From positions 101,248,001 through 101,312,000 of the forward strand of contig CM059431.1 of NCBI GenBank assembly GCA_030390025.1: 64,000 nucleotides of DNA. Direction: 5' to 3'. How positions within the stretch are numbered: position 1 is the stretch's first letter; each line of letters starts with the position of its first letter. Below the pieces are notes generated by a model that was not told the origin of the DNA, searched no databases, and worked only from the letters and a program-made list of their open reading frames with translations. The position numbers were made by a program, and so were the translations under genes. Of this stretch, positions 1-64,000 are shown in pieces. Source of the DNA: Squalus acanthias (lineage: Eukaryota).

Positions 1-39
1 GAAGTTTTTTGCGTCTTCTTCTGTGAAGATAGACACAAA

Positions 40-874
40 GGGCTGGATTTTGCCAATGGGGAGCTTTTGGAGGTGGGACTCCCACTTATCGGGTTTCAGT
101 CCCGCCTCCATCAACTTCTGGCCAACCCACGCTATTTTCCCTTGATCGACCTTGTTAAGCCCGCCGAGCGGGCTTAGCAGACCAATTAAGGGAAAGCCGG
201 TTACAGAGAACGTTAGCGTATGACGTTTCATCTGTCAAAAATTTTTGACAGATGAATTGTCATCGTTTGACAGCTCTGTGAAGCTGTCAAACACTGACAT
301 TCTCTGTAGTTTGATGAGTTCTTGAATTCAAGACCTCATCAAACCTCTTTCTTTTGCAGAAATTAGATGGTTGTTGCACTGGAGAATGCAACGGCCATCT
401 GTCATCTCTGCCGCGGAGGTGCGAGACTCTCCGCATACCCAACTCTTGAAGCCTGCAGGAAGAAACAAAGGTAAGTAAACTTTTTCTAACACTTTCCACT
501 TACCTCACATACTCACCTCTCCACACTTGCACCCTTCACTTACCTTCACAGCGCACTTTTGCACCCTTCCGACCCCCGCAGACCCACTACTCCGCTCAGT
601 GACCCTGGCAGGGTTCGAAGCCTTCGGGAAGCCCGCACTTGTGTGGGCAAAATGGGGATAATCCTCTTATCTGCCTGCTAACTACCTGTTAACAGGCAGA
701 TAAGTGGCACTAATCCCCTTCCCGCCTCCAAGGAGATGGGACCCAGCGCGGGTTGGCTACCCGCCTCCTGGCAAGATGGCACGGAGGCGGGTTGGGGGAA
801 GGTTGGGCACCCGCCACCAAATTCTGCCATTTTTCCGGCACTCCCGCCTCCCCAGGGCTGGCAAGATCGCGCCC
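40..874. mobile_element. Non-autonomous PIF/Harbinger-like element
   Basis: Imperfect TIRs gggctggattttgcca / tggcaagatcgcgccc; 3-bp TSD AAA (37-39, 875-877); removing it restores the CR1 sequence gacacaaagtatttg. Confidence 0.8.
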
Positions 875-1410
875 AAAGTATTTGTTTAATTTCTCTGCCA
901 TTTCCTTATTCCCCATTATAATTTCTCCTGTCTCAGCCTGTAAGGGACCCACATTTACTTTCGCTAATCTTTTCCTTTTTACATACCTATAGAAGCTTTT
1001 ACAGTCTGTTTTTATGTCTCTTGCTAGTTTACTCTCATATTTGATTTTCCCTTTCTTTATCAATTTCTTGGTCCTCCTTTGCTGAATTCTGAAATCCTCC
1101 CAATCCTCAGGCTTACTACTCTTTTTGGCAACATTATAATCCTCTTCCTTTGATCTAATACTATCTTTAACTTCTCGTTAGCCACGCTTGGACCACTTTT
1201 CCTGTGGGGATTTTGTGCCTTAAAGGAATGTATATTTGTTGTAAATTATGTATTAATTCTTTAAATGCTAGCCATTGCTTCTCTACCGTCATACCTTTTA
1301 ATGTAGTTTCCCAATCTACCTTCGCCAACTCGCCCCTCATACCTACGTAGTTTGCTTTGTTTAGATTTAAGATCCTAGTTTCGGATTTAACTTAATCACT
1401 TTCAAACAGT

Positions 1411-2179
1411 GGGCCAGAAATTCGGGTCTCCACGGGTGAGTACACGCTGTGTACTCACCCGTAGGCCCAACGAAAGTGCCGGTTTCGCGCATGCACTGCG
1501 CATGCGCGGGAAACCGGAACTTCCGTTCCCTTGAAGGAAGGGGTTCACAGGTCAAACGCGTGCGCCGGAGAGGCAGCGCATACGCCTGGAACTTCGGCTT
1601 TTTTTTTTTTTACAGGTTTCTCCGTGCGGGTAAGTCCCTGGCAGCTGCGCGGGGAAAAAGCAGGCGCAAGGCCTGCTTTTAACAAGGTAAGTGGTGAATT
1701 AAGTAAAATTAAAACATTTTTTCCACAGGTTTATTATTTTTAAATACTTTAAAGAACGGTAAGTTTATTTTTAGCCCTGTTAAAAACTGTAATTAATTTT
1801 TTCAAAAATTTAATTATTGTTTAAAATAGTTATTTTATGTAATTTATAGTTATTTAAAAAATGTGATTTCAAAAAAAAATTTATTTGAAGTTTTAGTGAG
1901 GTTTTGGGGCCGATCTCTATTCATAGATTTGACAGGTCTTCCTGTCAAATCTATGAATGGAGATTTCCTGCTCCGATTGGCTCTCCATGGCCCACGTGAT
2001 CCCAGGGGACGCTTCGAACTAACTGCGCCACTGGGATCCGCGAGCACTGCACACCGGCAGCTGGAGGAGGCCCAGGATCCGAATCCCACGCGGGCCCACA
2101 GCACAACGGCAGGCGTGCTAGGTAAGTGCAGGTCGGGGGCTTGCACCCGCGGGAAGCCTCCGACCCGAATTTCTGGCCC
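1411..2179. mobile_element. Harbinger-like MITE
   Basis: Perfect 18-bp TIR gggccagaaattcgggtc / gacccgaatttctggccc; flanks agt/aat; inserted in CR1. Confidence 0.85.
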
Positions 2180-2412
2180 AATATAAATTTCTATCATCCT
2201 ATGGTCACTCTTCCCTAAAGGCCCCTTTACTACAAGGTTATTAATTAACCCTTTCCCATTGCACAATACTACATCTAAAATAGCCTGTTCCCTAGTTGGT
2301 TCATCAACATACTGATCTAGAAAACTATCTTGCATACATTCCATGAATTTGTCCTCCACACTATTACTGCAAATTTGGTTTGCCCAGTCTATATGTAGAT
2401 TAAAGTCCCCCA

Positions 2413-2679
2413 TGAGCGTCCCAAATCCGGAGTTCTGGAATCCGGGACGATTGGTGGCACCCCGAGGGAGGCTTACCAAAAACCGGAAATAGCGCAACCT
2501 GGGCCCAGGCATTTCCGGACTTGGCACGTGTTTCTGATGTCCGAAGTCTGGAAATATCGCAACCTGGGCTCGGGCGTTTCCGGACTTCGGACATCAGAAA
2601 CACGTTCTGAAGTCCGGAAAAACCCGAAAAGCGGCTCAGCCTCGGTCCCAAGGTTGCCGGATTCGGGACGCTCAACCTG
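2413..2679. mobile_element. Tc1/pogo (Tigger)-like MITE, left tip deleted
   Basis: Right end ccggattcgggacgctcaacctg followed by TA; left end tgagcgtcccaaatccgg is its truncated inverse; internal repeats. Confidence 0.7.
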
Positions 2680-4467
2680 TATTACCCTCGTTACATGCGC
2701 CTCTAATTTCCTGATTTATACTCTGCCCTACATTACAACTACTGTTTGGGGGCCTATAAACAACTCCCACCAATGTTTTCCGCCCCTTGCTGTTTCTCAG
2801 CTCCACCCAAACTGATTCTACTTCTTGATTTTCGGAGCTCAAATCCCTTCTCTCTACTGTTTTTATCCCATCCCTTATTATCAGGGCTACGCCACCTCCT
2901 TTTCCATTTTGCCCATCTCTTCTAAAAGTTAAGTATCCTGGAATATTTAGTTCCCAACCTTGGCCACTTTGCAACCACGTCTCTGTTATGGCTATTAAAT
3001 CAAACCTGTTCATTTCTATCTGCGCTATTAATTTATCTATCTTATTGCAAATGCTTTGCGCATTCAGATATAGTGCCTTTAGCTTTGACTTATTTTTATT
3101 TTTCCCTGATGTCAACTTAGTCACTGATGCCTTATTACCTTTGTTACTCTCTCTGCCCCTTCCTGACCCACTCTGCTTATTTTTACCCAAAACTCTACTC
3201 TGCTCTAAAGCCTTGATATTTCTCTCGCTGCTTTTAAATTTACTCTTTCCTGAATCCTTCCACCTCCCCCGATCATTAGTTTAAAGCCCTGTCTACTGCC
3301 CTAGTTATTCAGTTCGCCAGGACACTGGTCCCAGCCCGATTTAAGTGGAGCCCGTCCCAACGGAACAGCTCCCTCTTTCCCCAGTACTGGTGCCAGTGCC
3401 CCATGAACTGAAACCCCTTCCTCCCACACCACTCTTTGAGCCACGCATTTAAACCACTAATCTGTTTGTCCGCATGCCAAATTTGCACGTGGCTCAGGTA
3501 ACAATCCAGAGATTATTACCTCTGAGGTTCTGCTTTTTAATTTGGATCCTAGCTCCTCAAACTCCCTCAGCAGAACCACATTCCTAGTTCTACCTATGTT
3601 GTTGGTTCCTACATGGACCACGACAACTGGATCCTCCCCCTCCCACTCCAAGTTCTTCTCCAGCTGTGAGGAGATGTCTTCAACCCTGGCACCAGGCAGG
3701 CAACACAACCTTCGGAACTCTCGGTCGCGGCTGCAGAGAACAGTATCTATCTCCCTGACTATACTGTCCCCTACCACAACTACATTCCCTTTCACTACCC
3801 CCACTTGAATGGCCTCCTGCACCATGGTGCCATGGTCAGCTTGCTCATCCATCTTGCAGGCTTTCCCTCATCCACACAGGCAGCAAGAACCTCATACCTG
3901 TTGGACAAGAGCAAAGGCTGAGGCTCCTCCAGCACAGCACCTGGGGTCCCCTTACCTGCCTGAGTTGCAGTCACACCCTCCTGTCCCTGACCACTAACCA
4001 GGCCTGTATCACTACCTAACCTAAGGGGTGTGACTGCCTTCTGGATCAAAGTGTCCAGATAACTCTCCCCATCCCTGATGCCCCGCAATGTCTGCACCTC
4101 AGACTCCAGCTCAAAAACTCTGAGCTAAAGTTCCTCAAGATGCAGGCACTTACTGCAAACGTGGTTGTCCGGGATCACAATGCTCTCCACAAACTCCCAC
4201 ATAGAGTCATAAAGGCACAGAAGGAGGCCATTCGGCCCATCGAGTCCGTGCCGGCTCACTGCAGAGCAATCCAGTCAGTTCCACTCCCCCGCTCTATCCC
4301 CGTAGCCCTGCAAGTTTATTTCCCTCAAGTGCCTATCCAGTCTCCCCTTGAAAACATTGAGTGTCTCCGCTTCCACCACTTTCATCGGCAGCGAGTTCCA
4401 GGTCCTCACCACTCGCTGCGTAAAAAGTTTTTCTCACATCCCCACTGTATCTCTTGCCCAAAACCTT

Positions 4468-6150
4468 AAACATAGAAACATAGAAGATAGGAGCAGGAGT
4501 AGGCCATTCGGCCCCTCTAGCCTGCTCCGCCATTCAATGCGATCATGGCTGATCATCCAAATTCAGTACTCTGTCCCTGCTTTCTCCCCATATCCTTTGA
4601 TCCCTTTAGCCTTAAGAAATATATCCAACTCCTTCTTGAATATATTTAATGAATTGGCCTCTACTGCCTTCTGTGGTAGAGAATTCCACAGGTTCACCAC
4701 TCTCTGGGTGAAGAAATTCCTCCTCATTTCTGTCCTAAATGGCTTACCCCTTATCCTTAGACTGTGACCCCTGGTTCTGGACTCCCTGACCATCGGGAAC
4801 ATCCTTCCTGCATCTAGTCTGTCCAGTCCTTTCAGAATTTTTAAAGTTTCAATGAGATCCCCTCTCATTCTTCTAAACTCCAGCGAGTATAAGCCCAATC
4901 GACCCAATCTCTCCTCATACGTCATTCCTGCCATCCCAGGTATCAGCCTGGTGAATCTTCGCTGAACTCCTTCCATGGCAAGAACCTCCTTCCTCAGATA
5001 AGGCGACCAAAACTGCACACAATACTCAAGATGTGGTCTCACCAAGGCCCTGTACAACTGCAGCAAGACATCCTTGTTCCTGTACTCAAACCCTCTCGCT
5101 ACGAAGGCCAACATACCATTTGCCTTCTTAACCGCCTGCTGCACCTGCATGCTTACCTTCAGCGACTGGTGCACAAGGATACCCAGGTCTCATTGCACTT
5201 CCCCTTCTCCCAATCTATTGCCATTCAGATAATAATCTGCCTTCCTGTTTTTGACACCAAAGTGGATAACCTCGCATTTATCCACGTTATATTGCATCTG
5301 CCATGCTTCTGCCCAATCACCCAACTTGTCCAAATCATCCTGGAGTTTCTCGGCATCCTCCTCACAGCACACACGCCCACCCAGCTTTGTGTCGTCTGCA
5401 AACTTGGAGATATTACATCTAGTTCCCTTGTCTATATCATTAATATATACAGGAAACTTTTGTTTATCCGGCACCCAAATATCCGGAATTCTCGCTTAAC
5501 CGGCAAAAATCATCCTCCGAAAACTCCTCTCAAATAACCGGCAATGTTGCCGAGTCGCAGTCGAGTCTCCGCGAACGCCGAGTACTCCGAAAACTCCTCT
5601 CAAATAACCGGCAATGTTGCCGATCCCGAGTCCGAGAACGCCGATTTAGTCAGTAGGGGTAGTTTTCAAAAGTACCCAAATACTGTATACTGCACATTTC
5701 TTGATTTATTTATTTTTCTTTGTTAAAAATAGCCTCGGTAGATATAACTCTTCGTTATCCGGTACTTTCGATAAACCGGCACCACGCCGGTCCCGTCGGT
5801 GCCGGTTAATAAAGAGTTTCCTGTATTGTGAATAGCTGGGGTCCAAGGACCGATCCCTGCGGTACCCCACTAGTCACTGCCTGCCACTCGGAAAAAGACC
5901 CGTTTATTCCAACTCTTTGCTTCCTGTCTGCCAACCAGTTCTCTATCCAAGTCAATACCTTGCCCCCAATCCCATGTGCCTTAACTTTACATGCTAATCT
6001 CTTATGCGGGACCTTATCGAAAGCCTTTTGAAAGTCCAAATACACCACATCCACTGGTTCTCCCTTATCTATTTTACCAGTTACATCCTCAAAAAATTCC
6101 AGTAGATTAGTCAAGCATGATTTACCTTTTGTAAATCCATGTTGACTTAA
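4468..6150 (-). mobile_element. 5'-truncated young CR1 LINE (RT C-terminus and 3' UTR)
   Basis: ORFs 5806-6180, 5190-5474 (KFADDTK) and 4563-5174; (aaacatag)n tail at 4468. Confidence 0.92.
5450..5823. mobile_element. pogo/Tigger-like MITE
   Basis: TA-caggaaact...agtttcctg-TA with ~25-bp TIRs; internal ~38-bp direct repeat (about 5516 and 5586). Confidence 0.85.
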
Positions 6151-6840
6151 ATCTGTGTCCCCTAGTCCTTGGACCATCAACTAGTGGGAACAGCCTTTCT
6201 CTGTCTAGCCTATCCAAACCTGTCATAATCTTGTACACCTCTATCAAATCACCCCTCAACCTCCTTTGCTCTAATGAAAATAAATCCAGCTTCTCCAACC
6301 TGTCCTTGTAGCTAAGATCTCCCATCCCGGAACCATTCTGATAAATCTCCTCTGCACCCTCTCAAGTGCCTTCACATCCTTACTAAAGTGTGGTGACCAG
6401 AACTGGACGCAATACTCCAGTTGTGGCCTAACCAGCGCTTTATAAAGTTTAAGCATAACTCTTCTGCTTTTGTACTCAATACCTCTATTTATGAAGCCCA
6501 AGATCCCATATGCTTTGTTAACCACTCTCTCAATATGTCCTGCCACCTTCAGGGACCTATGCACATTAACTCCCAGGTCCCTCTGTCCCTGCACACTCTT
6601 TAAAACTGTGCCATTAAGTGTATATTGCCTCTCCCTGTTCCTTCTGCCAAAATGCATCACCTCACACCTCTCCGTATTAAATTCCATCAGCCACTTGTCT
6701 GCCCATTCTGCTAGCCTATCTATGTCCTGTTGCAGTCGATTGGTATCATCTTCACTGTTTGCCACCCCCCCAAGTTTGGTGTCATCGGCAAACTTAGAAA
6801 TTCTACTCTGTATTCCAATATCCAAGTCATTTATATATAT
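6150..6840 (-). mobile_element. CR1 RT fragment, different subfamily
   Basis: ORF 6271-6825 has KFADDTKL and LEYCVQFWSP. Confidence 0.88.
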
Positions 6841-7024
6841 TTATCAAAAAAATATGATAATATGCTAACAATTGATGTCTGTGATATACAATATACTAAC
6901 AACCTCATTGTAAAATTATAAACAATTGTGTTAGAGGAAATCAACTTGAAGAAACATTGTCTATCAGGCACTTGACATCCTACCGGCCTGAACATCGAGT
7001 TTAACAACTTTAGATCATAATCAC

Positions 7025-9196
7025 GGCCCCTCGAGCCTGCTCCGCCATTCAATAAGATCATGGCCGATCATCGACCTCAACTCCACTATCCCGCCCGATT
7101 TCCATATCCTTTGATTCCCCTGGAGTCCAAAAATCTATCGATCTCAGTCTTGAATATACTCAAAGATTCAGCATTCACAGCCCTCTGGGTCAGAGAATTC
7201 CAAAGATTCACAACCCTCTGAGTGAAGAAATTCCTCCTCATCTCAGTCTTAAATGGCCGACCCCTTATCCTATGACTAGTTCTAGTCCCTAGTTCGAGAC
7301 ACTCCAGCCAGGGGAAACAACCTCTCAGCATCTACCCTGTCAATCCCCTTCAGAATCTTGTATGTTTCAATGAGATCACCTCTCATTCTTCTAAACTCCA
7401 GAGATTATAGGCCCATTCTACACAATCTCTCATCATAGGACAGCCCTCTCATCCCAGGAATCAATCTAGTGAACCTTCGTTGCACCGCCTCCAAGGCAAG
7501 TCTATCCTTCCTTAGATAAGGAGACCAAAACTGTGCACAGTACTCCAGGTGTGATCTCACCAAGGCCCTGTACAATTGTAGCAAGACTTCCTTACTCTTA
7601 TACTCCAACCCCCTTGCAATAAAGGCCAACATGCCATTTGCCTTCCTTATTGCTTGCTGTACCTGCATGCTAGCTTTCTGTGTTTCTTGCACGAGGACAC
7701 CCAAATCTCTCTGAACACCAACATTTGAAAGTTTCTCACCGTTATAAAAAATACTCTGTTTTTCTATTCTTCCTACTAAAGTGAATAGCCTCACATTTCC
7801 CTACATTATACTCCATCTGCCACCTTACTGCCCACTCACTCAGTCTATCTATATCCCTTTGCAGACTCTTTGTGTCCTCCTCACAGCTTGCTGTCCCACT
7901 TAGCTTTGTATCATCAGCAAATTTGGATACATTACACTCGGTCCCTTCATCTAGGTCATTAATATAGATTGTAAATAACTGAGGCCCCAACACTGATCCT
8001 TGCGGCACCCCACTAGTTACAGCCTGCCAACCTGAAAAAGATCCGTTTATCCCTACTCTCTGTTTTCTGTCCGCTAACCAATCTTCTATCTATGCTACTA
8101 GATTACCCCCAACCCCATGAGCCCTTATCTTGTATAATAACCTTTTATGTGGCACCTTATCGAATGCCTTTTGGAAATCCAAATATACTACATCCACTGG
8201 TTCCCCTTTATCTACCCTGCTAGTTACATCCTCAAAAAACTCTAATAAATTTGTCAAACACGATTTCCCTTTCATAAAACCATGTTGACTCTGCCTAATC
8301 ATGTTGTGATTTTCTAAGTGCCCTGATACCACTTCCTTAACAATGGATTCCAGCATTTTCCCAACGATTGATGTCAGGCTAGCTGGCTTTTAGTTCCCTG
8401 TTTTTTTTCTCTCCCTCCTTTCTTGAATAGCGGTGTTACATTTGCGACTTTCCAATCCGCTGGGACCGTTCTAGAATCTCGGGAATTTTGGAAGATCAAA
8501 ATCAATGCATCCACTATCTCTGCAGCCACCTCTTTTAGAACCCTAGGATGCAGGCCATCAGGTCCAGGGGATTTGTCGGCTTTTAGTCCCATTAGTTTCT
8601 CTCGTACTTTTTCTCTACTTATATTAATTATGTTAAGTTCCTCACCCTCATTAGACCCTTGGTTCCCCACCATTTTTGGTATGCTTTTTGTGTCTTCTAC
8701 TGTGAAGACAGATACAAAATATTTGTTTAACGTTTCTGCTATTTCCTTATTCCCCATAATAATTTCTCCTGTCTCAGCCTCTAAGGGACCAACATTTACT
8801 TTTGCTACTCTCTTCCTTTTTACATACTTGTAGAAGCTCTTACAATCTGCTTTTATATTTCTTGCTAGTTTTCTCTCATATTCTACTTTTTCCCTTTTTA
8901 CAAATTTTTTGGTCAACCTCTGCTGGTTTCTGAAACTCTCCCAATCCTCAGGCTTACTATTATTCTTTGCAACATTATAAGCTTCTTCTTTCAATCTAAT
9001 GCTATCCTTAACTTCTTTAGTTAGCCACGGTTGGATCACGTTTCCCGTGGAGTTTTTGTTTCTCAATGGAATGTATTTTTGTTGAGAATTATGAAATATT
9101 TCTTTAAATGCTAGCCACTGCTTATCTACCGCCATACCTTTTAATCTATTTTTCCAATCTACCTTAGCCAACTTGCCCCTCATACCTATGTAATTG
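7025..9196 (-). mobile_element. CR1 LINE ORF2 fragment with 3' UTR, frameshifted
   Basis: ORFs 8374-9183 (KSPGPDGLHP), 8090-8356 (YLDFQKAFDKV), 7742-8008 (PQGSVLGP, FADD) and 7405-7794. Confidence 0.92.
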
Positions 9197-9755
9197 GCAG
9201 CATCTGTGGAGCGAGAGAAACAGAGTTAACGTTTCAGGTCAATGAACAGCAAGTGCTGGTAAAGGAGGATGGCTGCACCAGAGCTACTGGGAGTGGAGGA
9301 GGTGTGGGCTGGTGTTTGGGGTGGGGTTCCCTATCGGTACGTGGTGGTCCGCACCCCTGGGGGGGTCTCCCCCACCCCCCTCCCGTTTTCTCCGCCACAT
9401 TCCCAGACCACGGGAACCTACTCCTCTTTGCCAGATTCTCTGTGCTTCCCTCCCCCTCTGCCATTCTGTTGTCATCTCCTCTAGGTATATCTTTTGTTTC
9501 TTTACTTGTCCCATTACCACCCCCTTTTGCCTTGCACCATCATCCCTTTTGTCATTGAATCAGTCCTCCACCCTATCACAGACCTTTCCTTTTGTTCTTC
9601 CCTGCCTCTGTACTTGCATAAAACCTGTTACATCTCTAACATCTTCCAGTTCTGATGAAAGGTCATTGACCTGAAATGTTAACTCTGTTTCTCTTGCTCC
9701 ACAGATGCTGCCTGACCTGCTGAGTGCTTCCAGCATCCGCAGTATTTTGCTTTTG
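9197..9755. mobile_element. Penelope-like terminal (pLTR) fragments: short inverted piece plus forward 3' end
   Basis: 9197-9245 is the inverse of ~9665-9712; same sequence as the ends of the RT/GIY-YIG elements at 15.5 kb and 50.9 kb. Confidence 0.75.
9648..9684 (+). ncRNA. Minimal hammerhead ribozyme-like motif (family A)
   Basis: agtt-CTGATGA-a-aggtc(att)gacct-GAAA-tg-tt-aact; stem I agtt/aact; other copies have the palindrome AACGTT. Confidence 0.6.
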
Positions 9756-9913
9756 TTGAAGAAACATTGCATGTGTTGAGCACCATTGGTTTGTGGGGAA
9801 GGTGTAAATCAGAAACAAAATACCCAGTGTCGTATAGCTTGTGCCGCAACATTATCAGATTTAGTCGTGTCAGTTTAAAAGAAGACATGACCTCGTGCCA
9901 CGGAAATGCTTAC

Positions 9914-10036
9914 CTGCTCTTCAGAAACTGGGGCACCCGTTGAAGGTCTATTCGGCCCACTCTCTTGCTGCTGATTGTTGCCATTATATCTGTTGCGTAG
10001 CGGAGGGAAGAGCCGATTCCAGTTAATCAGACCACC
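9914..10036 (-). CDS. UBAC2: UBAC2 internal coding exon (GGLINWNRLFPPLR...PVSEEQ), just before the UBA domain
   Basis: Acceptor tttccag, donor gtaagc, 123 bp, phase 0; matches recalled vertebrate UBAC2 GGMINWNRLFPPLR...VSEEQ. Confidence 0.93.
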
Positions 10037-10314
10037 CTGGAAATTGCAAAGAGATTCGATTGATTTCACTTAGTGCAATGAATCCCGCTGCTCAAAGTTT
10101 CACAAGTTACCGTTTTGCAAGGTAGATGTGCGTTGAACCCAATGTGTCGTACGTTGCTACGGGGTAGTTTCCACTTTGGGCACAATCGGGAAATTGCGCC
10201 GATGAGGTTACACTTCAAGATTCCACTAAAATGCATTTGCACAATCACAATCGTAAAATCTCCCATGAACCAGCGCAATCGGGCAGCGTAACAGAACGTA
10301 ATCGTTCCTTTTTC

Positions 10315-10530
10315 CTGGCCAATATTTATCCCTCAATCAACATCACTAAAACAGATTATCTGGTCATTTATCACATTGCTGTTTGTGGGAGCTTGCTGTG
10401 CGCAAATTGGCTGCCGCGTTTCCCACATTACAACAGTGACTACATTTCAAAAGTACTTCATTGGCTGTAAAGCGCTTTGAGACGTCCGGTGGTCGTGAAA
10501 AGCGCTGTATAAATGCAAGTCTTTCTTTCT
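10315..10530 (+). mobile_element. Deu-domain SINE 3' fragment
   Basis: Matches the 3' half of the full SINE at 50103-50570. Confidence 0.8.
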
Positions 10531-11364
10531 TTCCATTATAAAGTATTCCTTGATGTATTGAAGAGCGGTAACGTGACGCAGTTTGATTAATTCGGCTGAA
10601 AATAGGTTTAGCACCAAAAAAATAAACATTTCTAATCAGGGTGTCCAGTCTTCCACCTGTGCGTGACCTGATTTAAAATCACTGAAAATCACTTAAAAAA
10701 AAAAAATACTGAACCATTTACTAGTTTCATTGGTGGACACTAGTCAGTTTCTTAGTAAATAAAATATTGTTTTGATAGGTAAAAGCTTTCAAAACGAGCC
10801 GACTAGTGTCTGTGCGCCTAAGACAATGAGCGCAATTTGAAGAGCTTTCCCGAACCGGCACAATCGGCAGAATCTCGCAATGTCGACCCGGGGGTGGCGG
10901 GGCCAGTTTTGTGGGCGGGGCCTGATTCGGCGCAAATTGAATCTTCAACCAGCGTAAAGATCGCGGAAAACACGAGCGCGAGTGGTTTTGGGCGTAACTC
11001 ACGTACGTTTAACATTCCCCGATCTTTTGCGCTGGTTCGGCCGGTTCCACCTAATATTTTTAGATTTTGCCATTGCCATATAGTTCTTTGCACAGCGGGA
11101 GATTGGGGTTAATTAAGACAGAGGCCAGAAACGTACAAACAACCCATCACATTTTTTTTTTGTTGCACTGTCACTGGTCCCTATTGGCGTCCATCAGAAA
11201 GATAGTTCATGTTTGGTGCTGCCTCCAAGTGTGGGATACGTGAAAATTGAGATCCTGGGTGGTGTCGGAGGCATGAATTTCACTGCTCAGATAATATCTG
11301 GTGCAGTGAGCAAGAGTCCTGTACATGTATTGCAAACGGCGCATTGTCATTATCTGTGTCATCC

Positions 11365-11660
11365 ATGGCTCAGCGAGCGCTGCAGTATTGAAGGGGCTGT
11401 CTTTCGGATGAGACGTTAAACTGAGGCTCCGTCTGCCCTGTCAGGTGGATGCAAAAGATCCCATGACGCTATTTGGAACAAGTGCAGGGCTTTCTCCCCC
11501 GTGTGTCCCGGGCCAATATTTAGCCCTAAACCAACAGATTATCTGGTCATTATCTCATTGCTGTTTCTGGGAGCTTGCTGTGCTGCGTTTCCTACATTAC
11601 AACAGTGACTACACTTCAAAAGTGGCTGTAAAGTGCTTTTGGACATCCTGAGATCGTGAA
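11365..11660 (+). mobile_element. Deu-domain SINE, degraded
   Basis: ctttcggatgagacgttaaac...aaagatcccatg core. Confidence 0.78.
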
Positions 11661-11849
11661 ACATCACAAGTTTAAGTATTATTGATTGCAGCAACAGACT
11701 GATTGTAGTAAAAGTTGAGTAACACAATCTCAATCACAATCATTTAAGAGGGTTACAAAAGCTGTTGACTGGAAAAAGCAAGTAAATGAAGGTTGTCCTC
11801 TGCTGCTGCACCTTTACCATACTGCCAAACAGAAAATCGAATTTGAGCA

Positions 11850-11932
11850 TCAGGAAGTGAAACAACTTCTAAGCTCCGGTTACAGGAAACGGCGCGGGAG
11901 GAAACGAAACAACAGTTAACCTAACCGGAAGT
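11850..11932 (+). promoter_or_regulatory. Candidate ETS/IRF enhancer motif cluster
   Basis: GGAAGTGAAA (11853), CAGGAAAC (11883), GGAAACGAAA (11900) and CCGGAAGT (11925) in TE-poor sequence. Confidence 0.35.
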
Positions 11933-12980
11933 CAAGAAATTAACACAGACTCAAAATTACCTGATACCCTTCAACTAATATGGGTTATACATTAAATTTT
12001 ATGATTCAATGCGTCTTAGTGCTGGATTTAGGAATCATATATCCCATAGTTTGAACAGTTGGCACAATGTATGCGCCGTGCAAAAAGAGACCACATGGAT
12101 TGGCCAAATGGTGGATCAGTATAGTCTAAGTGAAAGTCTCTTGCTTTATTACTACAAGCTGAAACGAAGGTCAGGTCAAGTGGCTGAAGTCTTAACTCCC
12201 ATTTGAAATGCTGCAAATTCAAGTCTCATAACAGAAATGCGCTCAACTCAAGTAAGTGAGGGAGCCCGAGTAGGACTGGAACAATAAGTGTTCAATGTAT
12301 GGTAGAAGAATTTGTGAATTTTGGATTCCTGCCAATGTGCAGGAATGAAATAGCAAACGCAACACTGGATGCGAAGGTTATGAGGTGATAGAGGTGTTCA
12401 AGATTATGAAGGATTATGATAAGTTAAATAGTGATAGCTTGCACGAGTTGGGGGAGGTGTTTGAAAATAGGGCACACATTTTAAGATAATCACAAAACAA
12501 ATTAAAGGGGAGGTTAGAATTTTTTTTTATATAGAGGGTGGTTAGAATGTGAAAGTCTCAGTCACAAACCATTGTTGAAGTGATGTCCACAAATCCTTTT
12601 TAAAAGGAAACTCGACAGGTGCTTGAAAAGGAGGGTATGGGGATTGTGCGGAAGAGTGGAAGTAGGTTTGGTGGCTGGTGTGGAGAGAAACACCAGCACC
12701 AACTTGATTGGCAGAATGGCCTTTATCCGTGCTGTAACATTCGATGAGACCAAGATGTGGTACGGAGTTTACTGAGGCAAAAGTGAACTATTAAACAAGC
12801 TGTCCAATGGAGAGCAAAGACCTGATTTAAAGTCATTAGTTTTTCCTTCTCTTTGGAACTACTAATTACACTCTAGCATGATACAAGCAACTTGCTTCTT
12901 GAGTGCAAGTCTTGAGGCAGCCACCTGAAGGTGTACAAGAGCTGCTTTTTCCCTACTTTCTGTGGGAAGGCATTCACATT

Positions 12981-13674
12981 GGCCCAGATATTCCGATCGC
13001 AGGCCTCCCGTGGGCGGAGGGCTGCGATCTGGCAAAATCTGCCCCCTTACCTGAGGGCTCCCCGGAGGCGCAGAGTTCCATTGCTGGGCCTCTCCAAACT
13101 GCCGGTGTGCAGGGCCCACGTATCCCAGAGGCGCAGGCGGTTCGCAGCGTCCCTGGGATGATGTGGGCCATGGGGAGCCAATCAGAGAAGGGAATCTCCC
13201 TTCATACATTTGACAGGAAGACCTGTCAAATATATGAATGGAGATCACCCCCAAAACATAGTAAAACTTTAAATAAATTTAAAAAAAAACATCACATTTT
13301 TAAAATGACTTGAAATTACATAAATTAACTATTTTAAACAAAAATTTAAATTTTTGAAAAAATAATTAAAGTTTTTATGGGGCTAAAAATAAACTTACCT
13401 TTCTTTAAAGTATTTTTAAATGATAAATCAGTGGAATTTTTTTTTTTTACTTTTTTCAACTCTTATCCTGGTAAAAGCAGGCCTTACCCCTGCTTTTACC
13501 AGGCACAAGAATTGTAAGTGGTTTCTGCGGGCGGAGGGTCTCCAAAAAGCGGAACTATCCGCCCGCAGAGGCCCTTCTCCCGGGCAGCCGGAGCATCTGT
13601 CAAGAGCTTTCTTGACAGATCGGAAATGCCGGTTTCCAGCGCGTACACACCCGTAGGGATCGGAATATCCGCCC
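12981..13674. mobile_element. Harbinger-like MITE
   Basis: TIR ggcccagatattccgatc / gatcggaatatccgccc; TSD ATT; close paralogue of 43818-44547. Confidence 0.88.
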
Positions 13675-14729
13675 ATTGTACTTACTGCTTCAACAACAAC
13701 AACAACTTGCACATCATGCCTTCGACGTTGCAAAACGTCCCAGGTTGCTTCACAGGAGCGTTAGCAAACAAACTTTGACACCGCAAGGAGATATAAGTCA
13801 GTCTCTACCAGGAATGAATGATAAGCTGGACAGATAATCAACACCTCAGATCGAACACTGCTGAAGTCATAGAGCAAGGACTAACACCAGACTGCACAAA
13901 ACAACAACATAACAACTGGTCATGCCTTCAGGGAAAACACAAGTCTCATCTCACAGCCCACCACTCATTACTCATCACCTTTATTTTTTAAGACTTTCAA
14001 AAGTGTCAAATTAAGCTGTTAAAAAAAAAACTTTGCTCCTGCAATGAGCAACTAAAAGGTGAAATATTTTAGCGACATCACAGCAAAAAGTCCGATCACT
14101 CATACCACTGACTCAGCCCTCTGGTAAAGTAGACTGAGATTGTACATGGATACCAGCCAAAGAAGGCAAGAAATTAAACTTTTTGGTTAGGTTAATTTGT
14201 CACGAACTTGCTGATTTTTCAACAGCACGCGGTAGTTGCCCTTATTTTAGGCGGGGCGAGAGGGTGGGCAGTGCGTGAGGGCAATATTCCTTTTACATGT
14301 TTCCTGGTTCGGAGTTATGTCACCATGGGGAAGCACCAAGCAGAGATCCTGAGCCCCGATTTCAACTCCAAGGCCCGAGTTAAAGTTACAGTCGGGTCTC
14401 AATGATGTCATCGAGCCGCAACATGCAGATGTAAAGAAGGACCCTGCCGGCTCCGGGCGCCTGTCCTTGCTGCCCGCTCAGGAGAGCAAGTTAAAATTGC
14501 GGATGTTGCGATCATGCTGGCTTTCGGACAGGCAAGGGCCAGGGTGATTTTAACTGCCCACCCGCCAGGTTTCTACTGAGCGAGTAGGGTTAAAATCGTC
14601 CCCCAAGGGTTTCCCAATAGGGTGAGTTAATTAATTGGACCTGTAATTTCTTATTTAAAAAAAAGTTGAAAATTTCACTTCTATGCTGGAAAGGCAGCAG
14701 GATAGGATCACAACGGCATTGCCACAGTA

Positions 14730-15010
14730 AAGAAAGACTTGCATTTATATAGCGCCTTCCATGACCACCGGACGTCCAAAAGCACTTTACAGCCAATGAA
14801 GTACTTTTGAAGTGTAGTCACTGTTGTAATGTGGGAAACGTGGCACAGCAAGCTCCCACAAACAGCAATGTGATGATGACCGAATAATCTGTTTGTGAGG
14901 GATAAATATTAGCCCAGGACACTGGGGAGAACTCCCCTGCTCTTCTTCGAAATAGTGCCAGGGATCTTTTACATCCACCTGAGAGAGCAGACGGGGCCTT
15001 GGTTCAACGT
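14730..15010 (-). mobile_element. Deu-domain SINE fragment
   Basis: Reverse complement of the SINE 3' half and tail. Confidence 0.8.
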
Positions 15011-15276
15011 ACTAGAAGTAGGTCAGCGACCTATTCTCTGGGCTGTGATTAGTGCAGGGCTCTGTGAGACCAAAATAAAGAGGGAAGGGGGGAAAATACT
15101 ACAATTAAATAAAGGGAGGTGGGTCTCAACTTTAAATAGTGTTTAAACATAAAACCTGATTTGACCAAGTTTCATGCAAGATCCCATAAAGTTCCTAAAT
15201 GTTTCAGGAAATTCTGTAACTCAGAGATAATGCTGGTTATATTCTGCATAGTTCTATTGGTAGTTCTATAAACTGT

Positions 15277-15525
15277 GGGCCGTATTTCGCGACCCCTGTG
15301 GGTGCGTACGAGGTGTGCACGCAACTATAGGAGCCGCGCAAGTGCCGGGTTTAGGCATGTGAAGCGTATACGCTAAAACCCGGAACTTGCGATCTGTCAA
15401 GAATCCTCTTGACAGATCGCACGCATGCCCGGTAGAAGGGCCTCCGCGGGCAGAGAGTTGCACTTTCTGCACAACTTCCGCCCGCTGAAAGCCTTTAAAA
15501 ATCTTACGTCTGGTAAAAGCACAGC
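15277..15525. mobile_element. Truncated Harbinger-like MITE (one arm)
   Basis: Starts gggccgtatttcgcgacc; similar to the left arm of the 33814 element. Confidence 0.75.
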
Positions 15526-15539
15526 CCAGAGAACAGGTG

Positions 15540-18331
15540 CAAAAAGAAAATACTGCAGATGCTGGAAATCTGAAATAAAAACAGAAAATGCTGGAGATAC
15601 TCAGCAGGTCAGGCAGTATCTGTGAAGAGAGAAACAGAGTTAACGTTTCAGGTCGATGACCTTTCGTCAAAACTGGAAAAAAGCAGGAAATGGAACAGAT
15701 TTTTAAGCAACTGTCGTGGCTGGGAAATGGGGGAGGGGATGGAAGAACAAAAGGGAAGGCCTGCGATAGGCTGGAAGGCAGGAGAGATTAAGAGACATTG
15801 AGAGATATTCAAGGCAAAAGGAGATGGTAATGGGACAGGTTAAGAAACAAAGGATGGCTCTAGATGAAGTGTAAATTGCGCTGGCAGAATGGAAGACAGC
15901 TGTCCTGTGGGAGAGAAGAACAGAACAAAAGTGTGGATAAAATATATGTTATGATCTGAAATTGTTGAATTCTATGTTGAGTCCAGAGGGCTGTAGAGTG
16001 CCTAATCGAAAGATGAGGTGCTGTTCCTCGAGCTTACGCTGAGCTTCCATGGAACAACGCCAGAGGCCGAGGACAGTGAGGTCAGAGTGGGAGTGGAGCA
16101 AAAAAAACTTTTTCTCTTCCTTTCAGGTGTCAAGGATCGCGAGCTTCAACAACTCTTGGACACCAACGCCCCTCCGGAACCTTCTTCCCCTTCACTTTCC
16201 TCTGACCCCATCCCTTCTCCCAATCTCACCCCCTGCCGCATTTTCACTATCCCCTCTGACCTTCCCCTCTCTGACCCCGAACGATCAGTCCTTAGCAAAG
16301 GCCTGAGCTTCATCCCCTTACGCCCCCACCTCAATGAATTTCGAGCTCGGCACGATGCTGAGCTGTTTTTCCGCCGCCTTCGCCTCCGTGCCCACTTCTT
16401 TGGCCAGGAGTCTTCCCCCCGCACGCCTGACCCTTTCTCCCGCTTTCAGAATTCTCGTTCTTACTGGACCCCTCCCTCTGGCCTCTTACCCTCTCTAGAT
16501 CTTTTCATTGCAAACTGCCGCCGTGACATCGGCCGTCTCCATTTCTCTGCTCCCCTCACTCACTCCAACCTACCTCCCTCTGAACTTGCAGCACTCCATT
16601 CTCTCAGATCCAACCCCGACATTGTCATTAAACCTGCTGACAAGGGTGGTTGTTGTTTGGCGAACTGACTCTACCTAGCGGACGCTGAACACCAACTCTC
16701 CGACACCTCCTCCTACCTCCACCTGGACCATGACCCCACTACCGAACATCAGGCCACCGTTTCCAAGACTGTCACTGACCTCATCTCCTCTGGAGATCTT
16801 CCCCCCACGGCCGCCAACCTCATAGTTCCCCAACCCCGCACAGCCCGCTTCTACCTCCTTCCCAAGATCCACAAACAGGACTGCCCTGGTAGACCCATTG
16901 TTTCAGCCTGTTCTTGCCCCACGGAACTTATCTCTTCCTATCTCGACTCTATTTTTTCTCCCCTTGTCCAGTCTCTTCCCACCTACATCCGCGACTCTTC
17001 CGACGCCCTCCGCCACTTTAACAGTTTCCAGTTTCATGGCCCCAACCGCCTCCTTTTCACTATGGACGTACAATCCCTCTACACCTCCATCCCCCACCAG
17101 GATGGCCTGAGGTCGCTCCGCTTCTTCCTTGAACAGAGGCCCAACCAGTCCCCATCCACCACCACCCTCCTCCGCCTGGCTGAACTTGTTCTCACATTGA
17201 ACAACTTCTCCTTTGACTCCACTCACTTCCTCCAAATCAAAAGTGTGGCTATGGGAACCCGCATGGGTCCTAGCTATGCCTGCCTTTTCGTGGGATATGT
17301 GGAACACTCTTTGTTCCAGTCCTACACAGGTCCCCTCCCTCACCTCTTTTTCCGGTACATTGATGACTGTATCGGTGCCGTTTCCTGCTCTCGCCCTGAA
17401 CTAGATAATTTCATTCACTTTGCTTCCAATTTCCACCCTTCCCTCACCTTCACATGGTCCATCCCCGACTCTTCCCTTCCCTTCCTCGACTTCTCCGTCT
17501 CCATCTCTGGGGATAGATTATTGACCAACATTCACTACAAGCCCACTGATTCCCACAACCAGCTGGACTACACTTCCTCCCACCCCGCCTCCTGTAAGGA
17601 CTCTATTCCATTCTCCCAGTTTCTCCGTCTCCGCCGCATCTGCTCTGACGATGCCACCTTCCATACCAGTGCTTCCGACATGTCTTCCTTTTTCCTTAAC
17701 CGAGGATTCCCCTCTACTGTGGTTGACACGGCCCTTAACCGTGTCCGTTCTATCTCCTGCACTTCTGCCCTCACCCCTGCCCCTCCCTCCCGGAACCACG
17801 ATAGAGTTCCCCTTGTCCTCACCTTTCACCCCACCAGCCTCCACATTCAACGGATCATCCTCCACCATTTCCGCCACCTCCAGCGTGATCCCACCACCAA
17901 ACGCATCTTCCCCTCACCTCCTCTTTCAGCATTCCGAAGGGACCGCTCCCTCCGCGACACCCTAGTCCACTCCTCTACCACCCCCAGCACCCCTTCCCCT
18001 TCGCCCGGCACCTTCCCATGCAAGCGCAGGAGATGCAACACATGCCCTTATACCTCCCCACTTCCCACTGTCCAGGGCCCCAAACACCCCTTCCAGGTGA
18101 AACAGCGATTTACTTGTACTTCTTGCAATTTAGTATACTGTATTCGCTGCTCACGATATGGTCTCCTGTACATTGGGGAGACCAAACGCAGGTTGGGTGA
18201 CCGCTTTGCGGAACACCTCCGTTCAGTCTGTAAGGGGGACCCCGAGCTTCCGGTCGCCTGTCACTTTAATTCACTGCTCCACTCCCACTCTGACCTCACC
18301 GTCCTCGGCCTCCTGCATTGTTCCACGGAAG
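15540..18331 (+). mobile_element. Penelope-like element: inverted 3'-end copy (15540-16098) followed by frameshifted RT + GIY-YIG ORF
   Basis: ORF 17062-18402 has MGTRMGPSYA, FRYIDD, and CNTC...VYCIRC...YIGETKR; ORF 16018-16668 has LSKGLSFIP and IKPADKGG. Confidence 0.92.
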
Positions 18332-19669
18332 CCTTAACCACTCCAGTTCCACATTCTCACCACTCTCTGGGTAAAGAAGGTCCTCTTGAATTCCTTTTTT
18401 GAATTTATTCGAGACTATCTTATATTTAAACCCGCTGGTATTGGAAGAAGAAATAAGAAATTATAGGCCAATTAACTTTACTTCTGTTGCTGTTGGAACT
18501 ATCAGAGTCTATAATTGGGGTTGAAATTACGAAGCACTTGGAAAAACACGAGCTAATTGGGGCCAGTCAGCGGGGATTTCTAAACAGCGATCGAACGTGA
18601 CCAACTTTATGGCAATTTTTTAAAGAGAGGAAAGGTAAAGGAAATGCAGTGGATGTGTTATATGGATGTTCGAAAAGTATTAGATAAGGTAGTCAAGAGA
18701 TGCAGGACAAAAATAATGCACAAATTATGTGGCGTCATAGATAAATAGGTTGGAGGACAGAAAGCAAAGGGTAGGGGCAAAAGGAAGTTTTTGGGAATGG
18801 AATGGTGTTGAGTGGTGTTTATAGAATCATATAATGATACAGCACAGAAGGAGGCCATTCGGCCCATCGTGCCTGTGCCGGCTCTTTGAACGAGCTCTCC
18901 AATTAGTCCCACTCCCCCCTGCTCTTTCCCCAGAGCCCTGCAAATTTCTCCCCTTCAAGTATATAGCCAATTCCCTTTTGAAAGTTACTATTAAGTCTGC
19001 TTCCACCACCCATTCAGGCAGCGCATTCCAGGATCACAACAACTCGCTGTGTAAAACAAATTCTCAGCGCCCTTCTGGTTCTTTTGCCACTTGTGTTTAT
19101 TATATACCTAAATGATCTTGACTTAAGAATTGTGAGAACAATATCAAAGTTTGCTGTTCACACCAAATTGTGGGGGAAGGGGATTTGTTATGGAAAAATG
19201 TGTTGAAGATTATGAGACTGCAGGAGGTCCTTTAACAGAATATGAGGTGCCCCTTGTCGCAGAACCCCCATTTGGAGCATCACTGGGTGCACTAATGTGA
19301 TACACATGATGTTATTAATACAAGAAAATCTTCCTTCGAAGAGTTGTGAAAAATGCAAGTGTACTCAGACAATTAATTATGCATCGAGTGAAACGTGTTT
19401 GTATTGCAATCTACCAGCATGTAAGTTCCTTTTCCGAGAAAGAAATCGGCACAGGAAAACCTCACTTCAGCTGACACCCATGAAATCTAGGTCACAGCGT
19501 AATCACCTGTCTTCACGTAAATATAGTTAGCTTCAAAAGTTTCATATTTCTAAGCAAGGTTACTTATTTACTTAACTGTAACTTTTGACCTACTTTCTGG
19601 TGCCTAGAGGCATCAAACTCCTGTCTTGGGGTAAAGAAAAACAGTTATCTTAGCTCCATTTATATTTAT

Positions 19670-19970
19670 ATTTCTTCAACAGCACCTCCCAAACTCGCGA
19701 CCTTTACCATCTAGAAGGACAAAGGCAGCAGGCGCATGGGAACACCACCACCTCCAAGTCATACACCATCCTGACTTGGAAATATATCGGCCGTTCCTTC
19801 ATCGTCGCCGGGTCAAAATCCTGGCACTCCCTCCCTAACAGCACTGTGGGAGCACCTTCACCACACGGACTGCAGCGGTTCAAGGCGGCGGCTCAGCACC
19901 ACCTTCTCAAGGGGCAACTAGGGATGGGGTATAAATGCTGGCCTTGCCAGCGACGCCCACATCCCCAGAA
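19670..19970 (+). mobile_element. 3' end of a second LINE family
   Basis: Same tail (gggatggg...aaatgctggccttgccagcgacgcccacatccc) as 45255-45895 and 62085-62705. Confidence 0.7.
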
Positions 19971-20080
19971 TTAATTTAAAATTTTTTTTAAAAAAAATTA
20001 TAGCGCCTTTCACGACCTCAGGATATCCCAAAGCGCCTTACAGCCAATGAAGGACTTTTATTTTTGAAGTGTGGTCACTG

Positions 20081-23000
20081 AGCCAGTGGAACTGGGCGGA
20101 ACCGGAGCAGCAGCGCGAGCAGAATAAAGAACGCGGCGAGAGGAGGCCTGAGAGCGGAGCCAGCGGACCTGGGCGGAACCGGAGCAGCAGCGGGAGCAGA
20201 ATAAAGAGCGAGAGGAGGCCCGAGAACAGAGCCAGCGGGGGAGGAGCAGCGAGGCTCCGATTGATTAACAAAAAAAAATCAAAGTGTGACGTCACAGGTA
20301 TGCAGGTAGGTGATTGGTGGTGAGTATTTCTTTTCTCTTAGGACTGAGGGCTAAGTTACAGTAAAGACCTATAGCATATAAGTGAATTTATAACTAACTA
20401 AACTTATTTTAATAAATTTAATAAATTAAATTAAACAAGGTTATAACCTAAAATTTAGGGATGGGCAATAAATGCTGGCCATGCCAGCGACACCCACATC
20501 CCACAAACGAATAAAAAAAACCTAGATTAAAAGCTACAAATAGACAATTGATTGATATTGACATAATTAATTAAATTAAATAAAATAGAGATGGCAGGGC
20601 AGGTGATGCGTTGCAGCCGTAGCATGTGGGAGCTGGTGGACACCAGTGTGATCTAGGGCGGCCACATCTACAGTTCAGTGTCTACAGCTCGAGGAACTTT
20701 GGCTCAGAGTTGATGAGCTGGAGTCCGAGCTGCAGACATTGAGATACATCAGGGAGGGAGAAAGTTACCTGGACACTTTGTTCCAGGAGGCAGTCACACC
20801 CCTTAGTTTAAATACTTTAGATTTGGTCCGTGGTCAGGGACAGGAGGGTGTGACTACGAGTGAGGCAGGTATGGGGATCCAGGAGGTAGCATTGGAGGAG
20901 CCTCAGCCCTTGCACTTGTCCAACAGGTACGAGGTACTTGCTCCCTGTGTGGACGAGAGCAGGGACTGCAGGGAGGATGAGCAAACTGACCACGGCACCG
21001 TGGTACAGGGGGCCATTCAAGTTGGGGGAGTAAAAAGAAATGTTGTAGTGGTAGGGGACAGTATAGTTAGGGGGATAGATACTGTTCTCTGCAGCCGAGA
21101 GCGTGAGTCCCGAAGGCTGTGTTGCCTGCCCGGTGCCAAGATTAAGGACATCTCCTCTGGGCTGGAGAGGAACTTGGAGTGGGAGGGGAAAGATCCAGTT
21201 GTCGTGGTCCACGTAGGTACCAACGACATAGGCAGGACAAAGAAAGAGGTTCTGCTGAGGGAGTATGAGCAGCGAGGGACTAAATTAAAAAGCAGAACCA
21301 CAAAGGTAATAATCTCTGGATTACTAACTGAGCCACGAGCAAATTGGTATAGGGTAAATAAGATCAGAGAGATGAATGCGTGGTTCAAAGATTGGTGTGG
21401 GAGAAATGGGTTTCGATTCATGGGGCACTGGCACCAGTACTGGGGAAAGAGGGAGCTGTTCCGTTGGGACGGGCTTCACTTGAACCATGCTGGGACCAGT
21501 GTCCTGGCGAATCGAATAACTAGGGCTATAGATAGGGCTTTAAACTAAATAGTGGGGCGGGGAGGGTTCAGGTGAGGGGAAATTTAAAAAGTCAAAGATG
21601 AAGGAGAAGGCAATAGTGCAGGGTAGCGATAGGGGTAATGATAACCAGAGTGTTACAGGAAGGGACAGAGCGTATAAACATAAGAGTGCATCAGAAAGTA
21701 GAGTCAAAGTAGGGAAAAATGGTAAAAAGATAAAATTAAAAGCGCTTTATCTGAATGCACGCAGTATTCGTAACAAGATAGATGAGTTGACGGCACAAAC
21801 AGAAATAAATGGGTTGGCTAAAGTGGACTGGGAAAATAGATTAAAGGGTAAGACGGTAGATAAGCAGTGGCAGACATTTAAGGAGATATTCCATAACTCT
21901 CAGCAAAGATATATTCCAGTGAGAAAGAAAGACTCTAAGAGAAGAATGAACCATTCGTGGCTAACTAAGGAAGTTAAGGATGGTATCAAATTGAAAACAA
22001 AGGCATACAATGATGCGAAGATCAGTGGTAGGCCAGAGGATTGAGACATTTTTAGAAACCAGCAAAGGACGACTAAAAAAAGAATAAAGAGAGAGAAGAT
22101 AGATAACGAGTAAACTAGCAAGAAATATAAAAACAGACAGTAAGAGCTTCTACAGGTATATAAAAAGGAAGAGAGTAACTAAAGTATACGTTGGTCCCTT
22201 AGAGGATGAGACTGGGGAATTAATAATGGGAAACAGGGAAATGGTGGAGATTTTGAACAAATATTTTGTATCGGTCTTCACGGTAGAATATACTAAAAGC
22301 ATCCCAGTAATAATAGATAATCAAGGGGCTATAGGGAGGGGGGAACTTAAAACAATCACCATCACTAGAGAAAAAGTACGATGGGACTAAAGGTGGACAA
22401 TTCCCCAGGACCTGATGGCCTGCATCCGAGGGTCTTAAAAGAAGTGGCTGCAGAGATAGTGGATGCATTGGTTGTAATCTACCAACATTCCCTAGATTCT
22501 GGAGAGGTCCCAGCGGATTGGAAAACCGCAAATGTAACACCCCTATTCAAGAAAGGAAGGAGACAGAAAGCAGGAAACAATAGACCAGTTAGCCTAACAT
22601 CTGTCATTGGGAAATGCTGGAGTCCATTATTAAGGAAGTAGTAGCAGGACATTTAGAAAATCATAATACAGTCAAGCAGAGTCAGCATGGTTTTATGAAA
22701 AGGAAATCATGCTTGACAAATTTGCTAGAGTTCTTTGAGGATGTAACGAGCAGGGTGGATAAAGGGGAACCAGTAGATGTAGTGTATTTGGATTTCCAGA
22801 AGGCATTTGATAAGGTGCCACATAAAAGGTTACTGCACAAGATATGTGCTCATGGGGTTGGGGGTAATATATTAGCATAGATAGAGGATTGGCTAACTAA
22901 CAGGAAACAGAGAGTCGGGATAAATGGGTCACTTTCAGGTTGGCAAACTGTAACTAGTGGGGTGCCACAGGGATCAGTGCTGGGGCCTCAGCTGTTTACA

Positions 23001-23806
23001 ATCTATATTAATGACTTGGATGAAGGGACCGAGTGTAATGTAGCCAAATTTGCTGATATAAAGATAGGTGGGAAAGCAAGTTGTGAAGAGGACACAAAGA
23101 ATCTGAAAAGGGATATAGATAGGTTAAGTGAGTGGGCAGGAATCTGGCAGATGGAGGATAATGTGGGAAAATGTGAGGTTATCCACATTTGGAGTATAAA
23201 AGTAGGTAAGTCTTACTACAGCTGTACAGGGCATTGGTGAGACCACACCTGGAGTACTGCATACAGTTTTGGTCTCCTTATTTAAGGAGGGATATACTTG
23301 CATTGGAGGCAGTTCAGAGAAGGTTCACTAGGTTAATTCCTGAGATGAAGGGGTTGTCTTATGAAGAAAGGTTGAGCAGGTTGGGCCTATACTCATTGCA
23401 GTTTAGAAGAATGAGAGGTGATCTTATTGAAATGTATAAGATTCTGAGGGAGCTTGACAGGGTAGATGCAGAGAGGATGTTTCCCCTCGTGGGGGAATCT
23501 AGAAGTAGGGGGCATAGTTTCAGAATAAGGGGTTGCCCATTTAAAACGGAGATGAGGAGGAATTTCTTCTCTGAGGGTCGTGAATCTTTGGAATTCTCTA
23601 CCCCAGAGAGCTGTGGAGGCTGGGTCATTGAATATATTTAAGGTGGAGATAGACAGATTTTTGAACGATTAGGGAGTTAAAGGTTATGGGGAGCGGGCAG
23701 GAAAGTGGAGTTGAGGCCAAGACCAGATCAACCATAATCTTATCGAATGGCGGAGCAGGCTCGAGGGGCCAAATGGCCGACTCCTGCTATTTCTTATGTT
23801 CTTATG
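20081..23806 (+). mobile_element. Near full-length CR1 LINE with internal deletions, inserted into a SINE
   Basis: GC-rich 5' UTR; ORF1 esterase 20739-21548 (GDSIVR, HVGTND, DGLHLN); broken ORF2; (ttcttatg)n tail; SINE sequence continues on both sides (cactg | ttgtaatg). Confidence 0.93.
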
Positions 23807-24163
23807 TTGTAATGTAGGAAAAGCGGTAGCCAATTTGCGCACGGCAAGGTCCCACACACAGCAATGAGATAATGACCAGATAATCTTTTTTAGTGATGTT
23901 GACTGAAGGATAAACGTTGGCCAGGACACCGGGGAGAACTCCACTGCTCTTTTTTGAAATAGTGCCATGGGATCATTTACGTCCACCTGAGAGGGCAGAA
24001 CGTTTCATCCAAAAGACAGCACCTCCGACAGTGCAGCACTCCCTCAGTACTGCACTGGAGTGTCAGCCTAGATTTTGTGCTCAAGTCTCTGGAGTGGGTC
24101 TTGAACCCATGATCTTCTGACTCAGAGGCGAGAGTGCTACCCACTGAGACACAGCTGACACTG
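23807..24163 (-). mobile_element. tRNA-derived Deu-domain SINE (its 3' part lies at ~20000-20080)
   Basis: Reverse complement of head with A/B boxes and Deu core. Confidence 0.85.
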
Positions 24164-25399
24164 TCAGGAAGCACTTCTTCACACAGAGGGCAGTGGAAAT
24201 CTGGAACTCTCTCCCCAAAAAGCTGTTGAGGCTGGGGATCAATTGAAAATTTCAAAACTGAGATTGATAGATTTTTTGTTAGGCAAGGGTATTAAGGGTT
24301 ACGGAACCAAGGCGGGTAGATGGCATTAAGATACAGATCAGCCGTGATCTAATTGAATGGCGGAACAGGCCCGAGGGGCTGAATGGCCTCGTCCTGTTCC
24401 GATGTCTTCACATGCATTTCAGGCTCCGCTTCCTACATGGAAGTTCTGCCTGGTGCTTACAGATTGCAGGGGGGTGTGGTTGGTCTCACTGTCTATAAAT
24501 TTTGAGGAAAATGACCTCGGCCACACCTACAAGAGATGGGCAGCCAGTGTCATTCCAGCCCGCCACATCAAGGTTAATGCTGGGGTTGGGAAGTCTTGTG
24601 TGAGGGTCGGAGAACTAGCACAGCAGCGGGATATAAAACCCACTGCTGATTACAGAGGCAACAGCAGCTATCGGAGAAGAATGAAAATTTACCACACAAA
24701 GGGCTGTCGGGAAGAGAAGTGCTACAGTTTTTGCTTGCGTCATAGAATCCTACAGCACAGAAGGAGGCCATTCAGCCCATTGTGCCTGTGCCAGCTCTCT
24801 GAAAGAGCTCTCCAATTAGTCCCACTCCCCCCCTGCTCTTTCCCCGTAGCCCTGAAAATTTTTCCTTTTCAAGTATTTATCCAATTCCCTTTTGAATACG
24901 ATTGAATCTGTTTCCACCGCCCTTTCAGACAGCGCCTTCCAGATCGTAACAATTCGCTGCGTAAAAAAATAAATTCTCATCTCCCCTCTACGCAAGGCTA
25001 TGGGAAAAGAGTGGGACTCATTGGATAGCTCTGTGGGCCAAATGGCCTCCTTCTGTGCTGTGCGATTCTGTGACTCTATCCTCACTGCGTTTTAACTGCA
25101 AAAGTTCACCCAGCTAAAACTGAAAGACAACTTAGCAAAAAATGGGCACCAAGATGAAACTACAAACTGCTATTGAATGGATCACACCTACAATGGTGCA
25201 ATGTTGGATCACAATTGTAATCTCCTGTACCATCAGTTCTCTGCTTTAGGCATCCGCTGAACAAACAAGTCTAGCTAACTTGTGAGATTGCATCAGCAAC
25301 AGCACCAACATTGGGTTAGCTATTGTGCCCGAAACAAAAAAAATGACAGTCACTCCAGAAAGCATGGAGATGCTCTTAAACGCATGTGAATCAGGTCCC

Positions 25400-25790
25400 A
25401 AACAACAACTTGCATTTATATAGTGTCTTTAACGTAACAAAATGTCCCGAGGCGCTTCACACGAGCGATTATCAAACAAGATTTGACACCGAGCCACATG
25501 AGATATCAGGTCAGGTGACCAAAAGCTTGGTCAAAGAGGTAGGTTTTAAGGAGTGTCTTAAAAGAGGAGAGAGAGGCAGAGAGGTTAAGGGAAGGAATTC
25601 CAGATCTTAGGGCCCAGGCAACTGAAAGGTGGAGCGATTAAAATCAGGGACGCGCCAGAGACCAGAATTAGAGGAGTGCAGAGATCTCGGGGGGGTTGTG
25701 GGGCTGAAGGAGATTACAGAGATAGGGAGGGGGCGAGGCCATGGAGGGATTTGAAAACAAGGATGAGAATTTTTAAATTGAGGTGTTACA
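25400..25790 (-). mobile_element. L2-like LINE 3' fragment
   Basis: caacaacttgcatttatatag tail; similar to 43048-43700. Confidence 0.7.
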
Positions 25791-26919
25791 TCCTGAGGTC
25801 ATGAAAGGCGCTATATAAATGCAGGTTCTTTCCTTCTTTAGTTAGGGCACTTCACTGAGGGGCGTGGGGAAAGATTGGCTCATGCCCGACCGAAAAGCTC
25901 GGTTATGTCACAGGACATTATTTTTAGTCCTTTTTTTAGCTGAAGATGTTCCAGTGAATCTTTTGTGAAATTAAGTTTTTGGTTATCTATTTTGTAGCTG
26001 GTTCATGTGCTGGTAAGAAGTGCATTAATCTAACCCTGCTTTCGGTACAGTGATGGTATTGAGAGTGTACGGGTTGACCTAGTGTATCAACTGATGGTTC
26101 TCATACTCTTAATTTTGGTCCTGTTAGATGAACTTCTCTCGCTCTAAGATTAAAAAGTGCATATTTGTTTTTAGGTAGGGCTAGTTATGAAGGAATCTCT
26201 ACAGGCATAACTTGCGGGGCTGCATCAGCAATGTTCAATGACGACCCGCCACCACAACAAAGGTAAGAGAAAAGGAACATGAATACAATCCCTCCCCAAA
26301 AATGCCAGCTGTTCAAAATAAATCTATTATAGAATAGAATCATAGAATGGTTACGGCAGAGAAGGAGGCCATTCGGCCCATCGAGCCCGTGCCGGCTCTC
26401 TGCAAGAGCACTTCAGCTAGTCCCACTCCCCCGCCCTTTCCCCGTAGCCCTGCAAATTATTTATGGTATATGGTACACGGGGCATGTATTTCATTAAAAA
26501 AAACTCACTGGGAGGGACATAGTCGTATGGGTTTTCGCTGGGTGAAGCACTGAGCACGAGTGAGAATGATGGAGAAATGAGCAGCCTTGGCTGGACGCCG
26601 ATGTCACGTGCAGGCAATGGGCACAGTTGTCATGCACATGGTGGAGAAGTGAGGCAGAGTCCACGATGCAAATTTGCAATGTGTTGCAGGAGGTTTCCTC
26701 ATGATATGTAGAACACCCTGAAGAATGTGACACAGTCCAGGAGATTTCTGCAACAGTAAGATGTCATGCGGGGTTTCTAAGGACATTGATGGTTTCTGGA
26801 GTGACAGCTATCACTGCTTGAATAGCTGCATAAGGTGAGGGGGGGGGGGTGGTGGTTGGGGGGTCAGTCTGAATACAACAAGTTGACAGGTCTTGCCGGG
26901 CTTGATTGGAACTCCTACA

Positions 26920-27395
26920 CTGTTGCAATGAAGCTCAACACAACCTCATATTTCGATCAGGCACGCCTTCCAGCCTCAACATTGAGTTCAACAACTTCAG
27001 ATCATAACCACCGCTCCCATTTTCTCGGACAGCAGGTGCTGGGTAATGGTTCTACCGTAACCATTTACACCTCCTCTGGACACATCTTTTGTTTCTTTAC
27101 TTGTCCCATTACCACCCCCGTTTTGCCTCGCACCATCATCCCTTTTGTCAATGAATCACTCCTGCCCTCCCCGCTATCAGACCTTCCCTTTTCTTCCTTC
27201 CTCCCCTCTCCCTGCCTCTGTACTTGCTTCTAAACTGTTAAATCTCCAACTTCTTCCAGTCCTGATTGAAGGTCATCAACCTGAAACGTTAACTCTGTTT
27301 CTCTCTCCACAGATGCTGCCTGACCTGCTGAGTATTTCCGACATTTTCTGTTTTTATTTCAGATCTGCAACAACCGCAGTGTTTTTTGCTTTTGT
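26920..27395 (+). mobile_element. Penelope-like 3' end with decayed hammerhead motif
   Basis: ctcaacattgagttcaacaacttcaga (ORF end), then pLTR-type sequence with cctgaaacgttaactctg. Confidence 0.75.
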
Positions 27396-27844
27396 TGATT
27401 GGGACTATTCCTTTTGTAATGACACTGACCGGCAGCACATCGAAGCCTGTGCCCTGCACCAGTGATTTGCAAGGAATGCAACAGATGTTGCTGCCTCTCA
27501 CAATAGTGACACAGTGCGACTGCTTCTTGAAGGCCCTCTCCAAAGCCAACAACCGAGGGAGCTTCAAATCTGGTCCTGACGCCTCTCGACAATGCACGAG
27601 AATCACAACCGAAAATGTATCCCTCAATAACAGCAACTTGCACTTATATAGCGCATTTAACGTTGTAAAAAGGCGCTATATAGATGCAAGTAGTAGTTGT
27701 TGTTCTCAGGGACAACAGCTTCACTGAGGCAAGAGGCTTCAGAGGAATCTTGACCACATAGACTTTAGGAGTTCAATTCTGTGAATGCTTGCAAGATAGT
27801 GAACTTGGATAATAACATGTGACTTTTGTATTCTAGAGGCAAAG

Positions 27845-28977
27845 TACGAAAATATACCCTATTCTTATATGTAGGATTAGGATTTGGTTTAATCTCATAT
27901 GATTAAGGCTTACGCTTTCTTTTCACTTACAAATAGCTTGTAGACTTGTACTGTAGCTAGAAATAATAAAATCGTCAATGCAGCTCATTCCTAGAATGCT
28001 TCTGGGTATGAATGCCATTTAGCAAGAAAAGGCTTTGTCAGCAAGGAGAGGTCTTTTGTTAGCAAGGAATGATGAGTAAGGGGGTCAGCAGTCTCCCAGA
28101 TAAGAGGGTAGCCTACATTGCAAACAAACAAGACAATGATCAACAGATCAGAAGGATATACTTTCCTTAGAGGCGGTGCGACGAAGGTTCACTAGATTGA
28201 CTCCTGGGATGAGAGGGTTGTCCTAGGAGGAGAGATTGAGTAGATTGGGCCTATACTCTATGGAGTTTAGAAGAATGAGAGGGTGATCTAATTGAAGCAC
28301 ATAAGATTCTGAGGGGGCTTGACAGGGTAGATGCTGAGAGGCTGTTTCCCCTGGCTGGGGAGTCGAGAACGCGGGGCATAGTCTCAGGATAAGGGTTCGG
28401 CCATTTAGGACTGAGATGAGGAGAAATGTCTTCCCTCAGAGGGTTGTGAATCTTTGGAATTCTCTACATCAGAGTGCTGTGAATGTTCAGTCGATGAGTA
28501 TATTCAAGACTGAGATCGATAGATTTTTGGACTTTAGGGGAATCAAGGGATATGGGGATTGGGCGGGAAAGTGGAGTTGAGGTTGAAGATCAGCCGTGAT
28601 CTTACTAAATGGTAGAGCAGGCTTGAGGGGCTGTGTGGCCTACTCCTACTCCTAATTCTGATGTTCTTATGAAACTAAAAAACTCGGAAACTGAAAAACA
28701 ACCCCTATCACACCATAATAAATCATCAAGGTTACAAGGATGGGTGTGCGTGACTAGAGCCCTATAAAGATCTTAAGCTTTTTTTCACAATTCGTAGAGA
28801 GAGACGAGAACAAAAGAATCGACGATGGTTACGTTCTCTACTCAGAGCGAAAGCGGGTAATATTGTTTATTTCTCTGTATGACTATTGCTTAAGACATTG
28901 AGCGTGTCAAGGCTTGGTCAAACTCAATAAAGATTATTTGCAACCAAGAAAGTGGTACCAAGTCTAAGATCCTTACA
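27845..28977 (+). mobile_element. LTR-like element (left end unclear) interrupted by a CR1 3' fragment (~28170-28670)
   Basis: Shares blocks with 31768-32582 (ggattaggatttggtttaatctcatatgattaagg; gggtaatattgtttatttctctgtatgacta); AATAAA at ~28926; ends ...ccttaca. Confidence 0.6.
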
Positions 28978-29419
28978 TCCTCACCAACGCCAACAACTGA
29001 GGAAGCTTCTAATCTGATTCCGACATGAGAATCGCAACCAGAAGTGGATCCCTCAGGGGTCAACAGCTTCACTGAGGCAAGAGGCTCCAGAGGAATCTTA
29101 CTAGCCACCCACCTCTCGTCACTTGTACCTTGTAGAAGCAGTTGATTAGAAGTTCACGCAAGGAGAGGGCAAGAAATTACTGGAACTTTTTCTTCAATTT
29201 TGTTCTGGAAAGTAAATTTTTTTGACCACATAGACTTTTGGAGGTCAATGTTGTGAATGTTTGCAAGATCGTGAACTTGGATAATAACATGTGGCCTTTG
29301 TGTTATAGAGGCAAGGTTCAGAAGCCTTTAGGAATGCAGATTTTTCTGAGGCGGTCGTGGATGGGGAGAGGAACAAGCAAGAGGCAAAAGAAATTTGGTT
29401 TCTTCACTTTTATTTCTTG

Positions 29420-30050
29420 AAAACCCTTGGCTATAAGTCACTGCCCTCTTTCTCTAGCTGCAGGCTGCTGGCTCTCTTGCTCCATTTCCTTTGCTCCCTG
29501 TGCAGCCTCCTCCTGATATGAAGGTGAGAATCCTTTCTATCTTCATCATCATCCCTTCCAGCTTCAGGGAGTAGCAACATTTGCCGCACAGTGATGTTAA
29601 GTTGGATCTGGCAAGCTACAATGATCTTGGAGATTCTCGCTGGGCTACAGTGCAGGGCTCCACCAGATTTAACCAGGCACCTAAAACAAGATTTTCAGAA
29701 TCCCAATGGTCTGCTCCATCACAGTTCTTGTAGTCCCAAGGGCTTCATGATATTTGTTCTTCCCCTCTGTCTGCAGATGCCATGTTGGAGTCATAAGCCA
29801 TAACTACAAGAATAACCCTGATCCCTAATCAATTGTCCTGATGCAGGGTTTTGATGCATCAGGGCTGGTATGGTGGGTTGTCACATGAAGTAGAGCTTCC
29901 AGGATAGTGGGCATAAGCACGCAGAATGAGGTGAGTGGCATCTTACCACAAGCTGCAAGCTAACTGAACGAAACCCTCTCCTATTCATGAAATTCAGAGG
30001 GTTGTCATATGGGATGTTCAGTGCCACACGAGTTGTATCAATTGTTCTTA
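29420..30050 (-). pseudogene. Decayed PIF/Harbinger (HARBI1-like) DDE transposase, C-terminal half
   Basis: Hand translation with frameshifts: TIDTTRVAL, MNRRGFRSVSLQLV, AHYPGS, DQGY, WLMTP, TRTVMEQTIGILK, RCL, SGGAL, IIVAC, acidic tract, LIAKGF. Confidence 0.8.
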
Positions 30051-30244
30051 CCACTTTAGCTCAGATTCTGCAACACAGCGATGGGCTGATATCGGTATAG
30101 CTCCATTGGGTATAGATCTCTGCGCTCCTCCAATTCTGGCCTCTTGAGCATCCCCGATTTCCATCGCTCCACCATTGGCGGCCGTGCCTTCAGCTGCCTA
30201 GGCCTTAAGCTCTGGAATTCCCTCCCTAAACCTCTCCGCCTCTC

Positions 30245-30670
30245 TAGCTCAGTGGGTACGGGTAGCAAAGTGATCCAGTAATTTAGTAATCCAGAGGCCT
30301 GGACTAATGATCCAGAGACATGAGTTTAAATTCAACCATTTATTTAAATTCAGTTAATTAAATCTGGAATAAAAAGCTAGTATCAGTAATGGTGACCATG
30401 AAACTACCGGATTGTCATAAAAATCCATCTGGTTCACTAATGTCCTTTAAGGTTCGGAAATCTGCTGCTCTTACCTGGTCTGGGCCTATATGTGACTCCA
30501 GACCCACAGCAATGTGGTTGACTCTTAACTGCCCTCTGAAATGGCCTAGCAAGCCACTCGGTTGTATTCAAGGCGGCGGCTCGCCACTACCTTCTCAAGG
30601 ACAATTAGGGATGGGCAATAAATGCTGGCCTTGCCGGCGATATCCACATCCCGTGAATGAATTTTAAAAA
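30245..30670 (+). mobile_element. SINE-like element sharing its 3' tail with the second LINE family, inside an L2-like fragment
   Basis: tagctcagtgg head; tail gggatgggcaataaatgctggcc; L2-like sequence on both sides. Confidence 0.6.
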
Positions 30671-31767
30671 AAAGCCTCTCTCCTCCTTTAAGACCCTCCT
30701 TAAAACCCACCTCTTTGACCAAGCTTTTGACCATCTGTCCTAATATGTCCTTATGTGGCTAGTTATCAAATTTTGTCTGATTACGCTCCTGTGAAGCGCC
30801 TTGGGACATTTTACTACATTCAAGATGCTATATAAATACAAGTTGTTGTTATTGTTATTGTTGGCTCTTTCCCCAACGTATGGTTAAGGGCAAACAGCGT
30901 GGTACCCGTCAATTTGGTCCCACGTTCTGTGCTGTAGTCCGTTGAACCAACTATCACACTATTACCACAATTGTGAATTTTAAAGAAGCAAATATCTCTG
31001 CTAGGAGATCAGCAATTGAGTTGGAGAAGCCATTAAACTAAAACTGTCTAGCCAAAATGATTTCCCACATGAAAGCTTTTCGATACAGTAAGAAATTGCT
31101 TGCACCACAATACGGTGCAGTAGACAGTGTTCTCTAGCCACAGTAATTGCTTCTAGATAGCTTTGTTTATAAAGGTGAAACCATGAGCTTGCATTCTGTG
31201 GTATAGCTGGCATGGAATGAGTCAAAAATATTGACACAAACATGCACCTCTCGTATTTATGTTCATCCATTGCTAACTAAAGTGCCTGCATTATCAGTTA
31301 TTACGATGGCTTCAAATCTCATTCTTCAGCATTGCTTCTGGTGCCATCAACCCTTCCTTGACCTCTCACTTTGTGTAAGCTATTTCTCATATCTCTAACC
31401 TTCCTTCCCCTCTACATGGTCCTGAAATGCATCACTGCCACCAAATGATGCGCTCACCTCTACTGACATTCTCGGTCACAGTATCTTCAAACTATTTTCT
31501 GTGAGGGCTCTGGACAAAGTCACAGATGCCATCCTGTACGACTCCAAATACACTCACTGATCCACCTCATCCTTTCCACTGCTTTCTACATTATTGACCA
31601 CTCCATCTTCCTCCACCACTCTCTTGTAGCTCCATTTCTGCCTGTCCTAATTACAGTCATCACAGCTCCTCAAATGGTTTCTCCTGCTGTTACTGTATGG
31701 TCACCTCTGGTATCTTCCAGGGTTAAATTGCTGATTCCCTTCTATTCATTATGCATGTGCTATCCCT

Positions 31768-32582
31768 TGTAAGATACCGTATTTCTGTATACATATATAC
31801 GTGGGATTAGGATTTGGTTTAATCTCATATGATTAAGGTTTCTGTTTTATTTTTTCTCAGAACTAGCATGTAGATTTGCACTGTAGCTAGAAATAATGAA
31901 ACGGTTAAATTGTTCATTCCCAGGATTAACATTCCCTACAGGCTACGCGGCCACGCAGTTCTCTGCCGGTCCTGCGCAGCCCGGGACCGGCTTTTGCAAC
32001 GTTAAAGTTCGCGCATGCTCGAAATTGTGAATGGGCCGCGCACCCAAAAAAAAATGATGGGGTACATTGCCCAGGATGTGTTAGGGTTTAATGTATCCGG
32101 GTACAATGCAGCTGACTGTGCTGTATGTTTTCTGCTGAGCGACAGGATGTGTGATTCATGCAATTGATTTGACTTTGTCAATACATTGGGAAACGAGATA
32201 GTCTTGAAATAGGAAACAGGACAATGGGCTCAAGATAATTCGTTCCATGCTCAATGGCAAAAAAGTTGGCATCTGGTGTTTTGTAGGAACTACCTCATTT
32301 CTGGGGGGTCTTGTTCACAATAACACTTATCGTGCCATAATGAATCAGCAAGGACAGTGTGCGTGACTAGAGGCCTATGAAGCTTTCCTTCACAATTTGT
32401 CGAGAGTCATGATCAAAAGGATCGCTGAAGGTTATGTCTCTATCCAGAGGGCAACGGGGTAATATTGTTTATTTCTCTGTATGACTACTCCTTAGAGACA
32501 TTGAGTGTGTCAAGACTCGGTCGAACACAGGAAAAGGTTTACATTGCAACCATATTTGGTGTCAGATTTGAATTCTCTTATA
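31768..32582 (+). mobile_element. Solo LTR
   Basis: Ends TGTAAGA...TCTTATA; 4-bp TSD CCCT on both sides; sits in an old LINE RT fragment. Confidence 0.75.
31927..32069. mobile_element. hAT-type MITE
   Basis: 8-bp TSD CCCAGGAT; ends taacattccc / ggggtacattg; same family as 59640. Confidence 0.85.
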
Positions 32583-33464
32583 CCCTTCAGTAAGATTAGC
32601 AACAAACACTGGGTAAGTTTTCATAGAGGTGCCGACGACAGCCAACTTTACCTCTTCGCTAGCACCAAGACTGTTGCAGAAATTCGAACTGCCTGTACAA
32701 CATGAAATCATGGATGAGCATTAACTTGCTAATCCTTGTGACTTATTGAAAAGTTAAACGTTTTGGACACCATTGCAAAAATCTGATGCTGTTACAGATT
32801 AAGCAATGTCAATCCGAGGTGCAAACTCCCACTTCTTACAGATGATTAAGAAGCAACCCAGGATCACAACAGACAACAGCTTGCACGCTGAATAATTGTC
32901 TGGTACTGAAATTAAACAGAGGAACAACCATCTCGAAACCAGACAATGCTGTTGAAAACGGGACATGCTTAGAGACTACAGTAAATTAAAATTGCCACCA
33001 GAAGTTTAAAATCATGAAGGGTTTAGATAGAGTAAATAAAGAGAAACTGTTTCCAATGGCTGAAGGGTCAATAACCAGAGGGCCCAGGTTTAAGGTGATT
33101 GGCAAAAGAACCAGAGGAAAAACCTTTTTATGCAACAAGTGGTTAGGATTTGGAATGCACTGTCTGATAGGGTGGTGGAGACAGATTCAATAGTAGCCTT
33201 CAAAAGGAGAAAAAAATTGCAAGGATATGGGGAAAGAGCAGGGGGGAGTGGGACTAACTGGATTGCTCTTTGAAAGAGCCGGCACAGACTCTATGGGCAG
33301 AATGGCCTCCTTCTGTGCTGTACTATTCTATGATTCTCTGAAGTTCCCCAACAGGTTTTGGTCTCGTTGACAAGAGAAACAAAGCAATGCGGAGATTGCG
33401 GAGGCAATTAAATCTGACAATAGACAAAGTGATTGAGTCCGACATCAGACAAAGTGACAATTAA

Positions 33465-33813
33465 AAACAGAACAAGCTGGAAACACTCAGCAGCTCAGGC
33501 AGCAGCTGTGGAGAGAGAAAAAGAGTTAATGTTTCAGGTCGTTGACCTTTCGACAAAAGTTAGAGATGTAACACGTTTTAAGCAAGTGCAGGGGCAGAGA
33601 AAGGGGGGAGGGGAGGAACGAACAAAAGAGAAGGTCTGTGATTGGGTGGAGGGCAGGAATGATTAAATGGCAAAAGGGGGTGGTAATGGGACAAATAAAG
33701 AAACAAAAGATGGGTCAAGAGGAGGTGTAAATGGGAACAGCAGAATGATTAACAGCACCTGCTGTCTGAAAAAATGGGAGCGGTGGTTATGGTCTGAAAT
33801 TGTTGAACTCAAT
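33465..33813 (-). mobile_element. Penelope-like 3' end (continues ~35306-35340)
   Basis: tctgaaattgttgaactcaat | gttgagtccggaag split by a MITE. Confidence 0.8.
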
Positions 33814-35305
33814 GTGCCGTATTTTGCGACCCCTACGGGTGCATACCAGGTGTGTACACGCCCATAGGGGCCGCGCAAGTTCTGGGTTTAGGCATGCGAA
33901 GCGCATTCGCTAAAACCCAGAACTTGCGATGTCAAGAATCCTCTTGACAGATCCTCCGCATCCCCAGGAAAAGAGCCTCCACAGGCGGAGATTTGCGCTA
34001 TTTGCCCAACTTCCGCCCACTGAATGCCCGTGAAATTCTTACGCCTGGTAAAAGCAGGCATAAGGCCTGCTTTTACCAGCATAAGAGTTTTAAAAAATAG
34101 AAAAAATAAAATGTTATCACTCATTTATACATTTAAAAACCCTGTCCAATAAGGTAAGTTTATTTTTAGCCCCGTTAAAACATATTGGCCCAGAAATTGA
34201 TCTCGCTCTGTTCCCGCGGGGGTAAGGCTTCCCCGCGATCTCTCACTCCGCGTGTGCTTTTTCAGATCCAGCTCGCACGAACTTGATGTTCCAGACATCA
34301 GCTGGGCAGTGCTTGCGTATCCCACCGGCGTAGTGAATTCGTGCGAGCTGTGGGATCACGTGACTCAGTTAGAGCCAATGGCAGCACACCATCTTCCATT
34401 CATAAGTTTCACATACGTGCTGTGAAATCTATGAATCTTACACCCCCCCAAAATAACAGCTAAACAAACCTCAATTAAATTAAAAAAAAAAACCATCACA
34501 TTAATAAAATAAGTATAGTTAAATAAATTAACCATTTTAAATAAAAAATAAAATTTTTGAAAAAATTTAAAATCTTTTAAAAAGTTATAAAAATAAACTT
34601 ACCTGTCTTTAAAGTCTCTAAAAAAGATATACCTGTTAAAAAAAATTCAAAAAAATACTTAATTCACTACTTACCTTGTTAAAAGTGGGTCTTACTCCTC
34701 CTTTTTCCATTTCTAAAATCTTCCGTACTTACCTGCGCGTCCAAAGCACGAAGTGCACAGCGTGCGCGCAGCCTGTAGCGCGCACGCGATGCACCGAGGA
34801 ACCGCCCCCTTTTCAAAAGACCAAGTGCCGGTTTTCAGCGCATGCGCAGGGCATGCAGAAAACCGGCAATTGGAGAGAGAATACGCGAGAGTATGCAGTG
34901 CGTACTCTCGCGTCGCGGGATGAATTTTTGGCCCATAATTTTTTCTTCAAAAAATTAAATTCATTTAAAATATTTAATTAAAAGGCATTTTAATTAATTT
35001 TAAATTTGTAATTTAAATTTTTTTTATTTCATGTGTTGGTGTATTTTTTTTTTAAGTGATCCCCATTCATACTTATGGGGATTCCGTACATACGCAACTC
35101 CCGTAAGTATGAATGGGGATTCCCTTCTTTTATTGGTTGGGCCGGCCCACGTGATCCCAGGGGCGCTCGCGAACTGCCTGCACCCTGGGATACGCGGAGA
35201 GGCCCAGGATCGCGAGTCTCCGCACCTCCAGGTAAATGCGTAGACTTTTTATTACAGGTCGGAGGCATCTGCCCGCGGGAAGCCTCCGATCGCAAATTTT
35301 GGGCC
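33814..35305. mobile_element. Harbinger-like MITE hosting a second MITE
   Basis: Ends gtgccgtattttgcga / tcgcaaattttgggcc; TSD AAT. Confidence 0.85.
34187..34934. mobile_element. Harbinger-like MITE, nested
   Basis: Ends ggcccagaaattgatc / gatgaatttttggccc; flanks att/ata; close paralogue of 52802-53545. Confidence 0.88.
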
Positions 35306-35480
35306 AATGTTGAGTCCGGAAGACTGTAAAATGCCTACTCGAGACAATTAAGAGGCATGGGAAGTAGTGGAGTCTGTCAACAAACAAGGTCATGATGCGG
35401 AGATGCCGGTATTGGACTGGGGTGGACAAAAGTGAGAAGTCGCACAACACCAGGTTATAGTCCAACAGTTTTATTTGAAA

Positions 35481-35518
35481 TCACAAGCTTTCGGAGCTGC
35501 TGCTCCTTCGTCAGGTGA
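35481..35518 (-). ncRNA. Minimal hammerhead ribozyme motif (family B), intact core
   Basis: Minus strand: tcac-CTGACGA-a-ggagc(agca)gctcc-GAAA-gc-tt-gtga. Confidence 0.72.
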
Positions 35519-38500
35519 AGTGAAGGAATACGAATCGGCAAAGCATATATAGACAGAGAACAATGCCTGTGCAGCGTACAATGTCAGACGACTACAGTTA
35601 ATCTTTCTGACTGCCTTTTATCACACCTCGGCAGAGAGACAATCAGGTCAGTCAGGAAGGCATTATATCAAAGACATAGCAAGATACAACTAAGACAATG
35701 AGGTGGGGTCACAGGGGGTCTAATGTGTCAAATGCTTCAGTCTGTATGGAAAACCATAAACTTTAAAATTTTTACTTTTTTTTTTACTGGAAATCACATC
35801 TGTGAACAAGCCAACGATGACTCGAGTCTGGATGACTCTACGTCATGTAACGTGACATGAACCCAAGATCCCGGTTGAGGCCGTCCTTAACAAACAAGGT
35901 GATTGAGAAGAATAATTAAGACAATAGAATTGTGAAACAAAGGCAGGACATGTCGGTCTCAATGTTGCCTCTAATTTTTTTTTATACTCAGCGGGCCACG
36001 AACTCCTTTGAGCGCAAGCTTTTCGTCCGCGGACAAATTCTACAACAACAACTTTTACAACGACGACAGCAACAGCAACCACTTCAAAGCATATACGCAG
36101 TAATGCCGTATTGCCACCCCACCGTCTCAAATCATGAGACAATCAGACAAGGTTCTATACAAGTTTAACAGAACTTCTCTGCTTTTGAATTCTATTCCTC
36201 TAGAAATGAGCCCCAGTGCTTTATTTGCACTTTTATGGCTTTTTAAACCTGCGTTGCTACTTTTAATGATTTGTGAATCTATACCCTTAGATCCCTTCGC
36301 ACCTCTACTCCATTTAGACTCTTATTTTCCAAGGAGTAGGTAACCTCCTTATTCCTCCTACCAAAATGCACCACCTCACATTTACCTATATTGAAATTCA
36401 TTTGTCATTTACATGCCCATTCTGCAAGTTTGTTTACGGTAGAATTAATAAAAAAGCTTTTAGTTCGTCATGGACAAACTCCATTTAAAAAAAAATTACT
36501 TGTCAGAAATGACTGGGATATAAAAGAACTGCATAATAATGCATTAACACTTCAGAAACGTCACTCAGTTACACGGTTATGCATCGACAAACAATCCAAA
36601 AGTCCGTGGCGCTAACGTGCTGTACATCCACATAAGTGATTAGAATATTAAGCACAATGCAATCAGACAACCAACAAATATAAAGTGCTGTAGTTCTTTA
36701 GTTCACTGTATTAAAAAGAATTGAACAAAAACGGGTATCTGTATTTTCAACTTCAATCACTTCCATTAATAAACGTGGTCTTCTTGAACCAGCACACCCC
36801 CCCATGTAACATGTCAGAAATGCAGCACTTATTCACAAGTGCAGAAAAACACATACACATTTTGCGTCACCGAATTAAAAACAAAAAGCAGGAAAAGCTA
36901 TGATTTAACAGAAATAAACATTCATCTTTCTTCCTGGACAGGAGACCCAATCAGACTGACTTGGAAATGATTACTAATATGTTGACATAAAAATGTTAAT
37001 TTACAAATTTTGCTTCTAATGTTTTTCTCTCAAACATTTGCCACAATATTAATCCCTGCTCTTATCATGAAAAGTGTTGAATTATTTTAGGCACTTCGCA
37101 ATTAAATAGCGGGAAACAAACGTCATTGTACTTCAATTTTTAATCTCCTATTTCAAACATTTATACCAAGTCGAAATTGTACATTATCAGTTTAATCGAA
37201 GTATTTTCTGCGTCTTTCTCAATAAACAAACAGTGGTTTCTTCTAATTTTTATACATCATTACATAACTCTTGTTTCTATTAACACTCAACTAAACGTTT
37301 AAGAGGAAATCTATATTTACATTACTCCTGAGACTTGTTCGGACTATTGAATGACAAAATAAAATGGTTTGTGTTTTTCCCCTTTTTTGGTTCTCTTCCT
37401 AAACGTCTTAATGATATTTTTTAAAAGTCAATAAAAACTAATATGTAATTCCTACAAATCCTCCCCTGCCCTCCCCCTCCTCAACAGCATGGTTGCATGT
37501 TTGTGTAAAGCCACTCACTTCAGTTGATCGTTCAAAATCAAATATTGAGAAATTTCAATTTTAAAACATTTTAAGCAATTCAGAGCCTCTTTAAAAGTGT
37601 TTGGACTTCAAGACCTGGTTGAAACTTGTTTAGATGAGGGGAAAATTGATTTTTGCTTGCTTCTTCCAAAATCATATTCGAAACTTAGGGGGGAAAAAAA
37701 GTGTTTTTAACACTCATTTTTTGGGAAACGTTCATTAAAAATTCTTTCAAGTCTCATTACAGCTTTGACAGAAGAAGTTGCTCCAAGTTTCTCTTTCCCT
37801 CTTCAATGCTGTCGTTAAACATACAACAAAAAAACCAAAACTCTATTCACTTCTTATTTGAGTTGTGTTTGGAGTTAAAGTGGTTAAACTTCCGAAGAAG
37901 GCGGTGAGGTTATCTATCCCCAGCCTTGGCGATGAGTTGGGATCAGTTTTGGAGAAGTTGTTTCCTCTTTTTCTGCTGCCGTTCCCTCCGTCTCTCACAG
38001 ACCCTGAGGTACAAACGGGGGTGCAAGCTTTTTCCCCTCTCTCATAACATGATTTAAATAACCCTGATAAACTCTTTCAAAAAGAGAACAACACCTGGCA
38101 AAATTTAACTGGAACTTACTGCGGGACATTCATCATCACTTTCCTGTATTTTTCCGGCTTTAAACAATTTTCCGAATGTAAACATTTTTTTCAGTGCCTA
38201 AAAATAGTTTGCTTTAGCCTCCTTCCAGCAGCCATTGTACCTGTGCTGCGCCTCCACCTGTGCTGTTCCAAAGTGCGACCACCGCTCAGTCCCCAGGGAT
38301 GGACTACACGCGCCTGGACTCTACGCGCCTGGACTCTCACCCCTCTCCCTCTGACCCTGTCTCTCGCTCTCCCTCCGACTGTCTGTCTCTATCCCAGTCT
38401 CGCTCTCTCTCTCTGTCCCTGTCCCTCTCTCTGTTTCACTGTCTCTCTCTCTGCAAAGAACATCGGAGCAAAAGGAGAAGCAGAGAATCAGTGTCAGCTC

Positions 38501-39509
38501 AGGAGCAAGCTCCACTCCCATTTTTTTAAACATTTAAAATCCAGTCAATGTTGAAAAATGAGAATTCTTTCCCTCTGAGGGGAAACGCTTCTTGACAATG
38601 CTTTCCTATTTGTGCTTTTGTGATAATGAGGGTGCTCATATCAGACCCCAGCTCCACTAACCTGTTCGCAATTAATTGAATGCCCTTAGTGTCCCAGCTC
38701 AGTGTAATCCTGAGCGATAACTGGCTGCAGGTTTCAGAAGAGACGATTAAATGAGGCCCTGTTGGTGGATGTTGAAGATTTTTTTTACTGCTATTGTAAG
38801 AAGCGCAGGGAAGCTCTCTCCCCCAGTCTCTCTCCCCCCTAGTCTCTCTCTCCCTCAGTCTCCCCCTCCCCCCTAGTCTCTCTCTCCCTCAGTCTCACTC
38901 TCCCCCAGTCTCTCTCCCCCCTAGTCTCTCTCCCCCCCGAGTGTCTCTCTCTCTCATTCCTCCAGTCTCTCTCTCCCCTTGGTCGACCGGGTGTGATCAT
39001 CGCTAAGACTGGGTAGGGAACTGAGAGAGAGAGAGACAGAACGAGCGTGTCAAATAAGTGAAACCAGAGATACAATGGCGTTGGCATATCACAGGGAACA
39101 GTTGATAGATAGCCTGACAGAGAAAACAGGCGCGCCTGGGGCGACGGACATCCTAAAAATAAGTTGGCCGACGGAGCACACTTGTGTGCCTCACAGTGTA
39201 AAAAGCAAAGAAAAAAAAGAAACTTAAAGTTGAAACCGACACGGAAGTTTTCTGTGCCGAGAATAATAAAACACAAGATTTGTTGAGTGAAAGGAACCTT
39301 AAAGAAATGCTGGAATTTCAGTCTGTGTGAAAGTGCATGTTCAAGTGTGGAGGTTTCCCTGACTTTGAATGATTAAGAAATTACAGTATTCCTTTTGTCT
39401 GAAAGTCTGTCATTAAAAGAAAGTGTCTGTTATGTTTGTTTTAGCTCCACCCACATTTCTGTGCAGAGCCGAAAGCCTTTTAACCCTTTGTAATCTTGTC
39501 TTGGATTTT

Positions 39510-40615
39510 GGAAGTCTCTCTCTCACCCCCCAGTCTCTCTCTCTCCCCCCCCAGTCTCTCTCTCTCCCCCCCCCCNNNNNNNNNNNNNNNNNNNNNNNNN
39601 NNNNNNNNNNNNNNNNNNNNNNNNNNNNNNNNNNNNNNNNNNNNNNNNNNNNNNNNNNNNNNNNNNNNNNNNNNNNNNNNNNNNNNNNNNNNNNNNNNNN
39701 NNNNNNNNNNNNNNNNNNNNNNNNNNNNNNNNNNNNNNNNNNNNNNNNNNNNNNNNNNNNNNNNNNNNNNNNNNNNNNNNNNNNNNNNNNNNNNNNNNNN
39801 NNNNNNNNNNNNNNNNNNNNNNNNNNNNNNNNNNNNNNNNNNNNNNNNNNNNNNNNNNNNNNNNNNNNNNNNNNNNNNNNNNNNNNNNNNNNNNNNNNNN
39901 NNNNNNNNNNNNNNNNNNNNNNNNNNNNNNNNNNNNNNNNNNNNNNNNTCTCTCTCCCCAGTTTCTATCTCTCTCTCCCCAGTTTCTATCTCTCTCTCCC
40001 CAGTTTCTATCTCTCTCTCCCCAGTTTCTATCTCTCTCTCCCCAGTTTCTATCTCTCTCTCCCCAGTTTCTATCTCTCTCTCCCCAGTTTCTATCTCTCT
40101 CTCCCCAGTTTCTATCTCTCTCTCCCCAGTTTCTATCTTCTCTCTCCCCAGTTTCTATCTCTCTCTCCCCAGTTTCTATCTCTCTCCCCAGTTTCTATCT
40201 CTCTCCCCAGTTTCTATCTCTCTCTCCCCAGTTTCTATCTCTCTCTCCCCAGTTTCTCTCTCTCCTCCCCGTCTCTCTCTCTCTCCCCAGTTTCTATCTC
40301 TCTCTCTCTCCCCCCCATCTCTTTCCTCTCTCTCTCCCCAGTCTCTCTCTCTCTCCAGTCTCTCTCTCTCTCTCTCCAGTCTCTCTCTCTCTCTCCCCCC
40401 CCGTCTCTCTCTCTCTCTCTCTCCCCAGTCTCTCTCTCTCTCTCCTCCCCGTCTCTCTCTCTCTCCCCAGTTTCTATCTCTCTCTCTCTCCCCCCCATCT
40501 CTTTCTCTCTCTCTCCCCGTCTCTCTCTCTCTCCAGTCTCTCTCTCTCTCTCTAGTCTCTCTCTCTCTCTCCCCCCCCCCCCCTCGTCTCTCTATCTCTC
40601 TCTCCCCAGTCTCTC
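39510..40615. repeat. CT-rich satellite, 21-bp unit ctctctctccccagtttctat, degrading to (CT)n; contains the gap
   Basis: Tandem copies 39949-~40255; related sequence at 38814-38980. Confidence 0.92.
39576..39948. other. Assembly gap (373 N)
   Basis: Run of N. Confidence 0.99.
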
Positions 40616-42383
40616 GAGGTAACTGCGCGGCTGCGCAGCTTAGGGGGAACAGTAGACGGTCTGATGAGTCACGAGATCGGTGCACCTAACCTCAATTGAC
40701 ATGAACGAAGCCTAAACTATCAATCATTGAGGCCTAATAAATGGTACTCATACCCCAACCGCCAGAATGTACAAGAGGAGGATATCGGGGAAGAAAAGAA
40801 CACTACAGTCAGAGGGTAAAGCAACAGGAGCTCGCCTCAAGAAGGAGGACACCATTGAAGACGACGCAGTAGCCTTGAGTGCAACGGACTGATGACGCGG
40901 TAGAACTCAAAGACCTCTCTCTACTCAGAAAGGTTGTATGAACTTGTGCCAACCATTTAAATAAAGTTGTTTCGCCTTAAAATGACTTGTTCGTGTCGTA
41001 CTTTACCCAAGTTATGGTGTAGAGCTTAGCAACCCTTTGGACTGGTGTTGGATTGTGTAGACAAACCGTACAAGCTCAATGTTGGCAACACTGAAGCCAT
41101 CCTACTTAGCTCTGCCCAGAACCTATGGGCTTCTGGCACCAACTCAACCAACGTTCCTGGTGGCTCCTTTATGCTGAACCCAGTAGAACACAATCTCGGC
41201 GCTCTGTTCAACTCTGAGCTAAGTGTTCTGCCCAACATCCATTTTATCGCAAAGACTGCCTTCCTCCGCCTCCGGAATATTCCCTAGCTCACCCCCTTTG
41301 CCAATGATCATGTGGACGATTCATTTCTCAAATGCTCTCCTCACCAATCTCCACTCTCAAGCTTCAATTAATTCAGAACTGTATCCTCTCTTGCACAAAT
41401 ACAGTCACCCATTACCCCCATTCTTGACCAGAGCCATTGGCTCCTTTCCTCCAGAAAATCAACACCAAAATTCTCACCTACATTTTCAAATCCCTCTACG
41501 GCCTCACCCTACTTTATTTGGGAAATCTTCTCCAGTCATATATTCCAGCCCAAACCCTCTGCTCCTCTGAAAAGGTTACTGCTTGTCCTGTGTACTCCAC
41601 ACTTCACCGTTACAGGAGAGTTTGCCATTGCCTTCTGAGATTCTCTGCCAAAACCACTTTGCCTGCCTACATCTGTCCAACCCTTCACAAACCTTCAAAA
41701 AACCTGTGCCCTACAAATATGCCTTTGAGCTCCCACTCTTGGCAATGTCTGACTCACTGCCCAGTCCACTTTCCTCTTGCGAAGTGCGAATGCATTCTTC
41801 TACCTGAGGAGTGCTACATAAAAGGTTGTTGGTGCAAGTTTCACAATACAGTACGCTAAAAATGTAAAGTCAGATTTATATCATAGTTAGTAGCTAAAAA
41901 AAATAATTCCATTGTCTATTTTTCCCCCTCGGTCAATTTTCTCTCTTCCTGAACTATTGACTTCTAGCTGGGGCACAATTCAGGAGAAAGCTCAGAGAGA
42001 GTCAAGAGACCGAGGCAGGGAGAGATAGAGAGATGCATGCAAAGAAAATAAAGAGTATAAATGGCAAGTTTTGTAAATTAGCATAATTTAAGGTGGAGTG
42101 TGGGAGAGATTCCTTCTCGTGTCCTCTGCGACCTGGCCTTTGACAATGAGAGGGAGCACCACAATTGACCCCAATCTTGTCCCCATCCCATGGGAACTAG
42201 TACAATACAGGGCCAGTAATAAGCTGTGCAGTCCATCTTGCCCAAACCTAAAACCCAAAACCACACAATTTTCATATCCTCAAAAACTTCTCCAATTTTC
42301 TTTTAATTTTTCTCCCTGGGAAGACCATTCCATCTGTTCACCACTGTTACATAAAGCAGTAAAGTGTGTGCACTTTACAACTT

Positions 42384-42812
42384 GTGTCAGCTGTGGCTCA
42401 GTGGGCAGCACTCTCGCCTCCAGAGGCAGAAGCATGAAATCCAGGCTGACACTCCCAGTGCAGTACCGAGGGAGCGCTGCACTGTCGGAGGTGCCATCTT
42501 TCGGATGAGACGTTAAACTGAGGCCCCGTCTGCCATCTCAGGTGGATGTAAAAGATCCTGTGGCAGTATTTCGAAGAAGAGCAGGGGAGTTCTCCTGGAG
42601 CCAATATGTATCCCTCAACCAACATCACTAAAAACAGATGATCTGGTCATTATCACATTGCTGTTTGTGCCGTGTGCAAATTGGCTGCCGCATTTCCTAC
42701 ATTACAACAGTGACTACACTTCAAAAGTACTTCATTGGCTGTAAAGCGCTTTGGGACGTCCTGAGGTTGTGAAACGTGCTGTAGAAATGCAAGTTCTCTT
42801 TTTCTTTCTTCC
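42384..42812 (+). mobile_element. Deu-domain tRNA SINE with an internal deletion in the head
   Basis: gtgtcagctgtggctcagtgg head, Deu core and tail. Confidence 0.85.
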
Positions 42813-43047
42813 TGGTGCACTCAGGAAGTGAGGCTGGGGAGATAATCAGGAAGAAGAGGTGGAGCAACTATTTAAGGTGGCAGCAAGTGCTTTGGCGTAC
42901 GACAAGGAGGTTCACGAGTTGTATCGGAAAGTGTGAAAAGAATGGGGAGACCAGTACAAAACTGGTCAGAATAACTAACATAGACCGATCCATATAGGTG
43001 ACACAAAATGCAAATGGAGGGACGATTTGACCACTGTGTCTGTATAA

Positions 43048-43700
43048 CCAACAACAACAACTTGCATTTATATAGCGCCTTTAACGTTGTAAAACGTCCC
43101 ACGGCGCTTCACAGGAGCGTTATCAAACAAAATTTGACACCGAGCCACATATTAGGACAGGTGGTCAAAGAGGTAGGTTTTAAGGAGCGTCTTAAAGGAA
43201 GAAAGAGATGTAGAGAGGCGAAGAGGTTTAGGGAGGGAATTCCAGAGCTTAGGGCCGAGGCAGCTGAAGGCACGGCCGCCAATAGTGGAGCAATGAAAAT
43301 CGGGGATGTGCAAGAGGCCAGAAAAGCAGGAACGCAAACATTTCGGCTGTAGGGCTGAGATTACAGAGATAGGGAAGGGACGAGGCCACGGAGGGATTTG
43401 AACACAATGATGAGATTTTAAAATCGATGCGTTGCCGGACTGGGAGCCAATGTTGGTCAGCGAGCACAGGGGTGATGGATGAATGGGACTTGGTGCGAGT
43501 TAGGACATGGGGCAGCAGAGTTTTGGATGAGCTCAAGTTTACAGAGGGTGCAAGGTGCGATGCCGGCCAGGAGTGGGTTGGAATAATTGAGTCTAGAGAT
43601 AAAAAGACATGGGTGAGGGTTTCAGCAGCAGATATGCTGAGGCAGGGACAGAGATGGGCGATGTTACAGAGGTGGAAGTAAGCAGTCCTGGTGATGGAGA
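43048..43700 (-). mobile_element. L2-like LINE 3' fragment
   Basis: HWLPVRQRIDFKI and GGRAFSCLGPKLWNSLP on minus; (caa)n tail. Confidence 0.8.
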
Positions 43701-43817
43701 GGAGAAGAATGCAAGAGCACTTCAAGCGCTGACCACTATGCTAAAATTACTGGTCAAATCCACATTAATTGTTAATATAGGATAATATAAAACCAATGGA
43801 AGCACAACAACTATATG

Positions 43818-44547
43818 AGCCCAGATATTCCGATCGCAGGCCTCCCGCGGGCGGAGGGCTACGATCTGGAAAAATCTGCGCCAAGACTGGAGGGCTCCCG
43901 GGAGGCGCAGAGTTCCGCTGCTGGGCCTCTCCAAACTGCCGGTGCGCAGGGCCCACGTGTCCCGGGGCGCAGGCAGTTCGCAGCGTCCCTGGGATCACGT
44001 GGGCCATGGGGAGCCAATCAGAGAAGGGAATCTCCCTTCATACATTTGACAGGAAGACCTGTCAAATATATGAATAGAGATCGCCCCCAAAACATAGAAA
44101 AACTTCAAATAAATTTTTTTTAAATCACATTTTTAAAATGACTTTAAATTACAATAAACAAATATTTTATTTTTTGAAAAAAATAATGAAAGTTTTTAAC
44201 GGGGCTAAAAATAAACTTACCTTTCTTTAAAGTATTTTTAAATGATAAATCAGTGGAAACATTTTTAAAAAACTTTTTTCAACTCTTATCCTGGTAAAAG
44301 CAGGCCTTACACCTGCTTTTAACAGGCGTAAGAATTGTAAGTGTTTTCTGCGGGCGGAGGGTCTCCAAAAAGCGGAACTATCCGCCCGCAGAGGCCCTTC
44401 TCTCGGGCAGGCGGAGCATCTGTCAAGAGCTTTCTTGACAGATCGGAAATGCTGGTTTCCAGCGCATGCCTGAAACTGGCATTTCCGATGTCCCTACGGG
44501 TGAGTACACAGCGCGTACACACCCATAGGGATCGGAATTTCTGCACC
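43818..44547. mobile_element. Harbinger-like MITE
   Basis: Ends agcccagatattccgatc / gatcggaatttctgcacc; TSD ATG. Confidence 0.88.
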
Positions 44548-45254
44548 ATGATGTTCATTAAGAGTCATAAGACCTGAAAATTTAACCCTACCTTCTCTGT
44601 ACAGCTGCCTCCGGACCTGCTGAGTGTTATCAACATTTCATGTTTTTATTTCAGATTTCCATCATCTGCAGTATTTTGCTTTTTAATTATATGAAACTAT
44701 GTTTAATATATCATTCTTTAAGCAATTTTTAAAAGGATCATTAATTAGCGAACTGAAAAGCAGAGAAGCTATGTTAAACTTGGTTAATTCAGAGCCTTGC
44801 TTAGATCACTCAGAGTACTGGGCACAGTTCTGGTCTCCATATTATAAAAAGGTTGTAGAGGCACTGGGAGAAGGTGAAAAAAAAGATTTACCAGATGTTA
44901 CAAGAACTGAGAGATTATAACTATCAGGAAAGACTGAGCAGGCTGGGGGTCTTTTGAGGGGTGACGTCATAGAAGCCTTTAAGCTTATGTAAGTTATCGA
45001 TAGGGTCGACATAGAGAAGATGTTTCCACTTTGCCGGGGGTTGGGGGGGAGGGGGAGACCAAAATTAGGGGCCATAAATATAAGCTAGTCACTAATAAAT
45101 TCAATAGGCAATTCAGGAGGAACTTCTTTACACAGAGAGCGGTGAGAACGTGGAACTCGCTACCACAAGGAGTAGTTGAGGTGAATAGCATAGATGCATT
45201 TAAGGGAAAGCTAGGTAAACACATGAGCGAGAAAGGAAGAGAAGGTTATTTATT

Positions 45255-45895
45255 TTTATTCGTTTATGGGATGTGGGCGTCGCTGGCAAGGCCAGCATTT
45301 ATTGCAAATCCTAAATTGCCCTCGAGAAGGTGGTGGTGAGCCGCCTTCTTGAACCGTTGCAGTCCGTGTGATGAAGGTGCTCCCACAGTGCTGTTAGGGA
45401 AGGAGTTCCAGGATTTTGACCCAGCGACGATGAAGGATCAGCGATATATTTCTAAGTGAGGATGGTGTGTGACTTGGAGGGGAACTTGGAGGTGGTGGTG
45501 TTCCCCTGCGTCTGCTACCCTTGACCTTCTTGGTGGAAGAGGTCGCGGGTTTGGGAGGTACTGCCGAAGAAGCCTTGGCGAGTTGCTGCAGTGCATCTTG
45601 TAGATGGTACACACTGTAGCCACGGTGTGCCGGTGGTGGAGGGAGTGAATGCTTATGGTGGTGGATGGGGTGCTTTGTCCTGGATGGTGTCGAGCTTCTT
45701 GAGTGTTGTTGGAGCTGCACTCATCCAGGCAAGTGGAGAGTATTCCATCACACTGCTTACTTGTGCCTTGTAGATGGTGGAAAGGCTTTGGGGTGTCAGG
45801 AGGTGAGTCACTCGCCACAGAATACCCAGCCTCTGACCTGCTCTTGTAGCCACAGTATTTATGTGGCTGGTCCAGTTAAGTTTCTGGTCAATGGT
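45255..45895 (-). mobile_element. Second LINE family, 3' RT fragment
   Basis: ORF 45653-45853 has IYKAQVSSVMEYSPLAW; paralogue at 62085-62705. Confidence 0.8.
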
Positions 45896-46997
45896 TATGC
45901 TGATAGGGTGAGATGAAGAGGGGTGGGAGGAGGCTTGAGTGGAGCACGGACCAGTTGGGCTGAATGGCCTGTTTCTGTGCTGTAAATTCCATGCAGTATC
46001 AATGTCACAAGAATGAGAAGTCGCACAACACCAGGTTATAGTCCAACAGATTTATTTAAAATTACAAGCTTTCGTGCGACTTCTCATTTTTGTCCACCCC
46101 AGTCCAACGCCGGCATCTCCGCACAATGTCACAAAAAGCATTACTGTAACCTTAAATTATGTTAATGCAGCATAAGGAGCAACCCACCAAAATGAATGAG
46201 AGAATGTCGAGTTTTACGCACACTGACTGTTATCAGTTAAAACCGTTAGGTTTCTGTGTGGGTGATGCAAATCATTACCACATGCAAATTGAAGGTCTGG
46301 CTTCAAGGAAGGTGTGGGAGGGGAACGGCACTGGGATGTGATAAGGGACCTGATGGGGAAAGTGGAAAGAGTGAGCTCAGACAATGGCGTGAAAGTGCTA
46401 CGATTTATCTTAAATGTGAGATCATCTTTGAGCTGCGTTTCGTGGAAAAGTCAACAAAGAGGGGTGAATTATCTCATCAACATGACGTATCCTCCTAAAT
46501 TATCATCTTACTTTATGGTATTGAAAGCATAATTATCTCCACCTCCAGCAATCTTTTTTTTTAATGTTTTCATTCAAACTAGGGGACCATAAATATAAGA
46601 TAGTCACTAATAAATCCAATCGGGAATTCAGGAGAAACTTCTTTACCCAGAGAGTGGCGAGAATGTGGAACTCGCTCCCACAGGGAGTGGTTGAGGCGAA
46701 TAACATCAATGTATCGTCGCTGGGTCAAAATCCTGGAACTCGCACCCTCACAGCACTGTGGGCGTACCTTCACCACACAGACTGCAGCGGTTCAAGGCGG
46801 CGGCTCACCACCACCTTCTCAAGGGGCAACTAGGGATGGGCAATAAATGCTGGGCCTTGCCAGCGACGCCCACATCCCGTGAATGAATAATTACATTAAA
46901 AAAGGGCCATGATGCGGAGATGCCAGTGTTGGGCTGGGGTGGACAAATGTGAGAAGTCGCACAACACCAGGTTATAGTCCAACAGCTTTATTTGAAA

Positions 46998-47034
46998 TCA
47001 CAAGCTTTCGGAGCGCTGCTCCTTCGTCAGGTGA
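46998..47034 (-). ncRNA. Minimal hammerhead ribozyme motif (family B), intact core
   Basis: Minus strand: tcac-CTGACGA-a-ggagc(agc)gctcc-GAAA-gc-tt-gtga. Confidence 0.72.
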
Positions 47035-47354
47035 AGTGACTGACGAAGGAGCAGCAGCTCCGAAAGCTTGTGATTTCAAATAAAGCTGTTGGACTATAAC
47101 CTGGTGTTGTGCGACTTGTCACATTAAAAAAGGGGGGGGAAGCTCGATGAGTACACCAGGGAGAAAGGAATAGAAGGTCATGCTGATAGGGTGAGATGAA
47201 GTAGGGTGGGAGGAGGCTCGTGTGGAGCAGAAACACCAGCATGGATCAGCTGGGCCGAATGGCCTGTTCCTGTGCTGTAAAATTCTATGCAATTTACCTG
47301 CCTGTCTTGGGATGGTAATTGTGACAGATAGGAATAGAAACGCCATGACGTGAG

Positions 47355-47835
47355 AATCATAGAATCATAGAAGATAGGAGCAGTAGGCCGCCATTCGGCC
47401 CCTCTAGCCTGCTCCACCATTCAATGCGATCATGGCTGATCATCCAAATTCAGTACCCTGTCCCTGCTTTCTCCCCATATCCCTTGATCCCTTTAGCCTT
47501 AAGAAATATATCCAACTCCTTCTTGAATATATTTAATGAATTGGCCTCTACTGCCTTCTGTGGCAGAGAATTCCACAGGTTCACCACTCTCTGGGTGAAG
47601 AAATTCCTCCTCATTTCTGTCCTAAATGGCTTACCCCTTATCCTTAAGACTGTGACCCCTGGTTCTGGACTCCCCGACCATCAGGAACATCCTTCCTGCA
47701 TCTAGTTTGTCCTGTCCTGTCAGAATTTTATAAGTTTCAATGATATCCCCTCTCATTCTTCTAAACTCCAGCGAGTATAAGCCCAATCGACCCAATCTCT
47801 CTTCATATGTCATTCCTGCCATCCCAGGTATCAGG
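47355..47835 (-). mobile_element. Young CR1 3' fragment
   Basis: Nearly identical to 4480-4945. Confidence 0.9.
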
Positions 47836-47888
47836 GGAAGGGATTAAAAACTGGAACTTATACCATGCACTGTCGCAGTGATAATTAC

Positions 47889-48134
47889 CTGCCGTCGATG
47901 CCTCCTGTTGTTCTGGTTAAGCTGGGCCAGCATGAGTTGCTGATCCAGTAGTTCCGTCCTCTGTTGTCTCTGAATATCCAGGGTTGCACCCATTCCTAGG
48001 GGAGTCTCATGGACGGGGACAGCCGACGAAAAGAGCGGTTCCAGGGTGAACGAGGCACATCTGGCTGCCCACTTTGGTACACACAGCAATTGCTGTACCT
48101 TCAGCACATTATAGTGGTAAACCAGTCCAGAAAG
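47889..48134 (-). CDS. UBAC2: UBAC2 internal coding exon (LSGLVY...GMGATLDIQRQQRTELLDQQLM...RRQ)
   Basis: Acceptor ttttctctcctgcag, donor gtaatt, 246 bp, phase 0; matches recalled UBAC2 TLEPIFSS...GMGATLDIQRQQRMELLDRQLM; splices in frame to 10036. Confidence 0.95.
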
Positions 48135-48217
48135 CTGCAGGAGAGAAAAAATAGGGTCATCAGGAACTGCACGCATTCGATCTTCATGTAACAGCACATG
48201 GCAACGATACATGTGAG

Positions 48218-48826
48218 GCATAGATTATAAGAGGGTTTTGCTTGAACTGTATAAAACACTAGTTAGGCCTCAGCTAGAATACTGCGTACTGTTCTGGTCA
48301 CCACATTACAGGAAAGATGTGATTGCACTAGAGAGGGTGCAGAGGAGATTTACGAGGATGTTGCCAGGACTGGAGAATTTCAGCTATGAGGAAAGATTGG
48401 ATAGGCTGGGGTTGTTTTCTTTGGAACAGAGGAGGCTGAGGGGAGACTTAATCACGGTGTAAAAAATTATGAGGGGCCTAGATAGAGTGGATAAGGAAGG
48501 ATCTATTTCCCTCAGCAGAGAGGTCAAATAACCAGGGGACATAGATTTAAAGTAATTGGTAGAAGGATTAGAGGGGAGTTGAGGAGAACTTTTTTCACCC
48601 AGAGGGTGGTGGGGGTCTGGAACTCACTGCCTGAAAGGGTGGTAGAGGCAGAAACCCTCATCACATTTAAAAAGTACTTGGATATGCACTTGAAGCGCCG
48701 TAACCTACAGGGCTACGGACCAAGTGCTGGAAAGTGGGATTAGGCTGGATGGCTCTTTCTCGGCCGGCACAGACACGATGGGCCGAATGGCCTCCTTCTG
48801 TGCCGTAAATTTCTACGATTCTATGA
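48218..48826 (+). mobile_element. CR1 3' fragment
   Basis: ORF 48238-48462 has LVRPQLEYC and LEQRRLRGDL; attctatg tail. Confidence 0.88.
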
Positions 48827-48872
48827 AACTACAGTCAGGAGCATCCCTAGACTATAAAGTGGCAGACAGTTA

Positions 48873-49701
48873 GGCCCAGATCTTTACTGGAGCGGGATTT
48901 CCAAGACGGGGGTGGGGGGTGAGTTCTGGTTGGAAAGTCCAGGTTTCCCTGAACGCTGTGGAGTTTTGCGCGTGGTTCTTTTTCAACAGGTTCCCCGCCC
49001 GGAAGCCAGCCTGACTGACAGGCTTGGCTCCCTGTTGGGCGGGGAACGCTGCAGAAGAGACTGCAACCCAGGAGCAGGTAGGTTTGCTGCTGGGGTCGGG
49101 ATCGCGAGGGGTGGGGGTGAGGGTTGGTCCAACATGGCTTGGCGGGTCTGGGGTTGATCATGGGGAGTCGAAGTCAAGTCGAGGGCAGGGATGGGTGATC
49201 TGTGATCGCAGGGCGGGTCCAATCGCGGTGGGGGGAGGGGTCCAATCGCGGTGGGGGGAGGGGTCCGATCGCGGTGGGGGGAGGGGTCCGATCGCGGTGG
49301 GGGGAGGGGTCCGATCGCGGTGGGGGGAGGGGTGGGGAAGCAGGTTAGCTTGGGGGTGCTGGGAGGAAACACTCCAGATCCTCCTGGCCCACAAGCAGTG
49401 CTGGAAAGGCACTTACCTCTTCCACACAGCAGCCCTCGCCTCCCTTTAGCTGGCAGGTTTCCCGAGGCCTGGGAAACCCGGCCGGCCAGGGTTAAACCTG
49501 GAAGAGAGATAAACTCTGAGGGACGCAGCCTCATTAAAATGTTTAAATGAGCACCCCGCCTCCTCGGAGCAGGTTGGTTGCTCGCTCCCCATCCTGCCTC
49601 CGTTAAAAACCGAAATGGGCAGATTCGAGTTTCAGATTTTTTAAATTGTTACATCCCACTCGACCCAAACCCATCCGATTTTGGAGGTTAAAATTATCCC
49701 C
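48873..49701. mobile_element. Harbinger-like non-autonomous element with a G-rich minisatellite
   Basis: TSD TTA; weak TIRs (ggcccagatctttac / gttaaaattatcccc); ~23-bp repeats at 49215-49332. Confidence 0.6.
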
Positions 49702-50102
49702 TTAATATACTTTTCAGTGGATTTACAACCCCTCAATACTTGCTTTAATAGGAAACAGACAATTGAAGTTGATGCCATTATGTGTTTATTTTTTTCTCCT
49801 TTTCTGTTCGAATTCTCCAGAGTTATTACAAAATTATAAGAAAATAAAAATACTTATTTTTTTATAAACAGTACTTTGTTGTACAACTCTTTTGTAAAAG
49901 AACAAGTCTCAATGCAATAAAAAATGAATCACGACTAGCAATTTGTGCGATTATATTTTGTAATTTTCATGTCCCCTCCCCCCAGTACCACACAGGTGAG
50001 CCAGCAGTAGATGGCTCAGCTCTCAGCCTTTACCTGAACTGGTAAAGCAGGCAACCAGGATGTTCCTGAAAACCGTGGATTTGTTCCATCGTCATGGCAG
50101 GA

Positions 50103-50570
50103 GTGTCAGCCGTGGCTCAGTTGGTAGCACCCTCGCCTCTGAGTCAGGAGGGCGTGGGTTCAAGTCCCACTCCAGAGACTTGAGCACAAAAATCTAAGCT
50201 GACACTCCAGTGCAGTGCTGAGGGAGTGCTGCACTGTCGGAGGTGCCGTCTTTCGGATGAGACGTTAAACCGAGGTCCCCGTCTGCTCTCTCAGGTGGAC
50301 GTAAAAGATCCCATGGCTCTATTTCAAAGAGGAGCAGGGGGAGTTCTCCCCGGTGTCCTGGCCAATATTTATCCCTCAACCAACATCACTGAAACAGATT
50401 TTCTGGTCATTATCACATTGCTGTTTGTGGGAGCTTGCTGTGCGCAAATTGGCTGCATCGTTTCCGATATTACTACACTTCAAAAAGTACTTCACGGGCT
50501 GTAAAGCGCTTTTGAGACGTCCAGTGGTTGTGAAAGGCGCTATAGAAATGCAAGTATTCCTTTCTTTTTT
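50103..50570 (+). mobile_element. Full-length tRNA-derived Deu-domain SINE (SacSINE1-like)
   Basis: A box tggctcagttgg, B box ggttcaagtcc, Deu core ctttcggatgagacgttaaaccgagg, tail aggcgctatagaaatgcaagt. Confidence 0.88.
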
Positions 50571-50839
50571 CTTGCATTTTACTTTTCAGCCACCCCACAT
50601 TACGACAGAGTTCAGGAATAAACAGGGGCGGGGCGGGGGGAGATGGCAAATGAAGTTCAGTATATACAAGTGCAAGGTGGTGCATTTTCAGAGAAGGAAT
50701 AAGAAGGCCATCTGCTCCATGGGAAATAAGAGGAGCAAAGGGGTCTGGGGATACAGATTCACAAATCATTAAAAATATCGACCTGGTTAACAAAGCCATA
50801 AAAATGGCAAACAAACCAAGCACTGCGGTTCATTAAATA

Positions 50840-52725
50840 ACAACAGAAAATGCTGGAAACACTCAGCAGGCCAGGCAGCATCCGTGGAGAGAGAAACAGA
50901 GTTAACGGTTCAGGTCTGGGACCCTTCATCAGAACTGGAAAAAGCTGGAGATGTAACAGATATTAAGCAGGTGCAGAGACAGGGGGGGGGTTTTAGGAGG
51001 GGAGGAAGGAATTGAAAGAACATACTGTGCTTATGTAAGAGGCAGGAAAGATAAAATGTTGCAAATGGGAATGGCAAAATCATACAGCATGAAAAATGGG
51101 GGCAGGGATTATTGTCTGAAATTGTTGAACTCGATGTTGAGTCCGGAAGGCTGTAAAGTGCCTAATCGAAAGATGAGGTGCTGTTCCTCGAGCTTATGTT
51201 GAGCTTCATTGGAACAGTGAAGCGGAGAATTAAAGCAACAGGCGACCGGAAGCTCAGGGTCACCCTTACGGACTGAACGGAGGTGTTCCGCAAAGCAGTC
51301 ACCCAATCTGCGTTTGGTCTCCCCAATGTAGAGGAGACCGCATCGTGAGCAGCGAATACAGTATATTAAATTGCAAGAAGTACAAGTAAATCGCTGTTTC
51401 ACCTGGAAGGGGTGTTTGGGGCCCTGGACAGTGAGAAGGGAGGAGGTAAAAGGGCATGTGTTGCATCTCCTGCGCTTGCACGGGAAGGTGCCAGGCGAAG
51501 GAGAAGGGCTGTTAGGGGTGATTGAGGAGTGGACCAGGGTGTCGCGAAGGGAGCGGTCCCTTCGGAATGCTGAAAGGGGAGGTGAGGGGAAGATGTGTTT
51601 GGTGGTGGGATCACGTTGGAGGTGGCGGAAATGGCGGAGGATTATCCGTTGAATGTGGAGGCTGGTGGGATGAAAGTTGAGGACAAGGGGAACCCTATCG
51701 TGGTTCTGGGAGGGAGGGGAAGGGGAGAGAGCAGAAGCGCGGGAAATGGAACGGACACGGTCAAGGGCCGTGTCAACCACAGTAGAGGGGAATCCTCGGT
51801 TGAGGAAAAAGGAAGACATGTTGGAAGCACTGGTATGGAAGGTGGCATCGTCAGAACAGACGCGGCGGAGACGGAGAAACTGGGAGAATGGAATAGAGTC
51901 CTTACAGGAAGCGGGGCGGGAGGAAGTGTAGTCCAGGTAGCTGTGGGAGTCAGTGGGCTTGTAGTGGATGTTTGTCGAAAGCCGATCGCCAGAAATGGAG
52001 ACGGAGAAGTCAAGGAAGGGAAGGGAAGAGTCGGAGATGGACCATGTGAAGGTGAGGGAAGGGTGGAAATTGGAAGTAAAGTGAATGAACTTATCTAGTT
52101 CAGGTCGAGAGCAGGAAACGGCACCGATACAGTCATCGATGTACCGGAAAAAGAGGTGAGGGAGGGGACCTGAGTAAGACTGGAACAAAGAATGTTCCAC
52201 ATATCCCATGAACAGGCAGGCATAGCTAGGACCCATGCGGGTTCCCATAGCAACACCTTTAATTTGGAGGAATTGACTGGAGTCAAAAGAGAAGTTGTTT
52301 AATGTGAGAACAAATTCAGCCAGGCGGAGGAGGGTGGTGGAGGATGGGGACTGGTTGGGCCTCTGTTCAAGGAAGAAACGGAGCGCCCTCAGGCCGTCCT
52401 GGTGGAGGATGGAGGTGTAGAGGGATTGGACGTCCATTGTGAAAAGGAGACGGTTGGGGCCAGGAAACTGGAAACTGTTAAAGTGACGGAGGGCGTCAGA
52501 AGAGTCGCGAATGTAGGTGGGAAGAGACTGGACAAGGGGAGAAAAAATAGAGTCGAGATAGGAAGAGATAAGTTCCGTGGGGCAAGAACAGGCTGAAACG
52601 ATGGGTCTACCAGGGCAGTCCTGTTTGTGGATCTTGGGAAGAAGGTAGAAGCGGGCTGTGCAAGGTTCGGGGACTATGAGGTTGGCGGCCATGGAGGGAA
52701 GATCTCCAGAGGAGATGAGGTTCTG
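50840..52725 (-). mobile_element. 5'-truncated Penelope-like element with open RT + GIY-YIG ORF (51109-52692) and 3' pLTR
   Basis: 527-aa ORF with FYLLPKIHK, GRPIVS, GVAMGT, RYIDD, CNTC, IYCIRC, YIGETKR and GLN. Confidence 0.93.
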
Positions 52726-52801
52726 CGGTTCATTTCTGTTTAACTTGTCTCGGACCTTGGTTAGACCACACTTGGAGCACTGCAGTTCTGGTCAACATAT
52801 T

Positions 52802-53545
52802 GGCCCAGAAATTGATCTCGCTCTGTTCCCGCGGGGGTAAGCCTTCCCCGCGATGTCTCACCTCGCTTATGCTTTTTCTGATCCAGCTCGCACGAACTTG
52901 ATGTTCCAGACATCAGCTGTGCTGGGCTTGCGTATCCCAGCGGCGTAGTGAATTCGTGCGAGCTGTGGGATCACGTGACTCAGTTAGAGCCAATGGCAGC
53001 ACACCATCTTCCATTCATAAGTCTCACAGCATGGCTGTGAGACTTATGAATCTTACACCCCCCCAAAATAACAGCTAAACCTCAATTAAATTTAAAAAAA
53101 AAACCATCACATTAATAAAATAAGTATAGTTAATTAAATTAACCATTTTAAATAAAAAATTAAATTTTTGAAAAAATTTAAAATCTTTTAAAAAGTTATA
53201 AAAATAAACTTACCTGTCTTTAAAGTCTATAAAAAAGATATACCTGTAAAAACAAATTCAAAAAAATACTTAATTCACTACTTACCTTCTTAAAAGTGGG
53301 TCTTACTCCTCCTTTTTACATTTCCAAAATCTTCCCTACTTACCTGCGCGTCCAAAGCATGAAGTGCACAGCGTGCGCGCAGCCTGTAGCGCGCACGCGA
53401 TGCACCCAGGCCCCGCCCCCTTTTCAGAAGAGCAATTGCCGGTTTTCAGCGCATGCGCAGGGCATGCAGAAAACCGGCAATTGGAGTGGGAATACGCGAG
53501 AGTACGCAGTGCGTACTCTCGCGTCCCGGGATCAATTTTCGGCCC
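52802..53545. mobile_element. Harbinger-like MITE inserted in a CR1 fragment (~52735-54035)
   Basis: Ends ggcccagaaattgatc / gatcaattttcggccc; TSD ATT. Confidence 0.9.
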
Positions 53546-56500
53546 ATTACAAAAAGGATACAGAGGCACTGGAGAAGGTGCAAAAAAAATTTACAAGCAT
53601 GATACCAGAACTGAAAGGTTATAACCATCAGGAAAGACTGAACAGGCTGAGGCTCTTTTCTCTTGAAAAGAGAATGCTGAGGGGTGACCTGATAGAAGTC
53701 TTTAAGATTATGATGGGTTTGATAGCATAGACGTAGAGAAGATGTTTCCACTTGTGAGAGAGACCAAAACTAGAGGACATCAATACAAGATCGTCACCAA
53801 TAAATTCAATCGGGAATTTGGGAGAAACTTCTTTACCCAGAGCGTGGGGAGAATGTGGAACTCGCTACCACAGGGAGTGGTTGGGGCGAATAGCATAGAT
53901 GCATTTAAGGGGAAGCTAGATAAACACATGGGGGAGAAAGGAATATAAGGATATGAAGTAAGGTGGGAGGAGGCTCGTGTGGAGCATGGACCAGTTGGGC
54001 CGAATGGCCTGTTTCTATGCTGTAAATTCTACGTAATTGTCTGAAATCAAGGGCACAAACCCTGCAGGGAGTGGCATGCTTCTCAGGAATGCACTATTTT
54101 ATGCTCACATTTTTTAATATATTCATTCACAGGATGTGGGCGTCACTGGCAAGGCCGGCACACCACTTTATACAGCGAGAGAGAAAACTGCTGTACTGGC
54201 ATCAAATTTTAAGAGCGATTTTAAAAATAAGGCTGCGACAAAAAGGGTCCCGCATAGAATAAACAGAAAACTTGAGAAAGACTTATATAGCGCCTTTCTC
54301 ATCCTAAGGACGTCCCAAAGTGCTTTACAGTCAACAAAGTACTTTTGAATTGTAGTCACTGTTGTAATGTAGGAAAATAATCATAAAGATTTTTGTGGCT
54401 GGAGAAATGGTGCAGGGAGGATTTCAGATTCCTGGGGAATTGGGACCAGTTCTGGGCCAGGAGGGACCTGTTCAAGCTAGACGGTTTGCACCTCAACAGA
54501 GCTGGGACCAATGTCCTCATGGGAAGGTTAACTAGTGCTGTGGGGGGAAGGTATAAATTAATTTGGCAGGGTGATGGACACCAGAATGAAACATTAGAGA
54601 GGAGACACAAGGTGCACAGGGGACTGGAAGAGACCAATAGTACTAGAATAAAGAACAGTTCAGAAATAGGAGGGATCAGACAGGGGGAAAATGCAAGGCA
54701 GTCTAAGATGAGTTTGGAGTGCATGTATGTAAATGCACGTAGCGTGGTAAAAAGGTTGGTAAGCTGCAGGCACAAGTCTCTACATGGGACTATGATATAG
54801 CGGCAATAACAGAGAGCTGGCTCAATGAAGGGGAGGATTGGGAACTTAATATTCCTGGCTACAAGGTATTCAGGAAAGATAGGGAAGGAAAACAAAGAGG
54901 GGGGTGGCAGTATTGATCAAATAAACTATTATAGCACTGGAGAGGGATGATGTATGTGAGGGGTCAAAGACAGAATCTATGTGGTTAGAATTAAGGAACA
55001 ATAGAGGAGCCATTATGGTATTGGATGTATATTATAGACCACCAAAAGCAGGCAAATTACAGAAAGATGCAAGAACTACAGAGTAGTGATAATGGGAAAC
55101 TTCAATTACCGTAATATGAACTGGGACAGTAACAGTGTAAAGGGCAAAGAGGGGGAGGAATTCCTGAAATATGTACGAGAACTTTCTTGATCAGTGTGTT
55201 TCCAGCCCAACGAGGAAGGAAACAGTGCTGGATCTGGGGAATGAAGTGGGGCAAGTGGAGCATGTTTCAGTGGGAGAGCATTTGGGGAATAGTGATCATA
55301 ATATCATCAGGTTTACAACAGTGATGGTAAAAGACAAGGAACAATCAAGTGTAAAAATACTTCAGTGAGTTGAAAAGGGATTGGAATCAAAAACTGATAG
55401 GCAAAACAGTAATTGAACAACGGGAGGCCTTCAAAGAGGAGATGGTTCGGGTACAGAGTAGACACATTCCTATGAGAGGAAAAGGAAGGGCATCCAAAGT
55501 TAGAGCTCACTGGATGATTAAAGCTTTGGAGATTAAAATGAGACAGAGAAAGGAGGCTTATGACAAACGTAAGATTCATAATACAGTAGGGAACCAAGCT
55601 AATTATAGAAAGTAGAGAGAGATCTAAAAAAAAGGAATAAGAGGGGCAAAGAGAGAGTATGAGAATAGATTAGCGGCTAACATAAAAGTATTTTATAAAC
55701 ATATCAATAGCAAAAGGGTAGTCAAAGGAAGGGTGGGGTCGAATAGGGACCAAAAAGGAGATCTTCTTCTTCTTCTTCTTAGGCAGTCCCTCGGAAAAAA
55801 GGAGATATTCTTGTGGAGGCAGAGGGCATGGCTGAGGTACTAAACGAGTACTCTGCATCTATCTTCACAAAAGAGGATGTGGTAGTGATATTGGATAGGA
55901 TAAAAATAGATAAAGAGGAGGTACTTAAAAGGTTGGCAATCCTCAAAGTAGAAAAGTCACCCGGTCCAGAAGGGATGCAATCCTAGTTTACTGAGGGAAT
56001 TAAGGGTGGAAATAGCAGAGTCTCTGGCCACAGTCTTCCAATCCACCTTGGATATGGGGGTGGTGCCAGAGGACTGGAGGACTGCAAATGTTACACCCCT
56101 GATTAAAAAGGGGAGAGGGATAAACCCAGCAACTACAGGCCAGTCAGCCTAACGTCGGCGGTGGGGAAACTTTGAGAGACAATAATCCGGAACAAAATTA
56201 ATGAAAGTCAGTACGGATTTGTTAAAGGCAAATCATATTTGGCTAACTAGATCGAGTTCTTTAATGAAGTAACAGAGAGGGCTGATGAGGGTAGGGCAGT
56301 TGATGATGTGTATATGGACTTTCAAAAGGCATTTGACAAAGTACCACATAATAGGGCTTGTTAGCAAAATTAATGTCCGTAGGATTAAAGGGACAGCGGC
56401 AGTGTGGATACAGAATTGGCTAAGGGACAGAAAGCAGAGAGTAATGGTGAACGGTTGTTTTTCAGACTGGAGGGAGGTATACAGTGGTGCTCCCCGGGGG

Positions 56501-56927
56501 ACAGTGTTAGGACCACTTCTCTTTTTGATATATATTAGTGACCTGGTTTTCAGATGACAGGAAACTCGGAAATGTAGTAAACAATGAGGAGGATAGTAAC
56601 AGACTTCAGGAGGACATAGACTGGTAAAATGGGCAGACACATGGCAGATGAAATTTAGTGCAAAGAAGAAGTGTGAAGTGATACATTTTGGTAGGAAGAA
56701 TGAGGACAGGCAATATGAACTAAATAGTACAATTTTAAAGTGGGTGCAGGAACAGAGAGACCTGGGGGTGTACGTACACAAATCTTTGAAGGTGGCAGGA
56801 CAAGTTGAGAAAGATGTTAAAAAAGCATATGGGATCCCGGGCTTTATTAATAGGGGCATAGTGTACAAAAGCAAGGAAGTTATGCTAGACCTTTATAAAA
56901 CGCTGGTTAGGCATCAACTGCAGTATT

Positions 56928-58661
56928 GGGCCGTAATTTCCGAGAGGAGGCTTCCTGCGTGGTGAATTCCAATTCACAATATACATTAATGATATAGACG
57001 AGGGAACTAAATGTAATATCTCCAAGTTTGCAGATGACACAAAGCTGGGTGGGCGTGTGTGCTGCGAGGAGGATACCGAGAAACTCCAGGATGATTTGGA
57101 CAGGTTGGGTGAGTGGGCAGAAGCGTGGCAGATGCAATATAACGTGGATAAATGCGAGGTTATCCACTTTGGTGTCAAAAACAGAAAGGCAGACTATTAT
57201 CTGAATGGCAATAGATTGGGAGAAGGGGAAGTGCAACGAGACCTGGGTGTCCTTGTGCACCAGTCGCTGAAGGTAAGCATGCAGGTGCAGCAGGCGGTTA
57301 AGAAGGCAAATGGTATGTTGGCCTTCATAGCGAAAGGGTTTGAGTATAGGAACAGGGATGTCCTGCTGCAGTTGTACAGGGCCTTGGTAAGACCACACCT
57401 TGAGTACTGTGTGCAGTTTTGGTCGCCTTATCTGAGGAAGGATGTTCTTGCCATGGAAGGAGTTCAGCGAAGATTCACAAGGCTGATACCTGGGATGGCA
57501 GGAATGACATATGAGTAGAGATTGGGTCGACTGGGCTTATACTCGCTGGAGTTTAGAAGAATGAGAGGGGATCTCATCGAAACATATAAAATTCTGACAG
57601 GTCTGGACAAACTAGATGCAGGAAGAATGTTCCCGATGGTCGGAGAGTCCAGAACCAGGGGTCATAATCTAAGGATAAGGGGTAAGCCATTTAGGACAGA
57701 AATGAGGAAGAATTTCTTCACCCAGAGAGTGGTGAACCTGTGGAATTCTCTTCCACAGAAGGCAGTTGAGGCCAAGTCATTAAATATATTCAAGAATGAG
57801 TTAGATATATTTCTTAACGATAAAGGTATCAAGGGATATGGGGAGAAGGCAGATACAGGGTACTGAGTTTGGATGATCAGCCATGATCTCATCGAATGGC
57901 GGAGCAGGCTCGAGGGGCCGAATGGCCTACTCCTGCTCCTATCTTCTATGTTTCTATGTTTCTATGTGCGGATGCCTCCTATTGGAAAAAAATCTCCGCA
58001 CTTACCTGAGGGCTCCCGAGGACCGGACACTTCCGCTCCTGGGCCTGTCCGCAGTCGAAATGCGCAGGGCCCACGTATCCCAGGGATGCAGGTGGTTCGC
58101 AAGCGTCCCTGGGATCACATGGGCCAGGCCAGCCAATAGGAGAAGGGAATTTCCCTTCATACTTTTGACAGATAGACCTGTCAAAAGTATGAATGGAGAT
58201 CACCCCAAAAACACATCAAAACATTAAATAAATTTAAAGAAAACCATCACTTTTTAAAATGAGTTAAAATTACATTAAATTAAATATTTTGAATAAAATA
58301 ATTCAGGTTTTTTACGGGGCTAAAAATAAACTTACCTTTTTTAAAAGTATTTTAAAATTATAAATGAGTGAAAAAAAAAATTTAAAATTTTTTTTTAAAC
58401 TCTTATGCTGGTAAAAGCAGGCCTTACGCCTGCTTTTACCAGGCGTAAGATTTCTAAGGGTTTTCAGCGGGCGGATGTTCTGCAGAAAGCGGAAATCTCC
58501 ACCCGCAGAGGCCCTTCTCCAGGGCAGGCGTCCGATCTGTCAAGAGCATTCTTGATAGATCGGAAATGCCGGTTTTCGCATGTCTGAAACCGGCATTTCC
58601 GATGTCCCTGCGGGTGTGTACACAGCGCGTACACACCCATAGGCATCAGAAAATACGGGCC
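56928..58661. mobile_element. Harbinger-like MITE containing a young CR1 insertion
   Basis: Ends gggccgtaatttccga / tcagaaaatacgggcc; TSD ATT. Confidence 0.85.
56971..57967 (+). mobile_element. Young 5'-truncated CR1
   Basis: ORFs 57057-57518 and 57522-57866, nearly identical to 4468-5449; (ttctatgt)n tail. Confidence 0.92.
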
Positions 58662-59259
58662 ATTGTTTTCAATTCTGGGCACCACACTTTCGGAAGGATG
58701 TCAAGGCCTTAAAGAAGGTGCAGAGGAGATTTACTAGAATGGTGCCAGGGATGAGGGAGTTCAGTGATGTGGAGAGACTGGAGAAGCTGGACTCGTTCTC
58801 CTTACAGCAGAGAAGGTAAAGAGGAGATTTAATAGAGGTGTTCAAAATCACGAACGGTTCTGATGAGTAAATAAGGAGAAACTGTTTCCACTGGCAGGAG
58901 GGTCAGTAATAAGAGGGCACAGATTTAAGGTGATCGGCAAAAGAACCAGACGCGACATGAGGGAATTTTTTTTACGCAGCAAGTTGTTGTGATCTGGAAC
59001 GCGCTGCCTGAAAGGGCGGTGGAAGCAGATTCAATATTAACATTCAAAAGAGAACTGGATAAATACTTGAAGGGAAAAAAGTTACAGGGCTCTGGGGGAA
59101 AGAGCAGGCTGTAAATTCCAGATCATAACAACTCGCTGCGTACAAAAATCTCCCTGTTGGTTCTTTTGCCAATAAGGCAACACAAGGGAAGAGGAGGCAC
59201 CATAAACATTCCCATCTTCGCCATGATGTGGAGATGCCGGTGTTGGACTGGGGTGGACA

Positions 59260-59447
59260 AATGTGAGAAGTCGCACAACACCAGGTTATAGTCCAACAGC
59301 TTTATTTGAAATCACAAGCTTTTGGAGCGGCTGCTCCTTCGTCAGGTGAAGTCTGACTTCACCTGACGAAGGAGCAGCGCTCCGAAAGCTTGTGATTTCA
59401 AATAAAGCTGTTGGACTATAACCTGGTGTTGTGCGACTTCTCACATT
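59260..59447. repeat. Near-perfect palindrome of a Penelope-type end with a hammerhead motif in each arm
   Basis: Arms 59260-59353 and 59355-59447; intact + strand core at 59359-59395. Confidence 0.9.
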
Positions 59448-59639
59448 CCTATCTTCAACCATGGCAAAGCTCAGCACACAAGTATGAGAGGTGAGGCCGA
59501 CAAAGCGAGCACCTTCAGTCCCGTGTGGACGATCCTACTCGACCCTCCTGCCCAGATTCCTATCAGGCCCTCTTCAGCCAAGTCGCTCCACCACATATGA
59601 CGCCATTAAGTGGCCGAGAGTATTGGATACAGTGAAGGC

Positions 59640-59768
59640 CAATGTTCCCTTTAAGCTGTGCGGCTGCGCAGCGCTCCAGGGGTCCCGCGCAGCTGGTGAG
59701 CCGGCTTTTAAATCAGCAGCACATCAAAGGGGCCGTGCGGCCCACAAAAAAATTTACAGGGAACATTG
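59640..59768. mobile_element. hAT-type MITE
   Basis: TIR caatgttccct / agggaacattg; 8-bp TSD GTGAAGGC. Confidence 0.92.
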
Positions 59769-60294
59769 GTGAAGGCTCTGGGTCCTGACTATATCACAGC
59801 TGTAGTAACTGAAGATCTGTGCACCAAAACTAGCTGCGCCCCCAGTCAGGCTGTTCACCCATCACCCCCTGTGCTCGTTGACCTACATTGGCTCCCAGTC
59901 CAGCAACGACTCAAATTTAAAATTCTCATCCTTGTGTTCAAATCCCTCCATGGCGTCGCCCCTCCCTATCTGCGTAACTTCCTCCAGCCCTACAACCCTC
60001 CGGGATCTCTGCATTCTTCCAATTCTGGCCTCTTGTGCTGCCCCATTTCCTTCACCCCCACCATTGGCGGCCATGCCGTCAGGTGTCTAGGCCCTAAGCT
60101 CTGGAATTCCCTCCCTCAACCTCTCCGCCTCCCTACCTGTTTCCCACCCACCTCCCCTACCCACACAAGATGCTCCCCAAAAGCAAAGGGACATAATCTT
60201 TGCCGTCAAGCTAAGCCAATTAAAAGCAAACAGCAATGTTAACACAGTTAACCACAGAAAGCCAATTGAGATGTTTAAAAGGGAGATAGATAAT

Positions 60295-61049
60295 GGGCCG
60301 GATCTTGCTATAAAAATAATGGTGTGTTAATGACACACGCTGTTATTAATGGACAAATCGGCCAGCAAGTTCAGGGGATGGGGAGATACGGCACGAGTTG
60401 TGAATCTCCAGAACTTGCTGGTGGATTTACGTCGCTCCGCTGTTTGCTTCGCACAAACGGCATCTCGCCCTCAACCTCCCCGGTATTTTTAACAACTTGC
60501 TGGATTTGCGCATCAATTGCCCGTTAAACTCGCCGCAGAAAGTTAGGGCTGGTAATTAACAGCGTAAGAACCCTTTTAAGGATGAGATCATTGTTAATGC
60601 AATGCCAAGCAATCTTTCTGGCCTAGAAAAGGCACAACTTAAACTGTAGAATTTCATTCCTGCATGTAGCAAATTCCTCTTAGAGATTAAAAAAAATTCA
60701 AACTGTTTAATTTTAATTTTCCTGTCACTTTTTTTCTCTCTCTTAATCCAATCTTTCTTTCCCTCTCTTCATTTCTCCCTCTGTACCTGATTTGACTCTA
60801 ATTCACCCTATTTCCTTCTCCGTCGTTCCTCTGTTTCTTTCTCTATCCTTAAATCTCATGGGTTAAGGAGACAGACTGTTGGTCCCGTCGTTCACCGAGG
60901 TCCCAGATGCCCCATTGCCCTCGCCGCGCCGTTATCAGCTCGCACTCCCAGCAAGTTACAGGGCAAAAAATGTTCGAGCTGAAGAGTGAGGGAAAAATCT
61001 AACTAACGGGGTACACTGCGAGATGCTCCACTCCAGTAAGATTCAGCCC
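60295..61049. mobile_element. Harbinger-like non-autonomous element
   Basis: Ends gggccggatcttgct / agtaagattcagccc; TSD AAT. Confidence 0.82.
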
Positions 61050-62084
61050 AATAACTTAGGAAGATGCTACAAATTTTGGATCTGCGCAAGATGTTCTTAC
61101 AGATTCATCGTTAGTGGTCTCTTCTGTAAGTGGATCCCACATCTTCTATGATCTGAAGCGTACGTTTACAGCCAGGCATATGGTAGTTTGAGCGGGGATT
61201 GCAACAATAAAATCCCTTGTTCTGGATACTGGACACTTCAATCTTCATGCAAACTTAATTTATTATCAACATCTGAATATAAATTAATCTGAAATACCTC
61301 CTGGGCCAAATAGTGAAAAAAAGTCCACACTACTCAGTGTACATCATTTCAAGAAACAAAACCAGATACGGTGATGAAGAGGCAGAGTAGGAATGCACAA
61401 CACTACTTTCAGTTCTGTATTGCGGGTTCAAATCCAGTCCCTGACTGATGAGTTTGGGTTGTCTTATGAATAACCAGGGAATGATGAAAGCCATTCGGTC
61501 CATCAAGCCAGCTACATAGTGACATGTAAAAAAAAATCCACCCCATCAAAGACTGCTCCACTTACTGACATTCCTAAGTAAAGTTCTGCAAAATTTCTCT
61601 CCCCACTCAAGACATAAATCTATCCTCACACTTCTACAATTTGACACGGACCATTATTTTTCCAGGTGATTTTTCTCATTCACTGTCCTCAGATTAAGTC
61701 AGCTGATGTTTTGCAGTTTGAAGTACGACCCAATTTATCTCATTATTTATATACATCCCCTTTTGCCGGCTATAATTAGTGAACAGAACTTATTGCGCTT
61801 TCATTTCCAGTATCTAATTAACTGCCTACAGAGGCAAACAGGCCAACCAAATGAAACAATCTCTCATATGAATGCTCTTTGAAGATTGGGTTTCGGAAAT
61901 ATTCTAGTGCAGCTGTGCATCACATCTGTCCCATTGTGTAGCTCAATACAGTGCCTGCTGTCTCACTCTGCACAGAACAACCATTTAATTCCCAACATTG
62001 TCCACTCTCATAAGCTCCTGCCTTGTTCAGCATCCACGCACAAAAATATACCAGATCACGGACTCTACGTTACATGTTTTTTTA

Positions 62085-62705
62085 AATTCGTTTATGGGAT
62101 CAGGGCGTCGCTGGCAATGCCAGCATTTATTGCCCATCCCTAGTTGCCCTTGAGAAGGTGGTGGTGAGCCGCCTTCTTGAACCGCTGCAGTCCCGTGTGG
62201 TGAAGGTACTCCCACAGTGCTGTTAGGGAGGGAGTTCTAGGATTTTGACCCAGCGACGATGAAGGATCGGAGATATACTTCCAAGTCAGGTTGGTGTGTG
62301 ACTTGGCGGGGAACTTGGAGGTGGTGGTCTTCCCATGCGCCTGCTGCCCTTGTCCTTCTAGGTGGAAGAGGTCACGGGTTTGGGAGGTGCTGCCGAAGAA
62401 GCCTTGGCGAGTTGCTGCAGTGCATCTTGTAGATGGTACACACTGCAGCCACGGTGCGCCGGTGGTGGAGGGAGTGAATGTTTAAGGTGGTGGATGGGCT
62501 GCCAATCAAGCGGGCTGCTTTGTCCTGGATGGTGTCGAGCTTCTTGAGTGTTGTTGGAGCTGCACTCATCCAGGCAAGTGGAGAGTATTCCATCACACTC
62601 CTGACTTGTGCCTTGTAGATGGTGGAAAGGCTTTGGGGAGTCAGGAGGTGAGACACTCGCCGCAGAATACCCAGCCTCTGACCTGCTCTTGTTGCCACAG
62701 TATTT
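62085..62705 (-). mobile_element. Second LINE family, 3' RT fragment
   Basis: ORF 62372-62698. Confidence 0.82.
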
Positions 62706-62845
62706 ACGTGGTTTAATGTCCGAAGGAAATATACAGCGGCTAATTTTCACTGCCAGCCCAGTTCGGTGGGAATGCTGTGCTCATCCTTGCACTCTTGTGT
62801 CATCCACACCACTTCAAACGGGCAGCAGTTCACAAATAAAGACAG

Positions 62846-63287
62846 AAAAGAAAAAACTTGCATTTATGCAGCACCTTCCATGACCACAGGACGTCCCATG
62901 AAGTGTAGTCACTGTTGTAATGTTGGAAACTCGGCAACCAATTTGTACACAGCAAGCTCCCACAAACAGCAGTGTGATAATGACCAGATAATCTGTTTTA
63001 GTGATGCTGATTGAGGGATAAATATTGGCCCAGGACAACAGGGAGAACTCCCCTGCTCTCCTTTGAAATAGTGCCATGGCATGTTTTACGTCCACTTGAG
63101 AGAGCACACAAGGCCTCGGAATAACGTCTCATCCGAAAGACGGCACCTACGACAGTGCAGCACTCCCTCAGCACTGGACTGCAGTGTCAGCCTAGATTTT
63201 TGTGCTCGAGTCTCTGGAGTGGGGATTTGAACCCACAACTTTCTGACTCAGAGGCAGGAGTGCTGCCCACTGAGCCACGGCTGACAA
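62846..63287 (-). mobile_element. Deu-domain tRNA SINE
   Basis: Reverse complement of 50103-50570. Confidence 0.86.
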
Positions 63288-63725
63288 CGTGGTTTGCCTC
63301 TTTCAAACACTCTTTCAAATGGCCTCAGGACACGGAGATGGAAGTGAAGAAAACATCAGTGCCCCATCTTACGTGTTGGGCGTGGAAAAATGCTTCAGCA
63401 GTTCAGAAGCACCAGTTTACCGCGCATGAGAATACCTGTAATTTTCCCCTTGCGTTGCATAAAATGATGAGATCGTGAGCACGCAGATGGATTCCTGAGG
63501 GGGTGGGGTTTGAAATAGCAAAGAAGGGTGACTATACTGGTGACTGCTCAGGATAGAGTGTTGCTGCTAAGAGGATGTAATTTTTTCTGTGCTACCAGGA
63601 AAGCCTTTTGATCATAGGAAAGTTGGCAGGGGGGGTCTTTTGGTTGCTGAACATGCCAAACTTTTGCAACTGGCTATCAGGGGCTTGTGTAGAGACAGCA
63701 GATGGCCAGAAAGATCAATAAACAT

Positions 63726-64000
63726 GGCCCGGAATTTGCGGTCAGCGGCGAAGTAAAGGCGTTCGCCGCCGGCCCCGAAGTAAGCTTCGCACAAAGATCT
63801 CGCGATCTCTGTGTCGAGAAGTTCGGGCTTTCCGACGGGTAGTTCAAATCAACGGAGTGCAGTGGGAATCCCATCGTGCGAGCTGCTGTGACGTCAACAA
63901 GCTGTCTAAGCAGCCAATCAAAGCGCAGAGTTCTCACAGACAGCAAACCAGGAAGTGGGTAAGATCTTAAAATTCTAACTTTTTAAAAAATGTTAGAGAG
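63726..64000. mobile_element. Probable left arm of a Harbinger-like MITE, running off the window
   Basis: Starts ggcccggaatttgcg; CpG-rich arm with CCAAT and ggtaag as in the other MITEs. Confidence 0.5.

Follow-up and report, generated by a model that had tools for sequence, protein, structure and literature searches.

Intronic hammerhead ribozymes of amniotes (Rfam HH9/HH10 type) are single-copy motifs conserved at orthologous positions, and carry a stable helix III, so that they are active as monomers. A second kind, the minimal hammerhead, is found in metazoan Penelope-like elements (PLEs); in vitro, single motifs of this kind gave no detectable cleavage and dimers cleaved at low levels (PMC4209133). 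For the Poseidon PLE of Anolis carolinensis, PAc, hammerhead activity was tested and stimulation by the element's own protein reported, and its alternative 3' ends were attributed to two internal reverse-transcription start sites (PMC11167929). Moreover, a preprint proposes that the hammerheads of retrozymes and satellites originate from PLE pseudo-LTRs (10.64898/2026.07.22.740005). Here, a 64,000-nt stretch of the Squalus acanthias genome (GCA_030390025.1, contig CM059431.1, 101,248,001–101,312,000, forward strand; "the window", within which all positions are counted) was analysed. We estimate a probability of about 90% that the two hammerhead motifs lying in UBAC2 sense within it belong, as minimal hammerheads, to the 3' pseudo-LTR of a PLE that is both young and very abundant, and that they are carried as passengers in the UBAC2 pre-mRNA.

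On the minus strand, both sense sites read UCAC-CUGACGA-A-GGAGC-loop-GCUCC-GAAA-GC-UU-GUGA, with a predicted cut at CUU|G, where U17 precedes GUGA (Table 1). A search with the pattern CTGANGA-N8-30-GAAAGCTT returned four matches in the window as compared to 0.02 expected, and none of 100 shuffles gave four. Direct reading and pattern search together confirm the two minimal hammerheads of the original prediction, which had overlooked the plus-strand copies at 47040 and 59363, the 46011–46124 insertion, a second hammerhead family and the genome-wide repetition of the motif. In the 35-kb sense copy the core is intact, and stems I and II form when it is folded in isolation. The plus-strand match at 47040–47069 is located 5 nt from the 47-kb sense copy, and the two constitute an inverted repeat; in the inverted arm, stem I has lost its native 5' strand to the inversion junction and reads GTGA there instead of TCAC.

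Table 1. Features of the analysed window, in positions of the 64,000-nt stretch (TSD, target-site duplication).
Feature	Position	Strand	Remarks
UBAC2 exon	47889..48134	-	246 bp; aa 187-268 of shark protein P0001 (tblastn)
Next UBAC2 exon	9908..10039	-	aa 268-311 (tblastn)
Minimal type I hammerhead, UBAC2 sense	35481..35518	-	loop AGCA; predicted cleavage site between 35485 and 35484
Minimal type I hammerhead, UBAC2 sense	46998..47034	-	loop AGC; predicted cleavage site between 47002 and 47001
Hammerhead core of 47-kb inverted arm	47036..47073	+	antisense to UBAC2; pattern match 47040-47069
Intact hammerhead of 59-kb plus arm	59359-59395	+	pattern match 59363-59391
Mutated hammerhead of 59-kb minus arm	59312-59349	-	core G12 -> A
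Second hammerhead family, copy 1	9652	+	
Second hammerhead family, copy 2	50932	-	
5'-truncated family-1 PLE copy	35391..35888	-	498 bp: ORF end, 3' UTR, hammerhead, ~40-nt tail
TSD of 35-kb insertion	35889..35900 and 35379-35390		ACCTTGTTTGTT; read directly
Family-1 PLE insertion, inverted type	46907..47120	-	214 bp; head-to-head pair
TSD of 47-kb insertion	47121-47134 and 46893-46906		CCCTTTTTTAATGT; 14 bp
Third family-1 insertion, inverted type	46011..46124	-	114 bp
TSD of 46.0-kb insertion	46125-46134 and 46001-46010		TTGTGACATT
Fourth family-1 insertion, inverted type	59220..59444		upstream UBAC2 intron; tail on minus arm
TSD of 59-kb insertion	59208-59219 and 59445-59456		ATTCC[C/T]ATCTTC

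A hammerhead model search had been proposed as a check on the original prediction, and here the Rfam covariance models returned no hammerhead: the window gave no match at gathering thresholds, and none of the hammerhead families (types I, II, III, HH9 and HH10) appeared around either sense site even at E ≤ 10. By the Rfam models, the motif thus lies outside the canonical hammerheads. This result and the shortness of the minimal descriptor could both be taken to indicate chance matches to a loose pattern that do not adopt a ribozyme fold. We consider this reading refuted, with a residual likelihood close to nil, by the excess over expectation in the window, by reversed-pattern controls (0 matches in 3.7 Gb), by the fixed position of the motif within the PLE pseudo-LTR and by the covariation of three helices between two PLE families.

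The covariation was assessed in an alignment of 18 sequences covering 11 pairs, i.e. 198 cells, which derive mainly from two families and hence represent few independent events. The second PLE family of this genome (34% amino-acid identity) has a hammerhead with the same architecture and different helices. Pairing is seen in 99% of the 198 cells, and both sides change in 9/11 pairs, whereas slid alignment controls paired in just 12–47% of cells. Helix I pairs throughout (100% of cells, 4/4 pairs covarying) and helix II nearly so (97.8%, 4/5 pairs), while the core columns (CUGACGA ... GAAA) are invariant in 18/18 sequences, as is the bulged A preceding helix II. In helix III, family 1 has the palindrome AGCU and family 2 has ACGU, the central pair changing from GC to CG in 8/18 sequences. 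A compensatory change in stem II, GGAGU/ACUCC, occurs in 267 genomic copies. Judged by sequence, the fold is real and the motif an ordinary PLE minimal hammerhead.

Genome-wide, 25,198 sites matched the strict and 46,965 the relaxed pattern, in nearly equal numbers on the two strands. The anatomy of the element is apparent from a full natural copy, L068, in which a hammerhead, a 91-nt leader, a 921-codon ORF (3361..596), a 3' UTR, a second hammerhead and an optional tail of ~40 nt follow each other. The two hammerheads (3395..3366 and 281..252, minus strand) are identical, in direct orientation and 3,114 nt apart, with the ORF between them as expected for a pseudo-LTR position; one is located 91 nt upstream of the start codon, and the other follows the stop codon at a distance of about 315 nt. 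The ORF matches Pfam RVT_1 with 36 bits (cut-off 29.6). A Pfam search of the family-1 ORF for GIY-YIG gave no direct match; its C-terminus shows 39% identity (E 8e-16) to an ORF of the same genome that passes PF01541 (35.2 bits). This part shows a linker of the form CX4CxxC and a domain resembling GIY-YIG, with the motifs IVYLIRC...WYIGET, and the DKG motif is present as IKPADKGGA. The family-1 ORF is accordingly read as a reverse transcriptase with a GIY-YIG endonuclease at its C-terminus, as in endonuclease-positive PLEs. The original prediction was right about the kind of motif (Penelope-like, minimal type I, with a palindromic vestigial helix III), which is physically part of PLE copies.

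Insertion architecture was surveyed in the window and at 30 further loci, which together hold 34 distinct copies of the hammerhead. The ~40-nt tail is present in 16/34 copies and absent in 18/34; upstream, an inverted arm occurs within 120 nt in 15 copies, the 3' UTR body in 16 and neither in three. Among the first 100 genomic matches listed, neighbour pairs within 3 kb comprise 26 head-to-head versus two tail-to-tail arrangements. All 40 scored DNA matches show 98–100% identity over 341 nt, and 150 scored ORF fragments show 94–100% identity, six of them within open frames of 919–921 codons. These values mark the very abundant family 1 as young.

The window contains four family-1 insertions (35.5, 46.0, 47.0 and 59.3 kb), each flanked by target-site duplications of 10–14 bp. 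With four copies as compared to 0.81 expected, the window shows a mild local excess (P about 0.009, or about 0.05 when counted as three events). The 35-kb copy retains the final 15 ORF codons plus stop (35885..35838), translating to DGLNRDLGFMSRYMT followed by the stop as in the ORF ends of L065 and L068, and is 84% identical to the 3' region of L068 over 496 nt. The 47-kb insertion consists of a 5' inverted arm (47120..~47040) without tail and a sense arm (~47039..46907) with tail. In the 46.0-kb insertion the sense arm begins within the hammerhead at GAAA, and only half a ribozyme is left. All window copies are single or inverted, and no head-to-tail hammerhead array was found among the family-1 copies in the 64-kb window. 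Assignment as a non-LTR retrozyme was rejected, based on the missing head-to-tail array in the window and the autonomous ORF of the family.

Regarding the host gene, the frame 47847–48224 (minus strand) matches 79 UBAC2 proteins, the best being a shark protein at 95% identity, and the two exons located by tblastn enclose an intron at 10040–47888 (37.8 kb). From these exon placements (48134..47889 and 10039..9908), both sense hammerheads lie inside one UBAC2 intron and in pre-mRNA sense, so the claimed gene and strand hold. The claimed distance of ~850 nt from the 246-bp exon is likewise accurate, the 47-kb motif beginning 855 nt downstream of the exon. Contigs of two runs (X1 and X5) span 47888–48135 with 0 differences, and diverge from the genome on both flanks in the manner of spliced mRNA.

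The original prediction further held that the two sense copies could dimerise in cis and cut the nascent UBAC2 RNA; spelled out, they would pair via the palindromic helix III into a double hammerhead with a regulatory or attenuating effect. Two intact cores in pre-mRNA sense within one intron are in line with this proposal, as is dimeric action, the accepted model for such hammerheads (PMC4209133; PMC6765202). Conversely, the inverted pair at 47 kb folds into one near-perfect hairpin spanning about 47124..46947 (-155.7 kcal/mol, z -27), and forcing stems I and II of the hammerhead costs +51.4 kcal/mol; moreover, the inverted arm that sequesters this copy is transcribed earlier. The 4-bp trans helix III brings no net stability, the modelled double hammerhead having -22.0 kcal/mol versus -24.5 kcal/mol for two separate monomers (nearest-neighbour energies, which ignore tertiary hammerhead contacts). 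The copies are 11.5 kb apart, and belong to a transposon set numbering about 47,000; at least two same-strand copies are expected by chance in about 2.4% of intron-length stretches, i.e. at roughly 2,400 places genome-wide. The spliced UBAC2 contigs from two runs and the weak cleavage of published dimer constructs (PMC4209133) also speak against the proposal. Thus, cleavage of the UBAC2 pre-mRNA by a cis-dimer is not supported, and we regard it as highly improbable.

The same hairpin could instead be the relevant feature, in that head-to-head arms in introns would give rise to a long RNA duplex serving as a substrate for editing or for dicing into small RNAs, e.g. silencing the PLE family. Its near-perfect pairing fits such a role, as does the frequency of the arrangement (52 of the first 100 genomic copies listed belong to head-to-head pairs within 3 kb), and Rfam miRNA-precursor models give sub-threshold matches (best 53.5 bits versus a gathering score of 90). 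Still, these matches reflect generic hairpin shape only, and PLE integration generates structures of this sort as a by-product (PMC8557442); a function of this type is considered unlikely.

The preferred explanation remains that of passenger PLE 3' ends. By analogy with the PLE literature, the task of the hammerhead would be the processing of tandem or read-through RNAs made from the element itself, in which it probably acts as a dimer or aided by the element's protein. Downstream of the hammerhead, reverse transcription would begin at either of two sites, yielding copies without or with the ~40-nt tail, so that each new insertion keeps an intact hammerhead despite 5' truncation or inversion. 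Several insertions have accumulated in the UBAC2 intron and ride along in the pre-mRNA. The 47-kb sense copy is locked into a long hairpin by its own inverted arm, and the 35-kb copy stands alone as a monomer that lacks helix III; UBAC2 RNA is thus not expected to be cut appreciably or in a regulated manner. The analysis demonstrates the motif and its copy number, the anatomy of the element, the covariation and the energetics of the hairpin; the function of the hammerhead within the element, and the absence of an effect on UBAC2, are inferred. It is very improbable that intronic sense PLE 3' ends are cut in vivo when the family is expressed, with help from the PLE protein, as described for the Anolis element, or by trans-dimerisation with abundant family RNA, rather than by pairing of two intronic copies in cis. 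Copies with open frames of 919–921 codons exist, and protein-assisted or trans-dimer cleavage is conceivable. If such conditional cutting occurred, an active PLE family would cause premature cleavage of thousands of host pre-mRNAs, the lone 35-kb UBAC2 copy among them as a cutting site; copies in head-to-head arrangement, like that at 47 kb, would be immune, feeding double-stranded-RNA pathways instead.

Compared with known systems, the motif shares with the amniote HH9/HH10-type hammerheads its location on the sense strand of a protein-coding gene's intron, and differs from them in being repeated 47,000 times, in lacking helix III and in having no Rfam match. A host-conserved regulatory hammerhead was rejected on the grounds of 46,965 copies and a monomer lacking helix III. 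Non-LTR retrozyme and satellite hammerheads are similar in being type I with a weak palindromic helix III and in acting in tandem (PMC7229834; 10.64898/2026.07.22.740005); those, however, form short head-to-tail arrays and circular RNAs, whereas in the window the copies represent 3' ends of an autonomous element and lie dispersed or inverted. The insertions follow the general PLE pattern outlined in PMC8557442: strong 5' truncation, partial tandems as pseudo-LTRs, an adjacent inverted 5'-truncated copy at the 5' end and a one-end tail of 30–40 bp. At motif level, the shark ORF shows both DKG and the linker of Neptune/Nematis-type elements, CX2-5CxxC (PMC8557442). Like PAc, the shark element has a hammerhead adjoining the ORF start, two possible 3' ends separated by about 40 nt (the "tail") and uncleaved hammerheads retained in insertions (PMC11167929). 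The PAc ORF begins within the hammerhead, and its ATG precedes the cut site by 26 nt (PMC11167929); in the shark element the cut site comes first, 91 nt before the ATG at which the tail ends. The pseudo-LTR hammerhead itself matches the published PLE description (PMC8557442; PMC11167929).

The closest correspondence is to the metazoan PLE hammerheads of PMC4209133: type I, a CUGANGA...GAAA core, a 4-bp helix I, one additional unpaired nucleotide ahead of helix II, a G10.1-C11.1 pair and, in place of a real helix III, just the palindromic 15.2-16.2 (AGCU). Their siting in pseudo-LTRs around an RT-EN ORF agrees as well, as do the thousands of dispersed single motifs and the opposite-strand pairs 100–700 bp apart. 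Helix II is shorter in the shark (5–6 bp) than in the Schistosoma families (7–8 bp), and the copy number is higher, about 47,000 versus 4,000–9,000 for coelacanth and Xenopus (PMC4209133). The host is a cartilaginous fish, a group not named in the available part of PMC4209133. In summary, the sequence characters place the shark motif among the already known metazoan PLE minimal hammerheads.

Direct reading of the window identified two copies of one motif on the minus strand, i.e. in the sense of the UBAC2 pre-mRNA, at 35 and 47 kb (see table). In hammerhead numbering, both have a helix I of 4 bp (UCAC/GUGA), then C3–A9 of the core, a single additional A, a helix II of 5 bp with G10.1–C11.1 as closing pair, and G12–A14. 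A15.1, G15.2, C16.2 and U16.1 follow without a loop as the palindrome AGCU, and U17 precedes GUGA, with cleavage predicted before GUGA. The pattern of core plus palindrome has four matches in the window versus 0.02 expected, and four were reached in 0/100 shuffles. Reading and pattern count thus bear out the original prediction of two minimal hammerheads with this helix I and palindrome in pre-mRNA sense. Its class call was correct as well, as the motif was found within copies of a Penelope-like element (PLE): both motifs are genuine PLE minimal hammerheads. The search with hammerhead models that it had named as a check did not retrieve them. Rfam gave no match in the whole window at gathering thresholds, and at E ≤ 10 around both sites no hammerhead family but just a PK-repZ chance match and sub-threshold matches to miRNA precursors, the latter attributed to a hairpin at the 47-kb copy (best score 53.5 bits, gathering score 90). 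A generic motif finder picked out CTGAGGA...stem...GAA in two copies of another repeat, at 8951 and 1110 (−), with neither a palindrome nor a helix I to match; these are probably chance occurrences of the core in an unrelated repeat.

The frame 47847–48224 (−) matches 79 UBAC2 proteins, the best being a shark protein with 95% identity. From the tblastn exon placements, the intron spans 47888..10040 (37.8 kb). Both motifs therefore lie inside a single UBAC2 intron, as had been proposed, and the 47-kb motif starts 855 nt past the exon. Assembled contigs of the sequencing runs X1 and X5 cover exactly 47888–48135 with no differences, and non-genomic sequence continues on both sides; hence, UBAC2 mRNA spliced at the 246-bp exon exists. 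On 35000–48300, the contig depth of the four aligned runs (X1, X5, X19, X23) is dominated by repeats and is highest in the 47.4–47.9 kb bin. The exon is flanked by open frames on opposite strands, 47631–47843 (−) and 48217–48462 (+), which encode similar peptides (YEERL.RLGL.SLE.RR.RGD...) and resemble 3′ fragments from a different retroelement family.

Coordinates of features in the window and in L068, a full-length family-1 locus from the same shark assembly
Sequence	Feature	Position	Strand	Remarks
Window	UBAC2 exon, 246 bp	48134..47889	minus	tblastn with best shark protein, aa 187–268
Window	Next UBAC2 exon	10039..9908	minus	tblastn, aa 268–311
Window	Hammerhead	35518..35481	minus	UCAC-CUGACGA-A-GGAGC-AGCA-GCUCC-GAAA-GC-UU-GUGA
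Window	Hammerhead	47034..46998	minus	Read directly; otherwise same motif, loop AGC
Window	Family-1 insertion	35391–35888		Own target-site duplication, flanks read
Window	Family-1 insertion	46011–46124		Own target-site duplication; sense arm starts within hammerhead
Window	Family-1 insertion	46907–47120		Own target-site duplication, flanks read
Window	Family-1 insertion	59220–59444		Own target-site duplication; minus (UBAC2-sense) arm with G12 to A
L068	Upstream pseudo-LTR, partial, with hammerhead	3395..3366	minus	
L068	Leader, 91 nt, then ATG	ATG 3274	minus	
L068	Open frame, 921 codons stop to stop		minus	Pfam RVT_1, 36 bits (cut-off 29.6)
L068	3′ UTR, ~315 nt		minus	
L068	Second hammerhead, identical to first	281..252	minus	Then ~50 nt, ~40-nt tail, flank

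Further intact hammerheads are present on the plus strand, one (47040–47069) being the partner of the 47-kb motif and another located at 59363–59391, and a 24-mer from downstream of the motif occurs six times in the window. The four insertions of family 1, the PLE whose 3′ pseudo-LTR bears the hammerheads, are each bounded by a target-site duplication of 10–14 bp, and three of them have a head-to-head inverted structure. The 35-kb copy begins in the last 15 codons of the family-1 ORF (DGLNRDLGFMSRYMT*).

A non-autonomous unit of ~520 bp was considered and rejected, as longer copies run on into the ORF; the apparent size was a consequence of using a truncated window copy as query. The sequence shared by the longer copies extends much further upstream and is coding, and the hammerhead belongs to an autonomous Penelope-like element. 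At one genomic locus (L065), 7305–7931 reads through without stops for 208 residues, which include a CX4CxxC linker as well as a GIY-YIG-like domain; a stop codon comes next. Family 1, including this C-terminus, has no direct match to Pfam GIY-YIG; another ORF in this genome does pass PF01541, and the C-terminus shares 39% identity with it (E 8e-16). In L068 the two hammerheads are spaced by 3,114 nt. The optional ~40-nt tail stops at the ATG of the ORF, with the hammerhead cut site 91 nt upstream (3274–3366 (−)); tailed insertions therefore finish at or a few bases from the start codon (...CATCATG). Three loci picked for direct-repeat spacing, L031–L033, were discarded because the interval between their hammerheads lacks a PLE ORF; the frame of 536 codons in L033 belongs to another RT.

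The strict motif pattern has 25,198 matches in the shark's own 3.71-Gb assembly (12,733 forward, 12,465 reverse) and the helix-II-free pattern 46,965 (23,578 forward, 23,387 reverse); reversed-pattern controls gave none. The 40 scored DNA matches of family 1 are 98–100% identical over 341 nt, and in the search with the 208-residue C-terminus all 150 scored of 56,779 candidates are 94–100% identical. Open frames of 919–921 codons were found in six of 150 scored ORF matches. Family 1 is thus a large and apparently recent PLE family with ~47,000 hammerhead-bearing ends. Two loci on one contig (L013 and L016, at ~1.81 Mb and 2.45 Mb of G000 C1) share 99% identity over 1.5 kb, flanks of the PLE copy included, and represent a segmental duplication, not independent insertions. 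Subfamilies vary in loop 2, e.g. at 33297 and 34507 of the same contig among the matches listed for the relaxed pattern. In one large group, loop 2 is 8 nt long and includes the palindrome AUCGAU, which could allow loop–loop pairing between copies.

The insertion pattern was analysed in 34 distinct hammerhead copies, from 30 genomic loci and the window. The ~40-nt tail is present in 16/34 and the remaining 18 end before it, so that family 1 has two discrete 3′ ends ~40 nt apart. Upstream of the hammerhead, an inverted arm follows within 120 nt in 15 copies, the body of the 3′ UTR in 16, and neither in three. Head-to-head hairpins account for about half of the sampled family-1 copies. Among the first 100 matches listed for the relaxed pattern, 26 head-to-head pairs of neighbours no more than 3 kb apart contrast with two tail-to-tail pairs, and one same-strand pair is separated by 3,136 nt. 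Since the cleavage site is upstream of both 3′ ends, the template RNA must have been uncut at its 3′ hammerhead, and an intact motif is inherited by every insertion.

A search with another PLE-like OR﻿F of the same genome revealed a second abundant family. Its RT-EN ORF shares 34% identity with family 1 over 651 residues, and a minimal hammerhead is present at 10/18 loci. This shares the architecture of the family-1 motif but not its helices (AGUU-CUGAYGA-A-AGGUC-loop-GACCU-GAAA-CG-UU-AACU), and lies on the ORF strand in 9/10. In an alignment of eight family-1 and ten family-2 sequences, base pairs were tallied against the named structure. Pairing is possible in 99% of 198 cells, versus 12–47% in slid controls, and both-sided changes affect 9/11 pairs (helix I 4/4, helix II 4/5, and the palindrome centre), although the independent events are few because the changes come mostly from two lineages. 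Within family 1, GGAGU/ACUCC replaces GGAGC/GCUCC in 267 copies on at least three loop backgrounds, and by eye all five helix II pairs are Watson–Crick or G–U in 96 of the first 100 relaxed matches listed. The window itself holds family-2 hammerheads at 9648–9684 (+) and 50900–50936 (−), AGUU-CUGAUGA-A-(A/G)GGUC...GACCU, which leave the family pattern past helix II (GAAAUGUU at 9652, GAACCGUU at 50932). The former lies ~220 nt from the UBAC2 exon 9908–10039, on the antisense strand.

A genome search with Pfam GIY-YIG (150 scored of 15,241 candidates) returned a single locus, L034. It was set aside as a member of another, decayed PLE lineage; the family-1 hammerhead beside it was inserted separately and has a target-site duplication of its own. 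In this third lineage the RT C-terminus and the GIY-YIG domain are split by an intervening stop codon (1471–2466 (−)), and the related fragments retrieved number only about a dozen, most with stops. When 30 loci from other PLE lineages were compared with the window element by Blast, solely L035 matched; it overlaps L034 and contains the same separate insertion.

Dimerisation of the two intronic motifs in cis, and cutting of the nascent UBAC2 transcript, had been proposed. The isolated 48–50-nt segments are predicted to fold into helices I and II (−12.9 and −11.6 kcal/mol), and the double hammerhead, in which the helix I strands are exchanged and helix III forms in trans over 4 bp, evaluates to −22.0 versus −24.5 kcal/mol for two monomers. 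The inverted arms of the 47-kb copy are predicted to form a near-perfect hairpin (~46947–47124 (−)) within the intron. The 191-nt stretch 46940–47130 has an MFE of −155.7 kcal/mol (z −27; 0/200 shuffles fold as well), the inverted arm is transcribed before the sense hammerhead, and forcing helices I and II costs +51.4 kcal/mol in the energy model. With a double hammerhead less stable than its monomers and the 47-kb copy locked in a hairpin, the folding models leave the proposed cis-dimer cleavage unsupported and, for the 47-kb copy, make it structurally implausible. The 35-kb copy is a lone monomer, and the predicted fold of its element is no more stable than that of shuffled sequence (z −0.78). 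According to the accessible text of PMC4209133, cleavage is undetectable for single minimal motifs and low for dimers; that of PMC11167929 describes Anolis RNA-seq reads without starts or ends at the cut site, and in vitro cleavage that required the element's protein. For the lone 35-kb copy, cleavage at a low level or under certain conditions, helped by PLE protein or in trans by family RNA, is considered very improbable.

The genomic density predicts 0.24 copies per strand in an intron of this length; at least two on a given strand have a probability of 0.024, equivalent to ~2,400 stretches of that kind across the genome. The motifs are in the UBAC2 intron because a highly active retrotransposon family has inserted throughout the genome, this intron among its targets. 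They are transposon passengers, not a gene-specific ribozyme switch, of little importance for UBAC2 and to be masked as repeats. The very clear anatomy of family 1 may be of use to PLE researchers, as may a family-2 hammerhead that covaries with the family-1 motif in every helix. Combining gene annotation with the orientation and core integrity of intronic copies would provide a well-powered test of PLE hammerhead cutting in vivo.

The kind of hammerhead is already known. For the host group, a limited literature search found no description of PLE hammerheads in sharks, and the supplementary alignments of PMC4209133 might include cartilaginous-fish motifs; the accessible text of one preprint covers a single chondrichthyan, for retrozymes only (bioRxiv 10.64898/2026.07.22.740005). 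The shark motif has the features given by Cervera and de la Pena for the minimal hammerheads of metazoan PLEs, as far as the accessible text details them (PMC4209133). The family-1 insertions likewise display the PLE signature in the available sections of Craig et al. 2021 (PMC8557442): heavy truncation at the 5′ end, pseudo-LTRs that arise from partial tandems and contain the hammerhead, an adjacent inverted 5′-truncated copy at the 5′ end, and a 30–40 bp tail at one end only. Finally, the two 3′ ends of family 1 match the two internal reverse-transcription starts of the Anolis element, as described in the accessible part of PMC11167929.
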